Source: a virus
Lineage: Duplodnaviria > Caudoviricetes
IMG/VR virus record: IMGVR_UViG_3300029288_000081
Span: 96,001-160,000 of that record
DNA: 64,000 nt
Direction: 5' to 3' (one strand)
Part shown: positions 1-64,000 of the stretch, in pieces
How the letters are laid out: every line of letters begins with the position of its first letter
How positions within the stretch are numbered: the first letter of the stretch is position 1
Position numbers and translations under genes: made by a program
Notes under the pieces: model-generated
Told to the model about the DNA's origin: nothing
Databases searched by the model: none
The model's input: only the letters and a program-made list of their open reading frames with translations

Positions 1-132
1 CGGCAGATCGTACCGTGGAGCGAGTGCGGTGGCCATGACGGTCAGGCCGCGTTCCGCCTCATGCGCGCGACGAACGCTTCGTAGGGTCGGTCGCCCTTGG
101 ACCTCAGTCATCTCGCTGCGCCGCTTGGACAT
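1..132 (-). CDS. Hypothetical protein, partial (runs off the left end)
   Basis: ATG at 132, just after the stop of 143..835; frame MSKRRSEMTEVQGRPT... stays open to base 1. Confidence 0.4.
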   Translation of the reverse strand, partial: MSKRRSEMTEVQGRPTLRSVRRAHEAERGLTVMATALAPRYDLP

Positions 133-142
133 GGCAGCAGGC

Positions 143-835
143 TCAGTCGCGATCGACCTCTACGCACTCCTGACCGCCAACACGCGCCGCACCCGGTCGA
201 CAGTAGAACGTGTTGCGCGTGCCGTCGTCGGTCGTACCGCACTCCACCGGCACGAGGCCGATCCGACGAGCCCTGGCTTCGTCAAGAAATCCGCCCCAGT
301 CGTGGACCTCGCTGTCGCACACACCCCACTCGTCCACATCATCGAGCGTCATCTCCGCGACGACCTCACGGGCCCTCGCGAGTACCGACATCCATCGCTC
401 GCGGTAGGCGACCCACGGCGCATGGCGTTCCACACGGACGGTTCCGCCGACCCTGCGCGTCTGCGTCGTCGGCCAGGACGGTGGCGCGTCGCCCGCCGCG
501 TTCATCTGACCGACCCACCGAAGACGCGGCACGTCGTGCGGCCGCGCTCCGAAGAGGCGCCTGGCGTACGCACGAGCGAAGGTCTCGTAGCGGAGACCCT
601 GTCGCGCGGAGCCTCGCAGCATCACCTCGTGGATGGCCAGGCCATCCCCGCGATCGAAGCAGTCCCAACCAGCCTCCGAGACGCAGAGCCTCGCGAGCGC
701 CAGCTCGGGCGTGAGGCGACGGGCCGGGACATCCTGCGCTCCTGCGGACGCGCATCCCCTCCATGCCAGCACCGAGACGGCGAGCGCGAAGAAGATGGCG
801 ATCGCAACATTGTCGATCAAAGCGTGTCGATTCAT
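143..835 (-). CDS. Putative cell-wall hydrolase (SleB/Hydrolase_2-like) with N-terminal signal anchor; candidate endolysin
   Basis: N-terminal TM (VAIAIFFALAVSVLAW); LALARLCVSEAG resembles the SleB catalytic-Glu motif; RNTFY near the C-terminus; start re-called at MNRHAL. Confidence 0.5.
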   Translation of the reverse strand: MNRHALIDNVAIAIFFALAVSVLAWRGCASAGAQDVPARRLTPELALARLCVSEAGWDCFDRGDGLAIHEVMLRGSARQGLRYETFARAYARRLFGARPHDVPRLRWVGQMNAAGDAPPSWPTTQTRRVGGTVRVERHAPWVAYRERWMSVLARAREVVAEMTLDDVDEWGVCDSEVHDWGGFLDEARARRIGLVPVECGTTDDGTRNTFYCRPGAARVGGQECVEVDRD

Positions 836-904
836 GGCCGCGAGAATAGCCATACTTTCGACTGACGCAAGCAAACGGGGTCGTGCTAGGGTGGGATCCT
901 TCTA

Positions 905-953
905 GCCGCGGGCCAGCGGGATCATCCCCCCCCCCTTGCCGCTGGTCCGCGGC
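905..953. terminator. GC-rich stem-loop (15-bp arms, one mismatch) with a C10 run in the loop
   Basis: GCCGCGGGCCAGCGG (905-919) and CCGCTGGTCCGCGGC (939-953), intergenic; no clear U-tract. Confidence 0.4.
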
Positions 954-958
954 CCCTA

Positions 959-1447
959 CTACTTCCCGCTCGCCTTGGTGGCGTCGTACGCGCCCTCTTC
1001 GAGGTGGTTGCCGCGGTAGGAGTTCTCGCCGCGGAGCCACGCAGCGAGCATGGCGCCGAGGTAGGCGAACCAGCCGGCGCTGATCCAGCACATGAAGAAG
1101 ATGGGCACGCCCCACCCGGTGTGAGCGATCGACGCGGCGATGATGCCGACCATGAGCCCTGCGAGCGCTGAGGCTTCCTGCTGCTCGGTGTGATGCAGCT
1201 CGTGGCGGATGGTCGTCTCGTTGTCGCCGTTCGGCGCGAGCATGATCGCGTAGCCGCCCATGTTCGTTCCGCCCCAGCCCTTGTACCAGCTCCGCATCGG
1301 CCAGCTCGTGGACCGCAGCCGCGTGAAGAGCACCCCGTCGCGCCACCAGAGCTTGTCGCCCCACATCGCGCGGACGCAGAGGATGACCAGCACGCCCAGG
1401 AAGAGCGGCCAGCAGAGGATCTGACGGATGATGGTCTTGGCGTTCAT
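959..1447 (-). CDS. Membrane protein with an HExxH zincin-like motif
   Basis: Three hydrophobic segments; TIRHELHHTEQ and YRGNHLEEGAY motifs. Confidence 0.7.
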   Translation of the reverse strand: MNAKTIIRQILCWPLFLGVLVILCVRAMWGDKLWWRDGVLFTRLRSTSWPMRSWYKGWGGTNMGGYAIMLAPNGDNETTIRHELHHTEQQEASALAGLMVGIIAASIAHTGWGVPIFFMCWISAGWFAYLGAMLAAWLRGENSYRGNHLEEGAYDATKASGK

Positions 1448-1763
1448 GCCGGCGTCTTAGCACGCCAGCGGGGGCGGTTCAGGGGTCGAGCACGTCGTTG
1501 GCCTTGGAGAGGATCACGTCCTCTTCCTTCGCCTTCTTCGCGTCGATGCCCGCAGCCGTCAGCCGGTCTGCATCGACGCCCCAGGTGCCGCCCACGATCT
1601 CGACCGGCTCGTCGTCGGTGGTCGTTGTGATCGTCTCGACGTGCCGACCGCCCCCGATGCGCGTGCCTCGGGCTGGTCGATCTTGTTGAGCAGCGTCGAG
1701 ACCAGGAGGATCCCCACACCGCCGCTCGCGCCGGCCATGAGGTGCGATCGTGGGCTCGCCAGG

Positions 1764-1994
1764 TCAGTTCAGCCTGCGGCTGACGCACTCGTAGCTCGTG
1801 ATCGACCCGGTCCAGTTCGGCGTCGTCATCGCTGGCGTTGGCGATGAGTCGATGGGTCCGATCCACGAGCACCATGCTCCGAGGCCCGTGCTCCACACGC
1901 GCTGCGCGTAAACCGGGGGCGTGCTGCCACCGCCCGCAGCGCGGGTCAGGGTGCGGACAGAAGGTGCGAGACGGGCGAGGGTGTAGGTCGGCAT
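1764..1994 (-). CDS. Hypothetical protein (76 aa)
   Basis: GAGGA RBS upstream; follows 2004..3017. Confidence 0.65.
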   Translation of the reverse strand: MPTYTLARLAPSVRTLTRAAGGGSTPPVYAQRVWSTGLGAWCSWIGPIDSSPTPAMTTPNWTGSITSYECVSRRLN

Positions 1995-2003
1995 AGCTGA
2001 TCC

Positions 2004-3017
2004 TCACGGGAGCGGGGTCGTCGCGGAGTCAGGCCAGGGCATGAGGACGCCGCCACCGACGTAGGCCCATCCCAGCGAGGCTGCATCCTCACCCCAGTTG
2101 CCCCAGGCCCGCGCAACGGTGCCAGAAGCAAGGCCGCCCGTAGTGAGCAGCCCCTTGATGAACCTGGTCCCGGCTGTCGTGCCCATGCCGCCAAGCATCT
2201 GCACGATCTGATCCTCGCCGCCAACCGCATCACCGCCTCCTGCCGCAGGAGTGTTGAGCCCAAAGGCAGCGGGTGCGATTGCCTGCATGTCCCCACCAAA
2301 GATACTGACCACCAACGGATTCCAGCCCCACCCCGCCCAGCAGTTACCGGCTCCTGCCGGGCCGGATCCGACGAAGACCATCACCGGGTCGGCGTCAGCG
2401 GCCGAGGATGAACCCACGTCCACACCACACACCGCGATGTACTTACTCAGCGTCGTACCCGACGACGTGATGAAGGCATAGCCCCACGACAGCGCCCCGC
2501 CCTCCGCCGGGGTGTCGTCACCCCAGAAGTGGTAGTAGCCCGTCGTGTTGTAAGGCACGAGGATGCCCGTCGAAAGTGAGGCGCGAGAGCCGCCCACGAG
2601 CGAGACTTCGCACGTCGCCGCCCCCGGCGGCGTAGTTGCATTCACGCCCGCGGACGTGAAGGCAGGCGTTGACCCCAGGCCGGGGTTGTAGATGCAGATG
2701 CCGTAGCCCGCCCAGCCTGTGGCGTTGTCGGTCTGCTGAAAGAGCACCTGCCGCGCATCGTTTTCCAGGACCACCCACGCCCGCCGGTTGCCAGCGTCAC
2801 CTGCGATGAGCGTCGTAGCGTTGTTCCGCACCGTCGCTCCGGTGAAGACGTTGTACGGCCCTGCGGTGACGCCCACGTACTGGTAGAGCGCGTCGCCGTC
2901 GCCGCTGCCCACCACCACCCAGCCGACGGCGACGAGGTGGTTGATCAGCGCGTAGAGCCACGGGCCAGCGTAGTCGCCAGACGTTTGCGCGTTGTTGACG
3001 TCGAAGATGCGAGCCAT
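2004..3017 (-). CDS. Putative virion structural/receptor-binding protein (Gly/Ala/Thr-rich, beta-rich)
   Basis: Composition, GAGGAG RBS, position in the spike gene cluster. Confidence 0.6.
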   Translation of the reverse strand: MARIFDVNNAQTSGDYAGPWLYALINHLVAVGWVVVGSGDGDALYQYVGVTAGPYNVFTGATVRNNATTLIAGDAGNRRAWVVLENDARQVLFQQTDNATGWAGYGICIYNPGLGSTPAFTSAGVNATTPPGAATCEVSLVGGSRASLSTGILVPYNTTGYYHFWGDDTPAEGGALSWGYAFITSSGTTLSKYIAVCGVDVGSSSAADADPVMVFVGSGPAGAGNCWAGWGWNPLVVSIFGGDMQAIAPAAFGLNTPAAGGGDAVGGEDQIVQMLGGMGTTAGTRFIKGLLTTGGLASGTVARAWGNWGEDAASLGWAYVGGGVLMPWPDSATTPLP

Positions 3018-3024
3018 GGTCTCC

Positions 3025-3606
3025 TCAGAAGTTCAGCGTCACGCCGAGCACGAGCGCAGTGCCCGCCGCGTCGTCCGAGACGATCTCGAAGACGTACCAG
3101 TCGTCCGCGACGATGTTTACCGCTCCCGCGAGCGTCTGGTTGTTGAGCGCCCCGGCTGTGCTCCACGCGAGACCGGCGACAAGCGCACCGGTCGTCTGGC
3201 GACGGACCTGCAACGTCGCGGTGCCCGCCACGAGCGCCCCGATGAGCGCGTTGCTCGTCGCGAGCACCACGGCTCCGTTCGTCAGCCACACCGCTCCGAC
3301 AGAGACAGCGTCCTTGCCATTCGAGGCGATGGTGCTGCCCGAGGTCGCGATGCGGATCGGCGGCGTGCTCGCCGCGCCCGTGAGCGCCCAGACCGCGTCG
3401 TTGACGCCTGCGGTCCCAGCGCTCGTGCAGTGGCACGGGCCTGTGCCCGTGATGTAGGCCGTGTCGCCGACTTCGAGCACGCCGCTGGTCAGGTTGATCG
3501 CTACAGCGGTGCCCGACGCCTTGGGACAAGCGGCGAGGCTCGCGTAGTTGCCCCAGTCACGGGTGAACTGCGAGCGGGTCTGTGCTCCGGGGGTTGTGGT
3601 CGACAT
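3025..3606 (-). CDS. Putative virion structural protein
   Basis: Ala/Thr/Gly-rich, beta-strand pattern; coupled to 3606..5267. Confidence 0.6.
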   Translation of the reverse strand: MSTTTPGAQTRSQFTRDWGNYASLAACPKASGTAVAINLTSGVLEVGDTAYITGTGPCHCTSAGTAGVNDAVWALTGAASTPPIRIATSGSTIASNGKDAVSVGAVWLTNGAVVLATSNALIGALVAGTATLQVRRQTTGALVAGLAWSTAGALNNQTLAGAVNIVADDWYVFEIVSDDAAGTALVLGVTLNF

Positions 3607-5267
3607 CAGCTTCCGTAGTTCGAGGCGACATTGTTCAGCACACCCAGATCCGTGACCGGAGCGAGGATGCTCCCTCGACAGTAGTTCCCCACCACTTGGT
3701 TGGAGGACGTGTCCGCAGCGAGCAAAATGGCCTGGGGCCCGACAGAGCCCTCAACCCGGTTGCCGTTGACCACGTTGCCGAAGGTCGCGATCAGTTCGAT
3801 CTTCGCGTAGTTGCGCGAAAACGACGTGAACCCGTTGTTCGCGATCACGCAAGAGTCCGTGCCGGTGATGCGGATGAGCGGTCGTGCGACGGCGTCCACC
3901 GCGTATACCTGCACGTTGGACACATTCGCACGGTAGCCCGCGGCCTCGATCAAGATCGGAACGTCCATGCTGGAGGCTTGAATGTAACCACCAGTCACCT
4001 GACACAACACGGTCCTGATGCGGACAGCGATGGCGGTGTTGGCCCCGGCATCGTTGATGTTCATCATGGGCGTGACGATCGACACCGCCCCGCCGCCGTT
4101 CCAGAGATCGAAGCCGGTCCCGGTCGTCATCGAGAGCCGAGGAGCCGTGACGGTCAGGTAGAAGCTGGCGTTGGAGATCACACCAGTGCCGGTCGCTGGC
4201 ACGATGAACGTACAGCTATCGAGCCCCTGGTAGAAGGTCCCCCGGAACTCCGCAGAGACGAGACACTCGCGGAAGTAGATGTTCGAGAACAGGTTCGAGC
4301 TGAGGTTGGTGCCAGCCCGGTAGACAAGGAGCCCGTGCGCGCCGCCCGCGCCGCCGACGTAGCCGTTCGCGAACGTCGAGGTGGACCACGCGATGTTGAT
4401 GACGATCGCAGTAAGGGTCCCGTCTGCGACGAAACGGAAATTGCTCATCTGAATCGAGCCGCCGCCAAGGGAGACGTTGGTCGAGTTCGTCTGGATGACT
4501 GCGGACACCGCGAAGCCGGTCGCGTCGATGTTCACGGCCTTCAGGAACGAGCGGTCTGTGGAGATCGCCACGTCGCCGCCGGTCGAGGTGAAGTTCGTCA
4601 CCTGGGCGTAGCTGCCGTTGACCATGCGGAGCCCGACGGTGGGCGCGGCCGAGCCCGTCTTCGTCGACATGCTCACCCGGACGTTGTCCAAGATCGTCAC
4701 ATCCGTCTCGGACCCCGAGACGAGCGACACCGCCGCGCGCAGCGTGCCCGTGGCGGCTGCGGCCACGATCACGTTGAGGTCGCGCAGGACACTCTTCGAG
4801 CGCGCCTCGACGACGCCCGTGAGGCCCACGCCGGCCGCGTCGGCGACCGGCGACGACAAGGTCATATCCGTAAGCTGGCACGAGTCAGCCAGCGAAAAAA
4901 TACCCTGAGAGCCCGAGGACCGGCCAGTCACCACCGTCGCCCCGACGCCCTCCCCGGAGACAACTGTCGAGGCAGGAAGCACGATGGCCGTCAGAGGCGC
5001 TCCCGCGAGGTCGAAGTCGTAGTCACCACGCCGGACGTAGATACGACCAGGGCCGCCTCCGAGGCGAGTAACCGCCGCCTCGATGCCAGCGCCGTTGCCC
5101 GTGTCCGGGATGTAGACGAACCCGTCGGTGTCGTAGGCCACGGCCGAGTCGCCGGCTGGGACGTTGCCCACGAGGATCGTCGGAGCGAAGCGATCTTGAG
5201 CATCGACCGGCGGAGGACCTCCTCCTGAACCGGAACTCGTGATGCGTGGAATCCAGCGGCTGCTCAT
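3606..5267 (-). CDS. Right-handed beta-helix (pectin-lyase-like) spike or receptor-binding protein
   Basis: IEAAV...GGGPGRIYVRRGDY...VSGEGVGATVV start typical of tailspike beta-helices; Asn-ladder repeats (IANNGF, VNGNRV, VVGNYC). Confidence 0.75.
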   Translation of the reverse strand: MSSRWIPRITSSGSGGGPPPVDAQDRFAPTILVGNVPAGDSAVAYDTDGFVYIPDTGNGAGIEAAVTRLGGGPGRIYVRRGDYDFDLAGAPLTAIVLPASTVVSGEGVGATVVTGRSSGSQGIFSLADSCQLTDMTLSSPVADAAGVGLTGVVEARSKSVLRDLNVIVAAAATGTLRAAVSLVSGSETDVTILDNVRVSMSTKTGSAAPTVGLRMVNGSYAQVTNFTSTGGDVAISTDRSFLKAVNIDATGFAVSAVIQTNSTNVSLGGGSIQMSNFRFVADGTLTAIVINIAWSTSTFANGYVGGAGGAHGLLVYRAGTNLSSNLFSNIYFRECLVSAEFRGTFYQGLDSCTFIVPATGTGVISNASFYLTVTAPRLSMTTGTGFDLWNGGGAVSIVTPMMNINDAGANTAIAVRIRTVLCQVTGGYIQASSMDVPILIEAAGYRANVSNVQVYAVDAVARPLIRITGTDSCVIANNGFTSFSRNYAKIELIATFGNVVNGNRVEGSVGPQAILLAADTSSNQVVGNYCRGSILAPVTDLGVLNNVASNYGS

Positions 5268-5283
5268 GAGCGCTCGACCGGCC

Positions 5284-5988
5284 TCAACCGACCGACTCCT
5301 GGTAGTTCGTTCCGCCCAGCGTGCCGACCGACCATCCGAGGCTGATCGTCATGGTCGGCGGGGCGTTGCCCAGGCCACCAGCGTCAGCGTCCCAGGTCAT
5401 GCCGAGCGCGTAGCCCATCGCAGGGTAGAGGAACGCCGACCAGCGCGAGACGACCTGCGGGGTCGGGAAGTTCGCGATGTTCACCGGGTCGTTCGGGTCG
5501 GGCAGGTCCATCACGAGGCAGTCGTCGAGCAGGACAGAGTCGCTGTTCGGGAGCGTGGGGATGACCGGCGGCGCAACCGAGAACGGGGTCGTGTCGAGGC
5601 GCTTGGGGCTCGGGGTCCACACGTAGCGGTTGTTCGAGACCTCGTCTCCGACGACCGGTCCGTTGCCGAACGTCACGCGGTCGATCTGCTCCCATCTCGG
5701 GAAGCCCGGGGCCCGGTACTCCTTGTTCGGCCTGGCCCACCAGAGCTTGAGCCGGATGCGCGAAGCCCAGTCCCCGCCAGCGGTGCCGGACACCACGCCG
5801 AGCCAGAAGAAGATCTGCTGCCCCAGCCTGAAGCTATTGAGCGGGGTCACCTGCTGGATCACCGCCGTGTCGATCGCCGCGCCCGTTCCGTGCGACTGCG
5901 CGGCCAGCACGATGGACGGCTGCACAAGGAGCCGACCGCCCCGCGACGCGAGCGGCTGGACCTCGCCGAACTCGGCTCCGCGGCTCAT
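5284..5988 (-). CDS. Hypothetical protein, probably structural (beta-rich, 234 aa)
   Basis: Start re-called at MSRGAEF, which overlaps (ATGA) the stop of 5985..6608. Confidence 0.65.
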   Translation of the reverse strand: MSRGAEFGEVQPLASRGGRLLVQPSIVLAAQSHGTGAAIDTAVIQQVTPLNSFRLGQQIFFWLGVVSGTAGGDWASRIRLKLWWARPNKEYRAPGFPRWEQIDRVTFGNGPVVGDEVSNNRYVWTPSPKRLDTTPFSVAPPVIPTLPNSDSVLLDDCLVMDLPDPNDPVNIANFPTPQVVSRWSAFLYPAMGYALGMTWDADAGGLGNAPPTMTISLGWSVGTLGGTNYQESVG

Positions 5989-6608
5989 CGAACGCCCTTG
6001 GTCTTGGTCTTGTAGTTCACGGGGGTCGTGTCCGTCAGGCGCGACCAGCAGGGGCCGCAGTGGTGGGTGTCGTAGACGGTCGTCATCATGACCCGACTGG
6101 TGGTGGTCCCGCAAGAGGCGCAGGGCAAACCACCCTCGCGAGTGTCAGACACATCGGTGACACGGGAGCCCGGGAAGATGTCGGCCAGCAGGTCCTTGGC
6201 GCGGTCGACGGCGCAGATGGCCGACTTCGGATCTTCGGTCGCGAGCACCGCGCGCATCTCGCCCCAGGTGTAGCGCTTGCCGCGGCCGATCTCGATCTTC
6301 CGATCGCCGTCGAGGATCGTGTACGTGATCCCGAGATACTCCGCCGTGCGCGTGTCGATCCCACCGAGCAGATCTGCTCGCCCCGCTCGCACCGCCGCAG
6401 CGCAGAGAGCTTCGAGCCTCGCCATGAGCACACGGGTGTCGTGAGGGTTCAGCTCGCCCTTGGCGATCAGCGCCTCGACCTCGTGAGCCCACGGCCGCGG
6501 GAAGTGGACCGCGATCTCCGGAGTCTTGCCCCACGCGATCAGCTCGTCGGGGATGATGGCGGGGAAGTTATCCACGCTTGCGCTCACCGATGCCGTAGGG
6601 CAGCTCAC
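5985..6608 (-). CDS. Hypothetical protein with a C-terminal CxxC...CxxC zinc finger
   Basis: CASC and CGPC; start position uncertain. Confidence 0.65.
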   Translation of the reverse strand: MSCPTASVSASVDNFPAIIPDELIAWGKTPEIAVHFPRPWAHEVEALIAKGELNPHDTRVLMARLEALCAAAVRAGRADLLGGIDTRTAEYLGITYTILDGDRKIEIGRGKRYTWGEMRAVLATEDPKSAICAVDRAKDLLADIFPGSRVTDVSDTREGGLPCASCGTTTSRVMMTTVYDTHHCGPCWSRLTDTTPVNYKTKTKGVR

Positions 6609-6846
6609 TCAGTGGACCCATCGGACTCGGATCGAGGCGAACGAACATGACCAGAAGCGTCTCGGTACCCTTTCCGGTATCCGCTCGAAACTCGATCATC
6701 TGGCCAACCGTCGCTTCCTTCTCGAACATCCTGGTCACGGCTGCGATCTGCGCATCCATTCTGTCGAGGTCTTTTGCAACCGGTGCCAGAGACTGGACCA
6801 CGGAGACCCCCGCCAACGAGACAACGAGGAACTTCTTCTCTTCCAT
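6568..6846 (-). CDS. Hypothetical protein (92 aa)
   Basis: MEEKKFLVV..., AAAGGA RBS. Confidence 0.65.
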   Translation of the reverse strand: MEEKKFLVVSLAGVSVVQSLAPVAKDLDRMDAQIAAVTRMFEKEATVGQMIEFRADTGKGTETLLVMFVRLDPSPMGPLSELPYGIGERKRG

Positions 6847-6857
6847 GAACGATCCTT

Positions 6858-9800
6858 TCAGTACGGAATGAACGGCTTCTTGTTCGGCACGTAGAGCACA
6901 CCGTTCTGGTTCGGACCGTACTGGTTCTCCAGCATGTCCATCGCAGCGCGAGCGCCCGTCTTCACACTGTGTCGAGAGTACCACACGTACCCCGGGTGTG
7001 CTCGGTCTTCCCAGCTCGGCTTGTACCACCCACTGAACGGGAACTCGCGCGACATCCGCCGGCTCGCCTCCTTGGTGCGCATCAGCCTCTGGCTGGCGAG
7101 CTGGTAGATGTTCTTCCAGGCGGCAGGCGGCTCCCACACCTGCTGTGCCATCGACAGGACCGCGCGCCAAGGGAGGCCGGTCATAGGACCCTCTGTCTGG
7201 GGTCCAGAGGCTCCAGGGTCGCCTGGCATGTTGGCCTCTGTGGTAGGTGTAGGTGGGGTCGGTCGACATAGGATAGGCTGATCTCTAAGAAGAGAGTCTC
7301 TATAGAGATCAGCCTGACCTTGACAGGATGGCGCACTTGCTGTGGCACGGTGCCACATCCCGTTCAAGAACTCATCCATCTCGATCCCGAAAAAGGCGTG
7401 CAAAAACACGGGACTAGCGAATCCGAACATCTCCTCCAGCGCGCAGAGGGCGATGTATGACTCGGACGTGGTCAGGCACCCGTCTCCGTACCACGTTCTG
7501 ATTTTTGACCGGCCGGCCGGTCCGCCCGGAAGGTTCACGGTGACCGCGGCGGCGATGGTATCTTCCGTGAACGGGATCGCGTCACCGAGCACGACCATGA
7601 GCTTGTCGCTCCGGAGAGGGCGCACACGGTGCAGAGCTTGCGCCAACTCGCTGACATTCCGGCGGTCGTGCTCCTGCTTGATGCGCCAATGCGTGCCTGG
7701 GTCTGCCATCTTGTGGGCGATGTCGGCCTTGTTCATGTCGAGGCGGATGCGGGTACTCTCGACGAAAGCCTCGTCGGTCTTGTTGAGCATGAGGAGCTTC
7801 TTCGTGTCGCGCGCGGCTCGTGCGTTGACCTTGTGGAGCATGCCTCCGATGTTCTGCACGTAGTCCGAGATCGTGACGACGGCGTCCCAGTCGCCGTACT
7901 GATCTTTGCCGCGTCCGCCTCCCCAGTTCTCGAAGGCCCAGGCTGCGACGCCGAAGTTGTTGTTGTCCGCGAAGGTCTTCTCGACGCGCTCCCTGAGCGA
8001 GCCGTGGGCGTAGATGAGCACCTTCTTCTCGGCGCACTTCCGGAGAACCGTGATGAGAATAGCCTCGTGCTCTCCCCACCCATCGGTCGTCAGGTAGGTG
8101 ATGTTTGCCTTCGTGCGAAACCTGGCGGGGACTGACCCGGACGGGAACCGCGCGACATGGTTGATGATCGTGACCGGGTCGACGTAGCTCGGGTCCGCCG
8201 GGAGCGAGGCTGGCTTGTCGAAGACCTGCCTAGTGTGCTCGATGTTCGCGTACGCGTCTCCGTAGATGATGTTCGTGTTCTGATCCAGCATGCTGACGAA
8301 GTCCTGGAAGACGAAGCGCCACTCACCCTGCGCGAACTCCAGCCGCACGCGGTAGACCGTGTCGAACTCGTCGCTCTCGGCAAGGGCAGCGTCGACCTGC
8401 GCCGAGGTCATCGTGCTCGACATCTCCTTCTGGTGGATCTTCTTGTAGGCGAGGCGACGGAGCTGGGTCCGCATGGCGTCCTCCTCGAAGAGGGCCTCGC
8501 CGAGCAGGGAGAGGCCTCGCGGTGGCACCACGAGGCTCACAGCGGCCGCGGTGGTCGCCCCGTGCAGAGAACCAGCCGCAGGATGGACGTGGCTGTCGCA
8601 GACGTCACGGAGGACACGCGTGGCGCTCTGGAGACCATGCTGCTGCCCGAACGGCCCCGAGGCGACACGGTCGAAGAGCTTGTGCAGGTCGTTGCCGGCG
8701 TAGGCGCTGCCATGTCGGTTGTGGATGGGGCTCTGGACGCCGTTGACGACCCAACCCCTGCCCTCCAGCGCCTTGCGCTCCAGCTCGGCCTGCGCGAAGG
8801 CGCCACGGAGCAGGGTGGCCATCGCGTGGGCAGCTCGGTCCTCCGGCTTGGGCGGCGTGGGCAGCACGAGGTGCTCGGCCTTCACGACGACCTCGGGCTC
8901 GAACGCGTCGGTAGGATCCTCGTCGACCATCAGCATGTCGCACGGCCAGAACTTGCCGAAGCGCCCCCCTCCGCTTGCGACGGCCGCGAGGTAGCCGGCA
9001 GTTGTCGTGGCGATGATCGGGTAGTCGTTCATGCCGAAGCGAGCCGATGCTGTGTCGTTCTGCGCGTTCTGCCTGCTGCGGTAGTAGGGGCAAACGGTGA
9101 AGGTGCGGAGCTTGCGCGCGATGTCCGGGTGGTACTCGCAGCGAGAGCACACGGTGCTGCCGGGCGAGTAGCCGTGGGCCTGCACAACCTTCACGTTGTC
9201 GAAGCACCAGCAGGTGCTCTCGTCGCGCCCCTGGATGACGTGCAGGCGCACCTGCCCGTGCCCAGCGTTCTGGATGCGAGACACCAGCTCGCCAACCAAG
9301 ATCTCCTTGGTGCGCACCGCCATCACCACACGCTGACGCTGCGACTGCTCATGAAGAGCCGTATCCACCATCGTCTTCGTCTTGCCTACGCCGGGACTCG
9401 GCTTGGCGATGAGCATCTGCCCCTTCTTGCCGCGCACGTTCGCTGCCCAGGCAGCAACGTCTGCCTGCACCTTGGAGGAGACCGTCGCCCAGTCCTGGAC
9501 CTGCGGAAGAGGCGGCTCCTGGGCTCCCTCGCTCAAGCTGTCGGGCGTGAGCGCGAGCGCTCCGAGGCGCTCGACCTCCTTGAAGGCGCCGAGCGCGACC
9601 TGATAGGAGGCGGCCCAGACGATGAAGTCCAGGTCGGGGTCTGCGGATGCACGGAGGCGGCCCGCGTCGATCCTGACGTGCAGCACCGCCTCGATGAGCT
9701 TGGCGACGGGCTCGTTGATGGCGGTGCGCAGCGCGGTGGAGAGGACGTTCTTCGAGGCGTTGCGGAACCTCTGCCGTGCCGTGAGGGCGCGCTCGTGCAG

Positions 9801-10094
9801 CAGATCAGCGCCGTTCACAGCGAACGCGATGTGGTCGTGGATGTCGTCGCTGAAAGGATTCTCGTCGAACGGATTTTCGTACGCCTCACTCGATCGCGAC
9901 GTGGGCTCCATCGACGGAGCTGCGCCAGCGGCCTTCTCGTACGCCCTCTGCTCCGCTTCGTACTCGTCGTCGCGAACGAGTCGAACGAACTTCCCGTGCT
10001 TCCAGTAGCCGTCGGACCTCGGCCAGTAGCCAGGCGGCCAAGCGCTCAACCTCTCCGGCGGCGCCATCAGATCGGGCGAGATCGCGTGCCTCAT
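6858..10094 (-). CDS. Large SF2-like helicase / replication initiator-type protein with a Cys cluster
   Basis: Walker A PSPGVGKT, Walker B MLMVDED, GRGKDQY, motif VI-like ELAQALHRVRP; Cys cluster between the Walker motifs. Confidence 0.7.
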   Translation of the reverse strand: MRHAISPDLMAPPERLSAWPPGYWPRSDGYWKHGKFVRLVRDDEYEAEQRAYEKAAGAAPSMEPTSRSSEAYENPFDENPFSDDIHDHIAFAVNGADLLHERALTARQRFRNASKNVLSTALRTAINEPVAKLIEAVLHVRIDAGRLRASADPDLDFIVWAASYQVALGAFKEVERLGALALTPDSLSEGAQEPPLPQVQDWATVSSKVQADVAAWAANVRGKKGQMLIAKPSPGVGKTKTMVDTALHEQSQRQRVVMAVRTKEILVGELVSRIQNAGHGQVRLHVIQGRDESTCWCFDNVKVVQAHGYSPGSTVCSRCEYHPDIARKLRTFTVCPYYRSRQNAQNDTASARFGMNDYPIIATTTAGYLAAVASGGGRFGKFWPCDMLMVDEDPTDAFEPEVVVKAEHLVLPTPPKPEDRAAHAMATLLRGAFAQAELERKALEGRGWVVNGVQSPIHNRHGSAYAGNDLHKLFDRVASGPFGQQHGLQSATRVLRDVCDSHVHPAAGSLHGATTAAAVSLVVPPRGLSLLGEALFEEDAMRTQLRRLAYKKIHQKEMSSTMTSAQVDAALAESDEFDTVYRVRLEFAQGEWRFVFQDFVSMLDQNTNIIYGDAYANIEHTRQVFDKPASLPADPSYVDPVTIINHVARFPSGSVPARFRTKANITYLTTDGWGEHEAILITVLRKCAEKKVLIYAHGSLRERVEKTFADNNNFGVAAWAFENWGGGRGKDQYGDWDAVVTISDYVQNIGGMLHKVNARAARDTKKLLMLNKTDEAFVESTRIRLDMNKADIAHKMADPGTHWRIKQEHDRRNVSELAQALHRVRPLRSDKLMVVLGDAIPFTEDTIAAAVTVNLPGGPAGRSKIRTWYGDGCLTTSESYIALCALEEMFGFASPVFLHAFFGIEMDEFLNGMWHRATASAPSCQGQADLYRDSLLRDQPILCRPTPPTPTTEANMPGDPGASGPQTEGPMTGLPWRAVLSMAQQVWEPPAAWKNIYQLASQRLMRTKEASRRMSREFPFSGWYKPSWEDRAHPGYVWYSRHSVKTGARAAMDMLENQYGPNQNGVLYVPNKKPFIPY
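7275..7315. repeat. Perfect 13-bp inverted repeat in an AT-rich patch within the helicase gene (candidate origin)
   Basis: AGGCTGATCTCTA (7275-7287), 15-nt spacer, TAGAGATCAGCCT (7303-7315). Confidence 0.8.
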
Positions 10095-10321
10095 GCCGCA
10101 ACACCCTCGACACGACGAACCACGCTCAAGAACGCACGGACCGCGTCGCAGCTCTCCCAGTCCTCACGCGGGTGGGCAGCGAGGTCGGAGACGGCGAGGT
10201 CGCAGGCGTGGCCGATGTCGCTCGCGAGAGTTCGCCTGGAACGCTCCTCGATCGACAGGTGATGCGTGCGCTCGATGGCCTCGTTGGCCATGCGGCGAAG
10301 GAGCTGAGAAGCAAGCGTCAT
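10091..10321 (-). CDS. Hypothetical protein (76 aa)
   Basis: MTLASQLLRR...; stop overlaps the helicase ATG. Confidence 0.6.
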   Translation of the reverse strand: MTLASQLLRRMANEAIERTHHLSIEERSRRTLASDIGHACDLAVSDLAAHPREDWESCDAVRAFLSVVRRVEGVAA

Positions 10322-10784
10322 CGGCACACGCGCCCCCGCGCCACAACCGGCGCGAACCGCCCACGCCCGAGTCCATTCGACACAACGGCACGCCTTCTGC
10401 TCTCTCTTGCTGCGCAGGCCCCCGAGCACGATCAGGTGCTCCTATCTGCGGCTGGACAACGAGGGAAAGACGACCTAAAGTCGATGTCAGACATCTGGAG
10501 ACCCCACTTCTCACGGTGTCGAGGGCTCAAGCAGGTTCTCTCCTGCTCGGCTCTGTGCCCCGGTTGGTTCGCAGCCAGCCGGGGCACACGCTTTTTTGCG
10601 ATGGGAAGATCTTCTAGGAGATCATCGCGAAGCCAGGTGACCACGCATCCCGAGCGCGGTCAAGAACACGGAGACGACGCGAATGTCGTGCCATGACGTT
10701 CGCTTGTGCATATGGCAACGAGGGTGCCACCACGGGTAGCGCTGCTCGTTTCCGTCACCTTGGATTACGCGAGAAAACGGCGTG

Positions 10785-11075
10785 TCAGCGCTTGGCGGTG
10801 GAGCGCCAAGGGTGCCCTTTGCTCGGGCGTACGGGCCGGTTGTTGCGCCTGCCATCGATCTTGACATCGGGCTCGACCGTGTCTGCGGCGCGATGGCTCG
10901 CGTATCGACCCACGAGGAGGGTCCGCCAGCTGCGATAGGCGTCGGCCACCGCTGCACCGAGGACGTCCTCGTCGGAGAGGCGGCGTTCTGACGCGAGCAA
11001 CCGTTCTTCGATCTTGTCCATGACCTTCACGGCAGCGTCGTACAGGTCCTGGTCCATCGGCATCTTGAGCGTCAT
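10785..11075 (-). CDS. Hypothetical protein (96 aa)
   Basis: MTLKMPMDQDLY...; coupled to the primase stop. Confidence 0.65.
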   Translation of the reverse strand: MTLKMPMDQDLYDAAVKVMDKIEERLLASERRLSDEDVLGAAVADAYRSWRTLLVGRYASHRAADTVEPDVKIDGRRNNRPVRPSKGHPWRSTAKR

Positions 11076-12241
11076 CAGAGGATCTCCACGTCGATGTGGT
11101 CGGTGAAGTAGGCGGGAGCCTTCGCACCGTTGCAGCGCGGGCCGCGAAGGTACGGGCATCGGTAGCCCCAGCTCACGAGCGTGTCGCAGCGAACCGGGCT
11201 CAGGCCGAAGGTCTCCTTCCACTTCTGCTCGGTGTCGGAGGCGCTGTAGCGAGCATCCACACGGCTGAACTCGTGAAAGGCATCGCGGCCATCGTCGCCG
11301 AAGCGGTGGAGCTGGATCGCAAGCGCGAGCCACAGCTGGTAGCTCTGGTTCCGCGGGTCGCGCATGTGACGCATGAACTCGCAGAACTTCACGGTGTAGT
11401 CGAGCCGTCCGCTGCCGCCCTGGATGACCGGCAGCCTGACGCCAGGCGTGCCGAAGCCGCCGTAGCTCACCTCGGGTGCGCTGGTCAGCGGAGACCCGGG
11501 AGCCTCGGCGAGGCCCTGGACCAACTCGGCAAGGCCCCACGAGCGCCCTTCCAGCGCCGCGACGGCATGCTCCCAGTGCCGACCGTCCGGCTCGAACTTG
11601 CCCATGGCGACGTTCTTGGGGTCCAAGGGCAGCGTGCCGCCGCTCTTCCTGGCGAGCTTGCCGTTGAGCGGGCTGCCGACGAGGTTGCCGGGCTTGCGGG
11701 TGCCGTCGTCGTTCGGGATGGGGTTCAGGTAGTCCTGCGGAGGGATGAGCCTGTCGAAGCTCTGCGGCTCCCCGTCGCTGAGGTCGTCGTCGGGCATGGT
11801 CAGGACGCCCGCCTCTTCGAGCCACGTGTTGAACCAGCGGCGAGCCATCCATGCCGGGACCGGCTCGTTGAAGAGCACGCGGACGTGAGCGCCCTTCGCA
11901 GATCGCGACAGGTTCACGAAGAGCGGCGCGCCGGTGTCGATGAGGAACTCGACCGTGCGCTTGACGTCGCGCATCCAGTCGACGTGAGGCTTCTTGCCGT
12001 CGAAGTCGGCAGCGACCCAGCGCACGTTGGGCGCCTTGTGGTTGCCGAACGGGATGAGCGCGTAGCTGCCGATCTCGATGGTCCCTGCGAGGTGCATCGC
12101 GGCATGACCATCAGTGAGCGGCGCGTAGACGGGCCGCCACGACCAGCCGGTGGCCTTGTCGGTCTGCATCGCGAAGACGTCTTCGGCGCCTCGGGTGAGA
12201 TCGCGGAAGATGCGGATCTTGTCTTCGGGCGACAGGTTCAT
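11075..12241 (-). CDS. Archaeo-eukaryotic primase (AEP) with PriCT-2-like and Cys-rich C-terminal domains
   Basis: hhhDxD (VAADFD), SRSAKGAHV, PGNLVGSPL; YQLWLALA...FHEFSR...KW PriCT-2 pattern; PVRC...CPY...C. Confidence 0.85.
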   Translation of the reverse strand: MNLSPEDKIRIFRDLTRGAEDVFAMQTDKATGWSWRPVYAPLTDGHAAMHLAGTIEIGSYALIPFGNHKAPNVRWVAADFDGKKPHVDWMRDVKRTVEFLIDTGAPLFVNLSRSAKGAHVRVLFNEPVPAWMARRWFNTWLEEAGVLTMPDDDLSDGEPQSFDRLIPPQDYLNPIPNDDGTRKPGNLVGSPLNGKLARKSGGTLPLDPKNVAMGKFEPDGRHWEHAVAALEGRSWGLAELVQGLAEAPGSPLTSAPEVSYGGFGTPGVRLPVIQGGSGRLDYTVKFCEFMRHMRDPRNQSYQLWLALAIQLHRFGDDGRDAFHEFSRVDARYSASDTEQKWKETFGLSPVRCDTLVSWGYRCPYLRGPRCNGAKAPAYFTDHIDVEIL

Positions 12242-12588
12242 GAGATCTCTCCCGCAGCACGGAGGCGTGCCACGTTCCATTCGATCCAGAGCGCGTCGCC
12301 CGTGTCGGTCCACTGCCACAGCCACGCGCTTGCGCCGGGGAGCTGCCAGTAGATGCCGATGAAGGTCCAGCCGTCGCGTTCGCGGTTCCATCGCCACGCG
12401 CGGCATGTTTCCGTCTGGCCTTCAGAGCGGAGCAGAAGACAGCGCATCGAGCAGAGGCGCCGCAGGCGAGTAGGATTGATCTGTTCGACCCTCAACGCGT
12501 CTTCGGTGCGGACGTAGTCGTCGCATTCGACACACTGAACGAACACACCGAGCCGCCTCATGGCTTCATCGCGAATGGCCTGGCTCAC
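12238..12588 (-). CDS. Hypothetical protein with a CxxC/CSxxC zinc-finger motif
   Basis: GTG start overlaps the upstream stop; CVEC...CSMRC. Confidence 0.6.
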   Translation of the reverse strand: MSQAIRDEAMRRLGVFVQCVECDDYVRTEDALRVEQINPTRLRRLCSMRCLLLRSEGQTETCRAWRWNRERDGWTFIGIYWQLPGASAWLWQWTDTGDALWIEWNVARLRAAGEIS

Positions 12589-13199
12589 GGCTCCTCCAAC
12601 GAGGGCATCGACGTTCCGCCGCACTTGCCGCCACGCCAGATGATGCCGGTGTCGCTGGGGAGCGTCGCGAGCTTGTGCGACGCGCACAGGTGCGAGCAGC
12701 AGAAGACGATGTCGCTGTTGCCGTCGTCGTAGTCGCTCACACCGTCTGGCGGGTTCGTCATCACGGAGAACGTCTCGTTCGCATCCCAGACGTAGTCGCG
12801 CGAGCACACCGGGCACCGGGCGAACCTCACGCCCAGGCGCTCGGCGGCATGTCGAAGACGATCGGACTCCATGGCCGTCTTGCGCACAGCGTCTCCTCGC
12901 AGCCGCCCTGGGCTCTTCTTTTCGTACAACGGCTCGCCGCCCCGCTTGCCATCGACCCACACGTATCCGTGCGGCAAGGAGTCGACCTTCTCCTTCGCGC
13001 ACGCGAACGAGCACGCGTACCCCAGCGACGAGAAAGGACCATGACGCAGCTCGCAGCCGTCTTCCTCGACAGGGCTGTCGACGTCACCGTCCTGTTCGAC
13101 GGTGAACGCGTGCTGGCCCAGCGCGAACGTCACACCGCACTGGACGCAGTCTCCTGTCGGCACTCCCAGACGCCGCGCAGCCTCGATCCCCCTGCTCAT
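12585..13199 (-). CDS. Double zinc-finger (TRASH/MYM-like) protein
   Basis: Two CxxC...CSxxC units (CVQC..CSFAC; CPVC..CSHLC). Confidence 0.7.
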   Translation of the reverse strand: MSRGIEAARRLGVPTGDCVQCGVTFALGQHAFTVEQDGDVDSPVEEDGCELRHGPFSSLGYACSFACAKEKVDSLPHGYVWVDGKRGGEPLYEKKSPGRLRGDAVRKTAMESDRLRHAAERLGVRFARCPVCSRDYVWDANETFSVMTNPPDGVSDYDDGNSDIVFCCSHLCASHKLATLPSDTGIIWRGGKCGGTSMPSLEEP

Positions 13200-13202
13200 G
13201 GC

Positions 13203-13313
13203 TCAGCAGGACAGGAAGATGGCGCCAGCGACGAACGCCGCGACGAAGACCGCCATCACCACAGTGAACACGCCGTACTTCTCGATCCACGGCCGCTTGT
13301 CGTAGTTGTCCAT
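13203..13313 (-). CDS. Small membrane protein (36 aa)
   Basis: MDNYDKRPWIEKYGVFTVVMAVFVAAFVAGAIFLSC; GGAGG RBS. Confidence 0.6.
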   Translation of the reverse strand: MDNYDKRPWIEKYGVFTVVMAVFVAAFVAGAIFLSC

Positions 13314-13338
13314 GTGTGCCTCCGCTCGTGATGGTAGC

Positions 13339-13998
13339 TCAGCGACCGACGCCCCTCTGGGACCTCGCTCGCCATGCTGCGAACTGACGCTCCTGCGCCT
13401 CGGCAAGGAGCTGCTGCTGCCGAAGCAGCTCGGTGACGGTCATGTCGCCAATCTCGTGACGCATGTCCCAGAGGATCTGCCCAGCGGCGATGGCGTCGGC
13501 GATGGCGTCGTGAGCGTTCGGCAGCGCGATGCCGCGGCGCTCGCAGACCTTGAAGAGCTTGTGTCGTCCCTCGCCCTTCACGAAGCGATCGACGCTTCGG
13601 ATCCAGACGAGAGGATCGATCCACCGATGGTACGGATCGAAGATGGGCAACGGGATGTCTCGCACCTGGGTCTGCATCATCTCGGACCAGAACATCCGCT
13701 TGTCGAAGGACTCGTTGTAGGCGGCCGGGTGTGCGCCGCGCGACATGGACACGATCTTCGGCAAGACCGCGTTCCACGGAGGAGCGTCTGCGATGTCGAC
13801 CGTGCGGATGCCGTGGATCTCGGTTGCCTGCTGTGGGATCTCGATGCCGGCCCACACGAGGGTCCCCCACGCATCGACGAGCTTGCCCTGGTCGAAGCGA
13901 GCGAGGCCGAGCTGCACGACGCGATCGTGCGCTTCGAGCCCCGTCGTCTCCACGTCGAGGATCAGAACGGGACTCTCGTACCAGATGTCGTAGCTCAT
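13339..13998 (-). CDS. DEDDh 3'-5' exonuclease (DnaQ-like)
   Basis: LDVETTG, AYNESFD, AHDAIADA motifs. Confidence 0.92.
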   Translation of the reverse strand: MSYDIWYESPVLILDVETTGLEAHDRVVQLGLARFDQGKLVDAWGTLVWAGIEIPQQATEIHGIRTVDIADAPPWNAVLPKIVSMSRGAHPAAYNESFDKRMFWSEMMQTQVRDIPLPIFDPYHRWIDPLVWIRSVDRFVKGEGRHKLFKVCERRGIALPNAHDAIADAIAAGQILWDMRHEIGDMTVTELLRQQQLLAEAQERQFAAWRARSQRGVGR

Positions 13999-14354
13999 CG
14001 AGACGCTCGCTTGATGCCAAGCGACCTTTTGGGGCGCATGGGCACCATGTATGTCTTGCTGATCTGTTCCGCCAGAACACGCACATCGTGCGCAACGAGA
14101 TGCGCGCTAGCGGCGCCCATCAACTCGTCACGCGACCTTGCGACAACCTCGTAAGTCCGCGAGACGGACACTCCATGGACACGAGCTACCGACGAAATCG
14201 ACATGCGGTGCACGTATCGCTGCTCGAACATCTCGCGCGCCTGGTCTCCTCCGCGTGTGCGGTAGGGAGACGAGAGCCAGTCGCCGAAGCTGTCCAGCAG
14301 CCATCGCGCGTGCTGTGGCGCCAGATCCAACGTCTCGAATGACGGAATCTTCAT
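13995..14354 (-). CDS. Sigma-70 region-4-like HTH protein
   Basis: REMFEQRYVHRMSISSVARVHGVSVSRTYEVVARSR; start overlaps the helicase stop. Confidence 0.6.
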   Translation of the reverse strand: MKIPSFETLDLAPQHARWLLDSFGDWLSSPYRTRGGDQAREMFEQRYVHRMSISSVARVHGVSVSRTYEVVARSRDELMGAASAHLVAHDVRVLAEQISKTYMVPMRPKRSLGIKRASR

Positions 14355-17300
14355 GCCCCAGTCGCCTTCCTGTGCGTCCAGATGGCTCGCGCTGCCATGC
14401 CCTTCGTGAGGTTCTCCCCGACGGGCAGCTTGTGGAACCGGAGGTAGTTGATCTGCTTGACCGTCGCCGGGACGCGCATCTTCATGTCGCGCTCGACGCG
14501 CATGATCGTGATGAGGTCGCTCGCCTCGCCGGCTGTCTCCGGCATCGTGCGTTCCTTCACCCCAGTCGAGAGCAAGAGGCTGCGCTGCTTCGCGGACACC
14601 GGGCGATCTCTCCACCCGGCATCCTTGAGCATCAGCTCCTCCTCGGGGAGGAAGGTGGCCTCGTCGGTGCCCTCGTCGAGGTCCACGAACGAGGCGACTG
14701 GCTGGTCGGTGTCGGCAGGCGCACCGTCGTCGCGCCGAGCGCTGCGCGCCCGGAAGATGCGGTCCATCTCCCCCTCGACGAGACCGTAGGCCAGGTCGAA
14801 CTCGACGGGCTGGCGAACGACCTCGCGCGGGGGCTCGTGCTTGCGGCCGTCCCGCTGGTCGAAGAAGCGGATGACGGCCATGTGGTGCGCCTTGTCGCTC
14901 CACGCGACGAGGTAGTAGCCGATGCGCGGGATCTGCAAGATCCACCCGAGCGTCGTCTCGCGCCACTGGTACTGGCTCTTGGGCTTACGCGACCCGAACG
15001 TGACTTCGACCGCCTCGCCCACCTTCGCTCCGGTGACCTCGTCATGCTCCACAGGCTCGTCGATGTCCTCCTGCCCATCGCCGAACCCCTTACCCTCGCC
15101 CTTGTACTTGCGCTCGGGGTCGAAGCCGGCCAGCGAGGCGAGCTGCACCGGCCGGTGCTTGGCGCTGTTGCCGACGCAGTCGATGACCAGGCACTCGGTC
15201 TTGCCCGGGTAGAGCCGGAGCCCGCGCCCGAGGCAGTTGCCGACGACGGCCGCCTTGCCGTGGCGGCGCGTGATGACGGTCCCGGTCGAGGTTTCGACGC
15301 ACCAGACGCGTTCGTCCGGCGCGCGATCGACCTCGCGCATCGTCAGCTCGGGGCGGCTGCCGTTGATGGTGTGGTAGCGCTTGTCCGGTGCGATGTTCAG
15401 CTTGGGAAAGCCCTTGCCCCGGCCGCGGTCGTTCACGTGCTCCGACAGATTGCACCGCATACCACGCGTCAAGCAGAGCGCCTGGAACATATCGTGAAGC
15501 CCGGTGCCCGGCTTCTGGTAGATGCTCCAGGTCTGCGGTTCCCAGTCGATCGACGCGCTTTCCTGCCGTGCCCCATCGCCCTTGTTGAACGCTTCGAGGA
15601 AGATCCGCCACTGGCGCGCCGACAGCTCGTGAAACGCCGCCGTCGGCTTCTTGGTGCCGTCGCGGCTGATCCAGCGGTCGAGATACTTCCAACCACGCTT
15701 GTCTTTGTGCGTTCCGCGAGGCGTGCCGTACGACACGTACCACGTGAACATCTCGTGGTTCTTCTTGAACTCGGTATCGCACTTCTTGTGCTGACGGCCG
15801 AACTTGAGGCCACACTCGCGAAGAGAGCGTTCGATCGCCTTCACAAAGCGAGAACGGACGCCTTGGTAGAGCACGAGCGCGTTGTTTGCGCGGTTCCATG
15901 ACCCTTCGGCGTACCACCAGCCGAGCAAGGTCAAGTCGGCATCGCTGATGCCAGGACAGTCCTGCGCGTCCTCGGGCTCAGCCACGGAAACGATGGCCGT
16001 GAAACACTTCGGCATCTGCGATGCCACGGTCCACATCGGCTTCTTGTTGCGCCGCTGCTTGTAGATCATCCGATGGTTGCCGGTGACGCGGATGTCGATA
16101 CCCGGCAGCTTGAGCGCGTACATCTTCTCGCGCTCGTGCATAGGGCGATCGACGCGTGACAGGATCGGCGACCAGACGCAGCGCTCGGTGTCCGGATCCA
16201 TCGTCGCGACGATGTCATCGTCGTGGACGGTCTGCGGGCCCACCCATCCTCGCTTCGTCAGGATCTCGGTCTGGTAGTCGAGGCACTGGATGTAGAGCCC
16301 CTGCGACTGCGTGGGCCGAGCGAAGACGATGCCCTCTGCGCTCGGGTCGTCGTAGCCTTCACTCAAGACGTTGCAGTTCACGAGCAGCTTGACCTCGCCC
16401 TCGCGGAAGCGACGCAGCGCCTCGTGCCGGTCCTTCTTCTTCATGCTGCCGTCGAGGGCGACCGCATGGTGCCCGGCGTCGTTGAATTCCTGCGCGAGCG
16501 CGTGTGAATGGGCCACGTCGCAGGCGAACACGATGCACTTGCGGTCGTGACCGTAGGCGCGCCACGCCTCGACGACCGCACGGTTCACGTGCGGCGTGTT
16601 CATCAGCTTGGACAGCTGGGTGACGACGTAGTCCCCGTCGCCGGTGTCCACCTTGTCGAGGTCGATGTCGATGTCGACCCGGAACCCGTGAGGCGGCACG
16701 AGCCAGCCGTCGCGGATCATCTCGAAGGCGTTCTTCTCGTACGCGACGACGTCGAAGACTCGGTCGAGCGCGATACCGTCTGCGCGCCCCGGGGTTGCGG
16801 TCATGCCCATGAGCAGCATGTCCGGGTTCGCCTCGCGCAACGCCTGGATCACGCTCATGTACTGCGCACCGACGGCGTGGTGAGCCTCGTCGATGATGAC
16901 CAGCCGGAAGGAGCCGCTCGCGATGAGCGCCTTGAGCTTGTTCTTGCTGCGGTGCCCGATCGTCTGGATGGATGCGACTGTGATCTCGCGCCCCAGCTCG
17001 TTGTGCTTCTGCTGTACGAGGCCCACCCGTGTCATCGGGCTGACGAGCCTGACCTTGTCCATCGTCTGCGTGAGCAGCTCCTCACGGTGCGCGATGAAGA
17101 GGCACCTGCCGCCCGAGCCCTTGAACACGCGCGCCATGATCTCGGACGAGATGATGGTCTTGCCCGCCGCCGTGGGGAGAACAAGCAACGGAGCCTTCGC
17201 GCCGCGTGCCCACGCGTCGTGAACGGCGTCGATCGCTTCGAGCTGGTAGTCGCGGAGCTTGACGGTCGTGCCGCCTCCGCTGCTGGCCATCGGCACTTCG

Positions 17301-17488
17301 ACGACGTGAGCCTCGGCGGTCTGCTCGGCGAGCGGCAGGACGGCGCCGGGCGCCGCGCCGACGACGAGAGAGTGGAGCCGCAGGTTCGTGCCGGGCTGCA
17401 ACGTCCACGTGCTTGGGTCACGATCGCGGGCGATCATGTCGGGCACGACGATGCTGTCGGGCATGGGAACGAACGGCATCGAGATCAC
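14351..17488 (-). CDS. SF2 DEAD/DEAH-box helicase (Irc3/UvsW-like), intein-containing
   Basis: LRDYQ, LPTAAGKT, IIDEAHH, TATP, LSEGYD; motif VI YIQ|CLGRGLR is split by the intein. Confidence 0.93.
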   Translation of the reverse strand: MISMPFVPMPDSIVVPDMIARDRDPSTWTLQPGTNLRLHSLVVGAAPGAVLPLAEQTAEAHVVEVPMASSGGGTTVKLRDYQLEAIDAVHDAWARGAKAPLLVLPTAAGKTIISSEIMARVFKGSGGRCLFIAHREELLTQTMDKVRLVSPMTRVGLVQQKHNELGREITVASIQTIGHRSKNKLKALIASGSFRLVIIDEAHHAVGAQYMSVIQALREANPDMLLMGMTATPGRADGIALDRVFDVVAYEKNAFEMIRDGWLVPPHGFRVDIDIDLDKVDTGDGDYVVTQLSKLMNTPHVNRAVVEAWRAYGHDRKCIVFACDVAHSHALAQEFNDAGHHAVALDGSMKKKDRHEALRRFREGEVKLLVNCNVLSEGYDDPSAEGIVFARPTQSQGLYIQCLDYQTEILTKRGWVGPQTVHDDDIVATMDPDTERCVWSPILSRVDRPMHEREKMYALKLPGIDIRVTGNHRMIYKQRRNKKPMWTVASQMPKCFTAIVSVAEPEDAQDCPGISDADLTLLGWWYAEGSWNRANNALVLYQGVRSRFVKAIERSLRECGLKFGRQHKKCDTEFKKNHEMFTWYVSYGTPRGTHKDKRGWKYLDRWISRDGTKKPTAAFHELSARQWRIFLEAFNKGDGARQESASIDWEPQTWSIYQKPGTGLHDMFQALCLTRGMRCNLSEHVNDRGRGKGFPKLNIAPDKRYHTINGSRPELTMREVDRAPDERVWCVETSTGTVITRRHGKAAVVGNCLGRGLRLYPGKTECLVIDCVGNSAKHRPVQLASLAGFDPERKYKGEGKGFGDGQEDIDEPVEHDEVTGAKVGEAVEVTFGSRKPKSQYQWRETTLGWILQIPRIGYYLVAWSDKAHHMAVIRFFDQRDGRKHEPPREVVRQPVEFDLAYGLVEGEMDRIFRARSARRDDGAPADTDQPVASFVDLDEGTDEATFLPEEELMLKDAGWRDRPVSAKQRSLLLSTGVKERTMPETAGEASDLITIMRVERDMKMRVPATVKQINYLRFHKLPVGENLTKGMAARAIWTHRKATGA
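15236..16285 (-). mobile_element. Intein (350 aa) with LAGLIDADG endonuclease, inserted in helicase motif VI
   Basis: Starts CLDYQTEILTKRGW, block B VTGNHRM, LLGWWYAEGS and FLEAFNKGDG, ends VWCVET...VVGN followed by Cys+1. Confidence 0.93.
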
Positions 17489-17748
17489 TCCGGTTCAGCA
17501 GCGGGCTGTGGCTTGCCCCCATAGAACGAGACGTCGTACTGCGGCTCGACGCCGACCAGGAACAGCTCGCGGCTCTCCGCGTTCCGGACGTACACCTCGA
17601 TCTCGTTGGGGATGGGATCTCCGGCGAAGGTGCCGCCGTCGTTCCACTCCTGACAAGCATCAGCCGCCGCGTCTTGGGCATCGAAGGCGTCGATGTCTCG
17701 ACCGTCGTCTTCGCTGTGATGATCCTTGAGCCAGCACCGGAACATCAT
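17485..17748 (-). CDS. Hypothetical acidic protein (87 aa)
   Basis: Coupled overlaps on both sides. Confidence 0.75.
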   Translation of the reverse strand: MMFRCWLKDHHSEDDGRDIDAFDAQDAAADACQEWNDGGTFAGDPIPNEIEVYVRNAESRELFLVGVEPQYDVSFYGGKPQPAAEPE

Positions 17749-18581
17749 CGTCGCACCGTGAGGGTGGCACCGCGCACGAAGTCGGGTTCAGGCGCCCAGA
17801 GGTCCCCGTGCCCCGTGAGAGCGATCTCGTCGCAGATGATCGGCTGCGCGAGCATCCGAGACAGGAAGGCGTTGTCCTTGTTCGCGATGATCAGCTCGAA
17901 CTGCTTCTTGGTCACCTCGGACCTGAGAGCCTCCTCGTCTGCGTAGATGCCGTCGATGGTTCCGAACCGCGTCAGCAGCTTGGCCGCCGTCTTCGCGCCT
18001 ACGCCAGCGACGCCGGGGATGCCGTCGGAGGTGTCCCCGAGCAGGCCCAGGTAGTCGTAGAGCTGCGATGGAGCGACGCCGAACTTCTCGACGACGTCGG
18101 CCGCGCGGGTCCACTTGTCGCTCATCGGGTTGTAGGCGGAGATGCACTTCTCGTCGTTCACGAGCGCGAGCAGGTCCTTGTCGTGCGAGACGATGACGTA
18201 GCCGACGTCGGGCTCCTGACCAGCCAGCGTGGCGATCAGATCGTCGGCCTCGTACTGCGGCTCGTCGAACACGTTGACGCTCAGATCCTTGAGCGCGTCG
18301 AAGAACCGCGGCATCTGCGCGGTGAAGACGGGCGTGTGCGGCTTCCGCTCGGCCTTGTACTCCGGGTACATGTCGCAACGCAGAGACGGCTCGGTCGAAT
18401 CGCACACGACGGCCATGCGGCGGATGCCGCACTTCTCCATCGTGTTGGCCAGCATCACGCAGGCGTGGTCGATGAACGCGGTGTCCGTTGCGGCGACGGT
18501 CGCTGCGCGATCGCCGTAGACGACGTGCATCGCGCGGTGCAGGTACGCGGAGATGTCGATGAGGTAGATCGGCGAGGTCAC
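17745..18581 (-). CDS. 5'-3' exonuclease / flap endonuclease (Pol I N-terminal-like)
   Basis: YLIDIS, YPEYKAER, EADDLIATLA, SHDKDL, GDTSDGIPGVAGVGAKTA; GTG start re-called. Confidence 0.93.
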   Translation of the reverse strand: MTSPIYLIDISAYLHRAMHVVYGDRAATVAATDTAFIDHACVMLANTMEKCGIRRMAVVCDSTEPSLRCDMYPEYKAERKPHTPVFTAQMPRFFDALKDLSVNVFDEPQYEADDLIATLAGQEPDVGYVIVSHDKDLLALVNDEKCISAYNPMSDKWTRAADVVEKFGVAPSQLYDYLGLLGDTSDGIPGVAGVGAKTAAKLLTRFGTIDGIYADEEALRSEVTKKQFELIIANKDNAFLSRMLAQPIICDEIALTGHGDLWAPEPDFVRGATLTVRR

Positions 18582-18583
18582 GA

Positions 18584-19486
18584 TCAGCCCAACAGCGTCT
18601 TGATGACGCGTCCGATCGCTTGCGTCTGCCCTGCTTCGACGGTGCCGTCCATCATCCCGCCGAACGGGTTCTTGTAGACGTTCGCGGCGCGGTGCGCGTG
18701 GAACAGCGTTGCCTCGTTCCGGAGCCACGGCTCGCGGTGTTCGAGGATCAGCTTGGCCGCGAGAACCTCTTCCTCGGGCGGCACGCTGTTGTCGTGGAAG
18801 TGGACGACGGTGTCGTCGTCGAGATCGAAGCAGATGCGCCCGACCTTCTGCGCGTAGTGGGAGTGCCGGTGGGCCAGCATGTACCTGTGGCCGCTCAGGC
18901 CGCCCTCCACGACGATGAAGCGTTCGCGAGCCCACAGCTCGTGCTCCAACGGCGTGAGGAACGTCTGGAGCACCTCGGAGGCGCGGTCGATGGCGCCCGG
19001 GACGCACTGGGGGCAGCTCGGGGTCGGACGCTTCACCGAGACTGCGGCCGGCTCTTCCTTCGGCGCCTGGGGCTCTTCGGTCTTCGCGGGGATGATGGCG
19101 TCGGGCGAGAGAGCTTCGTCGATCTGAGCGAGGTCGGCGGTCTCGTACACGCGGACCTCGCCGCCCGTCGAGGTGACGGCGGTGATGGTGCGGTCCGCGG
19201 GACGGATGCGCGTGTAGAGCAGCTTGCCGGCGGAGGCGACGCTGGTGGAGAGGAGGATCTCCTGACGCCGCTTGCCATCGATCTCGTCGAGAACGATCTT
19301 CGAGATCGGCGTCCACTTGTTCGCGCGAGCGTCCGCGAGGAACGCTTCGAGCAGCGTGGTCTCGTGCGTCGTCGGGTCGACGATTTCGAGGACACACGCT
19401 GAGTCGTCGGCCTGCTCGCGGTAGCTGCTGTTGTCGACCGCGATGATGCGGAAGTCGCCGTTGTACTGCGGGAAGAACCACCTCAT
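18584..19486 (-). CDS. Hypothetical protein (300 aa)
   Basis: MRWFFPQYNG..., GGAGG RBS, typical codon usage. Confidence 0.75.
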   Translation of the reverse strand: MRWFFPQYNGDFRIIAVDNSSYREQADDSACVLEIVDPTTHETTLLEAFLADARANKWTPISKIVLDEIDGKRRQEILLSTSVASAGKLLYTRIRPADRTITAVTSTGGEVRVYETADLAQIDEALSPDAIIPAKTEEPQAPKEEPAAVSVKRPTPSCPQCVPGAIDRASEVLQTFLTPLEHELWARERFIVVEGGLSGHRYMLAHRHSHYAQKVGRICFDLDDDTVVHFHDNSVPPEEEVLAAKLILEHREPWLRNEATLFHAHRAANVYKNPFGGMMDGTVEAGQTQAIGRVIKTLLG

Positions 19487-20262
19487 CGCGCATCCTCCGT
19501 CGTGGCCGCGAGGGCCTTCGCCGAGGCTTCGCGGATCTGCGTCTCCAGCATCTGAAGCACGGATTTCGGCAGCTTCTGCTTCTTCGCCTCGACGAGCGCA
19601 TGAACGAGTTCGAGCATGGTGGGCGGGAACGGCTTGCGTGCCTCCGCCTGGGCTCGCGCCTGGGCTTCCACAAGGTCCTTGCCGATCTTCGCGGCCTCGG
19701 CGATCAGGCTGCGCGACGCGTTGGCGCCGTACGTCTCGATGCTGGGCGCAGGCGCGAGCGACTCGTCCTCGGTCTCGTAGAGATTGACCCCGCCACCCAG
19801 CGAGATCGGGCTGAGCGTCGGGCCGCGCCCGAACCGGTCGCGCACGAGAGCGTCGGGCCGTTCCAGACCGAGCATCGCCTGCCCCATCGACGAGCAGAAG
19901 CGCTGGAGCCGGTCGAGCGTCTTGGCGGTGATGTCCTGGTCGCAGAACGCGAGGATCTGCGTCTTGATCGCCTGCTGGAGCCCGAGGCGAGCGGCCTCGC
20001 CCGTGTTCGGCGTCATCGAGAGTGCCGACCCAGGGATCGCCGGGCCATGCTTGAAGTAGTCGTCGATGCGACGACGGTGCGGAGACTGAAGGATCCCCTG
20101 CCCCGGCCCCTGGTTGACGCAGGGCTGCCCCGGGGTCGCGCCGCACGTGTGACACGCCGCGAACCGTTCCGACGCGTGCGGCAGTCCCGCGTCGAGCGCG
20201 GAGTCGATGCGGCGCCGTTCCTCCGCCACATCGATCTCCGCCTTCTGTGCCGACGCGGCCAT
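19483..20262 (-). CDS. Hypothetical protein with a CxxCGAxPGxPC...H zinc finger
   Basis: CHTCGATPGQPC...PHRRR; start re-called at MAASAQK. Confidence 0.7.
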   Translation of the reverse strand: MAASAQKAEIDVAEERRRIDSALDAGLPHASERFAACHTCGATPGQPCVNQGPGQGILQSPHRRRIDDYFKHGPAIPGSALSMTPNTGEAARLGLQQAIKTQILAFCDQDITAKTLDRLQRFCSSMGQAMLGLERPDALVRDRFGRGPTLSPISLGGGVNLYETEDESLAPAPSIETYGANASRSLIAEAAKIGKDLVEAQARAQAEARKPFPPTMLELVHALVEAKKQKLPKSVLQMLETQIREASAKALAATTEDAR

Positions 20263-20750
20263 CAGACGAGGTCCTCGTCCTTGATCTCCTCCGTCGTGTC
20301 GACCTTCACGACGTTCGTGAAGACCGGGAGCTTGCCGTCCTCGTCGACCTGGGTGCCGTTCCGGTGGCGGACGGTGACCTTGACGGTCTTGGTCAGGAGG
20401 TGGTCCGTGTTGAAGCCGTCGTCCGTGTACGGGACGCCGGCCGCGTCGAGGAGCATGCGCAGCTCCCAGCGACGCTGGGCGTTCAGGTCGGGCTTGGCCG
20501 GGTCCTTCTCCAGGATGTAGTCCTGGTAGACCCGGCGGCCTGCCTGAGCGGTGTCGCTCGCGTTCTCGCCGTGCAGGACCTGGAACTCCACCATCACCTT
20601 GTCGAGAGGCGGAGTCCCCTTCGTGACGCCCAGGGGGGCCGCCATGATGAGTGCGACGTAGACGCCGGGCGGGACCGGCTCGCGCTTCGGCGGCTTGGTC
20701 GTCGCATCGGGGTCGGTGATCTTGTCGTGATTGACCTTGACTGCGGGCAT
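20262..20750 (-). CDS. Putative ssDNA-binding protein (DUF669-like)
   Basis: EPVPPGVYVALI N-terminus, OB-like beta pattern, acidic C-terminus, adjacent to the SSAP-like gene. Confidence 0.65.
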   Translation of the reverse strand: MPAVKVNHDKITDPDATTKPPKREPVPPGVYVALIMAAPLGVTKGTPPLDKVMVEFQVLHGENASDTAQAGRRVYQDYILEKDPAKPDLNAQRRWELRMLLDAAGVPYTDDGFNTDHLLTKTVKVTVRHRNGTQVDEDGKLPVFTNVVKVDTTEEIKDEDLV

Positions 20751-20753
20751 CGA

Positions 20754-22025
20754 TCAGTTCTCCTTCTTCTTGTGAGCCATGAGCAGAGCCTTGAGGCTGT
20801 CGTACTGGTTCTGACGCACGAGCGCACTGCGCTCGACGTCCGCGTGCTCCTTCAACCACGCCTGCGCGGCTGGGCGCGTCCCGAGCTTTTCGAGCAGCAG
20901 CTCGCTCAGGTTCTTGGCCTGGATGTTCGTGATGGTCTCGGAGCTGCCGTCGCGGCTCGGGCCGTGAGGCCCTGAGACGCCAGCCGCCGGCACCTGTGCC
21001 GCCGCCTGGGGCCGCGAGACCGGCTTCTCGTCGAGCTTGCGGTTCTCCTCGTGCGCGTTGTTCGTCCCGCTCAGGTCCCAGCCGGGCTTGCCCTGCTCCG
21101 CGGCAGCCTTGACCAGTGCGATGTCCAGGGGGGTGATGTTCGGTACTTCGACCTCGAAGGTCTCGTGCGAGACCGAGTCCTGCGCCGTGCCCTCCCAGGC
21201 GTAGCCCAGGGAGCCCATCTGCCTGGCTGCCGTCTCGTTCCCTCTGCGGGCCTGCGCCCGAAGCTCGCGAGCCGCCTTGGAGGCCTGCTGTGCCTCCGGG
21301 AGCATCCCGGTCCCCCGCTTGACCGACTCCTCGGCCCACCAGCGCTGCGCGGTGACGATCTCGTCCAGCGTCGAGGCGGGCAGCGCTGCGGGCTTCTTGA
21401 GCGTCGGCGTCGCATCGACGTATCGCTCCGGAACCTCGTCGTAGGCCATGCCGACGATCTCTTCTGCCGAGACGTCGCCGAAGCCTGCCAGGCGCAGGAC
21501 GGCGCGGTTGTACGCCCTGGTGTCCGCGGTCGCGATGACGCTGTGCAGATCGATGCGACCTCCGCGCTCGGTCTTGTCGCACCAGCCCACACCCTCTTCG
21601 GTGCGGCCCGAGCGCTTGTGCGTGGCCTCGTAGGTCACGAAGCTGTACGTGGCCATCGCATCGTCGGGAAGACCACGCGTCATCTTGCGCCGCGACTCGA
21701 TGCCCAGCGCCGTCGCCAGCTTGGTGATGCCGCTCTTCTTCGGGCTCGCGCGGACCTCGACCCCGTAGGCCTTCGCCGCCTTCTCGGCGTCTGCGCGGCG
21801 AGAGTAGACGCTCTGCTTGGTCTTGCCGGCCTCCGTGTAGGAGATCGTGTAGATGTAGTCGCTCTCGTCGAGGATGGCCGCGTACAGCCGCTGCTTCTCG
21901 GCGAAGGCAGCTCGCAGCCGAGCCGGAGTCGCGATCGGTGTGATGAATCCGAGGTCCGACAGATCGGCCAGCGCGGCCGTATCGTCAGCAACGACCATGG
22001 ACCCGTCCCCTGTGTTCTCGCTCAT
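20754..22025 (-). CDS. Putative single-strand annealing/recombination protein (Rad52-superfamily-like)
   Basis: KKSGITKLA...TADTRAYNRAVLRLAGFGDVSAEEI; start re-called at MSENTG. Confidence 0.55.
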   Translation of the reverse strand: MSENTGDGSMVVADDTAALADLSDLGFITPIATPARLRAAFAEKQRLYAAILDESDYIYTISYTEAGKTKQSVYSRRADAEKAAKAYGVEVRASPKKSGITKLATALGIESRRKMTRGLPDDAMATYSFVTYEATHKRSGRTEEGVGWCDKTERGGRIDLHSVIATADTRAYNRAVLRLAGFGDVSAEEIVGMAYDEVPERYVDATPTLKKPAALPASTLDEIVTAQRWWAEESVKRGTGMLPEAQQASKAARELRAQARRGNETAARQMGSLGYAWEGTAQDSVSHETFEVEVPNITPLDIALVKAAAEQGKPGWDLSGTNNAHEENRKLDEKPVSRPQAAAQVPAAGVSGPHGPSRDGSSETITNIQAKNLSELLLEKLGTRPAAQAWLKEHADVERSALVRQNQYDSLKALLMAHKKKEN

Positions 22026-22240
22026 TCTGCCCCTTTCTTCTTCTCGCCGTTCACGTGGTAGCCGGCCTGGAACTTCACAAGGTCGGCACGCTTGACTCCG
22101 ATGAAGTCGCCGACCTTGCTCGACTTCAACATCTCGCTCTTGATCCACAGCCAGACCGTTGATCGGTGGACGCCCATCTCCTTGGCGACCTCGCCAGTGC
22201 TCAACAGGCCCGACGCCTGAAACTTCTTGCTCAGGGTCAT
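22022..22240 (-). CDS. Excisionase/MerR-like HTH (HTH_17) DNA-binding protein
   Basis: LLSTGEVAKEMGVHRSTVWLWIKSEML; AAGGA RBS. Confidence 0.8.
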   Translation of the reverse strand: MTLSKKFQASGLLSTGEVAKEMGVHRSTVWLWIKSEMLKSSKVGDFIGVKRADLVKFQAGYHVNGEKKKGAE

Positions 22241-22273
22241 GCTTTCCTTGTTTTTCTGGGCGCCCAGCGACAC

Positions 22274-22313
22274 CTTGTATGTCGCGCGCGGAGGGTCGTC
22301 AACTACTTTCGAC
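22274..22313 (-). promoter_or_regulatory. Sigma70-like promoter with an upstream GTCGAAAG box
   Basis: GTCGAAAG-TAG-TTGACG-17nt-TACAAG. Confidence 0.55.
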
Positions 22314-22554
22314 GCACGTCTTTCAGCTTCTTGACGGGCGCCGGTCCGACCCTCTTCGCTCGAAGATGGGTCACCACCTCGATGGACACCGAGTAGATGT
22401 CCCCGGGCACATCGCGCTCTTTGCGGACCTCGACCTGGAACTGGTCGGCCATGTGTTCGATCTCATCACCGAACACCTTCCTGATGGCTCCATCGACGTC
22501 GACCGCCTCGACCTTCAGGAACTCCCCCGCGCCGTCGTCCACGTAGTAGACCAT
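22303..22554 (-). CDS. Hypothetical protein (83 aa)
   Basis: ORF with typical codon usage; preceded by GTCGAAAGTTGTTGACA (22584-22600). Confidence 0.7.
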   Translation of the reverse strand: MVYYVDDGAGEFLKVEAVDVDGAIRKVFGDEIEHMADQFQVEVRKERDVPGDIYSVSIEVVTHLRAKRVGPAPVKKLKDVRRK

Positions 22555-22630
22555 GGGCGACTCTTGTCCGAGACCGCCTCGGCTGTCAACAACTTTCGAC
22601 TCACCGTCGGTTGGTGCCGGATGGTGCCGA

Positions 22631-22744
22631 TCACTGCGAGACGAACGCGGTCAGGAGCGCAAGGACGGTCACGGTCACAACCGACGCGAGAGCGACGAGC
22701 ACGTAGAGACGCGTCTCGCGGTCAGGCTCATCATCGAAGCGCAC
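22631..22744 (-). CDS. Small membrane protein (37 aa)
   Basis: Manual translation VRFDDEPDRETRLYVLVALASVVTVTVLALLTAFVSQ. Confidence 0.45.
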   Translation of the reverse strand: MRFDDEPDRETRLYVLVALASVVTVTVLALLTAFVSQ

Positions 22745-23624
22745 GGCGCCTGCGATTCTTGGCGACGCCCATGCCGCGGCCGCTCTGGTGGAAGCCCATG
22801 AGGAGCGCCTTCTTGTCCGCGGAGGTCATCAGGTGTCCGAACGCGTCGTAGACAGCCTGCGCCGGGATCTTGAGCGACTTGGCCTTCGTGAAGACGCCGT
22901 CCAGTGAGATGACGCGGTTCGTGGCGATGTTCCTGATGACCTTGGGCGTCTCCTCGATGACACCCCAGATGGCCTTGGACGGGTCGCGCGCGTCGAGCAG
23001 GACCAGGCTTCCCTTCTTGGTGCCGCGTGCCAGCCCCCGGGCGCCCACGTGGCCGATCTTGACGTGCTTGAGGCCGTAGGTGAGCTGTGCCGCATCACCG
23101 GCCTCGTCGCCCAGCTTGGACTTGCGAACCATGTGGCCGAACGCCAGGAGAACGTCGCGCGCGTCGATCCCGAGCTTCTGAGCGATCTTCTGGAACTCGG
23201 CGACCGTCTTGAACACGTCGATGTTTGGGCCGGAGATGTGGATCTTGCCGGCGAGCTTGTCTTCGGGGCCCGCGTACTCCGCTGCCTCTGTGCTGCCGAT
23301 CTTGAGGTAGCCCTTCTCGATGATGGGCGCGGCACCGCTGTTACGCTTCACCCCCGCGCGCCCGAACGCCTGCTCGCCAGCCGACGCCGAGATGCCCTCC
23401 TCACGCAAGATACGCGGGAGCTGCGACAGGGAAGGGAACTCGGTCATCCCCGAGCCGCGCACCACGGCGATTCGCCCGCGGAAGACGGGGTTCGAGCCCC
23501 TGTAGGCGGTCGCCTTGAACCCGGGGCCCGAGATGGAACCAGGCCTGATGGTCACGCGACGGCCGGGGCTGGCAGCGGGGTTGCGGCTGGTGCGACGACG
23601 GCTGGTGCGACGACTTCTCGGCAT
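22731..23624 (-). CDS. Basic protein with three internal repeats and late-module Arg/Asn tags
   Basis: MPRSRRTSRRRTSRNP...VKRNS...GMGVAKNRRRR; repeats end in GISASAGEQAFG, GIDARDVLLAFG and KIPAQAVYDAFG. Confidence 0.8.
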   Translation of the reverse strand: MPRSRRTSRRRTSRNPAASPGRRVTIRPGSISGPGFKATAYRGSNPVFRGRIAVVRGSGMTEFPSLSQLPRILREEGISASAGEQAFGRAGVKRNSGAAPIIEKGYLKIGSTEAAEYAGPEDKLAGKIHISGPNIDVFKTVAEFQKIAQKLGIDARDVLLAFGHMVRKSKLGDEAGDAAQLTYGLKHVKIGHVGARGLARGTKKGSLVLLDARDPSKAIWGVIEETPKVIRNIATNRVISLDGVFTKAKSLKIPAQAVYDAFGHLMTSADKKALLMGFHQSGRGMGVAKNRRRRALR

Positions 23625-23824
23625 GGCGGGAGTGTAACAGGCGGCGGCTTGGCCGCACCAGGCGGCCGATGCCACGAAGGCCCCCAGATCGGCCACGCCG
23701 GGGAACGCGTGGTTCATGCCGGGCACCAAGGAGAAATGCGCCGGCCCGCCTATCGTCCTTTTCCAAGGGAATGAGTGGCCGCTGGCCGCTCTCGCGGATG
23801 GGAGGACGCCGCCCTGTTCTACCT

Positions 23825-24019
23825 CTACTTCTCGACCCGCACCTCGCCCTGCTTTCGGAGGCGACGCCACTGACCGCGCCTTCCATCGAAGATCCAGAAA
23901 GTTGTACCGATCTTCGCAACGTCTCCGTGGGTCGGACCCGCGACATCCGAGACCCGTTCGACCGTACCACGGAAGACCATCATCCGAAGCGGAGCGCCGC
24001 TCGTGCGGTACGGGCTCAC
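23825..24019 (-). CDS. Hypothetical protein (64 aa)
   Basis: GTGA overlap with the upstream gene. Confidence 0.55.
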   Translation of the reverse strand: MSPYRTSGAPLRMMVFRGTVERVSDVAGPTHGDVAKIGTTFWIFDGRRGQWRRLRKQGEVRVEK

Positions 24020-24372
24020 TTGCGCCGCCTCTTCTTCGGCAGCGTGTCCTCGAACCGCTTGTGCTGCGGCCCGTCCGTCTGTACGTCTCGAAACCGTCCG
24101 TCACGGGCCAGCATCCGGAGGCCGAGGTTGTTGCCCTCGTTCAGCTGGTTGATGAGCCAGCCGACACAGGGCTGCTCGGCGCCGACCGGCGAGTCGTGGC
24201 AGGCCATCATGCGCACGCCACCGGGAGCAAGCGTCATCGGATCGCCCGGGTTGGCGATGGTCGAGCTGAGCGCCTCGTGCTTCTTGACGCAGTAGCCGCC
24301 CGGGATGTCCTTCTCGGGACGCACGCCCTTGCGCCAGGGGCACGCCTTGCACTGCTTGGTGCGGACGTTCAC
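24016..24372 (-). CDS. Cys-rich phage protein (DUF6283-like)
   Basis: CKACPWR...MACH...CVGWL; GTG start re-called. Confidence 0.65.
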   Translation of the reverse strand: MNVRTKQCKACPWRKGVRPEKDIPGGYCVKKHEALSSTIANPGDPMTLAPGGVRMMACHDSPVGAEQPCVGWLINQLNEGNNLGLRMLARDGRFRDVQTDGPQHKRFEDTLPKKRRRK

Positions 24373-25094
24373 TTGCGCCTCTTCGTCTTCGTTACGGGGG
24401 CCGCCTCTGGCTGGCGCACGGTCTCGGGGAGCGGTTCGCACTCCTCGTCGAGGCAGTCGGGGCAACCGTGTTCGGTGATGTTGCGCGTGAACCTGCGATT
24501 GCAGGTCGGACAGTTCTGTCCGTTCTCGGTGCCGTTGAACTTCTCGTTGCAGTGCGGGCACTCGCGGACCTGCACGAGATCGTCCTCGTCGTACAGCTCG
24601 TCGCACCCGTCGCACAGGAAGAGGGTCTCGCCCAGCTTCAGCGCCTCGTCGATACGCGCGGTGCGTTCGTTGGCCTCCAGCACCTCACGCTGTGCCACGG
24701 CCTCTGCGCTCTTCTTGCGTTCCGCGGCGATCCTCTTGACCTCCTCGGGCGGCGGAGGGACCCACGCGGGCTTGCCTGGCAGATCTGGCAAGAAGCCTCC
24801 CGGACCGCGCTCGGGCTCCGACCAGAACTGGATGCCGGGGTGCGCCTTGACGAAGTCCGCAGGGCTGCCGCCGGCCCCGTAGGACCACCCCTGACCCTCA
24901 TACAGCTCGCCGTGATGCGAGGAGTTGAAGATGACGTGCGCTGTGACGCTCATCTTCGGGGGCATCGAGTCGTCCCACGACTTGGCCCACTGCACGAGGA
25001 TGAGACCGTAGGCGGGCTGGTGGGGGCGACCGTACTTGTCGGGCGCCCTCCACCAGTAGCGACCCTCGACAGGGGGAACGATGGACATCCACAT
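24369..25094 (-). CDS. Hypothetical protein with four C-terminal CxxC motifs
   Basis: CDGC, CPHC, CPTC, CPDC; start re-called at MWMSIV. Confidence 0.7.
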   Translation of the reverse strand: MWMSIVPPVEGRYWWRAPDKYGRPHQPAYGLILVQWAKSWDDSMPPKMSVTAHVIFNSSHHGELYEGQGWSYGAGGSPADFVKAHPGIQFWSEPERGPGGFLPDLPGKPAWVPPPPEEVKRIAAERKKSAEAVAQREVLEANERTARIDEALKLGETLFLCDGCDELYDEDDLVQVRECPHCNEKFNGTENGQNCPTCNRRFTRNITEHGCPDCLDEECEPLPETVRQPEAAPVTKTKRRK

Positions 25095-25099
25095 GGCGC

Positions 25100-25840
25100 C
25101 TACTCCTCCGTCGGCATCGCGTCCGGGAACAGCTCGCACAGCTCCACGAGGGCGCGATGCGTCTCCTGGCGCGCCGTCTCGGACGCTCGCTTGAAGATGG
25201 AGATGGCCTTGGGCGTCCGCTGTGTGTCCCACTCCAGCGGCCCAGTCATCCTGCTCGCCGCGTGGTAGGCGGTCGCCAGCTGGCCGTTGGCGATCGCCGC
25301 GGTGGATGCCGAGCACGCGCGGCTCAGCAGCTCGATGGCCAGCGCAGGCGACCGAGCATCGCTCCTGCCCTCCCACACGTTCTCGCGCATCATCATCGCG
25401 CGAGCAGCCTCCAGGGCAGCAGAGGCGTCCTCGCACCAGCGAACGCGCACCGGGAAGATCGCGTCTTCCTTGCGCTCCGCGTCGCCGAGGTACTCGCGAG
25501 CGTGCCACACGAGACAGAGAACGGACGACTGGCGATCCTGCGCATCGAACTCGGTGAGCCGCGCGATGTTCCGGACCTTTGCGGTTGCGACGGGCTGAGC
25601 AGACCCGTCCACCAGGGACACCCTGTCACCGAGCTTCGCGCCGTCGTACCTGCGCCACACTCTGATGTCGTCGGGGAGCGCTCCGTCCCGGTCTCGGTGC
25701 CCAGCCTTCGCAACATCGACTGAGGTGCCGTAGACCGTGTCCGCGCCGTAGAAGACGTCGATGACCCTGGCCGGCCCTGCCGGGCGCTTGGGGTCTTCGA
25801 GGCGCACGACCACGAGCCCGTCGTCCTGCGGGCGCGTCAC
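25100..25840 (-). CDS. Hypothetical protein (246 aa)
   Basis: Coupled ORF with typical codon usage. Confidence 0.7.
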   Translation of the reverse strand: MTRPQDDGLVVVRLEDPKRPAGPARVIDVFYGADTVYGTSVDVAKAGHRDRDGALPDDIRVWRRYDGAKLGDRVSLVDGSAQPVATAKVRNIARLTEFDAQDRQSSVLCLVWHAREYLGDAERKEDAIFPVRVRWCEDASAALEAARAMMMRENVWEGRSDARSPALAIELLSRACSASTAAIANGQLATAYHAASRMTGPLEWDTQRTPKAISIFKRASETARQETHRALVELCELFPDAMPTEE

Positions 25841-26547
25841 GACGCCACCTTCGCGACCTTGCCGAGCTTGCCGTTGATGAGCGCGAACTCGCAGATCTCG
25901 AACCCGTCATCGTCGGTCCCGTCGATGGCGTAGAGGAACCCCGGGTGCTCGCTCATGCCGACGACGAAGCGCCCGTCGATGACCGGCTTGGCCTTGCCGA
26001 CCGACTCCAACCACCCCTTCTGGAGCGGCACGGTCCACTTGTCCGACGAGAAGAGCGCGACGTTCGTGCCCGCGGTGACGTTGCTGTCGGGCACGAAGCA
26101 GACCTCCTGCCCGAAGTCCGCGCGGCTCATGCCGTGCCGGTAGCGGCCGCACGAGACCATCGCGCGCCGAGCGACCTTGAGCATCTCGGCGTGCTCGGCG
26201 TCCCTCTTCTCGACGAGCCCGCAGAACACCTCGCGAACGAGGACGTTCGTGCTGTAGGACGCCCACGCGTCCTTCCAGCCGCCCCACTCTCCGGTCACGT
26301 CGGCACGAGCTGCGACGAGCTTGGGCGCGCCGACCGAGATGAAGGCGATCAGTCCTGCGCACGACCGGCGCAGCATGTTGGGCGCACCGAGCGCCACCGC
26401 GGTACCGAGCCGCTTGCCGTCCTCGACGCCCGAGGGGCAATCGCATTCGATCGAGCCGTCCTCGAAGAGATGCACCTTGTGGTGCGCGTGGCCCTCGTTG
26501 TCGGTGCAGAGGATGCGGGTCTTGGCGATGATCTTCTTGCTCTTCAC
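25837..26547 (-). CDS. Hypothetical protein (236 aa)
   Basis: GTG start with AAGGAG RBS (VKSKKIIAKT...). Confidence 0.7.
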   Translation of the reverse strand: MKSKKIIAKTRILCTDNEGHAHHKVHLFEDGSIECDCPSGVEDGKRLGTAVALGAPNMLRRSCAGLIAFISVGAPKLVAARADVTGEWGGWKDAWASYSTNVLVREVFCGLVEKRDAEHAEMLKVARRAMVSCGRYRHGMSRADFGQEVCFVPDSNVTAGTNVALFSSDKWTVPLQKGWLESVGKAKPVIDGRFVVGMSEHPGFLYAIDGTDDDGFEICEFALINGKLGKVAKVAS

Positions 26548-26828
26548 GTTCGCTCCTTGTCGGCGGTTGTCGCCTCGGCGTTCTTCTGACGATGCTCTTC
26601 GACCATGCGTCGCAGCACGTCCAGGTCCATGGCGCGACCTGCGGTCAACGACTGCACGATGCCGTGCTTGTGTGCGTAGCCCACCAACTGCGTGCGGCCC
26701 TCGCGGCGCTCTGGCTTCAGCTTGTTCATGCTCCCGTAGGGGCAACAGGTGGCGCACACCTCTTTCCCCGTGTCGTCACGGCCGGACGCGTGGCGCACGC
26801 CACAGCACTCGCACAGCTTCTCGGTCAC
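26544..26828 (-). CDS. Hypothetical Cys-rich protein (94 aa)
   Basis: CECC...CATCC; GTGA overlap. Confidence 0.6.
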   Translation of the reverse strand: MTEKLCECCGVRHASGRDDTGKEVCATCCPYGSMNKLKPERREGRTQLVGYAHKHGIVQSLTAGRAMDLDVLRRMVEEHRQKNAEATTADKERT

Positions 26829-27310
26829 AGCAGCCCCCTTCGCAGGCTCTTCTCGCCCGAGATGCGCTCGTAGGCGCGCTCGCGCTTGACGAGCTTGGCG
26901 TACGCCTCGATCTGCTCCACGAAGAGCACCGTCGACTGGATCGCCGTATCGCGCGTCGTGTCGTACAGGCCGAGCCCCGACGGCACGGGCACGGACGCGA
27001 CCCCGTCCACGATGATGCTGCGCAGCGCTTCGCACACCCTGACGGCCAGGAGGTACTCCGCGAAGTTCCACTGCCAGCGCGGCTTGATGCGGGCTCCCTG
27101 GACCGCACACGGTGTGAGAGCGGTGGCTGCGTCGAGCTGCACCAGGAGCACCGTCGCCGTCTTCGCGTGGACGGGGTTGAGCTTGAGCAGTTCGAGCACT
27201 GCGATGACGTCGGCGGTCGCCTTGGCGCCTGCTGCCCAGGTCGACGCCGACACCGGGTCGAACGGCATGGGCTCGGAGGGCTTCTTACGGAGGAGGGGGG
27301 CGGGCATCAT
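26825..27310 (-). CDS. Hypothetical protein (161 aa)
   Basis: Start re-called at MMPAPLL, overlapping the VWA gene stop. Confidence 0.65.
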   Translation of the reverse strand: MMPAPLLRKKPSEPMPFDPVSASTWAAGAKATADVIAVLELLKLNPVHAKTATVLLVQLDAATALTPCAVQGARIKPRWQWNFAEYLLAVRVCEALRSIIVDGVASVPVPSGLGLYDTTRDTAIQSTVLFVEQIEAYAKLVKRERAYERISGEKSLRRGLL

Positions 27311-29799
27311 GCACCTTCCGGGTTGACCACGATCACCCGCGCCCACTCGGGGCACGCAGCGATCGAGCGTTCGTTCGCTTCGATTGCGCAGATGATGACG
27401 CGCACGCCAGGGTCAGCGTCGGGCCATGGGGTCTCGCAGTCGGAGCCCAAGATGATCACGTCCGGTCGAGGGGTCATGTCGTCGAGCGCGGCCGCGATGC
27501 CCACACGCATGTCCGTGCCGCCTCGACCGCGCATCTCGATGGACCGACCGTTGTGGGCCCGCTGCACCCCATGGACGGCCGCGTCGGTCGCGAGGAAGGT
27601 CAGGGCCGCACCGAGGGCCATGCAGACGTCCTCGACCACGCCACGGACGAGCGCGAGGGCACCTTCGCTCATGCTGGCAGACGTGTCGCCGATGAAGATG
27701 ACGTTGGGGACGGGGCGACGCATCGAGGGGAAGACGACGTCGGGGGTCGCCTGCTGACGCCGGGAGGGGCGCTTGTAGTTGTGGGTAACCTTGCCCGAGA
27801 CGTCGTTGATGGCCCACCGGCAGGCGCCCGCAAGCTCCTGGTCCCACGGGATGGTCTCGGGGCGCAGGATCTCTTCTGCCCAGGACACCCACGACCCCGG
27901 CACCGTGCCGCGGCTCTTCTGGGCCTCCTCACGGATGGCCGCGGCGACGCGCCGTTCGATGTCCTTCCAGTCCGCGTCTTCGACGCCTTCGCCGCCGCCG
28001 TTCGCCGGGGACGGGTCTTCCCACGGCTGCTGGACGCCGGTCGCGGCAGAGCCGCACTTGTGCTTGCGGTTGCGCACGGGGTCGTTGCCGCCACCACCGG
28101 GCTTCTTGCCCTTGCGCTGGCCCTGGCCCTCGCTCTGTGCCGAGCCACCGTTGCCGCCGTCCTCGTTGCCGTTGCCGCCGTCGCCGTCCTTGAGCTGCTC
28201 GGCCAGCTCCTCGGCCTTGTCCATCAGGAGCTGGTAGTAGACCTCCATGACGAGACCGTCCTCGAAGCCGAACGTGCTCGGGTACACCGCGCCGCTCGGC
28301 AACGCCTGGATGTCCCGGTGCGTCTTGACCTCCTCGGCGATGTCGTCGTTGATCTCACAGTTGTGGACCTTGATGCCCTCAGCGATGAACGAGTGCTCCT
28401 TGTCACAGGACAGGTTGTAGACGGGCCCGGCGTAGTGGCCGCGAGCGACTTCTCTGATCGGAATCAGGATGCCCTCGTCGCATCGGCGCCACCGGCGATT
28501 CCACGACGCGACCACCTGACCGTTCAGCGTTCGCGGAGAGGTGCGTGGATCCCAGGTCCATCCGACATGGTAGAGCAAGCCTCCACCCTCGACGAAGTAC
28601 CCATCGATCGTGCGATCCTTTTGGACGAGAGTCGCACCCCAAAAGCCGAGTCCGAGACGAGCGAGCAAGAGCCTGACGTGGCACGCCAGACCGCGACTGG
28701 AAGTGTGGACGGCGACGTGATTCGTTCCACCCTTGCCACCTCCGCCCGCTGTGCCGTCGCCGGCCCAGAGACCTTCCAGGTAAGCACGCACGAGCTTGAG
28801 GTCTGCGTGGCGCAAGATGAACTCGGGGCAGTGCTTGTTGTGCGACCCGTCGCCGCACCAGGTCTTCAAGGCGCGGGCGAGCACCGGGCCGCCGATGTTG
28901 ACGCGGGTTCCGTTCTGGACCGTGGGGGTTGCCCTGTTGGTGTAGCTCGCGTCGCAGGCGCCTTCGTAGCCGAGTGAGCGCGCGATGGTAGCGGCGCGGT
29001 CGGCGAGTGCGCGCTCCTTGTCGGTCCCCCCGAGGGAAAGCTGCGCGTAGTCGGTCCCAGATCCTTCGGCCGTGTAGAGCCCGAGCAGCCATGCCGTCTG
29101 CTCGTTCAGTGGGAAGCCGCTCTTGAGGGGGCTCCGGTTCTCGTCGCTGCCGAACGCACTCACGCTGATGACCGTGTCGGTCACGTCGCCGCCGACGTCG
29201 GGGACGAGCATGAAGTCGCCGACACGGGCCTCGCTAGCCTTCGTCCATGCCGGATTCTTGAGCTTGACGGGCGTGAGACCGACCTTGTGTCGCCGGGGAT
29301 AGATCCAGATGGGATGCTCTGGCGTGCTCGTGATCTCGATACCGGCACCACGCAGCGTGACGGTCTCGCCATCCCACTCGCGCACGAGGTTGACACACGC
29401 CGAGTCGCCACCGTTGCCGCCGAGCGTATGGGAACGCGCCGCCTCGATCGGAAGACCGTCTGAAAGAATCGTTCCAACGGGAAAACAGTCGCCCGCGACA
29501 TTCGCAACCTGCATCGTGGCCTCGGTCACCCCGAGCGCGTGGAAGCGGTCGTGGTGCTTGCGCAGCTTGTGGCCGATCTCGTGAAGGCAGACCGTCGCGA
29601 TCTCGTCCACCGTGCAGGCGAGAACGAAGCGGGGGTTGTAGTAGAGGCGCCCCCACTTATCGACGCCCATCGTGGGCACGCCCTCGGACTGGATCGGGAT
29701 CAGCGCGTAGAGCGCATGCGCGAAGTAGGGGCGCAGGAACGCTGCCTTGGCGCGAGCGGCGCGCACATGATCTTCCGCAGCCTGGTTCTTGATAGCCAT
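27307..29799 (-). CDS. DUF2201-type metallopeptidase plus VWA-like domain protein, intein-containing
   Basis: TMGVD...LYYNP, HEIGH, NVAGD|CEIN, PSRR, MIDAS-like DTSASM, GRGGTDM. Confidence 0.9.
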   Translation of the reverse strand: MAIKNQAAEDHVRAARAKAAFLRPYFAHALYALIPIQSEGVPTMGVDKWGRLYYNPRFVLACTVDEIATVCLHEIGHKLRKHHDRFHALGVTEATMQVANVAGDCFPVGTILSDGLPIEAARSHTLGGNGGDSACVNLVREWDGETVTLRGAGIEITSTPEHPIWIYPRRHKVGLTPVKLKNPAWTKASEARVGDFMLVPDVGGDVTDTVISVSAFGSDENRSPLKSGFPLNEQTAWLLGLYTAEGSGTDYAQLSLGGTDKERALADRAATIARSLGYEGACDASYTNRATPTVQNGTRVNIGGPVLARALKTWCGDGSHNKHCPEFILRHADLKLVRAYLEGLWAGDGTAGGGGKGGTNHVAVHTSSRGLACHVRLLLARLGLGFWGATLVQKDRTIDGYFVEGGGLLYHVGWTWDPRTSPRTLNGQVVASWNRRWRRCDEGILIPIREVARGHYAGPVYNLSCDKEHSFIAEGIKVHNCEINDDIAEEVKTHRDIQALPSGAVYPSTFGFEDGLVMEVYYQLLMDKAEELAEQLKDGDGGNGNEDGGNGGSAQSEGQGQRKGKKPGGGGNDPVRNRKHKCGSAATGVQQPWEDPSPANGGGEGVEDADWKDIERRVAAAIREEAQKSRGTVPGSWVSWAEEILRPETIPWDQELAGACRWAINDVSGKVTHNYKRPSRRQQATPDVVFPSMRRPVPNVIFIGDTSASMSEGALALVRGVVEDVCMALGAALTFLATDAAVHGVQRAHNGRSIEMRGRGGTDMRVGIAAALDDMTPRPDVIILGSDCETPWPDADPGVRVIICAIEANERSIAACPEWARVIVVNPEGA
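28360..29487 (-). mobile_element. Intein (376 aa) with LAGLIDADG endonuclease, in the DUF2201 peptidase domain
   Basis: Starts CFPVGT, block B STPEHPI, LLGLYTAEGS and YLEGLWAGDG, ends VYNLSC...IKVHN followed by Cys+1. Confidence 0.93.
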
Positions 29800-29833
29800 C
29801 GTCTCGTCTCCGAGCGCCCGTCTGGGCGCGTCT

Positions 29834-29870
29834 GTCGAAAGAACCGTAGCGACGGTTCGAGAGGTGTCAA
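29834..29870 (-). promoter_or_regulatory. Early promoter with a CTTTCGAC box near +1
   Basis: TTGACA-16nt-TACGGT-T-CTTTCGACAGACGCGCC. Confidence 0.75.
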
Positions 29871-30346
29871 GCCGCTGTTGGCTTCGGGTCGCGGAGTCGC
29901 GCGAGGATCTCCTCGCGCTTGCGCTGGCGGAGCTTGTCGAGCGGGTACCGAGCGCGAGAGAGCAGCGTCAGCCGGTCAGCTGGCACGAACTTGTTGAGAC
30001 GCGCTCCGTTGCACGCCGCGCACGGCATGTCCCACCCCCGGCGGGAACCGTCGATCTTCGCGTGCTGGCACCGGAAGCAGCTGCCGAGAGGCTTGATCTC
30101 ATCCGGCTCGATGCCGGCGAACGCGAACAGCACGTTCAGATCTTCGGGAGTCGTCTGCGCCATGCCCGTGGTGGCGAAGGACCACTTACCGGCTCCGTTG
30201 TAGGACATATAGCCGCCGAGGTGATGGCTACGCATCGCACGCAAGAGCTTCCGCAGCGCCGCGAGCCCCTTGGTCAGCTTCGCCCGGTCTTCACGGAGCG
30301 AAGCGACCTGGGTGCGGAGATCGACGATCTGTTCCTTGTCGGCCAT
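29867..30346 (-). CDS. Hypothetical protein (coiled coil plus two CxxC)
   Basis: MADKEQIVDL...; CFRC, CAAC. Confidence 0.7.
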   Translation of the reverse strand: MADKEQIVDLRTQVASLREDRAKLTKGLAALRKLLRAMRSHHLGGYMSYNGAGKWSFATTGMAQTTPEDLNVLFAFAGIEPDEIKPLGSCFRCQHAKIDGSRRGWDMPCAACNGARLNKFVPADRLTLLSRARYPLDKLRQRKREEILARLRDPKPTAA

Positions 30347-30348
30347 CG

Positions 30349-31476
30349 TCAGCGCTTGGCCGAGAAGTCGATGCCGGCGCGTTCCAGGATCGGCAGGATC
30401 TCGTCCAGCTCCTCCGGAAGGTTCCGCTCGACTCCCTTGGGCATGTTGTTCGCCAGGACGCGCGTCGCCGGGATGGCGATGTCGCCCTTGGTCTTGAGGA
30501 CGCGACCGATCACCTGCCAGCCGCGGTAGTAGCGCTCGATGCGCACCTTCTCGGTCTTGGAGCTGTCGAGGGCAGCCGCAGCGACCGAGTCGAGGGTCGC
30601 CATGATCTGATCCTGGCGCGTCGGAAGCGGCACGCCCGTCGGGTTCGCGAGGTACTCCTCCGGGTCGCGGAGGTCCAGGTCGGTGAACCACTTGGTGAAC
30701 TCGACCGTCGCACCCTCGCCGACGCAGCCCTTGATGAGCAAGCGCGCGACCGGCGACTTCTTGCCGTGTCCGCACGACTCGGCCGCGGTCAGAAGGTCGG
30801 AGACACGCGACCACATGCGCGGGGACGGCCACGCCTGTCCCTGCTCCTTCGCCGACTTGGGGAGCGCGAGCAGAAGCTCGGGGCGCCGCTGGATGAACGC
30901 TGCGAGCAGACCGCGGTTCGCCGCCGCGTTGTCGCGCCAGTTCTTGGGGAGGATCGCGATCTCGGGGCTCGGCCAGCCCGAGATCATGCCCTCGCACCAG
31001 TCGGCGGGCGGGAGCGGCCAGTCGATGTGCGTCCAGCGGTTCGAGATGGCGGCGGTCAGATCGTAGCCGCCCTGGACCATCGAGGCCGGATTGCCGGCGG
31101 CGACGTGCGACGTCTGCGCGGGGAGCTTCATGTCGCCCGCGTAGCCACCGTGGATGACGCGGAGGGCAGAGGACTGAGTGGTCGGCGGGGCGGTGTTGAA
31201 CTCGTCCCAGAACACGACCCCGTGCCCCTTCTCCTTCAGCTCGAACGCCCAGAGCGGCGGGTGCATCGAGACACCGTCGGGCCTCACCACGGGCAACCCG
31301 CCCTGGTCGGACGGCTCGCGAATGGACAGGATGACGGTCCAGATCGGCTCGTTGAGCGCCGGAGCGATCTCTTCGAGGCAGACGGACTTTCCCACACCCG
31401 GTGCGCCCCAGAGGAACACCGGGACGCGAGCCTGGATGCAGATCTGGGCGGCGAGCATGTGGTCTTGCACGGTCAT
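30349..31476 (-). CDS. MoxR-family AAA+ ATPase
   Basis: GAPGVGKS, VFWDEFN, AAGNP, ISNRWTH, WPSPRMW; typical partner of DUF2201/VWA proteins. Confidence 0.9.
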   Translation of the reverse strand: MTVQDHMLAAQICIQARVPVFLWGAPGVGKSVCLEEIAPALNEPIWTVILSIREPSDQGGLPVVRPDGVSMHPPLWAFELKEKGHGVVFWDEFNTAPPTTQSSALRVIHGGYAGDMKLPAQTSHVAAGNPASMVQGGYDLTAAISNRWTHIDWPLPPADWCEGMISGWPSPEIAILPKNWRDNAAANRGLLAAFIQRRPELLLALPKSAKEQGQAWPSPRMWSRVSDLLTAAESCGHGKKSPVARLLIKGCVGEGATVEFTKWFTDLDLRDPEEYLANPTGVPLPTRQDQIMATLDSVAAAALDSSKTEKVRIERYYRGWQVIGRVLKTKGDIAIPATRVLANNMPKGVERNLPEELDEILPILERAGIDFSAKR

Positions 31477-31527
31477 GGTCTTCGTTCTCTTTCTGGGCGC
31501 CGTGAAGAGCGCCTCGGGGGTCACAGC

Positions 31528-31566
31528 AGCCTAGCCATCAGGGGCTAGGTGTCAACAACTTTCGAC
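31528..31566 (-). promoter_or_regulatory. Early promoter with an upstream GTCGAAAG box
   Basis: GTCGAAAG-TTG-TTGACA-16nt-TAGGCT. Confidence 0.7.
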
Positions 31567-32033
31567 ACATCGGTCGAGGAAAACACTTGCGACAAGGGCT
31601 CGGCGCGGAGCAACGCCAGGACGCCGAGTGCGTGGCGGCAGTGGCGGCTCAGAACGCGAACCCATTCGTTCGGATGCGTACCGTAGCGGAACTTGTGCGT
31701 AGCCACCTCGACGATGCCGCCGACACGTTCCCCCAGAGCCACGCTGGCAATCTTCTCGCTGTCCACCGGGAGCACCGTGTAGATGTGGACGCTGATGGTC
31801 TTGCTGATGCCGATGCTAGTGAGCACGGCCGTCAAGAGAACGTGTGGCACCTCTGCGCCGAGCTTGGCGAGCGCGATGTTGCGCGAGCCCACGTGGAGGG
31901 GCACGGAGAGCGCCTCTTCGCCTGACGCAGCATGCGCCTCGGTGAGCAAGCTGCGTAGGCTGCGCTGGTGCTCCGCGGACAGGCGAGCGGGCGCTAGGGC
32001 CCAACCGCGGATGTGCTCGTCGGTGGTGATCAC
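31545..32033 (-). CDS. Hypothetical protein (162 aa)
   Basis: Coupled ORF. Confidence 0.6.
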   Translation of the reverse strand: MITTDEHIRGWALAPARLSAEHQRSLRSLLTEAHAASGEEALSVPLHVGSRNIALAKLGAEVPHVLLTAVLTSIGISKTISVHIYTVLPVDSEKIASVALGERVGGIVEVATHKFRYGTHPNEWVRVLSRHCRHALGVLALLRAEPLSQVFSSTDVSKVVDT

Positions 32034-32503
32034 GGGTTACTGAGTCGGACCAGGGCCTCGATGCGGGAGCGGATGGTGCGGGAGCGGATGGCGCGCTTGA
32101 TCTCCTCCGCTGCGACCTTGGCGCGCAAGGCCTGGACAGCCCAGCGCGGACCTTCGTAGCGCGTGACGGGGGCGTTGCTGTCGCGCCCGTCTGCCGTCAG
32201 GACCTGGACCGTCTGCACCTTGATCCCAGCCGCGGTCAGCGTGACAGCTTCCTCGGGCCTCATGCGCATGCGCTCCCGGGCCAGCTTGTTCTTGCGGCGC
32301 CTCTTCGCTGCGGCGGTCCTCAACAGCCGCACGCGCGGCTCCTTGCGGATGGCTGGGTACTCGACGTCGAGCGCCTTGGTGACGAGCTTGAGATGCTTCT
32401 TGAGGTCGTCGCGTGCGTTGCGGCGGGCGATGCGTCCCTGGCCATCACCGAGGTGCCGTCGGGCCCGCAGCAGCTCCGTCAGCGCTTGGCCGAGCTTGCT
32501 CAT
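32030..32503 (-). CDS. Hypothetical basic protein (157 aa)
   Basis: Start re-called at MSKLGQAL. Confidence 0.65.
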   Translation of the reverse strand: MSKLGQALTELLRARRHLGDGQGRIARRNARDDLKKHLKLVTKALDVEYPAIRKEPRVRLLRTAAAKRRRKNKLARERMRMRPEEAVTLTAAGIKVQTVQVLTADGRDSNAPVTRYEGPRWAVQALRAKVAAEEIKRAIRSRTIRSRIEALVRLSNP

Positions 32504-32736
32504 GTGGGGCCGGTGACCGGGAGTCGGAGCGTTGGAAGGTACGCGGGTCCCTGCGCCGTCTGCACGATCAGTCCGAAGGATCGTCCGCGGGGTCCGATCT
32601 CGGTGTGGATGTGAGGCGTGCCGTGGTACATGCCAGGCGGCAGTCCTCGAAGGAGCCGAAGAGCTTTCTGGCGACGGCGCATCTTCTTGGCGAGCTTGAA
32701 GCGCTTGAGGCGCGCCTTGCGCTGCTTGCGGTTCAT
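32500..32736 (-). CDS. Hypothetical basic protein (78 aa)
   Basis: MNRKQRKARLKR...; ATGA overlaps. Confidence 0.6.
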   Translation of the reverse strand: MNRKQRKARLKRFKLAKKMRRRQKALRLLRGLPPGMYHGTPHIHTEIGPRGRSFGLIVQTAQGPAYLPTLRLPVTGPT

Positions 32737-32861
32737 CGGGCCCCTCGCTTCCGCCAGGTGTTCCAGCGGGCTCGGATCTTCGCCACCGCAAGGGTGACGA
32801 ACGGAAGCGCGACGATCAGTGCGTTCAGCTCGCCGTGACAGTTGAGATGGCAGCCCATCAT
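32733..32861 (-). CDS. Small membrane protein (42 aa)
   Basis: Manual translation MMGCHLNCHGELNALIVALPFVTLAVAKIRARWNTWRKRGAR; coupled on both sides. Confidence 0.5.
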   Translation of the reverse strand: MMGCHLNCHGELNALIVALPFVTLAVAKIRARWNTWRKRGAR

Positions 32862-33034
32862 TCGCGCCCCGCTTCCGTCTGCGCAGCGGTTGCCTCGTAC
32901 AGGCGCAGGAGCAGGACAGACACGTCACTGAGCAAGCGCTTGTCTTCCTTCGTGAGGAGCTTGTTGGTGGAGAGCGTGGCCACCTTCTCGCGCACCGCGG
33001 CGATCTCTTTTCGGGTGGGGTTCCAGCGTTCCAT
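32858..33034 (-). CDS. Hypothetical protein (58 aa)
   Basis: Manual translation MERWNPTRKEIAAVREK...; coupled on both sides. Confidence 0.55.
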   Translation of the reverse strand: MERWNPTRKEIAAVREKVATLSTNKLLTKEDKRLLSDVSVLLLRLYEATAAQTEAGRE

Positions 33035-33465
33035 CAGATCGACTCAATGAAGGCCCGCACCAGGGCGGCCTGCTCGGGGGTCACGTTGATCGGGTAGGCG
33101 GAGGCGTCGTTCACGGCACGGATGAGGTCAGGGGCGTACCAACCATTCCGACTGCACGCCAGCCTCACGAAGGCACGCCGGGCGGCGGTGTCGGGGATCA
33201 GCTCGCGAAGTACGAGGAGACTGTCCAGCAGTTCGTCGGGGTCGGGGCACCGCGCAGTGCGCAGCGCGGCGAGGTGCTGCTCGATCGGCGACGGGACGGC
33301 CAGGACAGCAGCCAGAACCTCCCCTTGCGTCTTGCCCGAGCGCTTGGCCTCCAGGGCGATGGCCGCGTCGAGCAGCGCGCCCTCCTGCGCCGTGCCGCCG
33401 CGGTAGATGCCGGTCTTGAGCCATGCGAGGAGCGCGGCGAGTGCCTTCTTTTCGAGCTTGTTCAT
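33034..33465 (-). CDS. Hypothetical protein (143 aa)
   Basis: GAGGAG RBS. Confidence 0.75.
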   Translation of the reverse strand: MNKLEKKALAALLAWLKTGIYRGGTAQEGALLDAAIALEAKRSGKTQGEVLAAVLAVPSPIEQHLAALRTARCPDPDELLDSLLVLRELIPDTAARRAFVRLACSRNGWYAPDLIRAVNDASAYPINVTPEQAALVRAFIESI

Positions 33466-33475
33466 GTCGATCTCC

Positions 33476-33919
33476 TCAGAACATCAGAGCGCCGGTGCCC
33501 CAGCCCTCGGCGATCTCGTCCACGACCTTGAGGTCCCTGCGGTCCGCGTTGTCTGCGTTGTCCGAATCGTCCGCGTCGAGGGCGACCTTGCGCACGCGAT
33601 CGGGAAACTGCTCGCACAGGCGCTCCACGTCGCGCACGTGCATGAGGATGCACGGCTCATCGTGCGCGCAGAGGACGTCCTCGTGGAGCTTCTCACGGTC
33701 CTCGTCGGAGAGGCTGTCGATCGGGTCCGCCTCGTTGGAGACGAACCAGAGCGCGTAGCTCGGCGTCGCTTCGCACGCGTGGACGTGGGTGGCGGCATCG
33801 TAGGCGTACACGCCGTAGATCGCCGTCGTCTGGGCTGCGATCTTCTCGTGCCAGTGCTGGCGCTCGTCGATCTTGATCAGCCGCCAGTCGGCCGGGATGC
33901 TGGGGTTGAACCTGTTCAC
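33476..33919 (-). CDS. Hypothetical protein (147 aa)
   Basis: GTG start with GGAGG RBS (VNRFNPSIPADW...). Confidence 0.7.
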   Translation of the reverse strand: MNRFNPSIPADWRLIKIDERQHWHEKIAAQTTAIYGVYAYDAATHVHACEATPSYALWFVSNEADPIDSLSDEDREKLHEDVLCAHDEPCILMHVRDVERLCEQFPDRVRKVALDADDSDNADNADRRDLKVVDEIAEGWGTGALMF

Positions 33920-34146
33920 TTGACCTCCTCCTTCCGCGGCGTGTAGTGCCAGCGCTCCAGCCAGCGACGAAGAGCTTCGTCGGCGATCGCGACCGCGGAC
34001 TCGGTCGGCCGAGGAGGCGCGACACCGAGCTTCTGCATGGAACCGATCAGGGCGGCCTCGTAGATGCGTTCCCAGAACGCGCGCGGCTCGTAACGCTGCT
34101 CCTCCGGGACGCTGGCGAGAAGGTCCCGGGTCTCCCACCAGTTCAC
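33916..34146 (-). CDS. Hypothetical protein (76 aa)
   Basis: VNWWETRDLL...; GTGA overlaps. Confidence 0.65.
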   Translation of the reverse strand: MNWWETRDLLASVPEEQRYEPRAFWERIYEAALIGSMQKLGVAPPRPTESAVAIADEALRRWLERWHYTPRKEEVK

Positions 34147-35288
34147 TTCGCCACCTTCGCGAGGTACTTGGCGGCCGCCTCTTCGAGGTCCAGGCGACGG
34201 TCGATGCCCTTGGTCTCGCCCACGCGAGCGATGGCGAGGAAGACGTCGTACGCCTTGGTGTTCTCGATGGTGCTCAGGGGCCCCTCCCACTCCGCGGTGT
34301 CGTGCGGGAGAGCCACGCTCGCGCGGTCGGCGAGGTTGCGGAGCACCTCCCGAGCGTCGGCGATCGAGAGCCCGTACGAGCGGAGCTTGTCGGCCTCGGC
34401 GACGATGTCGGAGATCGCGATGTCGACCGCCTTGGTGATCTGCGTGCGAAGCGCACGCGCACCCGCCAGAGACTCGGGCAGCGCCTCACGGAACCCCTCG
34501 ACGAGCTTGTCGCTCGTCCCGAGATGCCGCATGCGCAGCCCGGCGACACGACGAGCCGAGAGGCCGCTCTTGCGCAGGTAGACCGCGGGAGCCAGCTGCA
34601 CGGCTCGGTTGCCCACCTCGCCGTTGGTGTAGTCGATGGCCAGCTCGGCCACCTCGTCACCAGGCAGGTTGAACGACTCGCCCGGGATCGTGAGGCGCAT
34701 CAGCGTGGTGAGGCCCGTGGCGACCACGCGGGCCGAGAGGTCGTTCATGCCTGCCGCATCGAGCCCGGACCGCAGCTGCGGCAGGACGACCGCATCGTCG
34801 AAGGTCGCGTAGCGCTGACTCAGGATCGCCCGCACCTCGTCATCGCCGGCCAGGCGGATGAGCGCCGGACCGTCGGACTTGTTGAGCATGCCCCAGTTGA
34901 GCGCGGGCACGGTGTACCGCGCCGGGATCGAACGCAGGTACTTGCTCGGCGCCTTGGCGCGCTCGCAGAGGTGCCCGAAGGCAGTCATGCGCAGGAGGAG
35001 CACATCGTTGCCTCGCGCGATGCACGCGAAGCCGCCCATGACTCCGAAGATCCATCGGTCGAGGTCTTCGACCTTGCGGTCCGAGCGCTCGCCGTCCTGC
35101 TCGTGCTTGCGCAGGATGTGCTCGATCGCCTCGTCCAGCGATCCGAAGGGCAGGTTGGCGTTGGAGACGCGGTCGTACCACGCGTCCTCCTGGTCATCCT
35201 GGACGATGATGGGCACGTCGCGAACGTCCATGTCTCGGACGGGGATATCCGCGTCGGGCGCACCGTTCACCTGGGTCTCGCTGAGCAT
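34143..35288 (-). CDS. DUF932-like phage/plasmid early protein
   Basis: AFGHLCER...YL, VRAILSQRYATFDD, TNGEVG, MRHLG pattern; own promoter and AGGAG RBS. Confidence 0.65.
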   Translation of the reverse strand: MLSETQVNGAPDADIPVRDMDVRDVPIIVQDDQEDAWYDRVSNANLPFGSLDEAIEHILRKHEQDGERSDRKVEDLDRWIFGVMGGFACIARGNDVLLLRMTAFGHLCERAKAPSKYLRSIPARYTVPALNWGMLNKSDGPALIRLAGDDEVRAILSQRYATFDDAVVLPQLRSGLDAAGMNDLSARVVATGLTTLMRLTIPGESFNLPGDEVAELAIDYTNGEVGNRAVQLAPAVYLRKSGLSARRVAGLRMRHLGTSDKLVEGFREALPESLAGARALRTQITKAVDIAISDIVAEADKLRSYGLSIADAREVLRNLADRASVALPHDTAEWEGPLSTIENTKAYDVFLAIARVGETKGIDRRLDLEEAAAKYLAKVAK

Positions 35289-35321
35289 CGTTCTCTCCTG
35301 TGCGCCGTGTGTGGCGCGTCT

Positions 35322-35372
35322 GTCGAAAGTACAGTAAGGACCCTGGGGACGCTGTCAAGGGTCTATCGAAAG
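35322..35372 (-). promoter_or_regulatory. Early promoter flanked by two CTTTCGA boxes
   Basis: CTTTCGAT...TTGACA-16nt-TACTGT-A-CTTTCGACAGACGCGCC. Confidence 0.75.
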
Positions 35373-35747
35373 AACCCGGTCGCGCTTGAGCTGGTTTCGT
35401 TCGAGGATCGGTCCTCTCCAGCCTCCCGGCGCGAGCAGTCGGAGCAGCCAGATCAGGGCCCGCACCCAGCACTCGCCCTCGCGGCCCATCTGCATGCGTG
35501 CGTAGTGAATCTCGGCGTCCGAAACGCCGCGGAGCTTGCGTCTGCGCGCGGCTGGCTTGCCTTTCGCAAGAAGTCGCTCGCCAGAGGTCCCGGCCGCACG
35601 CGCGTGCTCGGCGTACATCCAGGCACGTCGTGCTGCCACGGGCATTCCATCGGGCACACGCCGCTCGCTGACGCTTCCAGCGCCGACGCGGTTCCAGCAC
35701 ACGCCGTACGTCTTGCGGATGACCGCGCGTGTGGCACGGCTTCTCAC
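35355..35747 (-). CDS. Hypothetical protein (130 aa)
   Basis: GTG start overlaps the upstream stop. Confidence 0.45.
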   Translation of the reverse strand: MRSRATRAVIRKTYGVCWNRVGAGSVSERRVPDGMPVAARRAWMYAEHARAAGTSGERLLAKGKPAARRRKLRGVSDAEIHYARMQMGREGECWVRALIWLLRLLAPGGWRGPILERNQLKRDRVLSIDP

Positions 35748-36247
35748 ACTGAGCTGCCGTCTCCGAGGTCCTCCCGCGGCGGCTCCATGGCGTTCAGCTC
35801 CTCCCAGGTGATGCTCGGGATCGTCCACCACTCGGGGAACAGGATGGGTGTACCGTCAGAGATGTAGGTCGGACCGTCGATCCAGAGGCTCGTGAGCGTC
35901 TCGCCGGTGCGAGGGCAACACGGCGTCCAGCCAATGGCCTGGACCGAGTAGTACGTGTCGGTGATGGTGACGGCGGGCTCGTGGGGTGTGGCGCGGCGAA
36001 CCTCGAAACTGCCGGACAGAGCGCCGGGTGCCACGATCACGTAGTTGTCCGTTGTCGTGTCGTGGTGCAGGAAGTCTTCCTGCTTCGCGCCACATATCTG
36101 CACCACGCCCTCGGCCTCGATCTCGTGCGAGTCGCCATGGGCGTACCCGTACACGCGGCGCGGGGCCACAGTACACAGGCGCAGTCGCGCGCGGTGCTCC
36201 CACGCAGCGAGCGCTGCCAACCCGACGTTCAGGTTCCAGTTGATCAT
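35744..36247 (-). CDS. Hypothetical protein (167 aa)
   Basis: Start re-called at MINWNL, GAGG RBS. Confidence 0.65.
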   Translation of the reverse strand: MINWNLNVGLAALAAWEHRARLRLCTVAPRRVYGYAHGDSHEIEAEGVVQICGAKQEDFLHHDTTTDNYVIVAPGALSGSFEVRRATPHEPAVTITDTYYSVQAIGWTPCCPRTGETLTSLWIDGPTYISDGTPILFPEWWTIPSITWEELNAMEPPREDLGDGSSV

Positions 36248-36420
36248 GGTGCCCTCTCTAGCCAGCTGCGAAGAGCGCTGACACGCTCGGTCTCGTTCGA
36301 GGCGGCGAACCCGCCTCTCCATCGCCAAACCGCCAGGTCACGCAGGGCCTCGCGACACTCCTCGCGGTCGTCGTTGTCGCGAGCACCCTCGGCTCGCAGA
36401 AGGCATGCGTCAGGGTCCAC
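36244..36420 (-). CDS. Small phage protein (58 aa)
   Basis: Manual translation MDPDACLLRAEGARDNDDREECREALRDLAVWRWRGGF...; GAGGAG RBS; not in the ORF track. Confidence 0.6.
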   Translation of the reverse strand: MDPDACLLRAEGARDNDDREECREALRDLAVWRWRGGFAASNETERVSALRSWLERAP

Positions 36421-36423
36421 GGC

Positions 36424-36843
36424 TCACTCCTCGTCGTCGCTCTCGTCGTCGTCATCGCTCTCGTCGTCGTCTTCGCCGTCGTGCTCCTCTTCGCCCTCGT
36501 CCTCGATCGGCGAGAAGGTCCAGAGGCCCTCGTCGGTGACGACGCGGATCTCGTCTCCGACGCGCTCCATTTTCTCGATGGGCGCGACGATGTTGGGGAT
36601 CGACTCTTCGTCGGGATCGAAGGTCGCCGTCCACGGGACGTCGCCCTTGTGGTCGATCGTGAGCACCCCGGAGAGCTTGCGGAGGTCCGCGTTGTGCTTC
36701 CGCGGCACGCGCGTGCAGGTCACCTCGACCTGTTCGACGCGCATCTTGGGGCGCGTGCGCGTCGTGCGACGCTTGGTGGGCTCGGCGGCGGGCGCCGTGG
36801 CGGTGCGGTTGGTCGTCGGGAACGCGAGGATCGTGGCGGTCAT
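36424..36843 (-). CDS. Hypothetical protein with an acidic tail (139 aa)
   Basis: Start re-called at MTATILAF. Confidence 0.7.
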   Translation of the reverse strand: MTATILAFPTTNRTATAPAAEPTKRRTTRTRPKMRVEQVEVTCTRVPRKHNADLRKLSGVLTIDHKGDVPWTATFDPDEESIPNIVAPIEKMERVGDEIRVVTDEGLWTFSPIEDEGEEEHDGEDDDESDDDDESDDEE

Positions 36844-36854
36844 GTGCAGGTCTC

Positions 36855-37253
36855 TCAGGTGGGCGGATGGTTGAGGGCGTCGATGGCGGCGAGCGTGGCG
36901 CGAGCGCGCTGAACCCAGCACTCGTCGCCGCGGAATCCGTTGCAGGGAGCGCCGGGAGCAAGGGGGCCGCGCCCGTGGTCGTGGTCGCCTGTCGCTTCGT
37001 ACTTGGCGAGGGCCTCACGGAGGGCAGCGCCGGTAGTCAGGGAGATCAGGGCGCTCAGCCGAGCGATCGCATCGTCCTGCACCAGCGCGGCAACGCGAGG
37101 TCCTCGGCCTCCTGGGCGAGCCAGGCGGCGGGGTCTTGGTCACTCGTTCGCGGGGTCGACATGGTGTTCCTCGGGGAGCTTGGCCTTGGCGGTGTCCAGC
37201 AGGTCGCGCAGGACGACCAGGCTATCTGGCGAGAGGGCGCGAAGGCTGCCCAC
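36855..37253 (-). pseudogene. Possible frameshifted hypothetical gene
   Basis: Protein-like text appears in three successive frames (MGSLRALSPD..., DQDPAAWLAQEAEDL, AALVQDDAIARL...). Confidence 0.3.
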
Positions 37254-37287
37254 CCAGCAAGCAGTGGGCGAACCCCCGGCTCTGTGA

Positions 37288-37467
37288 TCAGGTGCTCAGC
37301 GGCGCGAAGACGTTGATGCCGACCTTGAGCCCGCCGGGGAGCGCAGCGTTGCCGCCGCTCGTTCCGACGATCGTGGTCTTGCCGGTGCCGCTCGGGCGCA
37401 GGCGCTTCTTGAGGTCCACACGCACGATGAGGGTGTCGCCCTCGACCTTGATGTCGCAGTTCTCCAT
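37288..37467 (-). CDS. Small phage protein (59 aa)
   Basis: Manual translation MENCDIKVEGDTLIVRVDLKKRLRPSGTGKTTIVGTSGGN...; GAGGAG RBS and own promoter; not in the ORF track. Confidence 0.8.
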   Translation of the reverse strand: MENCDIKVEGDTLIVRVDLKKRLRPSGTGKTTIVGTSGGNAALPGGLKVGINVFAPLST

Positions 37468-37505
37468 GTCTCTTCTCCTCGTCGAGCGCCCGACAGGGCG
37501 CGTCT

Positions 37506-37542
37506 GTCGAAAGTACCGTAGCCACCGTGGCTACGGTGTCAA
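37506..37542 (-). promoter_or_regulatory. Early promoter with a CTTTCGAC box near +1
   Basis: TTGACA-16nt-TACGGT-A-CTTTCGACAGACGCGCC. Confidence 0.75.
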
Positions 37543-38276
37543 GCAGTGAAGACGTCCTCGATGCGCAGCTCTCGCTCGCGGGGCCAGGAACTCTGCGCCC
37601 GCTCCGTGGCGGCGGCGGCCAAGAGGCGGCGCACCGCGTCGATAGCTTCGGTCTGAGCGCCGGGATCGTTGGAGCCTCGCGCCGACTCTTCGATCTCGTT
37701 GCTGTCCAGAGCCTTGCTGACCTGGACGGCCACCTCGGCGACAAGCTCTGCGTCGAGAGCGGCGAGCCGCTGCTTGTAGCGCACGGCTGCGTTGGCCTCG
37801 GTGAGGACGTGCGACACGGCGCCTTCCAAGAGCCTCGTCGCGAACGCGGTCACCGCCTCGCGCCGGATGGTCTCGCGCTCTTCCAGCGTGGCGGCTTCGA
37901 TGACTGCGGCGACTCGCGGGACCAGCGACTTACCGTATGCGACTGCGGCCTCCTCCGAGACCACCTCGCTCGGCTTGGCCGCCTTGAGCCGGATGCGGAC
38001 CGATACCGTGGAGCACCGCGGAAGGTCGCCGCTGTCGGCACGGTACGCACGGGCGGTGTCGTGCCACATGGCGACACCCACCACGCTCGGACCGACGGCT
38101 GCGCGCAGAGCCAGCATAAGCGGCGTGGTTGGCAGCGTGCGCGGTTCGAGCCCGCGGCCGCGAAGGCCGAGAAAGGGGTGCGGCGCGACGATGACCACGT
38201 CTCGTGCGTAGCGCTTGTTGACGCGGTCGTCGGTGCGCGTGCAGGCGACGACGGTCCAGCCTTCGGGAAGGGTCAT
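37539..38276 (-). CDS. Hypothetical protein (245 aa)
   Basis: AGGAG RBS; helical C-terminal half. Confidence 0.7.
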   Translation of the reverse strand: MTLPEGWTVVACTRTDDRVNKRYARDVVIVAPHPFLGLRGRGLEPRTLPTTPLMLALRAAVGPSVVGVAMWHDTARAYRADSGDLPRCSTVSVRIRLKAAKPSEVVSEEAAVAYGKSLVPRVAAVIEAATLEERETIRREAVTAFATRLLEGAVSHVLTEANAAVRYKQRLAALDAELVAEVAVQVSKALDSNEIEESARGSNDPGAQTEAIDAVRRLLAAAATERAQSSWPRERELRIEDVFTA

Positions 38277-38320
38277 GAGGGGCTCCTGGTCTTGCGGGGT
38301 CGAAAGGGGTCGGGGGGCGA

Positions 38321-38557
38321 TCAGCGCTGCCCGAGTGCGATCCGTCTCGCTTTTTGCTTGTCGATGCCACTGGCGCGGTCGGCCGCAGCGTTCAGCACCT
38401 TCGCGAGGCGCCGTGCCTCGGCAACACTGAGGCTCTGCTCGTCGCCGTCACCGAGACGAAGGCCGATTCCGATCCAGAGCTTTCCTGTCGAAGCCTCGAC
38501 GCCGAACGGTACTGAGACCCGGATCTCTTGAGTGTGCCGGAACTTGAGGGTGGTCAT
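38321..38557 (-). CDS. Hypothetical protein (78 aa)
   Basis: MTTLKFRH..., AAGGA RBS. Confidence 0.65.
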   Translation of the reverse strand: MTTLKFRHTQEIRVSVPFGVEASTGKLWIGIGLRLGDGDEQSLSVAEARRLAKVLNAAADRASGIDKQKARRIALGQR

Positions 38558-38748
38558 TGGTGGTTCCTTTCGAGCGCAGGGCTCGCAGAAGCGGGTCAGT
38601 TGGCAGCGCTTGCACGCTCTCCGCTGGTCACAGGTCCTCCGCGGGCAGGTCGGTGATAGCCTCGTCGGCGAGGTGCGACAGGTCTCGTCCGAGGACGCCC
38701 ACCACGCGCCGGATGGCACGGGCAACCTCCTCCGAGGTACCTCCGGGG

Positions 38749-38982
38749 TCAGCCGTTCAGCCAGTAGTTGATCAGGTCGAGCCGGAACCGAAGAGCATCG
38801 GACTCCTCGGCGAAGTAGGCGACGATCGAGTCAGTGCTTGTCGAGACGGCGTTCCAGCCCTCGGGCCCCTGGTCGTTCTCCCACATCCCGGGACCGTGGA
38901 CCTGGACGTCTTCGAGCGCCTCGTCGAGGTTCGTGACGTGTTCGGGGCGTGCCCAGCGCTTCGAGGTGATGGTCGTGTTCAT
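38749..38982 (-). CDS. Hypothetical protein (77 aa)
   Basis: GGAGG RBS. Confidence 0.7.
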   Translation of the reverse strand: MNTTITSKRWARPEHVTNLDEALEDVQVHGPGMWENDQGPEGWNAVSTSTDSIVAYFAEESDALRFRLDLINYWLNG

Positions 38983-39200
38983 GATGCACCTCCGGTCAGT
39001 CGGTCCAGGTCGCCCACGACGCGCTCGTAGAGCGGCCGAGCGTAGGGCGCAGCGTGCAGAGCAGGCTCAGCCTCCGCGAGCGCGCAGAGCGCAGCGTCCA
39101 GGGCCTGGGCGGCGCGAGCATGCTCCCCGCGCGAGGTCCAGCCGCGGGCGCGGGCCGCCTCGGCGGCCGCGCGCTCGATGATCGTCAGGGCGCAGCCCAT
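38979..39200 (-). CDS. Hypothetical protein (73 aa)
   Basis: GGAGG RBS; ATGA overlap. Confidence 0.6.
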   Translation of the reverse strand: MGCALTIIERAAAEAARARGWTSRGEHARAAQALDAALCALAEAEPALHAAPYARPLYERVVGDLDRLTGGAS

Positions 39201-39203
39201 GGC

Positions 39204-39734
39204 TCAGCCCTCCTTGGTGGCGTCGTCGGTGCCGAGCTGAGAGAGCGCCTCTCCCAGCAGCTCGGCGAGAATCTCGCAGAGCCCGACCAGCTCGGTGCCG
39301 GCCTCGCGGACGCCATCGGTGTCGACGTCGGTCTCCTCGGGGTCGATGAAGCTGTGGCCGCTGTAGTCGTCGATGAACTTGGAGATTTCGGACAGGCTGT
39401 CGCTGTCGCTCGGGACCTCGATCGTCTCGCGGCGCGCGTTCTTGCGCGCGATCACGGTGACCTCGTCGCAGAGGTTGTCGATCGACCGACTCGACCTGTC
39501 GACGTCACGCAGCGCGCTCTTCGCACGCTTGAGCAGCGCGATGAGGTTCTCGGAGTCGGCGTCCACGGTGAGCGCGGCCGCAACGCTCGCGGCGCTCGCA
39601 CGCTGCTCGGCGAGGGCACGCTCGTAGCCGGCGCGCTCGGCGGCGCGGATCGCCTCCGCGACGATCTCGCTTGCGGTGCGCTGGGCGGCCTCGACGGCCG
39701 CGGGAAGAATCGACAGGGGGTCGGTGGTGGTCAT
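39204..39734 (-). CDS. Hypothetical helical protein (176 aa)
   Basis: Start re-called at MTTTDPL, GGAG RBS, own promoter. Confidence 0.7.
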   Translation of the reverse strand: MTTTDPLSILPAAVEAAQRTASEIVAEAIRAAERAGYERALAEQRASAASVAAALTVDADSENLIALLKRAKSALRDVDRSSRSIDNLCDEVTVIARKNARRETIEVPSDSDSLSEISKFIDDYSGHSFIDPEETDVDTDGVREAGTELVGLCEILAELLGEALSQLGTDDATKEG

Positions 39735-39786
39735 GGCGCTCTCCGGGTTCCGGGTGGGCGCGGCGTCTGCCGCGTCTCGTACCAGC

Positions 39787-39829
39787 ACGATAAGGTCTGT
39801 CAGACAGTCGTCAAGGGGTGCGTCGAAAG
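39787..39829 (-). promoter_or_regulatory. Early promoter with an upstream CTTTCGAC box
   Basis: CTTTCGAC...TTGACG-16nt-TATCGT. Confidence 0.7.
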
Positions 39830-40003
39830 ATTGTCGTCGGTGCTGCTGTCGTCGGCGCCCAGGTCGGCGCCCAGGTACTCCGCGAGCACGCGCTCGCGCA
39901 GCTGCCGGCGGGTGCTCTGCTCGCGCCGCTCGGAGCGGTCGACGTGCGGGCCTGCGCCCGTGCGACGCGCGGCGGTCTGCGCCATCCACGACCGGCGGGT
40001 CAT
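39800..40003 (-). CDS. Hypothetical protein (67 aa)
   Basis: MTRRSWMAQ...; ATGA overlap. Confidence 0.5.
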   Translation of the reverse strand: MTRRSWMAQTAARRTGAGPHVDRSERREQSTRRQLRERVLAEYLGADLGADDSSTDDNLSTHPLTTV

Positions 40004-40431
40004 GACTCCCTCGGCGTTCTCGCCCACACGGTCATGGCCGCGTCGTCGTTGAGAGGGGCGCCCAGCACCTGGGCGATCGCGCAGGCGACGTAGCCTTCGA
40101 GCACGGCCCCGCCGAGGGTCATGCCGGGACGCACGAGGCGGCGGCGCCGCAGCGACCAGCCGAGCAGGTACGGCTCGGCGCCGGTGCCGGCGTTGACCCC
40201 GCGGCGTGCCCGCTCGGCGGCCTCGTCGGCGTACGCGCGGATCGCCTCCTCCAGGGCCTCTCCCGCCTCCTCGGCCCTGGCCTCGGCCTCGTGTGCTCGG
40301 CGGCAGTCGTGCTCCGTCCGGCAAGTGCTCGCGTCGATCGAGCGGCGCGCGGACGCGTCGATCGCTTGCTCCCACGCGCGGAGCCGGCTGGCGAGGGTCT
40401 CGGGGAACGGGGTGGGGGTACTGGTCGTCAC
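40000..40431 (-). CDS. Hypothetical protein (143 aa)
   Basis: GGAGG RBS; GTGA overlap. Confidence 0.65.
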   Translation of the reverse strand: MTTSTPTPFPETLASRLRAWEQAIDASARRSIDASTCRTEHDCRRAHEAEARAEEAGEALEEAIRAYADEAAERARRGVNAGTGAEPYLLGWSLRRRRLVRPGMTLGGAVLEGYVACAIAQVLGAPLNDDAAMTVWARTPRES

Positions 40432-40841
40432 GGGGCCTCCTCGGTGGCGGGGTCCAGGCTGCTCAGGTCGGCGCGCTCGGCGCGCAGGTCGTCATCGAGC
40501 TGCCCCATGGCGCCCGCGACCATGTCATCGAAGTAGCCGTCTGCGCGGAAGGTCGCCTCGTCGGTGTAGGAGCACGCTCCGAGGTGGCTGCTGGCGTGGT
40601 ACGTGCGGCCGCTCGGCGCGGTCCAGGCGACGCGTACGCAGACCGAGCACCACGCCCACTGGTTGCCCGCGTCCAGGTCGGCGAGGATCGCGTCCTCGGT
40701 CGCTCGGTCGGCCGCGTCGTCGCCGCTGGCCATGGCGTTGCCGCGCACCGGCAGGTCTTCCGGCTGGCACTCGACGGTGACGGTGACGTCGCGCTCTGCT
40801 CCGAGCAGCGTGCAGCGGACGGTGGTAGCGGGGGTCGTCAT
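40428..40841 (-). CDS. Hypothetical protein (137 aa)
   Basis: Start re-called at MTTPATT, GAGGAG RBS. Confidence 0.7.
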   Translation of the reverse strand: MTTPATTVRCTLLGAERDVTVTVECQPEDLPVRGNAMASGDDAADRATEDAILADLDAGNQWAWCSVCVRVAWTAPSGRTYHASSHLGACSYTDEATFRADGYFDDMVAGAMGQLDDDLRAERADLSSLDPATEEAP

Positions 40842-41113
40842 GGGGTGCTCCTCAGCGCGTGCAGCGCGGTCCAGTAGACGCGTCCGGTCTCGTGCTCGCG
40901 GACGCGGATGTCGCAGAGCCCTGGGCCCGGCTCGTACACCTCCACGGTGACGGCTCGCCCGGTCTGGACGTCGTATCCGTCGCGCCCGACCACGGGCTCG
41001 CGGTCGCCGCAGATCAGGCACGTCGCCCGCCCGTGGAACCGCTCGCCCCATGCGTGGGGGCACGGTCCGCGGTCCGCGCCGCCGCGCATGTCGATCTCGT
41101 CGCTGATGGTCAT
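40838..41113 (-). CDS. Hypothetical protein (91 aa)
   Basis: MTISDEIDMR...; CPH...CLIC. Confidence 0.6.
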   Translation of the reverse strand: MTISDEIDMRGGADRGPCPHAWGERFHGRATCLICGDREPVVGRDGYDVQTGRAVTVEVYEPGPGLCDIRVREHETGRVYWTALHALRSTP

Positions 41114-41211
41114 GGGAGCCTCGTGGTGGTGGTCAGGGGGGGTCCGCAGGGTGGGCCTATGCGCGAGCCGGTGGCTCGTGCGCAGGCCCACGCCGCGGGC
41201 GCGTGGGGGCG

Positions 41212-41979
41212 TCACAGGCCCATCTTGTCCCAGCACTCCGGTCCGATGCCGCGCGCGACCGAGAGGGGGTCGGTCAGGTCGCGCCCGCACCGGCCGCAGG
41301 TGCCGTCGTGGTAGACCTCGACCGAGTCGAGGCTGCCGCCGCCGAGGAGGCGGGTGAAGTACCACGAGGCTGCCGCCGCCGAGGGCGCGTCCGGCCCGAT
41401 GCGACTGCGCGAGCCGTGCTCGTAGCGGTGGTGCGGCCTGAGAACGAGCGAGCCGAGGTAGGTGAAGTCGCGCGAGTTGTCGGCGCCGGTCAGGACGGCC
41501 ACGAAGAGCCGGTCGCTGGCCTCGGCGATGCCCGTCGCGTTGCACGAGCGGCACGGGTAGCCGCTGCGCCCCTGCCAGTTGCCGGTCCCGTCGCAGCGCT
41601 TGCAGGGGCCGCCGACCTTGCCGGACGGGGGCGCGGCGCGGTAGGTGTAGCGCTTGCCGCTGGCGCGTGAGACGAGCGTGAAGCGGCCGGCGTGCGCGTG
41701 GCCGCTCGCGTCCACACGTCCCGCGAGGATGTAGCGCAGCTGCTCCTCGCGCGTTGCGAGCACGCCCGGGGCCGCGACGAGCGGCGTCGCGTCCTCGCGC
41801 GAGACGTCGGGAGTCGCGGGGGCCTCCGCGGGAGGCGCCTTGGCGCGGCGCGGGGCGCGGCGGACGCGGGGCGGGTGGGCGCACGACGCGTGTGCGGCGG
41901 ACCACTCCTCGGAGAGGGCGGCCTCTGCCTCGGCGCGCTCTGCGTCGAGGGTGGCGGAGATCAGGGAAGCATCGGTCAC
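41212..41979 (-). CDS. DUF6011-like zinc-finger protein with an inserted CxxCxGxG motif pair
   Basis: CGRCGRDLTDPLSVARGIGPEC; CKRCDGTG...CRSCNATG; first gene of the left arm. Confidence 0.75.
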   Translation of the reverse strand: MTDASLISATLDAERAEAEAALSEEWSAAHASCAHPPRVRRAPRRAKAPPAEAPATPDVSREDATPLVAAPGVLATREEQLRYILAGRVDASGHAHAGRFTLVSRASGKRYTYRAAPPSGKVGGPCKRCDGTGNWQGRSGYPCRSCNATGIAEASDRLFVAVLTGADNSRDFTYLGSLVLRPHHRYEHGSRSRIGPDAPSAAAASWYFTRLLGGGSLDSVEVYHDGTCGRCGRDLTDPLSVARGIGPECWDKMGL

Positions 41980-42027
41980 GGGGTCCTCCGGTGCGGCCGG
42001 CTGGCCGCGACTCAGGTTGCAGGGGGC

Positions 42028-42055
42028 AGGATAGGAACGGGTCAGGCGGTGTCAA
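42028..42055 (-). promoter_or_regulatory. Early promoter (copy 1 of a ~50-bp duplicated element)
   Basis: GACCCCCC-TTGACA-16nt-TATCCT. Confidence 0.75.
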
Positions 42056-42468
42056 GGGGGGTCAGTGCGGATCACTCGAAGGTCGGCGTGTGTGACCAAC
42101 GCGCGAGGGTTTCCCGTCGCGTGCTCGTCGCACCCGCTGATCTCGCCCCGTCGGGGCGTCCCGGCTCACCGGGCATAGGTAGAGCGTCCCGGACCGGATG
42201 ACATGCCATCCGTCCAGGCCCGCGGGACAGCGAAGTGATCCGCCGGTACGCGCCCTGACCACAGTCCCATCGAGCCCGGGGAATCCCAACCGCCCCCGAG
42301 GGAGCGATGTGCCGTAACCGGCGCCGGGTCGATCGTCGGTGGCGCACTCAGTGCGGCCGACAGGAACGGGTACAGTGCTCTCCCAAGCGGGCCTCGCCGC
42401 GATTCCGCGGGTCGCCCTGTCAACGGCTTTCGCCGGCCACCGCAGGTCAAGCCCCGGTGGCAGGGGAG

Positions 42469-42496
42469 AGCATAGGCACGGTCCAGGAGGGGTCAA
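42469..42496 (-). promoter_or_regulatory. Early promoter (copy 2)
   Basis: GACCCCCC-TTGACC-16nt-TATGCT. Confidence 0.7.
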
Positions 42497-42789
42497 GGGG
42501 GGTCATGTCGATTCTTCCCGGACCCCTCCGCACCTTCCCGTCCCCGCACGCCCCGCACGTAGCAGGCCCCGTGCCAACCCGGACCGGACCCGGGCTGACC
42601 CGGACGGACACAAACCGTGCCAATCGCGCAGGCGGCCGCGAAAGCCCGGGAAGGTACCAGATGACCCCCGATGCTCCTCGAGCCGTCTAGGCCCCCCCCG
42701 CGGGCCTGGAATCGCGCAATATGTGACCATATGTTTCCTTCCAAAACCCTTACGCCACGTTCCGTGCCAACGCGTAGACTCGCAGGGTT

Positions 42790-43075
42790 CCTGCGGGGCC
42801 TCCGCGGGGCCTTCCGCGGGGCCTCGGCGGGTCTCCGCGGGCCCGCCCCGGGCTCGGCCGGGCCTCGGCCCGGTCGCCGCGGGCCCTGGGCCGGCCGGCT
42901 CGTGCGCCTCGCGTGCGGGCCGGGTGCGCCTCGCGCGGCCTGCGCGCCTCGCGCGGGCGAGAGCGCCTCCTCGACGCTGCGCCTCGCGCGCAGCGGGCCC
43001 CTGGCGCGCCCTGGCGGCCGCTCGCGGCGGCCGCGGCCCGGGGGCCAGGCGGACCTGGGCCCCGAGGTGTCCGAC
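42790..43075. repeat. Very GC-rich low-complexity tract with imperfect short tandem repeats
   Basis: GGGGCCTCCGC / GGGGCCTTCCGC / GGGGCCTCGGC / GGGTCTCCGC, and repeated GCGCCTCGCG. Confidence 0.6.
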
Positions 43076-43193
43076 CCCGCGGGAGCTGGGTGCCCAGGTC
43101 CAACCGCCGTTATTCGCAGCGCGCGGGCTGCGCTCTGCCAGCCAGCTTCTAAGGCCTACAGGTCGGCAACTGCTGCTGATAAAAACTACGTGG

Positions 43194-43222
43194 TTGCCAG
43201 TGTGATCGGCAGTCCGTAGGGT
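43194..43222 (+). promoter_or_regulatory. Rightward sigma70-like promoter, probably giving a leaderless transcript
   Basis: TTGCCA-17nt-TAGGGT-7nt-ATG(43230). Confidence 0.7.
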
Positions 43223-43229
43223 GCCGCGC

Positions 43230-43760
43230 ATGGGTGGAGTTCACGACAGCGATGCAGCGGGCGTCTTCGACCCGCACAACCAGGGCGAGCAGCCGGGCGA
43301 CCTCAGCGAAAGCGAGCTGGGCCACCGGGGCCAAGCGCCGATGGAGATCGACTCCTCGCGCTACTACAAGACGGAGTACGTGGCAGTCGGCGTGGGCGCC
43401 GATGGAATGCCCAGGATCGGCGGCGATGGTCCTCCAGAGCCGGAAGCAGGCCTGACGGACGACAACTTCATCTGCGCGGAGTCCGAGGACGGGACGCGGC
43501 CCGAGTGCGTCCACCTCGTGACCCTCGTGCTACCCGCCGACGGTCACGCGAAGGGCTTCGCCGAGCTTCGGCAGATCCGCCAGTTCTGCCGCTGGCTCGC
43601 CACTGGCTCCGAGCAGTGGGAGCACCGTGGCAACGTCTACGGCTGCAACGCTCGCAGCCCCCAAGACCTGGTCTCGTTGCGGATCATCCGCGACTTCCGG
43701 ACCAAGCAGAAGCAGTTGGCCGCCGAGACGGCAGAGAAGAGCGGCAAGCTCGATTTCTGA
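43230..43760 (+). CDS. Hypothetical protein (176 aa, four spaced Cys)
   Basis: Start re-called at the ATG sitting at the promoter +1. Confidence 0.75.
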   Translation: MGGVHDSDAAGVFDPHNQGEQPGDLSESELGHRGQAPMEIDSSRYYKTEYVAVGVGADGMPRIGGDGPPEPEAGLTDDNFICAESEDGTRPECVHLVTLVLPADGHAKGFAELRQIRQFCRWLATGSEQWEHRGNVYGCNARSPQDLVSLRIIRDFRTKQKQLAAETAEKSGKLDF

Positions 43761-43807
43761 CGATCAGTGGCCTGGGCGCCTGGGTAGCAAAACGAGGAGA
43801 GAACGAG

Positions 43808-44431
43808 ATGGCCGACAACGACCGTGACGACGTGGTGCAGCTTCCGCCCGCCTTCCTGAAGTTCCAGGGGCAGCTCAAGGCGGACAAGAAGACTCTGATG
43901 CGCGACAAGGCGTACGCGCAGAGCCCCGAGCAGCTCAGGGCGTTCATCGGAACGCACCTGTTCCAGCGGCTCGACGAGTTCGTGCAGCTGATGGGGCTCG
44001 CCCTCTACGACACCTACGGGCTGGCGGTGTCGAGCGAGAACCAGATCCAGCGCATGCGCGCGGTCTACGGCAAGGCGCTGGCCAAGCTGGGCGCCGACGT
44101 CGATGGCGAAGAGGGAGATCTGCCGGGCGTGAGCCCCGAGGTCCTGGACGAGTTCCAGCAGTATTTCTTCGCGCTCGGGTCGCTGCTCCAGAAGCGCCTG
44201 CCCGACGACAAGGAGGTCGAGGCCGCGTTCAACAAGTGCGCGGAGGCCCTCGGTGACATGGTCGCCGACCTGCTCGGCGAGGACGAGGACGACGAGGACG
44301 ACGACGAGGACGAGGACGAGGACGAAGGGCGAGACCTGGAGCACGAGCCGGGGCGTTCGGGCAAGCCGAAGGCGGAGCCGAAGGCGGAGCCGAAGGAGCC
44401 CGAGGTGAAGCCGGACGAGGAAGGCTCGTGA
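43808..44431 (+). CDS. Hypothetical helical protein with an acidic tail (207 aa)
   Basis: MADNDRDD..., GAGGAG RBS, D/E run and PKAE repeats. Confidence 0.8.
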   Translation: MADNDRDDVVQLPPAFLKFQGQLKADKKTLMRDKAYAQSPEQLRAFIGTHLFQRLDEFVQLMGLALYDTYGLAVSSENQIQRMRAVYGKALAKLGADVDGEEGDLPGVSPEVLDEFQQYFFALGSLLQKRLPDDKEVEAAFNKCAEALGDMVADLLGEDEDDEDDDEDEDEDEGRDLEHEPGRSGKPKAEPKAEPKEPEVKPDEEGS

Positions 44432-46830
44432 TGGACGAGAGCCTGGACGAGATCCCGGACCTGATCTCCCGCGCCGAGCCGCCCAAGCGCGTGCGGCGTG
44501 TTGTGACCAAGCGCAAGGATTCAGAGCCGGACTTCAGCGAGCCGGACGAGGCTTCGGACAGCGAATCGTCGCTGGCGCCCACGGAGCCCACCAGCAAGCA
44601 GAGCACGATGGAGGACCTGGAACTCCGCGACATGCTCCCGTCGCAAGCGGCGATGAAGCCGGTCGAGAACGTCAAGTCGCTCGGCGACATCATCGCCAGG
44701 TACAACATCGGCAACAGCACGGAGTTCAAGCTCCAGGTCTGGCGCACCTACCCCAAGCTCTTCCCCGGTGGAGTGAAGGCAGACGGCTTCTACGACACCT
44801 GGGATCAGCCGCTCACCGAGGAGCTGATCCAGTCGGAGTACGGAGGCGGCAACTTCCGCATCGTGGTGATGGGTCCACACCCCACGAAGCCGAACACGCT
44901 GAAGCACTTCGACAGCGTCTCTCTGAACCTCGCCGGCACGCCCAAGTTCGACCGGCAACCGAAGGCGGTTCAGCAGAACCAGAGCGCGGCGGCACCGTCC
45001 GTCGACATGCCTTCGCCCATGCTGATGATGGGCCAGGAGAACGCCAAGCTCTCCGAGACGGCTATGAAGCTCGCGGTCGACATGGCCAGCAAGGAGCGCG
45101 AGGAGCGCATCCGCGTCGAAGACAAGGCCGACGCGAAGGCGGCGACGGCACTCTCCGCGACCTTGCCAGCCATCGAAGCAGAGCGTCGGCGTGCCGACGA
45201 TCTGATCAGAGCCGAGCGAGACCGCTCCGAGATGGAGCGCAGGATGATGCAGGAACGCTTCGAGGAATCTCGCGGCGAGCAGCGAAAGCTGCTCGAAAGG
45301 ATCGAACAGATGGAGTCGAACCGACCGAACATGGCCGCGGAGCTGAAGGAGATCTTGCCCTTCATGCAGCAGCCCCGTGACACCGGCGAGAGCAATAAGA
45401 CCGCTGAGCGCATGATGGAGAGCGTGCTGGACAAGCACCGCGTCGAGATGGAGTCGATGCGCACGCAGCAGCAGCAGATGATCGACAACCTGAACAAGCA
45501 GCAGGAGTCGATGGTCGCCTCGATGCGCAGCTCGCATCAGCACGAGATCTCCACGATGCGCGAGTCGGCCGCGCGCGAGCTTCAGTCCGAGCGCGAGTCG
45601 GGCGTGCGCCGACTGGAGAGGGCCGACGATCAGCTCAAGATGGAGCGCGAGGAGCGTCGTCGCGACCAGGAGCGCCACAAGGATCTTCTCGAAGCGAACG
45701 AGAGGACCTGGAAGGAGCGCCTGGAGATGCAGATCGCATCTCTGAACGCGAGCTGGGAGAGCCGACACCAGTCGGTCCTCGGCACGCACGAGACCAGGGC
45801 GCTCTGGCTCCAGCAGGAGATCGACCGGCTGAAGGCCGATCTGTCGGACACCAAGGCGCGGATGAGCGACAACTCCGACCCGATCGCCATCGTCCACAAG
45901 GCCAAGGAGATCCGCGAGGCCATCGGTGGCCCCGAGCACTCCAGCAGCGGTCCCAGCGGCGGCTCGGGCGGCATCGGCATGGGCGGCGTCGAGGACTGGA
46001 AGAACCTGGCCGTCGAAGGCCTCACCGAGCGGGCTCCGCAGCTGCTCCAGGTCCTGGGAGGGCTCCTCTCCGGTCAGGGTGGCCAGCAGCCGGCCCAGCA
46101 GCAGTACCAGCTCGGACAGGTCGTCCAGACCCCCCAGGGCGCCATGGTCGTCGTGCAGGACCCGGCCACCGGGCAGCTCGGCTTCACACCCAAGGCGGCT
46201 CTCGACCAGGCGCAGGCGCAGCAGCAGGGCCGAATGCTCCCGTCCCAGCGGCAGCCCGGACAGCGCAGGCGCGTGATGCCGGACGCCGACGAGGTCACCA
46301 ACGCAGGGGCTCGCCGCCGCCGCCGCGGGCCCATCTCGGCGGTCCCCAACTTCGCCGACCCGAGCCAGTACGGCTCCGACCCGCTTCCGGTGCGCGGCCG
46401 TAGACCCCCGTGGGAAGGCGGTGGCATGGAGGACGAGGATGGCGGCGAAGAGCGCCGGCAGTCACGTCCGCAGCCTCAGCAGCAGCCTCAGCAGCAGCCG
46501 CCTCGCCGCACGTCGAAGCAGGAGCAGGCGCCTCAGCAGCCTCAGCCGCGCATCGCGCGGCAGATGAACTCGCAGGAGCGACAGGGCCTGAACGTGATCG
46601 CCAAGCTCGTTCACGAGGCGGTCATGAACGCCGACGAGCCGGACGAGTTCGCCGAGAAGGTGCTCAAGGAGTGGCCGCCGGACATGCTGAAGCGTGTCAC
46701 CAGCGGCTACAGCCCCGACGACATCGCACGCGGAATCGCTGAGACGCAGCCCACGAGCGCAGGCGCCACGCCCGCGGGACAGGCCTTCGTCCGTGAGGCC
46801 TTCGCGCGCATCGAAAGCGCCGTGACGTGA
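44428..46830 (+). CDS. Large coiled-coil protein (800 aa); possible assembly scaffold or internal tape-measure-like protein
   Basis: Long E/R/Q/M-rich heptad region and Gln-rich linkers; function inferred only. Confidence 0.8.
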   Translation: MMDESLDEIPDLISRAEPPKRVRRVVTKRKDSEPDFSEPDEASDSESSLAPTEPTSKQSTMEDLELRDMLPSQAAMKPVENVKSLGDIIARYNIGNSTEFKLQVWRTYPKLFPGGVKADGFYDTWDQPLTEELIQSEYGGGNFRIVVMGPHPTKPNTLKHFDSVSLNLAGTPKFDRQPKAVQQNQSAAAPSVDMPSPMLMMGQENAKLSETAMKLAVDMASKEREERIRVEDKADAKAATALSATLPAIEAERRRADDLIRAERDRSEMERRMMQERFEESRGEQRKLLERIEQMESNRPNMAAELKEILPFMQQPRDTGESNKTAERMMESVLDKHRVEMESMRTQQQQMIDNLNKQQESMVASMRSSHQHEISTMRESAARELQSERESGVRRLERADDQLKMEREERRRDQERHKDLLEANERTWKERLEMQIASLNASWESRHQSVLGTHETRALWLQQEIDRLKADLSDTKARMSDNSDPIAIVHKAKEIREAIGGPEHSSSGPSGGSGGIGMGGVEDWKNLAVEGLTERAPQLLQVLGGLLSGQGGQQPAQQQYQLGQVVQTPQGAMVVVQDPATGQLGFTPKAALDQAQAQQQGRMLPSQRQPGQRRRVMPDADEVTNAGARRRRRGPISAVPNFADPSQYGSDPLPVRGRRPPWEGGGMEDEDGGEERRQSRPQPQQQPQQQPPRRTSKQEQAPQQPQPRIARQMNSQERQGLNVIAKLVHEAVMNADEPDEFAEKVLKEWPPDMLKRVTSGYSPDDIARGIAETQPTSAGATPAGQAFVREAFARIESAVT

Positions 46831-47099
46831 GCCAGGAACAGGACAACGAGAAGATCGGAGCGCGCACGCGGGACCTGCTGCGTGCCCTCTCCGACTTCAC
46901 CGACATGCTCGCCCTGGAGGTGCCAACCCCCGTCTTGGCCAGGCAGCTGGACGAGATGGAGGTCATCGCCAAGGAGGTCGACGCGCTGGCGGGAAGCAGC
47001 CTGTTCGACAACGACATCTTCGGAACGCTGGGTGACACCACCAAGCTCATGAGGCTCTACGAGCTGCTCCAGTACCGCCAAGCACAGAAGTCGGAGTAG
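46827..47099 (+). CDS. Hypothetical protein (90 aa)
   Basis: GTGA overlap. Confidence 0.7.
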   Translation: MSQEQDNEKIGARTRDLLRALSDFTDMLALEVPTPVLARQLDEMEVIAKEVDALAGSSLFDNDIFGTLGDTTKLMRLYELLQYRQAQKSE

Positions 47100-47109
47100 A
47101 CTGCCGCAG

Positions 47110-47466
47110 ATGTCGACCTCGACACCCAAGGCTCCGCTGCGAGGCATCGGTGGCTATTCGACCACGCAGCCGCCTCGGACCGAACGCCGTCCTGCTATGG
47201 TCGTCAAGTACCAGGGACAGCGTGCCCACGTTCGCTTCCACGACGGAATGACTTACGGAATGCCCTCGGGACCGCTGATGCAGATCGGCGTGCCCGAGGG
47301 CGCTACGTTCATTCTCGTGACGACCTGGGTAGGCAAATCGCCGGTGTCCAGTCACGTCGAGCGCATGCCGGAGGCCCGGCCGCCCATGGATCGACGCAGC
47401 GGCACACCGAAGATCGTCGAGCGAAACGGCAAGAAGATGGTCACGCGGCAGCCATCTAGCCGGTAA
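47110..47466 (+). CDS. Hypothetical protein (118 aa)
   Basis: TAGACT-7nt-ATG, a leaderless-type context. Confidence 0.7.
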   Translation: MSTSTPKAPLRGIGGYSTTQPPRTERRPAMVVKYQGQRAHVRFHDGMTYGMPSGPLMQIGVPEGATFILVTTWVGKSPVSSHVERMPEARPPMDRRSGTPKIVERNGKKMVTRQPSSR

Positions 47467-47490
47467 AACGCCTTCGGCGCGCCTTGCGCC

Positions 47491-48141
47491 GTGAGCGTAG
47501 AGCGTGCGAGACTCCATGCGGGCGCCTGGGCCGGTCACTTCGACATGCTCAGAGCACACCTGTATGCGCCCACCTTCAACGAGGCGATCGGAACCACGGA
47601 GCCATACCGTGGGACCGATCACACCGTGGCGGTGATGATCCAGCTCGCCAAGGGTCTCGTCGACCCTCGGGCGATGGTGCAGAGCGCGCTTCAGGGAGAG
47701 CGGAGCATCCGCTTCCGAAGGCACACCGAGCAGATCATCAACAATCTGCGGCCCAAGGACTACACGTCCGAAGTCATCGCCATCAGCAGGTGGTGGGGCA
47801 ACGCGGGCCGATACACACGGGACCCACTACACGTCGAGCTGATCCGTGCTCCGGACCGTCTCCTCGACGACGCGCTTGCCGGCAGACTCCTGGTCGACTG
47901 CGACGATCTGGCGCTCGCCATCGCGACGTCGTGCCTGACCATCGGGGCTCGCGCACAGTTCGTCACCGTGGGCTTCAAGCCGCGCCTGCCGGGCCAGCCG
48001 AAGGTCCACACGCACGTCTTCGCTCGGGCCCAGGACCCCAAGAGCAAGGTCTGGTGGGTGCTCGACCCGGTCGCCGGCCGTAAGACGGGCGACATGCTGC
48101 GTCGCGTGAAGCAGTACACGATCTTCGAGGTGGACCGATGA
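47491..48141 (+). CDS. Transglutaminase-like cysteine protease (candidate maturation protease)
   Basis: YTRDP...VELI, DCDD (Cys), THVF (His), WWVLDP (Asp) triad; true start may be ATG 47545. Confidence 0.8.
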   Translation: MSVERARLHAGAWAGHFDMLRAHLYAPTFNEAIGTTEPYRGTDHTVAVMIQLAKGLVDPRAMVQSALQGERSIRFRRHTEQIINNLRPKDYTSEVIAISRWWGNAGRYTRDPLHVELIRAPDRLLDDALAGRLLVDCDDLALAIATSCLTIGARAQFVTVGFKPRLPGQPKVHTHVFARAQDPKSKVWWVLDPVAGRKTGDMLRRVKQYTIFEVDR

Positions 48142-48452
48142 GCAGGTACTACGACGGACCGGGACTCGGTGTTTCTGCGCTGGGGCAGGCCATCGACTCC
48201 TCACCGCTGACGATCTCGGTCCGCCCGACGGGCGCACTGATCGGCGCATGGTGGAGCCTCTCGACCGTGAGCGGCCTCCTCAGCGCCTACCACGGCTACC
48301 GCCGCAACGACGGCAACCTTGCGTGGGCACTCGCATGGTTCCTCGCGGGCAGCGCGCTGCCCGTCATTGTGCCGGTCATCGCCTTCACGCAGGGCTACGC
48401 CAAGCCCGAAAGCATCTCGGCGAACAGGCGCCGCCGCAGGAGCCGTCGATGA
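48138..48452 (+). CDS. Membrane protein with an Arg-rich tail
   Basis: PGLG/ALGQ, two hydrophobic segments, ISAN-RRRRRSRR. Confidence 0.8.
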   Translation: MSRYYDGPGLGVSALGQAIDSSPLTISVRPTGALIGAWWSLSTVSGLLSAYHGYRRNDGNLAWALAWFLAGSALPVIVPVIAFTQGYAKPESISANRRRRRSRR

Positions 48453-49198
48453 GCTACTTCAACGGACACAGCCGCACCGGGCTCATGGGACTCGGAGCCG
48501 TCGCTGACGAACAGGAGCCCATCCGCCTGGGCGCCCGAGCGAAGGAAGACCCGATCCTGTCGGCCGCATCGTTGATCGCGTCCTCGGTCCTCGTGCGCAT
48601 GGCCGGCGTGCCCAAGCATCGGCGCCTTGCCGAGATGATCATCATCCTCAATGCAGGACGCCCTGGGTCTGGGGACGCAGCGGGTGTCGACTACCGCCGT
48701 CGCGCCGCCGCCGCGCCGGACAAGAAGGACCAGGCGATGTTCGACGCGGTTCGCGCGGCGGTCGCCAACGAGCTGGTTCGCCGGACGCTGAAGAGGGGTC
48801 CCGCTTCTCTCTCTGGCCTTGGGCAGACACTCGCAGAGGCGCGTGGCCAGACCAGCCGTGGCGTCAACGATGCGCAGGCAGTCTTCTGCACCTACATCGC
48901 TGGAACATCCGCGATGGTCGGCGGGTACGTCGATCAGCTCGCAAGCGGAGGCACGCAGAACACGGGCAACATCACCCGTGCGTCGGGTGCGGCTGCGGCC
49001 ACCGGCGGATGCGGTGCTGGCCAGCTGGTCATCCAGGGCGAGAACGCTCTGGCACAGGCTCGACTCGCGCAGAGCGGACAGGCCGCCGCGGCGCTCGCGG
49101 CTGCTGCGCGGGAAGCCACGTTCATGAAGTTCGCTCTGGTGGGCGGTGGCCTGCTGGGTGCGATGATCCTCGGCTACGTCGTCGTCAAGAAGATGTGA
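48449..49198 (+). CDS. Tail-anchored membrane protein (MSY family)
   Basis: MSYF..LMGLG, LSGLGQ, C-terminal TM; start re-called. Confidence 0.8.
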   Translation: MSYFNGHSRTGLMGLGAVADEQEPIRLGARAKEDPILSAASLIASSVLVRMAGVPKHRRLAEMIIILNAGRPGSGDAAGVDYRRRAAAAPDKKDQAMFDAVRAAVANELVRRTLKRGPASLSGLGQTLAEARGQTSRGVNDAQAVFCTYIAGTSAMVGGYVDQLASGGTQNTGNITRASGAAAATGGCGAGQLVIQGENALAQARLAQSGQAAAALAAAAREATFMKFALVGGGLLGAMILGYVVVKKM

Positions 49199-49905
49199 TG
49201 AGCTACGCATCGACAGGATCGGGTCAGGCCGCAGTGCGCGTTGGCAGCGCTGCACAGAGCGATCTTGTGCTCGCGAACGCGTCGCTCATCGCGTCGAAGA
49301 TCATGCTTGGGGCAGCAAAGAAGCCGGCACGCATCCGAGCTGCGTTCATCGCGAACAAGCTCGACGCGATGCGCCCGGGGCTCGCTCGCGAGGTGGCCAC
49401 CTCGCGTCGCCGCCTCGTCGCACAAGGCAAGGCTCCCGACCAGGCCGCGTTCGACGCGATGCGGCTCGCTATCGCGAACATGAACATGGCAGCGGGGATC
49501 GACTCCCTTCGCGTGTCGGCGGCCAAGGAGCACGGCGCAGAGGCCTTCAGCGGTCTCGGGCAGATGGCACCGAACGACCGCGCGACAGCGTGTACGGTGT
49601 CGGCCGGCGCCCAGGTGGTCGGCGGGATCGCAAGCATCGTCCCGGTCTACGGGACGATCATCGGTGGCATCATCAGTATCGGGTCCTCGATCGCTGGCGG
49701 AGCACTCGACTGCACGCGTGAACAGCGAGAAGCTGCGGCTGCGGCTGCGCAGGCTCAGGGGAATCTCGTTGCAGCGCAACAGGCAGCGGCAGCGCAGGCG
49801 GCGGCGCAGGCGGAAGCAACGAGCGGATCGCGAAGGCGCGTGTACATCATCGGAGGCGGCGCACTCGTCGTCGCTCTCGGAATCGGGTATCTCCTGCTGA
49901 GCTGA
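49198..49905 (+). CDS. Tail-anchored membrane protein (MSY family), paralog of 48449..49198
   Basis: MSYA, FSGLGQ, shared ASLIAS...RPG...DQAxFDAxRxAxAN domain, C-terminal TM. Confidence 0.8.
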   Translation: MSYASTGSGQAAVRVGSAAQSDLVLANASLIASKIMLGAAKKPARIRAAFIANKLDAMRPGLAREVATSRRRLVAQGKAPDQAAFDAMRLAIANMNMAAGIDSLRVSAAKEHGAEAFSGLGQMAPNDRATACTVSAGAQVVGGIASIVPVYGTIIGGIISIGSSIAGGALDCTREQREAAAAAAQAQGNLVAAQQAAAAQAAAQAEATSGSRRRVYIIGGGALVVALGIGYLLLS

Positions 49906-49953
49906 ACGAGTGGATTTCTCACGGAACTGGCTGGGCGCCGAACGGAGTAGAGG

Positions 49954-51405
49954 ATGAGCAACGACTACGGACTCGATGACGACGATGGAGATCTCTCCAT
50001 TCCGACGATGCGCGGCAGCGCCAATCTCGATCCGCAGGACTACGCACGTGGCCCGAGCGGAAGAGGCTCGTCTTTCCTCGACGACGACCTGGAGGAGGAC
50101 ACGCTGTCTACCCCAGGGCGCAACCCGGGCGCCGCGTCGGCTCCGGACATCGACGGCGAGAGCGACTGGGTGATCCAGGAGGAAGAGAACGGCCCTGGAA
50201 CCGCAGCGACAACCTACGGAAGTCACCCATGGGGCCCCGGCAGCGCCGTGGGCTACCGACCGCAGTCCATGCAGCGCACGGACATGACCCTTCGCGACTC
50301 GCAGCTTCGCGACGGAATGGGCGACGTGGAGACAGGCCGAACCCCGAAGCCGACGAAGCGAGACAGCATGCACAACGAGCCCGAGGTCCTGGAAACTGAT
50401 GACAGCGTCGTGGTGCCGAAGGCCCACTGGCACGGCAACAGGAACCAGCGCCCGTCGAACGCAGGCATCAACGAGGACACGATCTACGATCGCGAGAGCT
50501 ACGAGTACGACGACTCGTCGCAGGACACGATCGGCAGCGGCATCTTCGGCATGGAAGAGGGCGTCACCTGGCGCCCCCGCGACGGCTCCTTCGCTCACCA
50601 GTTCGCGCTCCCCGCGTACATCGGTGACGAGGACGAGCTGGGAGTCCAGCAGAGCGAGATGTTCGACACGACCGCGAACGAGTGGCGCGTCGTGCAGCCG
50701 TCGGCAGGAGGCGTGTCGCTCAAGACTCGCGTCGCCGACTACAAGCCTGGCTTCTCGCCCTTCGTACGCCGACCCGTCCCGGAGATGCGCCCCGAGGTGA
50801 CCGGTCCGCGCAGCCACATCGAGGCGTTCGGTCGCAAGGCCGCCAGCCTCATCGTGGCGGAGGCCAGGGTTCAGCCCCAGGCGACGCGCTCGCAGTTCGT
50901 CGCGAACGCGATCGAAGCTCTCGGGCCCGGCATGGCTGCCCGCGCGGGCGCGACCGCCAAGAAGCTCGTGGACCTCGGCCACAAGCCCGAGACGGCCCTG
51001 GAGGACGCGATCGCTCACGCGGTCATGCACGCTGCGGTCGGCGACCTGAAGAGCGCGAGCCGCACGTCGGGCAAGCTCGGCAACCTGGACCGCCTCGCCT
51101 CGCGCGTGAACCGCACGAAGCCGCAGATGCAGGCTGCGGCGGCCAGGCACATCGGCCCGCTCACGCAGGACACCCAGAAGCTCAAGAACGACCTCGGCGC
51201 TCTCTACGCTTCCCCGGCGGCCCTGGGCATGGGTCAGGTCGCCCAGGGCAGCGAGCCCAGCACGACGACGGCCGCGTCGCTGCTGACGCCGAAGAACCTG
51301 CTCATCGGCGCGGTCATCGGCATCGGCGGCTACTACGCCTGGCAGAACCGCAAGACGATCACCCGCAACGCCAAGCGCCTTGCGAGGAAGGCAGGGCTGC
51401 GATGA
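49954..51405 (+). CDS. Membrane-anchored protein with an acidic N-terminal half (483 aa)
   Basis: DGMGD, LGMGQ, C-terminal TM, ITRN-AKRLARK. Confidence 0.85.
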   Translation: MSNDYGLDDDDGDLSIPTMRGSANLDPQDYARGPSGRGSSFLDDDLEEDTLSTPGRNPGAASAPDIDGESDWVIQEEENGPGTAATTYGSHPWGPGSAVGYRPQSMQRTDMTLRDSQLRDGMGDVETGRTPKPTKRDSMHNEPEVLETDDSVVVPKAHWHGNRNQRPSNAGINEDTIYDRESYEYDDSSQDTIGSGIFGMEEGVTWRPRDGSFAHQFALPAYIGDEDELGVQQSEMFDTTANEWRVVQPSAGGVSLKTRVADYKPGFSPFVRRPVPEMRPEVTGPRSHIEAFGRKAASLIVAEARVQPQATRSQFVANAIEALGPGMAARAGATAKKLVDLGHKPETALEDAIAHAVMHAAVGDLKSASRTSGKLGNLDRLASRVNRTKPQMQAAAARHIGPLTQDTQKLKNDLGALYASPAALGMGQVAQGSEPSTTTAASLLTPKNLLIGAVIGIGGYYAWQNRKTITRNAKRLARKAGLR

Positions 51406-51698
51406 GTGGACGCAACGCGCAGGACTTCGTCACTCCCGAGGCACGCTACGCCGAGCACGAGCAGGAGATGTCCGGCGTGCCACGGGGCGGCGGCGGCGGT
51501 GTGGCCATGTACCCGCTCTACGGGCTCGGGCAGGCGTCGGCAGCGGTCGATCCCAACGCCTGGTACCGGCGCCCGATGTTCGTGCTGCCCTTCGGCGTCG
51601 CCCTCGGAGTCGGCATCGGATGGGGCATCTGGGGCTGGTTCATGCCGCGCATCAAGAAGAGCGTGCGCAAGAACATCCAGCGCGGCCAGGAGGACTGA
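51402..51698 (+). CDS. Small membrane protein (98 aa)
   Basis: LYGLGQ, TM, VRKN; start re-called at MSGRNAQ. Confidence 0.8.
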   Translation: MSGRNAQDFVTPEARYAEHEQEMSGVPRGGGGGVAMYPLYGLGQASAAVDPNAWYRRPMFVLPFGVALGVGIGWGIWGWFMPRIKKSVRKNIQRGQED

Positions 51699-51700
51699 CC

Positions 51701-52045
51701 GTGAGCTACAAGGTCAACAGAGACGTCGGCTACCAGCCCTGGGGCGTCACGAACCCGTGGGTCTTCGCTGACTACGGTCAGCCGCAGCGCCAGCGCGGTC
51801 AGGTCTCGCCGCTCGTCTACACGACGCAGCCGCCCTACCTGCGCTCGGCACACCTCAATCCGCCTCACCCGTACTTCCCCTCGTCGCACCTCGGACAGAC
51901 CTCCGAGGCTGATGCGCGCGGGGCGAGGATGGAAAGGTACGCCCTGGCCGGCGTGGTCTTCGGAGCGATCTCGCTCTTCATCACCTGGCAGGCCAGCCGC
52001 AAGAAGATGGCCGCGAACCGCAAACGCTCGCGCCGCAGCCGCTGA
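51701..52045 (+). CDS. Small membrane protein (MSY family, 114 aa)
   Basis: GTG start (SYKV), HLGQ, TM, MAAN-RKRSRRSR. Confidence 0.8.
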   Translation: MSYKVNRDVGYQPWGVTNPWVFADYGQPQRQRGQVSPLVYTTQPPYLRSAHLNPPHPYFPSSHLGQTSEADARGARMERYALAGVVFGAISLFITWQASRKKMAANRKRSRRSR

Positions 52046-52060
52046 GAGGAACAACCACCC

Positions 52061-52876
52061 ATGAGCTACTACGAAGAAGGCATGATGGGGCTCGGCGACC
52101 TGCCGGCCGGCGCAACGATCCCCTCCGGGGCTCAGTACGCGCTCGGCTTCCAGGTCACCGGCCTGACGCCCACGACGTCGCCCCAGGCGGTCTCGGCGCT
52201 GCGGGCAGTGGTCGGCACGGCGTTCCGCGGGAACCTCGTGGCGGCCGGCTGGGGGCCCGCGTACGGGGTCCCTTCTGGCCGACTCTACGCGGTGCTCCAG
52301 ACGGCACGCGGCCTGACCGGCGCCGACATGAACACCGTGGCGCACATGATCACCGGTGCCCTGCCTTCTCGCCTGCCTGGAACGACGGTGACCAACACCA
52401 ACTTCCACCTGGTCGGCGGCTCAGGCGGAGGCGCTGCGGAGACGGCAGCGGCCAGCATCACCGGTGCCATCGACCCCGTCACCGGACTCCTCACCGCCCT
52501 CACGTCAGGCACTCCCGCTACCTACCCTGGGGCCGACGCTGGCTACCCCATCGCCACAGAGCCCGCCGAGAACTTCTTCACCCAGAGCGTGGGCGGCGTG
52601 CCGGTGTGGGGCCTGCTCGCGGGCGGCGTGGTGGCGATCGGCGCCATTGCGTACGTCTTCATGGGCAAGCCCAAGACAGCGGCGACGGTGACGGCGAACC
52701 GCAAGAGCAAGCGCGGGAAGAAGCAGCATCGCTGGCGCAATCGCCAGGGACAGTGGCACGTCGGCGGCGGGTACGGCCGCGAACGCGGTCAGGGACGAGG
52801 CGGCCGTGATCGGGTCCGTCGGTCGTCGTCGGATGGGCCGTCATGGCTGAACACGAACGGTCGGAGGACACGATGA
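52061..52876 (+). CDS. Membrane protein (MSY family, 271 aa)
   Basis: MSYYEEGMMGLGD, TM, VTAN-RKSKRGKK...LNTN-GRRTR. Confidence 0.85.
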   Translation: MSYYEEGMMGLGDLPAGATIPSGAQYALGFQVTGLTPTTSPQAVSALRAVVGTAFRGNLVAAGWGPAYGVPSGRLYAVLQTARGLTGADMNTVAHMITGALPSRLPGTTVTNTNFHLVGGSGGGAAETAAASITGAIDPVTGLLTALTSGTPATYPGADAGYPIATEPAENFFTQSVGGVPVWGLLAGGVVAIGAIAYVFMGKPKTAATVTANRKSKRGKKQHRWRNRQGQWHVGGGYGRERGQGRGGRDRVRRSSSDGPSWLNTNGRRTR

Positions 52877-54084
52877 GCTACGCAGGACTCGGACAGATTC
52901 TCGCCAACATCGGCGCTCGCATGACAGGCGCCGTCGTGTCGCCGACCCCCAGCCGCGTGGTTGTGGCACCCTCTCGCCCCAGCAGCCCCATCGTCGTGAC
53001 GCTGCCCCCGCGACCGAGCGGCGGTGCCGTGGTGGTGACCAGGGCTCCGGCAGCAGACGCGCTCACAGCAGCAGCGATCGCCAAGGCCAACGTCGACCGC
53101 GCGTTCCGCGCGTATGCGGCGACCAGCTACAACGATCCTCTCGCACGCAACAACCGTAGGCAGGCCCTGCTCGCAGCGGGTCGCGAGATGGTCAGGAAGT
53201 TCATGGCGGTGAGGCCCGCCACGGAGACCGAGCGTCTGCGACTGCGGGCCCTGGAAGCGACCGCACTCGCGAGTTCGCAGACGCGGCAGCGGTGCTTCAG
53301 CACCGGCAGCAACGGCTGCGGGCGCTTCGCCGCGAACGAGCCGCCCGGTCCGGTCAAGGTGAACGACGAGTTCGTGGCCGTGACGCGTCCGCTGGACAAC
53401 CTCCTGCGGCTCAACGTCACGCCCATGGCCATGCCGGTTCCCCGGGTGCCGCCGATCGTCATCGCCGGTCGTCTGATCCAGACCGTCTCTCCGCGCGCGG
53501 CGCAGCTCGTGGTGGACTCGGCCAAGGCCGGAACGGCAACGGCGGCTGCCAAGCTGGAAGCTGACGTGAAGGTCTCCCAGGAGGTCACCAAGCCCGAGAC
53601 GAAGGTCGCCGCGGACAAGGTCGTCGTGGCCCAGGCGGGCGCGGACGCGGCAGCCAAGGCAGCGGAAGACCTCGCCATGAAGGCCAAGATGGCCGCCGAG
53701 GAGGCCGACAAGGTCGCCCAGGCTGCCAAGGAGGCAGGGACCATCGCCGCCGCTCAGGCGGCAGCCACGGCAGCCCAGGCGGCAGAGCAGGCCAAGGTGG
53801 TGGCAGAGCAGGCCACAGTGGCCGCTGCCGAGGTCGCCACGGTCGCGGACGAGGCACGGAGCGAGCTGGAGACGGTCGCTGCGGAGACCAACGACGTGCC
53901 CGCTCAGGAGGCGACGACCGAGGCGACCATGACGGTCGCAACGACCGGCCTCGGACCGCTCGGCGTGTCGTGGAAGATCTGGGGCCTCGGCGCCGCAGCG
54001 CTCGTCGGCGGCTACTTCCTCCTCAACAGCCGAGCCATGGCGAAGAACCGCCGTCGCGTTCGTCGGAACCGGAGGCACCGGTGA
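52873..54084 (+). CDS. Ala-rich coiled-coil membrane protein (MSY family, 403 aa)
   Basis: MSYAGLGQ, TM, MAKN-RRRVRRNRRHR; GGAGG RBS. Confidence 0.85.
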   Translation: MSYAGLGQILANIGARMTGAVVSPTPSRVVVAPSRPSSPIVVTLPPRPSGGAVVVTRAPAADALTAAAIAKANVDRAFRAYAATSYNDPLARNNRRQALLAAGREMVRKFMAVRPATETERLRLRALEATALASSQTRQRCFSTGSNGCGRFAANEPPGPVKVNDEFVAVTRPLDNLLRLNVTPMAMPVPRVPPIVIAGRLIQTVSPRAAQLVVDSAKAGTATAAAKLEADVKVSQEVTKPETKVAADKVVVAQAGADAAAKAAEDLAMKAKMAAEEADKVAQAAKEAGTIAAAQAAATAAQAAEQAKVVAEQATVAAAEVATVADEARSELETVAAETNDVPAQEATTEATMTVATTGLGPLGVSWKIWGLGAAALVGGYFLLNSRAMAKNRRRVRRNRRHR

Positions 54085-54389
54085 GCCTCTTCGGCACCCA
54101 CCTCTTCGCGAGCGACGCTCTCGGTCAGGTCACCCTGCCCGAGCCCGCGAGCGACGCTCTCATGAGCGAGCTGCGGGTCACCGGCGGCCGCTCGCGCACG
54201 GTCGAGCCCTCCAGCACACCGGACGTGCCCAAGGAGACGGGCGACAAGATGCTCTCCGGCGGAGGACTGCCGACCTGGGCACCCTACGCGATGGTCGGCG
54301 GCGGCATCATCTTCGCTGGGCTGATGATCTGGTCCTCGATGCGGCGCCCGACCCCCAACCGTCGTCGCCGCCACAGGAGATCCCGATGA
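54081..54389 (+). CDS. Small membrane protein (102 aa)
   Basis: GTG start, ALGQ, TM, PTPN-RRRRHRRSR. Confidence 0.8.
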   Translation: MSLFGTHLFASDALGQVTLPEPASDALMSELRVTGGRSRTVEPSSTPDVPKETGDKMLSGGGLPTWAPYAMVGGGIIFAGLMIWSSMRRPTPNRRRRHRRSR

Positions 54390-54958
54390 GCTACTTCGAG
54401 ACACTTCCCGGCATGGGACGCCCCAGCTACAGCGACGGCATGGGCGCTGTCTTCCCCACGAGGGAAGAGAGCCCCGACATGCGGGCTCTTCAGCAGGGCC
54501 TCCAGCGCATGAACCTGCTCCCGGTCGACGGAGCCACCGGCCGCTGGACCATCGCCACGGCAGCCGCGCTCGCAAAGGCCAACAAGAACCTCGGTCGCAC
54601 CGCAGCACCGCGCACCGGGTTCACCACCACCAACCGCGGCGCGAACGTCGATGTCCCGGACGATCTCGTCGCGGCCATCCTGAACACGCCCGCTGCGCCT
54701 CCTGCGGCACCTCCCCCCGGTCCCGATCCGGCCGCCACGCCGCCCCCGGGCATGATGCTCATCGCGCCGACCGCGCCGCCCCCCTCGCTTCTGCCTCCCG
54801 CCATCGAGGAGCCGTCTCGCACGAAGCTCTACGTCGCGGCAGGCCTCGCGGTGGTGGTGGTCGGTGGGATCGCCGCCTACGCGCTCTGGCCGAAGAAGAA
54901 GAGCACGCCGAACAGGCGCCGTGTGCGTCGCAACCGGCGTCGGCGCTCGCGTCGCTGA
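54386..54958 (+). CDS. Membrane protein with a peptidoglycan-binding-like domain (MSY family)
   Basis: LPGMG, DGMG; MRALQQGL...VDGATGRWTIATAAAL; Pro linker; TM; STPN-RRRVRRNRRRRSRR. Confidence 0.8.
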   Translation: MSYFETLPGMGRPSYSDGMGAVFPTREESPDMRALQQGLQRMNLLPVDGATGRWTIATAAALAKANKNLGRTAAPRTGFTTTNRGANVDVPDDLVAAILNTPAAPPAAPPPGPDPAATPPPGMMLIAPTAPPPSLLPPAIEEPSRTKLYVAAGLAVVVVGGIAAYALWPKKKSTPNRRRVRRNRRRRSRR

Positions 54959-55018
54959 ACTTTCACGGGGCCGTGGGTGGACCCCGTCGTTTCCGAACAA
55001 CCAAGAGGGCTGGGCAAG

Positions 55019-55711
55019 ATGAACGAGCATGATTTCGTGACCGACGACGAGACCGACGAGATGTTCAACGGAGATCAGCAGGAAGCTCCTGCTGTGGCGA
55101 TGCAGTCGCAGCATCAGCCGGTCAGCAACATGGGTGGCCTGCCGGTGTACCCGCTCTCGCTCGCACAGGCGCCCTCTGCGCCGGCAGAGGACAACATCCT
55201 GACCCGCAAGTTCGGGCCGCTGCCCGTGTGGGGCTGGGCGCTGACGGCGCTCGGCACCGGCATCGGCGGCTACCTCTGGTGGCAGTCGACGCAGAAGAAG
55301 GTCTCCAAGAACGAGAGCGATGACGGAGACCGCGAGACAGCAAGGGCCGCTCTGCCCGAGGACACGGGCAGTGAGCGCGGAACGTGGGGGCCGAGCCGAG
55401 GTGGCTTCTGTGAGCAGCTCAACAAGCACTTCATGCGCAAGGGCATGTCGGACAAGGTCAAGATCTTCGACGATGCCGACGAGGCGAAGGCCAGCGGAAA
55501 GCTCAAGCAGGTCTCGCCGCTCATCAACATCAAGTGCGAGTCGTCCTACAAGCCCGACAAGGACCTGATCAAGATCTGCAAGCGCGAGGGCCTCAACCCG
55601 ATCGTCCACGAAGACGGCGCGATCGGTCTCTACCCCGCGTCCTCGGGCAAGCGTGCCCAGGAGTGGGAGAAGTACATCGACCTGCTGCGCGATGACGGGC
55701 AGAAGGTCTGA
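55019..55711 (+). CDS. Membrane protein (230 aa)
   Basis: Start re-called at MNEHDFVT; central TM, then VSKN and a soluble domain. Confidence 0.8.
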   Translation: MNEHDFVTDDETDEMFNGDQQEAPAVAMQSQHQPVSNMGGLPVYPLSLAQAPSAPAEDNILTRKFGPLPVWGWALTALGTGIGGYLWWQSTQKKVSKNESDDGDRETARAALPEDTGSERGTWGPSRGGFCEQLNKHFMRKGMSDKVKIFDDADEAKASGKLKQVSPLINIKCESSYKPDKDLIKICKREGLNPIVHEDGAIGLYPASSGKRAQEWEKYIDLLRDDGQKV

Positions 55712-55751
55712 CGGGATCGGCTGAGGTATCCTCGGCCACCAGGAGAACGCG

Positions 55752-56492
55752 ATGAGCTACGCAGGACTCGGACAGGACTTGGTGCCCACTGCAACCGTGG
55801 GACGCAGCACGTACCGTCGGCAGACGGGCGACTACGTCCGAGTCCCTGCGACGTGGGCTCAGCGCGCCGCGAACGCCGGCAACCGCTACAACAGCGGGTC
55901 GGCTCCGCTCATCGCGGTGGACGGCAAGGCCGGACCGGTCACGATCGCCGCTCTTCGGACCCTCTCGCAGCAGTTCTCCTCGGGCCTGCCGGTGACCAAC
56001 GACCCGGTGGCGAGCCGCGTCACCGACAACGTGGTCATGCCGGTCGCGCTGGAGAACTCGCTCGCTGCGAAGCACATCGTCGCCGACCCCCGACCCTCGG
56101 CAGCGACGCGCCGCACGCCTGCGCCGACGAGCGGCGGCGGCACGACGACCACGGTGCCGATCCCCGGCGCCACGCCTGCCGCCACGCCTGCCGACGAGAT
56201 CATCCTCGACGAAGGTTCCTCGTCGGGCATCCAGGGTCTCATCGCCCGCTACGGCATCTGGCCGTGGGCGGCTGGCGGCGCAGCGCTCGTCGCCCTCGGC
56301 ATCTACTTCGTCGCGACCGGACCTGGGATGCGTCGGAACAGCAGCAAGCGCAGGGGCGGGTGGAACTACCCATGCCCGGCGTGTGGCGAGCCCGAGCTGG
56401 GCAAGGCGGGACACGGGAGCGGCTGTGTGCTCGCGAAGAGGACCGCCGCGCTCTCGGTGCCCAAGCGCAAGAAGAGGAAGGCCGTCCGATGA
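55752..56492 (+). CDS. Membrane protein with a peptidoglycan-binding-like motif (MSY family)
   Basis: MSYAGLGQ, IAVDGKAGPVTIAAL, TM, MRRN-SSKRR, CPAC...H...C tail; AGGAG RBS. Confidence 0.85.
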   Translation: MSYAGLGQDLVPTATVGRSTYRRQTGDYVRVPATWAQRAANAGNRYNSGSAPLIAVDGKAGPVTIAALRTLSQQFSSGLPVTNDPVASRVTDNVVMPVALENSLAAKHIVADPRPSAATRRTPAPTSGGGTTTTVPIPGATPAATPADEIILDEGSSSGIQGLIARYGIWPWAAGGAALVALGIYFVATGPGMRRNSSKRRGGWNYPCPACGEPELGKAGHGSGCVLAKRTAALSVPKRKKRKAVR

Positions 56493-57103
56493 GCTACTTC
56501 ACCAGCACCGCCAAGCGCTCGCGCACGCACAGCCTTCACGGCATGGGCTGTGGCTGCGGGATGAATGGCCTCGGGGACATGATCGCGCTTCCGGCAACAC
56601 TGGCCACCCCCGGCGAGATGGTTGCAGCGATCGATCTGATCAACCGCAGCGTGACATCGCTGAACGCAGACGTGCAGGCGAACGCACAGCGCCTGCATGC
56701 CACGCAGGACGGCATCAGGTTCTTCTCGCAGTGGCAGATCTTCAAGGCCGAGTGGATCACGTTCTTCACGGACCACAACCGAGGAACCTCCTTCGCCACT
56801 CGCATCGGGCCGCTGGAGTACGGAAGCGGGCAGTTGGCCGCGCAGATTCGTGACAAGGCCACGGCCTACAACGCCATGGAACAGCGCTATCGCAACCTCG
56901 GCCTCGAACCGACGATCACGGCTGCGGTTCCGCTGGAGGAGAGGTTGTCCAACCTCGGGACCGGCGCGTTCATCACGGCGGGGCTGGGCATCGCAGCGGT
57001 GGTGGCCGTCGGGTACCTCCTGAGCAACTACGCCAAGATCAAGATGATGTCGCGGCTCGCGTTCAACGGGCGCCGCAGTCGCCGAAGGAAGAGGAGTCGC
57101 TGA
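56489..57103 (+). CDS. Membrane protein (MSY family, 204 aa)
   Basis: LHGMG, MNGLGD, helical domain, TM, LAFN-GRRSRRRKRSR. Confidence 0.85.
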   Translation: MSYFTSTAKRSRTHSLHGMGCGCGMNGLGDMIALPATLATPGEMVAAIDLINRSVTSLNADVQANAQRLHATQDGIRFFSQWQIFKAEWITFFTDHNRGTSFATRIGPLEYGSGQLAAQIRDKATAYNAMEQRYRNLGLEPTITAAVPLEERLSNLGTGAFITAGLGIAAVVAVGYLLSNYAKIKMMSRLAFNGRRSRRRKRSR

Positions 57104-57105
57104 TC

Positions 57106-57486
57106 ATGTCGTACATGCGAGGAATGGGAACCACAGCCACGGACGTCGCCGCCGTCACCACAGCGGTGGGCACTGCCGCGGCGCAGCTCATCGCGGCGGC
57201 GCGAGGCACACCGGCGACCACGCCGTACTCGACGGAGGGAGCGATCAACCCCGCCACGGGCCAGCCCTACGGGACGCTGCTCAATCCCGCCACGGGCATG
57301 CCCTACGGGGCGATCGACCCGGCCACCGGGCGCCCCTACGGCGAGCCGGCGCCGTCCTACACGCCGTACATCGTCGGCGGCCTCGTGCTCCTGGGCATCG
57401 GCGCCTTCTTCTTCACGCGGAAGCGGAGCGTGGCGAAGAACAGGCGTCGCGTGCGCCGGAACCGTCGCCGCTCGCGCAGGAGCTGA
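57106..57486 (+). CDS. Membrane protein with three (N/D)PATGxPYG repeats (MSY family)
   Basis: MSYMRGMG, repeats, TM, VAKN-RRRVRRNRRRSRRS. Confidence 0.85.
   Translation: MSYMRGMGTTATDVAAVTTAVGTAAAQLIAAARGTPATTPYSTEGAINPATGQPYGTLLNPATGMPYGAIDPATGRPYGEPAPSYTPYIVGGLVLLGIGAFFFTRKRSVAKNRRRVRRNRRRSRRS
57238..57342 (+). repeat. Three coding tandem repeats of 33-36 bp
   Basis: GAINPATGQPY / GTLLNPATGMPY / GAIDPATGRPY. Confidence 0.85.
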
Positions 57487-57489
57487 GCC

Positions 57490-58326
57490 ATGTCGTACGC
57501 CCTCTCGCAGGTCGACCCCACACCGCCGCCGACGAGGCCGATGAACTGGCCGATGATCCTCGGCTGGACCGCTGTCGTCGGCATGACGATCGCCGTCTTC
57601 AACGGCACCATCAACCTCCAGGGTGGACGCGTGAAGGCGAACAGGCGACACAGGTCGTCGCGCAGGAGGTCGTCGCGCAGGCGTAGCCTGCGGCGCAACC
57701 CCCGCTACCGGATGTGGTCGGGCCCGGTGTACGCGAAGGACCTCGCGAAGGCGATCCGTGACGCCGGAGCGCACGACGTCATCGCTGGCACCGAGCACGT
57801 CATCTTCCGTACGGATGACCTCGAAGCCCTCAAGGCGCGAGCCGGATCCGCGAAGCCATTCCTCGATTTCCGTGGCGTGAAGATGATGATGGCCAACGCC
57901 AGCCGCCGCTCCTCGCACGCGCGACCGAAGCCGCCGAAGTTCAGCGAGATGGCCATCTGGCAGGCGATCGCCGCGGTGCGCGAGTCGGGCCGCTCCTCCG
58001 AGATCGCCAGCATCCTGCCGCCCGGCGTCGCCGCGAAGTTCAAGCACCTCGCCCCCGGGCTCTACAAGTACGGACGTGGGCCCAAGAAGGGCGAGGTCAT
58101 CGTCCAGTTCAAGAACGCAGGACTCAAGGGCGCTCTCACCTCCACGCGCATCGGCGCCTCGAAGGTCGGCGAGTACCACTGGGTCGTCGACAACTTCGAC
58201 CCGAAGTTCCCCGTCGCCATCCGCGGCATCGACGATCACGGGCGCACGTTCTTCCGGATCGAAGAGCACGCACGGAAGTTCGAGCGTGTGCCGGTCCGCG
58301 TCTCGCGCAAGACCGCAGCGCGGTGA
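57490..58326 (+). CDS. MSY-family protein: N-terminal TM followed by two small domains behind Asn/Arg linkers
   Basis: TM, VKAN-RRHRSSRRR, LRRN-P, MMAN-ASRR. Confidence 0.8.
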   Translation: MSYALSQVDPTPPPTRPMNWPMILGWTAVVGMTIAVFNGTINLQGGRVKANRRHRSSRRRSSRRRSLRRNPRYRMWSGPVYAKDLAKAIRDAGAHDVIAGTEHVIFRTDDLEALKARAGSAKPFLDFRGVKMMMANASRRSSHARPKPPKFSEMAIWQAIAAVRESGRSSEIASILPPGVAAKFKHLAPGLYKYGRGPKKGEVIVQFKNAGLKGALTSTRIGASKVGEYHWVVDNFDPKFPVAIRGIDDHGRTFFRIEEHARKFERVPVRVSRKTAAR

Positions 58327-59585
58327 GCATGCCCAAGCTGCTCGCCAACGGCAGGCCGGAGGCCAAGGGTCGCCGATCATCCAACAAGGAGGTCGGCGAC
58401 CTGATCCAGAAGGCCCGCGCGCAGGGCTGGTCCGTCCTGCACACCGGCAGCGGGCACTACGTCTTCCGCTCGCCCGACAAGACGAAGCCCCAGGTGATCG
58501 TGCCGAGCACGCCAGGAGGCGGCAACCGCTCGCTTCAGAACGCAAGAGCCCTGCTCAAGAAGAGCGGTCTCGTCATGAACCCGTACTACCACGCGACTCG
58601 TGCCGACTTCGCACGGCAGATCCTGGAGGAGCGCAAGCTCCGTGCACATCCGGCGAGGAAGTACGGCGGCCGCCCTGCCGTGTTCGCAGGAGACACGCGG
58701 TCTTCGACGATGGGAGACGCCGCGCTGAGCTGGTCCGACAGCAAGCACTCCCTGCACTTCGGGGCACATCCCGAAGACGAGAACGTGCTGATCGAGTTCG
58801 AGGCTGACGAGCCCGATGACCGGCGCGGCCCGCACGGGCACGAAGCGGTCTGGTTCCACGACGTGGAGCTTCGCGACCCGAAGATCGTCACGCGCCGTCC
58901 TGGACGCATGGTGTGGAACGGCGGAGACGTCGCTGCGCGGTTCATGCGGCTCGTCAACATGACGCCTTCGCAGATCCGAGCATGGGCCAAGGACCCTCGT
59001 TCCAGGTGCTACTCGTTCGCCTCGACACGTGCACGTCTCCCGGCACTCGCGAAGCTGCGAGCCAAGCCGGTGAGCGAGTGGACGGCGAAGGACTACGCCT
59101 TCGCACGACGCGTGGTCTCGTTCAACACCCGCATGCTCGGTGCCAAGCGACGCGACGGGTGCCGAGACGGCTACACCGTCTCTCTTCGGAACTGGGGACA
59201 CGATCCGAGGTGCAAGCTCCCGGTGTCGTGCAAGAGCAAGAGGTCTTCGATGAAGAGGAACAAGCGACGCGTTCGCAGGAACCCGCAGGTCTCGTACGGT
59301 CTGATCGCCATCGGCATCGCTGGTGTCGCGGCGCTGGCTTGGTGGGCTTCGCGGCCAGCCGTGCCGACCACGCCAGCGCTCGCGGCGAACCAGAACGCAG
59401 CGGCTGCGGTTGCCGCGCAGCGTGAGCCAGAGATCGTCCGCATGATGGCGCGTGACCCTCGTCTCACACGAGCGGAGGCTGCTGCGCGGTACGATCGCGC
59501 TGTCGGCGCTGTCTTCGCTGCGGCGTCTACGATCGCCGCGGGCCTGCGCCCCACGAGCGGCATGGGCAGCTACTATAGGACGTGA
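58323..59585 (+). CDS. Multidomain polyprotein-like protein: HicA-like + ART-like + DUF3140-like + TM
   Basis: QGWSVLHTGSGHYVFRSP...VIVPSTP; YYHATR...QIL; FMRLVNMTPSQI...SLRNWGHDP; TM YGLIAIGIAGVAALAWW. Confidence 0.75.
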   Translation: MSMPKLLANGRPEAKGRRSSNKEVGDLIQKARAQGWSVLHTGSGHYVFRSPDKTKPQVIVPSTPGGGNRSLQNARALLKKSGLVMNPYYHATRADFARQILEERKLRAHPARKYGGRPAVFAGDTRSSTMGDAALSWSDSKHSLHFGAHPEDENVLIEFEADEPDDRRGPHGHEAVWFHDVELRDPKIVTRRPGRMVWNGGDVAARFMRLVNMTPSQIRAWAKDPRSRCYSFASTRARLPALAKLRAKPVSEWTAKDYAFARRVVSFNTRMLGAKRRDGCRDGYTVSLRNWGHDPRCKLPVSCKSKRSSMKRNKRRVRRNPQVSYGLIAIGIAGVAALAWWASRPAVPTTPALAANQNAAAAVAAQREPEIVRMMARDPRLTRAEAAARYDRAVGAVFAAASTIAAGLRPTSGMGSYYRT

Positions 59586-60319
59586 TGGTCATGCTCCGGA
59601 ACGGTTGCCCTTCGTGCGGTGGCGTCTCTCACCCGGCGACAGGATCTGTCCTGCCGTCGGGAGAGGTGGTGTGCGGCCCGTGCGTGAGGCGGTTCTGGAG
59701 CTGGGCCTCGGAGCACGGCAAGAAGACGTACCGCGTCGGCAAGAAGGGCAAGGGCTCGAAGTACATCGCGTTCCCGACGGGGATCACGAAGAAGAACCCT
59801 GCCGAGCGCGACTGCATCAAGTGCAGCGGCACAGGACGCATCCCACGGTTCGGGCACTACGCCGAGGGCGTCTGCTTCGACTGCGGTGGGACTGGCGTGG
59901 AGCGCAAGGGTAGCCGGCGTGGACCGGCGCTGCCGCCGTCGGAGCCGGAGCCCGTCGAGAAGAAGATCCATCGAAGCGTCTCGGACTTGCGGACGATGTG
60001 GCACAACTACAGTGTCCACCACAGGTCGGGGGCGCTCGATGAGATGTGGCTCAACTGGTCGCACGGTAGGTACGACAGCGAGTGGTCGCGGTTCGTCAAC
60101 GGCGAGCGTGCGACGAAGCCGATCTCTCCGTCTGCCGCGGACGGTAGGCGTGAGTGGCTGGAGACCGTTCAGTTTCTGCTGGACGACTTGCGCAAGCTCG
60201 GCGCCCCAGAGAAGGCTGACGAGATCGCCAAGCAGTTCCAGACGCACCTGCACGCGCCGGTGAAGAACAGGCGGTCGCGTCGCACGAGCCGACGTCGCAC
60301 GAGCCGGCGGAGGCGCTGA
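59582..60319 (+). CDS. Zinc-finger protein with an Arg-rich tail
   Basis: CPSC..CGPC; KKNP; CIKCSGTG..CFDCGGTG; PVKN-RRSRRTSRRRTSRRRR. Confidence 0.8.
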   Translation: MMVMLRNGCPSCGGVSHPATGSVLPSGEVVCGPCVRRFWSWASEHGKKTYRVGKKGKGSKYIAFPTGITKKNPAERDCIKCSGTGRIPRFGHYAEGVCFDCGGTGVERKGSRRGPALPPSEPEPVEKKIHRSVSDLRTMWHNYSVHHRSGALDEMWLNWSHGRYDSEWSRFVNGERATKPISPSAADGRREWLETVQFLLDDLRKLGAPEKADEIAKQFQTHLHAPVKNRRSRRTSRRRTSRRRR

Positions 60320-60756
60320 TGTCAGGCCGATGGGGCACCAGGGGAGCGGGGATCTTGATCGCCGCTCGCAACACCGGACGCGTCCTTCTGCTTCGCCGCT
60401 CGGCCGAGGTGAACGAGGGCGGCACATGGGGCACGCCCGGAGGGAAGATCGAGCCACGCGAGAGCGCTCGTACGGCAGCCATCAGAGAGCTGCGTGAAGA
60501 GGCTGGCTACAGCGGTCCGATCACGGTCATGAAGGAGCCCATCTTCGTGTTCAAGGAGCCGAACTTCGAGTTCCTGACCTTCTTCGGACACATCGACGAC
60601 GAGTTCGATCCGTATCTGAACTGGGAGAGCGATAACGCAGGATGGTTTCCGCTGAGCAAGCTGCCGCGACCACTGCACTTCGGCGTGACCGCTCTCATGC
60701 GTGAGCGGAAGAGCGACGTCGCGGCGGAGATCGATCGCATTCAGTGGCAGTCCTAG
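60319..60756 (+). CDS. NUDIX hydrolase
   Basis: Nudix box GGKIEPRESARTAAIRELREEAG. Confidence 0.93.
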   Translation: MSGRWGTRGAGILIAARNTGRVLLLRRSAEVNEGGTWGTPGGKIEPRESARTAAIRELREEAGYSGPITVMKEPIFVFKEPNFEFLTFFGHIDDEFDPYLNWESDNAGWFPLSKLPRPLHFGVTALMRERKSDVAAEIDRIQWQS

Positions 60757-60810
60757 ATCGTCGCATGCTACCGTTGCGGCGGGCGTCCTGGTGCCGGAGC
60801 AACGAGCTTC

Positions 60811-61173
60811 ATGGCCCTCTACAGCGTTTGGGATTGGAACAGGAACAGCTACCGCGTCTACACGACGCCGACGCATGTTTCCGTTGGTGACGACCCAACA
60901 CCCCCGAAGCCGCTCGTGCTCAGCCCGATCGGTGCCAACCCGGACACCGACGTCAAGCCGCTCCCGGCAGGAGCGAAGCTGATCGGCCACGACCACTTCG
61001 CTCGCGGGGAGATTCGCCGCATGCCCAGCGGGCTATTCGACCTCGGAGACGATGCTGGCACGGGTAGCAGCCTCTGGTCGCAGCCCTTGGTCATGTTCGC
61101 CGCTGGCGCCGCCGCCGTCGTGGCCTACCAGGCGTGGAAGAGACGCCCGATCAGGAACAGGAGGCGCCGATGA
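60811..61173 (+). CDS. Small membrane protein with an Arg tail
   Basis: FDLGD, TM, PIRN-RRRR. Confidence 0.8.
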   Translation: MALYSVWDWNRNSYRVYTTPTHVSVGDDPTPPKPLVLSPIGANPDTDVKPLPAGAKLIGHDHFARGEIRRMPSGLFDLGDDAGTGSSLWSQPLVMFAAGAAAVVAYQAWKRRPIRNRRRR

Positions 61174-61913
61174 AGCTCGTACGCAGCGCAAGGGGGTTGG
61201 ACGAAGAAGAGATCGAGGAGGAGGAGGCTGACCTGAAGCCCAACCCGCATCGCCGCGCCTCCGCCCTGCACGGCCGTTCGTCGATGGACACGCGTCACAT
61301 GGGCCGCGACATCGATCCAGATCGGCACGTCGGCAAGCGCGGCAGCGACCTCGATACAGCGATGGACCGCTACGAGACCTTCCACGCCAAGCGTCCGCTG
61401 CGCACCGTGGAGCTTCCGCACGACCTTCCCACCTCCGTCGTTCCCGTCGGCCAGGTCATCGCCACGATGTATCGCACCGACAAGTGGCACGAGGACGGCG
61501 ACGACGAGGACTACAAGCACGTCCACGACAACAGCCGCGGCGGCACCGACAAGGAGTACGAGTTCGGCAAGGGCGTCATCGCCTACGAGCCCGCCCAGCA
61601 GGCAAGCAAGAGCGTCGTGGCGACGGACGGCAAGCGGCGCAAGGCCAAGCCGACCGAGAAGCCGATGCGCCTGCCGGTTCACGCTCCCGGGGCCCTCTCA
61701 CTGCTCGGCTACTGCCTGGGCGTCTTCGTGCAGCGGTTCGACGACGAAGAGATCTACGAGATCAGCCCCCGCGGCTGCTACCTCTTCTGCTCTCCGAAGG
61801 GAGACATGCTCGCGATCTACTCGCCCGACAAGCAGCCCGACGGCTCAGTCGGCTTCCTGATGATCATGGCCGGCGGTGGCTTGCGAGTTCTCAAGGACGG
61901 GATCGACGGATAG
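61170..61913 (+). CDS. Hypothetical protein (247 aa) with an acidic leader ending in LKPNP
   Basis: Start re-called at MKLVRS, GGAGG RBS. Confidence 0.8.
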   Translation: MKLVRSARGLDEEEIEEEEADLKPNPHRRASALHGRSSMDTRHMGRDIDPDRHVGKRGSDLDTAMDRYETFHAKRPLRTVELPHDLPTSVVPVGQVIATMYRTDKWHEDGDDEDYKHVHDNSRGGTDKEYEFGKGVIAYEPAQQASKSVVATDGKRRKAKPTEKPMRLPVHAPGALSLLGYCLGVFVQRFDDEEIYEISPRGCYLFCSPKGDMLAIYSPDKQPDGSVGFLMIMAGGGLRVLKDGIDG

Positions 61914-61955
61914 TCTTCGCGTTTCAGTTTCACCGCGCATCAAGGAAAACGGAAC

Positions 61956-62306
61956 ATGGATTTTCAGTGGCTGGCCATCGCGTCTTTCGTCCTCTCGCTG
62001 ATCAGCGGCCCCATCGTACTCGCGGCAGTGAACGCTGTTCACGAGAGGAAGACGGCTGTCCTCATTTTCGACGCGCTGGAGAAGGAGAAGAAGGTCGCCG
62101 AGCATGCCTACAAGGCGTCCGCCACCGCTCTCATCGACACCGCTTTGGACAAGGAGAGGGAGCGGAGCAAGGAGCTGTTCGCTCTGAAGCATGAAGTAGC
62201 CGAGATGAAGGGGCACGTCATGCAGCTCGTCACCAACACGCAGGCTCTCGACATCAAGCTCGACAAGATGAGCGATCTGCTCATGGACCTGAGGCGTCAG
62301 CGGTGA
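61956..62306 (+). CDS. N-terminal TM plus coiled-coil protein
   Basis: WLAIASFVLSLISGPIVLAAV followed by heptads. Confidence 0.75.
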   Translation: MDFQWLAIASFVLSLISGPIVLAAVNAVHERKTAVLIFDALEKEKKVAEHAYKASATALIDTALDKERERSKELFALKHEVAEMKGHVMQLVTNTQALDIKLDKMSDLLMDLRRQR

Positions 62307-62623
62307 GCGAGAGACCGAAGACGACAGATCAGATCCTCGCCGAGCTGAAGGAGCTGCGGCGTGAGGTCTTCATGCTCATCGGCCGCATGAACCGCATCGA
62401 AAGCCGCATCGAAGAGGCGATCGACGCGCCCACGGTCGAGCGTCTCGTCGTGCCAGCGAGCGTCGTTGGCACCGCGGCGCAGCTCGGGGAAGAACTAACC
62501 GAGGGGCGACGCATCACCAAGGCGGCGAAGGAGAGCGCCAAGAACCTTCGTCGCGTGGTCTCTCCCGAGGACGACACTGGCTCCTACATGCTGAGCGAGA
62601 TCAAGTCCAAGAAGGGTCAATAG
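62303..62623 (+). CDS. Hypothetical coiled-coil protein (106 aa)
   Basis: GTGA overlap. Confidence 0.7.
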   Translation: MSERPKTTDQILAELKELRREVFMLIGRMNRIESRIEEAIDAPTVERLVVPASVVGTAAQLGEELTEGRRITKAAKESAKNLRRVVSPEDDTGSYMLSEIKSKKGQ

Positions 62624-62675
62624 GGCGCTCGACACAGAAAAGAGTGTCTGACAAGCACTTTTTCTCACGACGTCG

Positions 62676-62704
62676 TTGACACCTGTGCTGGCTCCATGTA
62701 GTTT
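62676..62704 (+). promoter_or_regulatory. Sigma70-like promoter
   Basis: TTGACA-17nt-TAGTTT in an AT-richer gap. Confidence 0.7.
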
Positions 62705-62769
62705 CACTCTCGAAGACCTGGGGCGTGCCCCTCCCTGCTACGGCGGGTCGAGCGGGTGACGTGTGTCCA

Positions 62770-64000: not shown

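Follow-up and report, generated by a model that had tools for sequence, protein, structure and literature searches.

A short Gly-(Leu/Met)-Gly tag on late membrane proteins of an uncultivated bacterial virus: probably a signal for cutting or docking in the assembly of a membrane-containing particle

What could lead about 15 late membrane proteins of one virus, otherwise unrelated, to share a single short Gly-Leu/Met-Gly tag, in a block of genes headed by a transglutaminase-fold cysteine enzyme? The block lies in the 171-kb genome of an uncultivated bacterial virus (Caudoviricetes; IMGVR_UViG_3300029288_000081), within the window analysed here, a stretch of 64,000 nt at record positions 96,001 to 160,000. 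A first-pass annotation of this window had listed 13 motifs of the form (M/L)xG(L/M)G, or close to it, had likened them to the sites of the adenovirus protease adenain, and had proposed that they serve to remove an MSY propeptide.

All 13 motifs were found in plus-strand late proteins where they had been reported, and the block holds additional ones: GPGLG in the 104-aa protein, TTGLG and IWGLG in the 403-aa protein, TSGMG in the 418-aa protein, and RDGMG, which accompanies ALGMG in the 483-aa protein (Table 1). The conserved core is G-(L/M)-G-(Q/D/A), mostly following an M-(S/T)-Y leader rich in Arg and in Tyr, the latter enriched five-fold; the leader is variable, with 2-31 aa preceding the tag, and 41 distinct tags occur. 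M[ST]Y starts are found in 20 of the 248 called proteins of the genome, against about 0.4 estimated from composition for MSY. Both orders are used, SY..GLG as well as GLGSY or GMGSYY, and one tag is even C-terminal. The likeness to adenain sites holds in part: the G-(L/M)-G core is invariant, but Leu or Met at P4 is not defining, being present in 8 of 19 sites in the window and in 31 of 126 in the clade (25%, against a background of 10%). In many orthologues a relaxed form, x-L-G-(Q/D/E/S) alone, is seen (e.g. HLGQ, ALGQ, RLGE). That Q or D often comes next was borne out by nine occurrences of G[LM]G[QD] in the late set defined below, where 0.3 were expected; Gln is the commonest residue after the motif (33/126 clade sites, 26%, against 4.7% in the background), but paralogues may have Asp, Ala, Ser, Thr, Glu or Gly in its place, as may orthologous sites, some of which switch among Q, E and D (e.g. 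GMGQV vs GMGEV).

Table 1. Genes of the late block, with tag sites and membrane anchors, in window positions (TM, transmembrane)
Protein	Coordinates	Strand	Features
118-aa protein	47110..47466	+	directly upstream of enzyme; N-proximal tag variant RGIGGY
Transglutaminase-fold Cys-His-Asp enzyme, 198 aa	47545..48141	+	ATG at 47545; ORF opens with GTG at 47491
104-aa protein	48138..48452	+	leader MSRYYDGP; GLG at aa 9-11 (nt 48162-48170), then ALGQ
249-aa MSY protein	48449..49198	+	LMGLG at aa 14 (nt 48488-48496); LSGLGQ at aa 123 (nt 48815-48823); C-terminal TM helix
235-aa MSY protein	49198..49905	+	FSGLGQ at aa 119 (nt 49552-49560); C-terminal TM helix; paralogue of 48449..49198
483-aa protein	49954..51405	+	RDGMGD at aa 121; ALGMGQ at aa 425 (nt 51226-51234)
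98-aa protein	51402..51698	+	YPLYGLGQ at aa 41 (nt 51522-51530); TM helix; basic C-terminus
114-aa MSYKVNR-family protein	51701..52045	+	GTG start; N-domain, then H-L-G-Q, TM helix, tail ANRKRSRRSR
271-aa protein	52061..52876	+	starts MSYYEEGMMGLGD (MMGLG site nt 52088-52096); TM helix; basic tail
403-aa protein	52873..54084	+	starts MSYAGLGQ (site nt 52885-52893); TTGLG and IWGLG at TM helix; tail KNRRRVRRNRRHR
102-aa protein	54081..54389	+	starts MSLF; relaxed site SDALGQ; TM helix; tail PNRRRRHRRSR
190-aa protein	54386..54958	+	starts MSYFETLPGMGR (LPGMG site nt 54410-54418); SDGMGA nt 54437-54445; TM helix; tail PNRRRVRRNRRRRSRR
246-aa protein	55752..56492	+	starts MSYAGLGQ (site nt 55764-55772); TM helix; basic tail
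204-aa MSY protein	56489..57103	+	LHGMGC nt 56540-56548; MNGLGD nt 56567-56575; TM helix; tail NGRRSRRRKRSR
126-aa protein	57106..57486	+	starts MSYMRGMGT (site nt 57121-57129); TM helix; tail KNRRRVRRNRRRSRRS
278-aa protein	57490..58326	+	starts MSYALSQ; leader present, without G[LM]G core
418-aa multi-module protein	58329..59585	+	ends TSGMGSYYRT (site nt 59559-59567); tag C-terminal, then SYY

The genome has a GC content of 67% and its proteins are rich in Gly and Ala. Enrichment was assessed by shuffling within each protein (200 shuffles) in a late set of 15 proteins (3,360 aa), with the other 233 called proteins forming the rest of the genome. G[LM]G was observed 18 times in the late set against 3.5 ± 1.8 expected, a count reached by 0 of 200 shuffles; ten occurrences fell within the first 30 residues, where 0.42 were expected, and [ML]xG[LM]G was observed eight times against 0.3. 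The control G[AVI]G was not enriched in the same 15 proteins (7 observed, 9.7 expected), and the excess of G[LM]G is therefore not a product of Gly-rich background; in the other 233 proteins G[LM]G itself was at its expected level (35 observed, 31.8 expected). Enrichment over such a background was thus confirmed for the late block and not for the remaining genome. Moreover, 15 different codon triplets are used among the 19 window sites, and genes differ in their codon for the Ser of MSY (AGC, or TCG or TCC), and therefore selection acts on the peptide and not on a DNA repeat. The tag is a real, conserved and position-biased peptide of late tail-anchored proteins.

The pattern recurs in 13 related contigs that were retrieved through the enzyme gene. 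Tag density is 4.04 sites per 1000 aa downstream of this gene and 0.70 upstream, a roughly six-fold difference; a site falls in the first 35 residues of 35 of 116 downstream proteins and of 3 of 107 upstream ones, and M[ST][YF] starts number 43 of 116 and 1 of 107, respectively. Tagged genes directly follow the enzyme gene in all 13 contigs. Some orthologues, such as the members of the 249-aa family in L009, L019 and L020, have no leader, which is therefore dispensable for the mature domain. Internal sites lie at module boundaries ahead of membrane anchors and are kept among orthologues; L003, L007, L008, L009, L011, L016, L018 and L022 retain the ALGMGQ of the 483-aa protein, about 25 residues ahead of its TM helix and basic tail. 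The two tag sites of the 249-aa protein, at aa 14 and aa 123, are conserved in L006, L008, L016 and L022. Orthologues of the 118-aa protein read RGLGSY, KGLGNY and KGIGNY. Removal of an MSY propeptide, as first suggested, would sit uneasily with the MSYKVNR family, in which an alignment of 11 orthologues shows the 50-residue domain before the site to be the most conserved part and no throw-away leader.

The sole protease-like gene within the block (47491/47545-48141) proved to encode a transglutaminase core fold (Foldseek, VIA), as the first-pass annotation had supposed; its product has neither signal peptide nor TM helix. With the AF2 model (pLDDT 80.8), the top Foldseek match was 3kd4 (E 9.7e-5), with 3isr at 8.5e-4 and the phage-type pseudomurein isopeptidase PeiP also among the matches, and VIA gave Z 13.2 to 3kd4, a putative protease (rmsd 2.8 over 152 residues), 11.2 to 3isr, 8.6 to LapG and about 11 to TG3, TG2 and FXIII. 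C119 (DCD), H157 (HTHV) and D174 (LDPV) are invariant in 20 aligned homologues; in the model helix 119-132 begins at C119 and strand 157-163 at H157, and D174 comes after strand 170-173. As modelled, the product is a member of the transglutaminase-like cysteine superfamily by its core fold and the canonical order of its Cys, His and Asp. Pfam gave no hit for the enzyme of the window, Transglut_core (PF01841) included; 2 of 120 listed homologues have a precomputed PF01841 match. This fold is common to proteases, transglutaminases, PNGase and PeiP, and we regard the product as a candidate for the enzyme that reads or cuts the tag.

Inteins are usually found at active sites that are essential. 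One lies directly before the catalytic Cys of the homologue P0016, and in about a dozen further representatives the profile match is broken into two separated stretches around the same point. The tag is also borne by the family itself: of 32 distant homologues of the long form, 10 bear G[LM]G no more than 50 residues past the catalytic domain, where 2.4 ± 1.5 would be expected (reached by 0 of 1000 shuffles), and most of these extensions close with a TM helix followed by a basic tail. The domain-anchor joint of these fused homologues is a gene boundary in the window, with the tag starting the downstream anchor protein; this 104-aa protein has one TM helix and the tail ANRRRRRSRR, and matches by position their C-terminal anchor module.

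A member of the enzyme family is encoded by SSIP-1, a cultured icosahedral phage with an internal membrane. Its gp34, a structural protein by GenBank annotation, was matched when 57 SSIP-1 proteins were searched with the enzyme-family profile (hmmsearch, 38.4 bits, E 2.5e-12, profile positions 18-166) and by phmmer (5e-7), and its DCD, HVYV and LDP align with the catalytic motifs of the enzyme. RARGMGEP stands between catalytic domain and membrane anchor in gp34, and NRGLGA and DPGMGS stand near the N-termini of gp37 and gp53; over the late tail-anchored proteins of SSIP-1 the excess of G[LM]G in the first 40 residues is modest (4 observed, 0.86 expected, reached by 9 of 500 shuffles). The two viruses differ in genome size (44 kb vs 171 kb), gp34 and the enzyme are their only detectably similar protein pair, and SSIP-1 has neither MSY leaders nor Arg-rich tails.

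We tentatively favour the reading that the G-(L/M)-G tag is a maturation cut site read by the neighbouring transglutaminase-fold enzyme, by analogy with the sites of adenain or with the capsid-targeting sequence of T4. G-(L/M)-G-(Q/D/A/S), usually after a Tyr/Arg-rich M-(S/T)-Y leader of 2-31 residues, would then be a maturation signal common to the tail-anchored particle proteins, which the enzyme would recognise and, most likely, cut. Following papain-fold logic, a hydrophobic S2 pocket would receive the Leu or Met, which puts the scissile bond behind the second Gly; cleavage between L/M and G, the type-1 pattern of adenain, would be equally possible. Short leaders would be trimmed in this way, and in the 483-aa protein, the MSYKVNR family and the fused relatives the cut would split a module from its membrane anchor, in the last case the enzyme's own. 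We infer binding, cutting and the position of the scissile bond alike. The reading is favoured because enrichment at the peptide level is confined to the late block and replicated in the related contigs, because sites in leaders of variable length or at module boundaries kept by orthologues form the pattern of processing sites, because the leader is missing from some orthologues, because the tagged genes come directly after the enzyme gene in 13/13 contigs, because the transglutaminase/papain-like core of the enzyme has an invariant Cys-His-Asp, with an intein before the catalytic Cys in a homologue, and because its family includes a structural protein, gp34, and distant members with G[LM]G after the catalytic domain.

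Adenain cleaves (M/I/L)xGx|G and (M/I/L)xGG|x, a hydrophobic P4 being obligatory. As here, many structural or core precursors of one particle (pVI, pVII, pVIII, pIIIa, pTP, pX), Arg-rich DNA-binding proteins among them, bear copies of one short Gly-based motif, and the adenovirus pVI site IVGL|G (PMC4246237) reads like LMGLG and MMGLG of the virus. Adenain is a cysteine enzyme carried in the particle, a location that for the enzyme family here is known only for SSIP-1 gp34. In contrast to adenain, the enzyme has a transglutaminase/papain-like fold and not that of clan CE, the genome is without a C5 or C48 HMM match, P4 is hydrophobic in only about 25% of sites, the host is prokaryotic and the cut sites are putative. 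In T4, the leader of particle proteins ends in the prohead protease's site and is removed. This capsid-targeting sequence, a short conserved N-terminal leader, directs otherwise unrelated proteins into the forming particle (PMC3012670), and a conserved short leader on many unrelated, putative particle proteins is likewise seen here. However, the tagged proteins here are membrane-anchored, their motif is built on Gly in place of L/I-x-E, and no HMM match to the S77/S78 prohead protease, HK97-type capsid or terminase (PF03420, PF04586, PF05065, PF03237) was obtained at E<=1.

The core fold of the enzyme is shared by LapG (Z 8.6), one of the bacterial transglutaminase-like cysteine proteases (BTLCP), which has the same Cys-His-Asp triad. 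Because LapG removes the N-terminal part of LapA (PMC3032545), cutting near a substrate N-terminus is established for a transglutaminase-fold protease, a precedent that favours the cut-site reading. LapG is periplasmic, calcium-dependent, regulated by LapD and c-di-GMP, and has one or few substrates, whereas the enzyme here is viral, lacks a signal peptide and would have about 20; sequence similarity of the enzyme to DUF920 was not detected. In the lasso-peptide systems, B proteins of the McjB type are cysteine proteases of transglutaminase fold that take off an N-terminal leader directly ahead of a Gly. Unlike the substrates proposed here, theirs are small ribosomal peptides, and a leader-recognition domain and a cyclase work alongside them, nothing of the sort being encoded here; the lasso-peptide leader peptidase family is listed among papain-like enzymes (PMC10318531).

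Several points count against cutting. Conservation of M-(S/T)-Y at the extreme N-terminus, which a simple cut site does not need, suggests a function of the intact leader, and since the anchor encoded as a separate gene is still tagged, docking fits at least as well. Cell-wall isopeptidases such as PeiP and true cross-linking transglutaminases share the fold as well, and a virion location of gp34 would equally suit an entry lysin. The positive-inside rule, applied to the Arg-tailed C-terminal anchors, would place N-terminal tags across the host membrane from a cytoplasmic enzyme without signal peptide, a difficulty that would hold unless the viral membrane is assembled differently.

The main rival to the cut-site reading, possible but rather unlikely, is that the Tyr/Arg-rich leader and G-(L/M)-G form a short linear motif that stays uncut on the mature protein and, by docking to the transglutaminase-fold protein, a capsid or scaffold protein or a membrane-insertion factor, recruits membrane proteins into the forming particle. 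Persistence of the M-(S/T)-Y peptide through Ser codon-family switches, so that a free N-terminus matters, would agree with docking, as would the Tyr excess of the leaders, the occurrence of tag variants in both orders, even at a C-terminus, and the tag of the detached anchor protein 48138-48452, where there is nothing to sever. On the other hand, fixed structural contacts rarely depend on a leader of such variable length, missing in some orthologues, internal sites occur at module boundaries before membrane anchors, and the intact invariant triad and the intein at Cys would point to catalysis and not mere binding.

The proposal of a second protease outside the window fared unevenly. Six-frame HMM searches of the whole 171-kb genome, which would miss a very divergent clan CE fold, found no adenain (PF00770) or Ulp1 (PF02902) at E<=1, but eight HExxH proteins are encoded outside the block, including a SprT-like protein (PF10263, E 6e-14; L004:14286-15233) beside two MSY genes at the genome end and a DUF2201_N protein (27307-29799). 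It is improbable that the tag is cut by one of these or by a host protease, with the transglutaminase-fold protein acting as a virion-borne cell-wall peptidase in entry or exit. Such a role would suit the presence of PeiP among the fold matches and the membrane-anchored, structural nature of SSIP-1 gp34, which is shared by lytic proteins of other internal-membrane phages; PRD1 P7 is one such protein. However, the presence of the motif where domain and anchor meet in the transglutaminase-fold family, across deep divergence, ties the tag to that enzyme and not to an unrelated protease, synteny of the enzyme gene with the tagged genes holds in all relatives, and the enzyme has no cell-wall-binding domain.

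We consider it very unlikely that the enzyme is a true transglutaminase and G-L-G-Q a glutamine-donor tag through which the N-termini of membrane proteins are cross-linked to capsid or core lysines or to amine lipids, stapling the particle: TG2, TG3 and factor XIII are as close in fold as the putative proteases and Gln is the preferred next residue, but a reactive Gln should be invariant and it is present in 33 of 126 sites, other residues substituting even in orthologous sites. That the tag is a by-product of composition or paralogy, from Gly/Leu/Ala-rich high-GC proteins descending from one duplicated gene, can be practically dismissed, since the 67% GC and the adjacent paralogous carriers (48449-49198 and 49198-49905) are outweighed by shuffles that keep composition and never reach the observed counts, by unenriched G[AVI]G, by carriers that mostly have only tags in common, by codons that vary among sites, by replication in 13 contigs and by the same tag on distant enzyme homologues.

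Because the block is headed by a transglutaminase-fold enzyme whose distant relatives bear the tag themselves, we propose, from the sequences compared here, that the tag is probably a new code, for cutting or for docking, used in assembling a membrane-containing virus particle.

The virus record comprises 171,466 bp at a GC content of about 67% and is rated complete by CheckV. From about 43.2 kb in the window to its end, and on to the genome end, every gene lies on the + strand, and these late genes are densely packed, with often overlapping stop and start codons and AGGAG-type ribosome sites. Products of the early arm include helicases, an archaeo-eukaryotic primase, RtcB and an intein-bearing DUF2201/VWA protein. 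The scanned proteins yielded no recognisable DNA polymerase. Two roughly 1,000-residue proteins, one with an HEITH motif, lacked Pfam and PHROG matches. The MAG bins of the related contigs L016-L022 conflict (Acidobacteriota, Clostridia, Nannocystaceae, Planctomycetota, Patescibacteria, Saccharibacteria and Phycisphaeraceae); such spread over seven unrelated phyla or classes points to mis-binning, and no host is therefore named.

The first-pass annotation had described adenain-like (M/L)xG(L/M)G sites in the late membrane proteins, and all the pentapeptides that it listed are present in the translated late genes, together with six further G[LM]G sites. Against shuffles of each protein's own residues, the expected enrichment was borne out: the 15 late proteins carry 18 G[LM]G sites (3.5 ± 1.8 expected), 10 of them within the first 30 residues (0.42 expected), as well as 8 matches to the stricter [ML]xG[LM]G and 9 to G[LM]G[QD] (0.3 expected for each). 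The control motif G[AVI]G was not enriched in these 15 proteins (7 observed, 9.7 expected), nor was there an excess of G[LM]G in the remaining 233 proteins of the genome (35 observed, 31.8 expected). Since 15 codon combinations are used across the 19 window sites, and different genes encode the Ser in their MSY start by AGC or by TCG or TCC, conservation is at the level of the peptide, not of a repeat in the DNA. Carriers of this tag have a common layout, in which an M-S-Y start and the Gly motif are followed by an unrelated middle, a single C-terminal hydrophobic helix, an Asn and an Arg-rich tail; three more carriers, starting MSYARGLGQ, MSYAMMGLGQ and MSYAGLGS, lie outside the block. A run of extremely basic late proteins has protamine-like Arg/Ser-rich stretches, and two of them are paralogues with Arg-rich N-termini and a common C-terminal GG-x-FARHLF-x-GM. 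Strict internal sites occur in the paralogues (PMSGLGTMYA, GMLGMGTMYA, PMSGLGD), and these basic proteins look like tag-bearing, genome-condensing core proteins.

The gene for the transglutaminase-fold enzyme at the head of the late block retrieved seven IMG/VR contigs and seven MAG-bin contigs (enzyme identity 53-91%); the analysis covered 13 of them. Each of the 13 has the enzyme gene upstream of the same series of small membrane-protein genes, and G[LM]G density is 4.04 per 1000 residues downstream of it versus 0.70 upstream. A site falls within the first 35 residues of 35 of 116 downstream proteins and 3 of 107 upstream ones, and M[ST][YF] starts number 43 and 1, respectively. The leaders of the 41 distinct N-terminal tags span 2-31 residues (median 9) and are enriched in Tyr (12.7% versus 2.6%) and Arg (14.4% versus 7.9%); some orthologues lack the leader altogether. 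Only G, L/M and G are fixed positions among the 126 sites counted, the next residue being Q in 26%, A in 16% and D in 13%, and many orthologues keep x-L-G-(Q/D/E/S) alone. An adenain-like P4 thus had to be given up as the defining feature, L or M occupying that position in only 25% of the sites against a background of 10%. Orthologues retain internal sites at module borders: ahead of the anchor of a 483-aa protein, in the middle of the 249- and 235-aa paralogues, and, in the MSYKVNR family, after a conserved 50-residue N-domain. Used as an independent anchor, the MSYKVNR family led to the same viral contigs and one fragment; by this route the co-occurrence of tag and enzyme is covered within this clade.

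The enzyme itself has no Pfam or PHROG match, and PF01841 is absent in six frames; a precomputed PF01841 match was found for 2 of 120 among the matches listed for its 167 homologues. The label "transglutaminase-like" holds for both the fold and the triad, because C119 (D-C-D), H157 (H-T-H-V) and D174 (L-D-P-V) are invariant in a 20-homologue alignment and the AF2 model (pLDDT 80.8), in which a helix begins at C119 and H157 and D174 lie on or after adjacent strands, matches this fold. The top two Foldseek matches are putative cysteine proteases (3kd4, 9.7e-5; 3isr, 8.5e-4), followed by TglA, LapG, PNGase, Rad4, TgpA and PeiP; VIA-align Z-scores are 13.2 for 3kd4, about 11 for TG3, TG2 and factor XIII, and 8.6 for LapG. 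Run against PDB sequences, the family profile picked up nothing but spurious matches to repeats of designed Kelch proteins, and tblastn against 50,697 GenBank phages gave no match. Complex prediction with residues 1-40 of the MSYAGLGQ protein (score 0.05, mark 0.32) speaks neither for nor against binding. The disordered residues 1-20 of the enzyme hold a conserved motif loosely like the Tyr-rich leader and hydrophobic-Gly of the tags, and may, speculatively, represent a self-processing site.

At E<=0.001, the family comprises 1,968 members (50% identity clusters) among 1.84 billion cluster representatives. In the close homologue P0016 an intein lies directly ahead of the catalytic Cys, a position typical of inteins in essential active sites. 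The profile match is split in two around the same point in about a dozen other representatives; P0241, P0242, P0247, P0272, P0290, P0296 and P0308, at 340-540 aa, show this split and probably carry an intein too. Among 32 distant representatives with at least 60 residues beyond the catalytic domain, most extensions terminate in a hydrophobic helix and a basic tail, and the first 50 residues past the domain contain G[LM]G in 10 (2.4 ± 1.5 expected) and [GAS][LM]G in 14 (5.5 ± 2.1 expected), counts reached in 0 of 1000 shuffles each. The window enzyme ends directly after the domain, and the overlapping next gene encodes a tagged protein with a terminal helix and basic tail. What forms the domain-anchor joint in the fused proteins is therefore a gene boundary in the window, and the tag falls on its anchor side. 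This location links the tag to the enzyme family across deep divergence and is the strongest new argument for their relation; alone, it does not separate cutting from docking.

Searching the 57 proteins of SSIP-1 with the family profile identified gp34 (38 bits, E 2.5e-12), annotated in GenBank as a structural protein; the alignment covers the Cys, His and Asp motifs, and a pairwise phmmer comparison gave 5e-7. This link, visible by profile only, had been missed by tblastn. SSIP-1 (Salisaeta icosahedral phage 1), the sole isolate found for the family, has a tailless icosahedral particle (T=49) with an internal membrane, and its genome measures 44 kb (PMC6260650, PMC6356626). A membrane helix closes the gp34 chain, and RARGMGEP occupies part of the stretch that joins it to the catalytic domain. 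G[LM]G also appears among the first 40 residues of four late SSIP-1 proteins, a modest excess (0.86 expected; reached in 9 of 500 shuffles). Beyond the enzyme and gp34, no detectably similar protein pair was found between SSIP-1 and this virus.

Features of the virus and of SSIP-1 discussed in the text
Feature	Coordinates	Strand	Remarks
Transglutaminase-fold enzyme	window 47545-48141	+	ORF opens with GTG at 47491
Enzyme residues 1-20	window 47545-47604	+	Y-x-P-x-Y-N-x-A-(V/I)-G-T, Gly invariant
Detached anchor	window 48138-48452	+	starts MSRYYDGPGLG; ends in helix and ANRRRRRSRR
MSYAGLGQ protein	window 55752-56492	+	
Basic late protein	window 62725-64000	+	
Basic late protein	L004 (right genome end) 4135-5544	+	
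Basic late protein	L004 5607-6425	+	
Capsid-protein candidate	L004 6593-7429; genome 162593-163429	+	278 aa
SprT-like zinc protease domain	L004 14286-15233; genome 170286-171233	+	PF10263, E 6e-14, HEVAH; immediately preceded by two small MSY-start genes
Early 154-aa protein	genome 17004-17468		ends in DVMLFIDGLRSRDIL
Protein of about 1,000 residues	window 6858-10094	-	
Protein of about 1,000 residues	genome 92119-95058	-	
DUF2201_N metallopeptidase-like/VWA protein	window 27307-29799	-	split by LAGLIDADG intein
MoxR-like AAA ATPase	window 30349-31476	-	phrog_1297; adjoins DUF2201_N/VWA gene
Glycosyltransferase	genome 45926-48466		LAGLIDADG domain inside
SSIP-1 ORF36	first 40 residues		QAQGMGD
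SSIP-1 gp37	first 40 residues		NRGLGA
SSIP-1 ORF52	first 40 residues		RAGLGL
SSIP-1 gp53	first 40 residues		DPGMGS

When the enzyme and about 35 other proteins were scanned against Pfam and PHROGs, the late block yielded no family with a structural, packaging or protease role. Whole-genome HMM searches were likewise negative for S78 and S77 proteases, the HK97 capsid, Terminase_6N and an FtsK-type ATPase, as they were for the adenain/Ulp1 protease that the first-pass annotation had envisaged as a possibility outside the window. In all, six capsid, packaging and protease models are without a match in the 171-kb virus (PF05065, PF03237, PF01580, PF18628, PF04586, PF03420). A late 278-aa protein of no known family, with 251 full-length homologues at 66-99% identity, is a capsid-protein candidate. 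Its AF2 model was unusable (pLDDT 42), a likeness to PM2 coat protein P2 was rejected at an Atlas score of only 0.76, PF18628 was not found and its profile drew nothing from the PDB; the particle type is thus read from the SSIP-1 link only. An early protein ends in DVMLFIDGLRSRDIL, a recurrence of the C-terminal DVKYLIDGIHSRDVL of this protein.

We rank first, as quite possible if short of probable, the reading of the tag as a cut site for the transglutaminase-fold enzyme, because its four-element pattern matches known maturation cleavage codes: the motif is short and lies at module joints or at differing distances from the N-terminus, many unrelated late proteins bear it, a conserved cysteine enzyme heads the block, and the motif recurs at that enzyme's own domain-anchor joint. 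Comparable maturation codes are the adenain sites, such as IVGL|G in pVI (PMC4246237), and the T4 leaders (PMC3012670), and LapG makes a comparable N-terminal cut in its substrate (PMC3032545). One caveat is that a cytoplasmic enzyme would reach the N-termini only if the viral membrane did not separate the two, a topology that the positive-inside rule does not predict for Arg-rich C-terminal tails. Ranked second, and in our view doubtful though a serious contender, is a docking tag that stays uncut, favoured by the conserved M-(S/T)-Y end, the Tyr-rich leaders, the N-domain conserved in the MSYKVNR family and the fact that the detached anchor still bears the tag. It is unlikely that a different protease cuts the tag while the enzyme acts as a lysin; eight HExxH proteins, including the SprT-like and DUF2201_N proteins, are possible alternative proteases. 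A Gln-donor cross-linking tag, G-L-G-Q, is rated very low because the Gln is replaceable. Beside the shuffle counts and the flat G[AVI]G control, a compositional artefact is the least credible reading of all.

The underlying principle is already known, in that shared cut-site or targeting codes load and mature the particles of large viruses such as T4, phiKZ, adenovirus and poxviruses. To our knowledge, no such code has been described for membrane-containing prokaryotic viruses, and none that uses a transglutaminase-fold enzyme; our literature search found no description of the motif, its carriers or the enzyme family. As none of the six models has a match here, the tag is the best present handle for listing particle proteins. 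Returning to the cut-site reading, we tentatively propose that a large, unrecognised group of membrane-containing prokaryotic viruses may mature its particles with a transglutaminase-fold cysteine protease. This protease would begin by cutting itself loose from its membrane anchor at a G-(L/M)-G site and afterwards trim the same tag off some twenty tail-anchored, Arg-tailed membrane proteins. If true, this would constitute a convergent counterpart of adenain in viruses without any of the known capsid, packaging or protease genes, and the link to gp34 of SSIP-1 provides a cultured system in which the prediction becomes testable at once.

Follow-up and report, generated by a model that had tools for sequence, protein, structure and literature searches.

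A viral multidomain protein whose HicA-like, ADP-ribosyltransferase-fold and DUF3140-like modules end in a hydrophobic-x-x-asparagine motif

Described systems and the locus compared with them

Polyvalent proteins of phages and conjugative elements carry unrelated conflict-type domains in one polypeptide and are extensively shuffled. ADP-ribosyltransferase (ART) and NUDIX domains are common among them, as is an association with MuF, portal and late genes; for those of phages, processing by peptidase domains of their own has been predicted, which would release the individual domains (Iyer et al. 2017, PMC5512222). In phage T4, the ADP-ribosyltransferase Alt and other internal proteins, IPI-III, are packaged in the head and their short N-terminal peptides are cut by the maturation protease, the prohead protease gp21 (PMC9958956). 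Head ejection proteins are also described for the giant phage SPN3US, in which eight head proteins are reported to be cut by the prohead protease (PMC5694885, PMC7411985).

The open reading frame analyzed here lies at 58323-59585 (+) of the window, a stretch of 64,000 nucleotides from a 171-kb IMG/VR virus record. It encodes 420 residues from a GTG start, while the database copy begins at an ATG two codons on, and its GC3 of about 0.8 along the frame is of the coding type. The features by which polyvalent proteins are recognized, two or more unrelated effector-type domains and mosaic architectures among relatives, were both found for this ORF. However, the product is small (420 aa), anchored by a transmembrane (TM) helix and without a peptidase, MuF or portal domain of its own, and HicA, DUF3140, the Asn delimiter and the Arg-rich spacers are absent from the account of polyvalent proteins by Iyer et al. 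(PMC5512222). The T4 internal proteins, in contrast, have a single domain and one leader, whereas the protein described here is made up of several modules.

The cleavage sites of the T4 and phiKZ type have Glu at P1 (L/I-x-E, A-x-E), whereas P1 here would be Asn, with a hydrophobic residue at P4. Adenovirus-type maturation, with adenain sites of the form (M/I/L)-x-G-x-G and basic core precursors, follows a similar logic of hydrophobic P4 and small polar P1, and the two also have in common that the sites are found on many late proteins and adjoin Arg-rich DNA-condensing peptides. The P1 residue is nevertheless a different one and the host here is bacterial; the likeness is one of mechanism only. 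That a large uncultivated freshwater virus encodes in this ORF an effector precursor of the polyvalent type, with a clade-specific delimiter and putative cleavage, is a reasonable reading that falls a little short of probable.

Architecture of the protein and folds of its modules

The sequence-only reading had proposed an effector-type multidomain ORF with an Asn motif between its domains. The domain limits were fixed without using the motif, from free-standing homologues that span aa 19-84 (HicA-like), 83-200 (middle domain), 201-308 (DUF3140-like) and 324-418 (TM tail). These limits and the AF2 models, which are consistent with them, bore out the proposal. The whole ORF (58323..59585, +) consists of a leader, a HicA-like domain, an ART-fold domain, a DUF3140-like domain, a basic linker, a TM helix and a conserved C-terminal module. 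The three domains, a HicA-like RNase fold, a minimal ADP-ribosyltransferase fold and a DUF3140 domain, fold independently, and the architecture and folds as called can be regarded with high confidence. The short N-terminal leader (58323..58349, +) ends in L-L-A-N (N9); the leaders of the homologues are 4-7 residues long and likewise close with Asn.

The HicA-like domain (aa 21-86; 58383..58580, +) ends in G-L-V-M-N (N86). Its AF2 model (pLDDT 90-97 over aa 21-80) has the dsRBD-like helix-strand-strand-strand-helix fold of HicA toxins, and HicA structures headed both PDB match lists. Foldseek gave 6g26_F at a probability of 0.99 (TM 0.62 by target), with 4p78, 1whz, 4c26 and 5yrz also listed, and VIA gave 1whz at Z 5.7 and 6g26_E at Z 5.6 (57/61 residues, rmsd 2.8). 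The HicA-like fold suggested by the sequence-only reading was confirmed by these matches, together with the invariant His. This residue, in the G-S-G-H motif, was the same in all 32 aligned homologues and appears to correspond to the catalytic His of HicA, which lies in the second strand in G-S-H. The domain matched phrog_2089 (E=8e-9) and, by tblastn, the HicA-like gp58 of Arthrobacter phage Mufasa8 (39% identical), and a PDB profile search returned HicA3 at E=0.35. The domain alone missed the gathering cut-off of HicA_toxin PF07927 (18.8 bits vs 27); 14 of the 32 homologues matched Pfam HicA at E<=0.01, the best at 5e-5. Judged by sequence, it is a divergent HicA-like subfamily (phrog_2089). 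It shares its fold and conserved His with HicA toxins (PF07927) and phage HicA-like proteins; unlike the toxins, it scores below the Pfam cut-off, is embedded in a larger protein and has no HicB partner, none having been found among the neighbouring ORFs with Pfam and PHROG. The free-standing HicA-like homologues stop 2-3 residues past G-L. N21 opens the first HicA helix; it is a clear helix cap and is kept in free-standing HicA proteins.

The middle domain (aa 87-199; 58581..58919, +) starts with P-Y-Y-H-A-T-R and ends in M-V-W-N (N199). In the whole-protein AF2 model this module was poor because only three close sequences cover it there, and a separate model (pLDDT 94.5, pTM 0.85) was used in its place. 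Nearly all of the top 50 rows of the VIA-align comparison of this model were ART-fold chains. The best were TreTu (Z 7.8, 86 aa, rmsd 2.7) and KptA (Z 7.8, 79 aa, rmsd 2.2), followed by TreX (7.5), PltA (6.9) and diphtheria toxin (6.4), and pertussis toxin, tankyrase, DarT and Arr were among the other top rows; no single Z exceeds the usual noise ceiling of the tool, and it is the uniformity of the list that carries the argument. Atlas placed the model near Tpt1 and AbiGi clusters (TM 0.57-0.62). Foldseek against the PDB gave no row at E<=1e-3, so that the fold call relies on VIA-align. The ART-like domain of the sequence-only reading was in this way substantiated.

At the sequence level, the seven ART-module members had no Pfam match at E<=5, PDB sequence searches with the module gave no ART match, hhalign against a neighbouring ART-PolyVal protein gave a probability of 0.2, and profile and 'longer' searches added no further members. 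In the alignment of the module, H4, T6, R7, R31, V34-F35-A36, W91 and D94 are invariant and E88 is present in six of seven. On the model, strand 1 would carry H4, the V-F-A strand would carry F35 rather than a Tyr, and a late strand would open with E88. The core fold of about 110 residues is shared with minimal toxins of the ART class and with the NAD-dependent transferases (TreTu, KptA/Tpt1, Arr, DarT), and the His-x-Thr in the first strand and the Glu opening a late strand may correspond to theirs. The module has no sequence-level relationship to any of them, Phe appears in the model at the place of the Tyr of the H-Y-E class, and Glu is replaced by Gly in one homologue. The model indicates that the middle domain is an ADP-ribosyltransferase fold of a new sequence family.

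The third domain (aa 200-308; 58920..59246, +) is all-helical, with AF2 pLDDT of 92-98. It scored 23 bits (E=1e-4) against PF11338, just under the cut-off of 25, and PF11338 matched 20 of its 24 phmmer homologues, the best at 6e-23. Membership in DUF3140, which had been claimed from the sequence, therefore holds through transitive homology. Atlas gave TM 0.82 to a viral DUF3140 cluster, and there was no informative match between the DUF3140 model and solved structures. N212 is invariant within the family. Elsewhere, DUF3140-like domains are fused to portal, MuF, S78 prohead protease, NUDIX and topoisomerase IB, and the fusions to portal, MuF and prohead protease, which are from other phages, would place the DUF3140 domain among head-internal cargo.

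The basic linker (59247..59282, +) contains the tandem motifs M-K-R-N (N313) and V-R-R-N (N320), and pLDDT is low at aa 300-321. The stretch of seven residues that follows N313, K-R-R-V-R-R-N, fits an R-R-R-(V/L/M)-R-R-N unit that recurs in other proteins. A TM helix follows at aa 322-342 (59286..59348, +), where the sequence-only reading had expected a TM segment after the basic Asn stretch. The C-terminal module (59349..59582, +) is a conserved helical hairpin ending in G-M-G-S-Y-Y-R-T, and it is found also as free-standing 100-aa proteins and behind HicA alone.

The asparagine motif and the permutation of modules

The domain boundaries had been proposed to coincide with hydrophobic-x-x-N, and the limits drawn from free-standing homologues do match the Asn positions. 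N9, N86, N199, N313 and N320 coincide with domain limits and have L, M or V at -3. The nine remaining Asn lie off the limits, seven of them within the three folded domains (e.g., N21 and N212) and two, N356 and N358, in the C-terminal tail. AlphaFold modelling of the segments, which had been suggested as a check, confirmed the folds and put all five candidate sites in lower-pLDDT stretches (block means 47-73) flanked by confident domains. The junctions are 3-4 residues long. The modules end in (L/I/V/M)-x-x-Asn, with T or P at -3 at some junctions (e.g., R-T-S-R-N).

Counted on each of the 1224 Asn in the genome, the loose hydrophobic-x-x-N pattern was hardly above background (26% vs 21.6%). 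When Asn beside basic runs were counted genome-wide, L/I/V/M occupied -3 in 25 of 43 (58% vs 21.6% background, P=2e-7), positions -5, -4, -2 and -1 were depleted in these residues, and the control residues D, S, T, Q, G, A and E gave 11-25% in the same count. Asn stood directly before 10 of 49 Arg/Lys-rich runs, with 1.2 expected (P=3e-7), and 16 of 19 Arg-rich C-terminal tails, as read from the listed tails, begin with Asn or Asn-Gly. Many proteins have a leader of 4-7 residues closing in Asn, which is followed by unrelated first modules. After the HicA-like domain, Asn was present in 14 of 26 cases in which the sequence continues but in 1 of 31 in which the domain is terminal. All six clade copies of the ART module have Asn before them and W-N at the end, whereas the distant copy P0098 has neither. 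The (L/I/V/M)-x-x-Asn motif is probably a functional delimiter.

The syntenic homologue P0002 is 74% identical, and the gene upstream of it is 61% identical to the upstream neighbour (57490..58326, +), which has the same Asn-delimited grammar. The module order of P0002 is ART, HicA, DUF3140, and all three breakpoints fall directly after Asn. The syntenic homologue of the upstream neighbour has another middle module, set between two (L/M)-x-x-N sites, and is conserved on either side of it. Homologues in which shuffled domains keep the Asn linkers, the kind that the sequence-only reading had proposed to look for, therefore exist. Within the virus clade, these Asn mark the exact points at which modules change order, are exchanged or stand alone.

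Three other ways of defining the junctions were considered. The P1' residue was dropped as a definer of the motif, N-P (1.22x) and N-G (1.12x) showing no enrichment genome-wide. A DNA recombination signal was rejected because the codons at equivalent junctions differ, and N-glycosylation sequons were rejected, as the junctions are without N-x-S/T.

The downstream neighbour (59582..60319, +) encodes two zinc-ribbon-like modules rich in Cys, again with Asn at the junctions, and a tail with Asn and an Arg-rich stretch. It is followed by a NUDIX hydrolase (60319..60756, +; Pfam E=1.3e-18), which may be a functional link to NAD/ADP-ribose chemistry; in related loci, NUDIX stands beside ART or DUF3140 domains or is fused to them. 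A kinase-like match and R-R-T-S-R-R repeats are also present in the genome. For the protein as a whole and for the ART module, relatives were limited to one sister genome among viral contigs, with none in 185,579 species genomes and none in isolated phages beyond the HicA-only match. No capsid, portal or terminase families were found in the virus record, PHROG and Pfam scans of the late-region proteins gave almost nothing, and neither the primase nor an 800-aa late protein had a tblastn match among phages.

Putative processing and the competing explanations

The motif would be a processing site with a hydrophobic P4 and Asn at P1. A virus-encoded endopeptidase would cut there and thereby detach the soluble effector domains from both the membrane anchor and the Arg-rich stretches; the latter would be targeting or DNA-binding handles. 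Early in infection, the freed HicA-like domain would act on host RNA and the ART fold on an NAD-dependent target. The analogy is with T4, in which the prohead protease trims Alt and the internal proteins. The sole protease candidate is a 216-aa transglutaminase-like ORF (47491..48141, +), whose Atlas language-model look-alikes are viral transglutaminase-core (papain-like Cys) clusters (score 0.97). It had no Pfam or PHROG match, and its candidacy, by language-model similarity alone, is weak. Pfam C13, C14 and Transglut_core searches of the genome returned nothing; no protease with known Asn specificity was found in this genome, nor was an S78, gp21-type or adenain-like (clan CE) protease. Furthermore, hardly any linker separates HicA from ART or ART from DUF3140, a difficulty for cleavage in trans. 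That the delimiter is a proteolytic site is plausible, if not quite an even prospect. Packaging of the products in virions is more tentative; since no capsid, portal or terminase family was found in the record, it is without an anchor in this genome.

One possibility considered was that the protein functions intact, all its domains remaining tethered to the membrane, with the motif and the Arg-rich runs as a non-proteolytic linker and handle. The motif could be a helix cap with a hydrophobic staple, a nucleic-acid-binding arginine-rich motif with Asn giving specificity, or a partner docking site, and modules would shuffle at the Asn points because these are permissive linkers. N199 and N320 immediately precede helices and N21 is a cap, so that Asn can be conserved for structural reasons. 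However, S, T and D cap helices equally well yet are unused at the junctions, and N86 lies before a beta strand. The R-R-R-(V/L/M)-R-R-N unit is conserved whole, as would suit a binding motif, and the R-R-T-S-R-R repeats with the kinase-like match recall phospho-regulated nucleic-acid-binding tails. The Arg-rich runs could then be nucleic-acid-binding or topogenic elements instead of released peptides, and the basic residues beside the TM helix may simply set topology. The failure of the C13, C14 and Transglut_core searches to identify a protease also fits this explanation. It accounts less well for the motif at the close of 4-7 residue N-terminal leaders, where no linker or cap role is obvious, and for the strict hydrophobic preference at -3 with depleted neighbours, which resembles a protease subsite pattern. 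An uncleaved protein is possible but rather doubtful.

Alternatively, the domains, cut or uncut, may not be virion cargo, the protein being placed during infection in the inner membrane of the host, where HicA, ART and DUF3140 would lie on the cytoplasmic side and serve host takeover, superinfection exclusion or an abortive-type switch. The basic residues N-terminal to the TM helix do predict, by the positive-inside rule, that the three domains are cytoplasmic, and no recognisable head genes are nearby. On the other hand, fusions of DUF3140-like domains to portal, MuF and prohead protease recur, and the gene is part of a block, all on one strand, that codes for small TM proteins and a protamine-like protein and resembles a particle module. 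Such a role outside the virion is unlikely.

A third explanation is self-cleavage at the junctions in the manner of asparagine peptide lyases: the side chain of Asn would react with the carbonyl of the same residue to give a succinimide, and the Asn-Pro or Asn-Gly bond would break without a protease. Asn self-cleavage is exemplified by FlhB/YscU (Asn-Pro-Thr-His), reovirus mu1 and the nodavirus coat proteins. Asparagine peptide lyases (MEROPS N families) cut directly C-terminal to Asn, often at Asn-Pro, and include many viral structural proteins; viral self-cleavage of this kind is well documented (PMC3207474). In the count made here, P1' is mostly Pro or Gly, no protease was found, and very short linkers are no obstacle in cis. 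However, the known lyases act in cis at single sites and need a dedicated fold that sets an acidic residue beside one specific Asn (PMC3207474), whereas the motif here recurs between unrelated modules and follows unrelated folds and unstructured basic runs, which argues against membership; moreover, P1' is also R, K, S, T, A or N. Self-cleavage is quite improbable. Finally, coincidence of Asn and boundary by chance or shared ancestry, without function, can be dismissed almost entirely: the loose pattern is barely enriched and many of the counted sites are homologous and hence not independent, but the motif bounds unrelated modules (HicA, ART, DUF3140, DUF4314-like, zinc ribbons, TM tails), is kept when the module order changes, and is absent from free-standing and out-of-clade homologues.

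In its widest form, the processing-site reading makes (L/I/V/M)-x-x-Asn the cleavage code, with Asn at P1, of a previously unknown viral maturation system. This system would act on at least 20 proteins, cut effector cassettes from membrane-anchored precursors and free protamine-like Arg-rich peptides, in a freshwater virus lineage of 160-170 kb without recognisable HK97 capsid, portal or terminase. This extension is speculative and on balance unlikely. If it is true, the products would be separated after translation, which would leave effector cassettes free to change order and to pass from genome to genome.

If the motif is a processing site, it would represent a new protease specificity in virus maturation and a simple rule for finding cargo or effector cassettes in an uncultivated virus lineage. 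Three results stand without cleavage: a new minimal ART-fold family; a first functional context for DUF3140, its recurrent fusion to portal, MuF and prohead protease; and the permutation at exact junctions between syntenic homologues, in which cassettes were clearly shuffled inside a single gene.

Domain limits and folds

The domain limits of the 420-residue protein (58323-59585, plus strand) were fixed independently of the Asn motif, (L/I/V/M)-x-x-Asn. An exhaustive phmmer search with the protein returned 343 proteins at E≤1e-3 in four groups without overlap: many proteins of 65-75 residues matched residues 19-84, a few proteins matched 83-200, many of 110-130 residues matched 201-308, and 100-residue proteins matched 324-418. 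The sequence-only reading had named HicA-like, ADP-ribosyltransferase (ART)-like and DUF3140-like domains, and all three fold assignments proved correct.

The first domain scored 18.8 bits against Pfam HicA_toxin, below the cut-off of 27, and 14 of 32 homologues matched this family at E≤0.01. It also matched phrog_2089 (8e-9), and tblastn led to a gene of Arthrobacter phage Mufasa8 that is annotated as HicA-like. The AF2 model (helix-strand-strand-strand-helix, pLDDT 90-97) had HicA structures as its best PDB matches: 6g26_F (probability 0.99), 4p78, 1whz, 4c26 and 5yrz. The His of G-S-G-H and one Arg are invariant in the 32-sequence alignment, and free-standing HicA-like proteins terminate 2-3 residues past a conserved G-L.

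For the ART module, seven sequences were all that could be gathered. None had a Pfam match at E≤5, and a sequence search of the PDB gave no ART among its matches. The AF2 model from this alignment (pLDDT 94.5, pTM 0.85) had no significant Foldseek match; the weak top rows were Arr, KptA/Tpt1 and TreTu. When the model was compared with 48,161 chains using VIA-align, almost all of the top 50 had the ADP-ribosyltransferase fold, including TreTu and KptA (Z 7.8 each), TreX (7.5), PltA (6.9), diphtheria toxin (6.4) and pertussis toxin (6.3), followed by tankyrase, DarT, Arr and PARPs; because no single Z exceeds the usual noise ceiling of VIA-align, the argument for the fold rests on the uniformity of this list. 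An Atlas search added Tpt1 and AbiGi clusters. H4, T6 and R7 of the first strand, R31 and V34-F35-A36 of the next long strand, W91 and D94 are invariant, and six of the seven sequences have E88, which begins a late strand; the pattern suggests a putative H-(Y/F)-E arrangement. The most distant homologue, P0098, is fused to a YunG-like domain without Asn delimiters and lies two genes from a NUDIX and ART-PolyVal protein on an 82-kb metagenome contig (L014:4029-5312, 6001-6861).

Searched alone, the DUF3140-like domain scored 23 bits (cut-off 25), and PF11338 was matched by 20 of 24 homologues (best 6e-23). It is all-helical (pLDDT 92-98), and the Atlas's own model of it matched a viral DUF3140 cluster (TM 0.82) as well as domains within prohead-protease/capsid fusion proteins. 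Ten long phmmer hits were scanned for fusions. The DUF3140-like stretch lay behind Phage_portal (P0051, P0140, P0145) or Portal_Mu (P0121), ahead of Mu F (P0140), immediately after S78 prohead protease (P0094), and beside NUDIX (P0105) or topoisomerase IB (P0040). The portal, Mu F and S78 fusions occur in other phages and give DUF3140 a first functional context, as a domain often joined to proteins inside phage heads; no mention of DUF3140 was found in the literature searched.

Residues 300-321 are basic and of low model confidence, and 322-342 form a TM helix. As basic residues precede this helix, the positive-inside rule would make the three domains cytoplasmic. The tail, known also free-standing and behind HicA alone, forms a helical hairpin (351-407), and the protein ends G-M-G-S-Y-Y-R-T, as do free-standing tail modules. 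About ten proteins genome-wide begin M-S-Y with G-(L/M)-G within a few residues (for example at 52061, 54386, 57106 and 57490), with this terminal motif and the Arg-rich run on opposite sides of the TM helix.

The asparagine delimiter

Five of the 14 Asn residues (N9, N86, N199, N313 and N320) stand at limits set by homologues, and all five have L, M or V at -3, in agreement with the earlier claim that domain boundaries coincide with hydrophobic-x-x-N. Seven others lie inside the three folded domains, among them N21 at the beginning of the first HicA helix, a residue that many free-standing homologues share, and N212, invariant in DUF3140; N356 and N358 are in the C-terminal tail.

Homologues with shuffled domains that keep the Asn junctions had been proposed as a check, and one was found. 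P0002 (416 residues, 74% identical, same gene order, upstream gene 61% identical) has the order ART, HicA, DUF3140, with its three breakpoints exactly after Asn. The HicA module always begins at a Gly and closes with L-V-M-N; for the ART module these are always Pro and W-N. Fusion partners of the ART module in other proteins are SprT-like or DUF4314-like modules, and those of HicA are the TM tail, an unknown domain or an Arg-rich tail only; x-x-N separates the modules in every case, sometimes together with an Arg-rich spacer. The upstream neighbour (57490-58326, plus strand) and its syntenic homologue share first and last modules and differ in the middle, between (L/M)-x-x-N sites. Asn directly follows the HicA-like domain in 14 of 26 proteins with further sequence, against 1 of 31 where the domain ends the protein. 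The Asn motif is a real module delimiter. It is specific to one lineage, because in others the DUF3140 copies joined to portal or protease carry acidic linkers that lack the Asn.

Asn makes up 2.5% of residues genome-wide. Of 49 Arg/Lys-rich runs, 10 have Asn immediately before them (P=3e-7), and in our reading 16 of 19 Arg-rich tails at C-termini begin with Asn. Before a basic stretch, L/I/V/M occupies -3 of Asn in 25 of 43 cases (21.6% expected, P=2e-7), although both P values overstate independence because many counted sites are homologous. L/I/V/M is depleted at -5, -4, -2 and -1, and seven control residues gave 11-25% at -3. Over all Asn in the genome the -3 effect is small, and neither N-P nor N-G is enriched.

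A unit R-R-R-(V/L/M)-R-R-N is repeated across several proteins. R-R-R-V-R-R-N follows the TM helix identically in the C-terminal tails of three proteins (52843-54084, 54386-54958, 57106-57486); K-R-R-V-R-R-N precedes the helix in the present protein, and clade homologues have R-R-R-L-R-R-N. A 939-residue ORF (62725-64000, on to genome position 161544) carries at least 12 Arg/Ser-rich runs on the pattern R-R-R-S-R-R-G-S-R-R, and V-V-M-N or a similar sequence flanks several of them. The product looks like protamine or the hepatitis B core tail.

Genome setting

The virus record, of which the window covers bases 96001-160000, is 171,466 bp with about 67% G+C, a CheckV completeness of 100% and no terminal repeats. 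The ORF belongs to a one-strand block of small ORFs, with third-position G+C near 0.8 over its whole length; a database copy starts at the ATG two codons further downstream. Pfam matches in the record include integrase, glycosyltransferases, M23 peptidase, muramidase, GP88, PcfJ, kinase-like and SprT. Terminase, portal and HK97-type capsid had no Pfam match among the 52 record proteins of at least 230 residues, nor had Terminase_6N, Phage_capsid or Phage_portal in six-frame searches of the whole record.

On the opposite strand lie an AEP-TOTE-type primase with PriCT-2 (11075-12406) and a 1045-residue ResIII/SNF2-like helicase (14351-17488); the primase had no tblastn match among 50,697 phage records. 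LAGLIDADG endonuclease segments occur within a DUF2201 metallopeptidase/VWA protein and within a glycosyltransferase. The RtcB ligase exceeds its Pfam profile length by about 300 residues and matches in two separate stretches. The loci concerned are 27307-29799, L004:5926-8547 and L004:8994-11213, all on the minus strand, and these segments and the RtcB excess are probably inteins.

Meaning of the motif

Three observations call for a function of the motif itself and are otherwise difficult to explain: its position-specific P4/P1-like pattern, its occurrence where unrelated folds end, and its persistence when modules are reordered or exchanged. That it also closes N-terminal leaders of very few residues supports the same view. 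The possibility was considered that this function is proteolytic cleavage, the chances of which we put close to even. Processing would account for the tolerance of module order. It also has precedents: in T4, gp21 trims both Alt, an ADP-ribosyltransferase, and the internal proteins (PMC9958956), and cutting of phage polyvalent proteins by their own peptidase domains has been predicted (PMC5512222). Cleavage after Asn is known in viral proteins, though in each case at one self-cleaving site within a dedicated fold (PMC3207474). Against processing, searches for a protease of suitable specificity found none, and the sole candidate, ORF 47491-48141, is a putative one, picked out by language-model similarity to viral transglutaminase-core clusters. 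Also against it, the folded domains reach almost to the junctions, and some junction Asn could be helix caps. Finally, no capsid, portal or terminase could be recognised in the record, which leaves other phages as the sole basis for inferring packaging.

The observation of the sequence-only reading is confirmed. Among known kinds of protein, polyvalent or packaged-effector proteins of phages come closest; the present one would be a variant of them, with the Asn-based delimiter and the Arg-rich spacers as new features.
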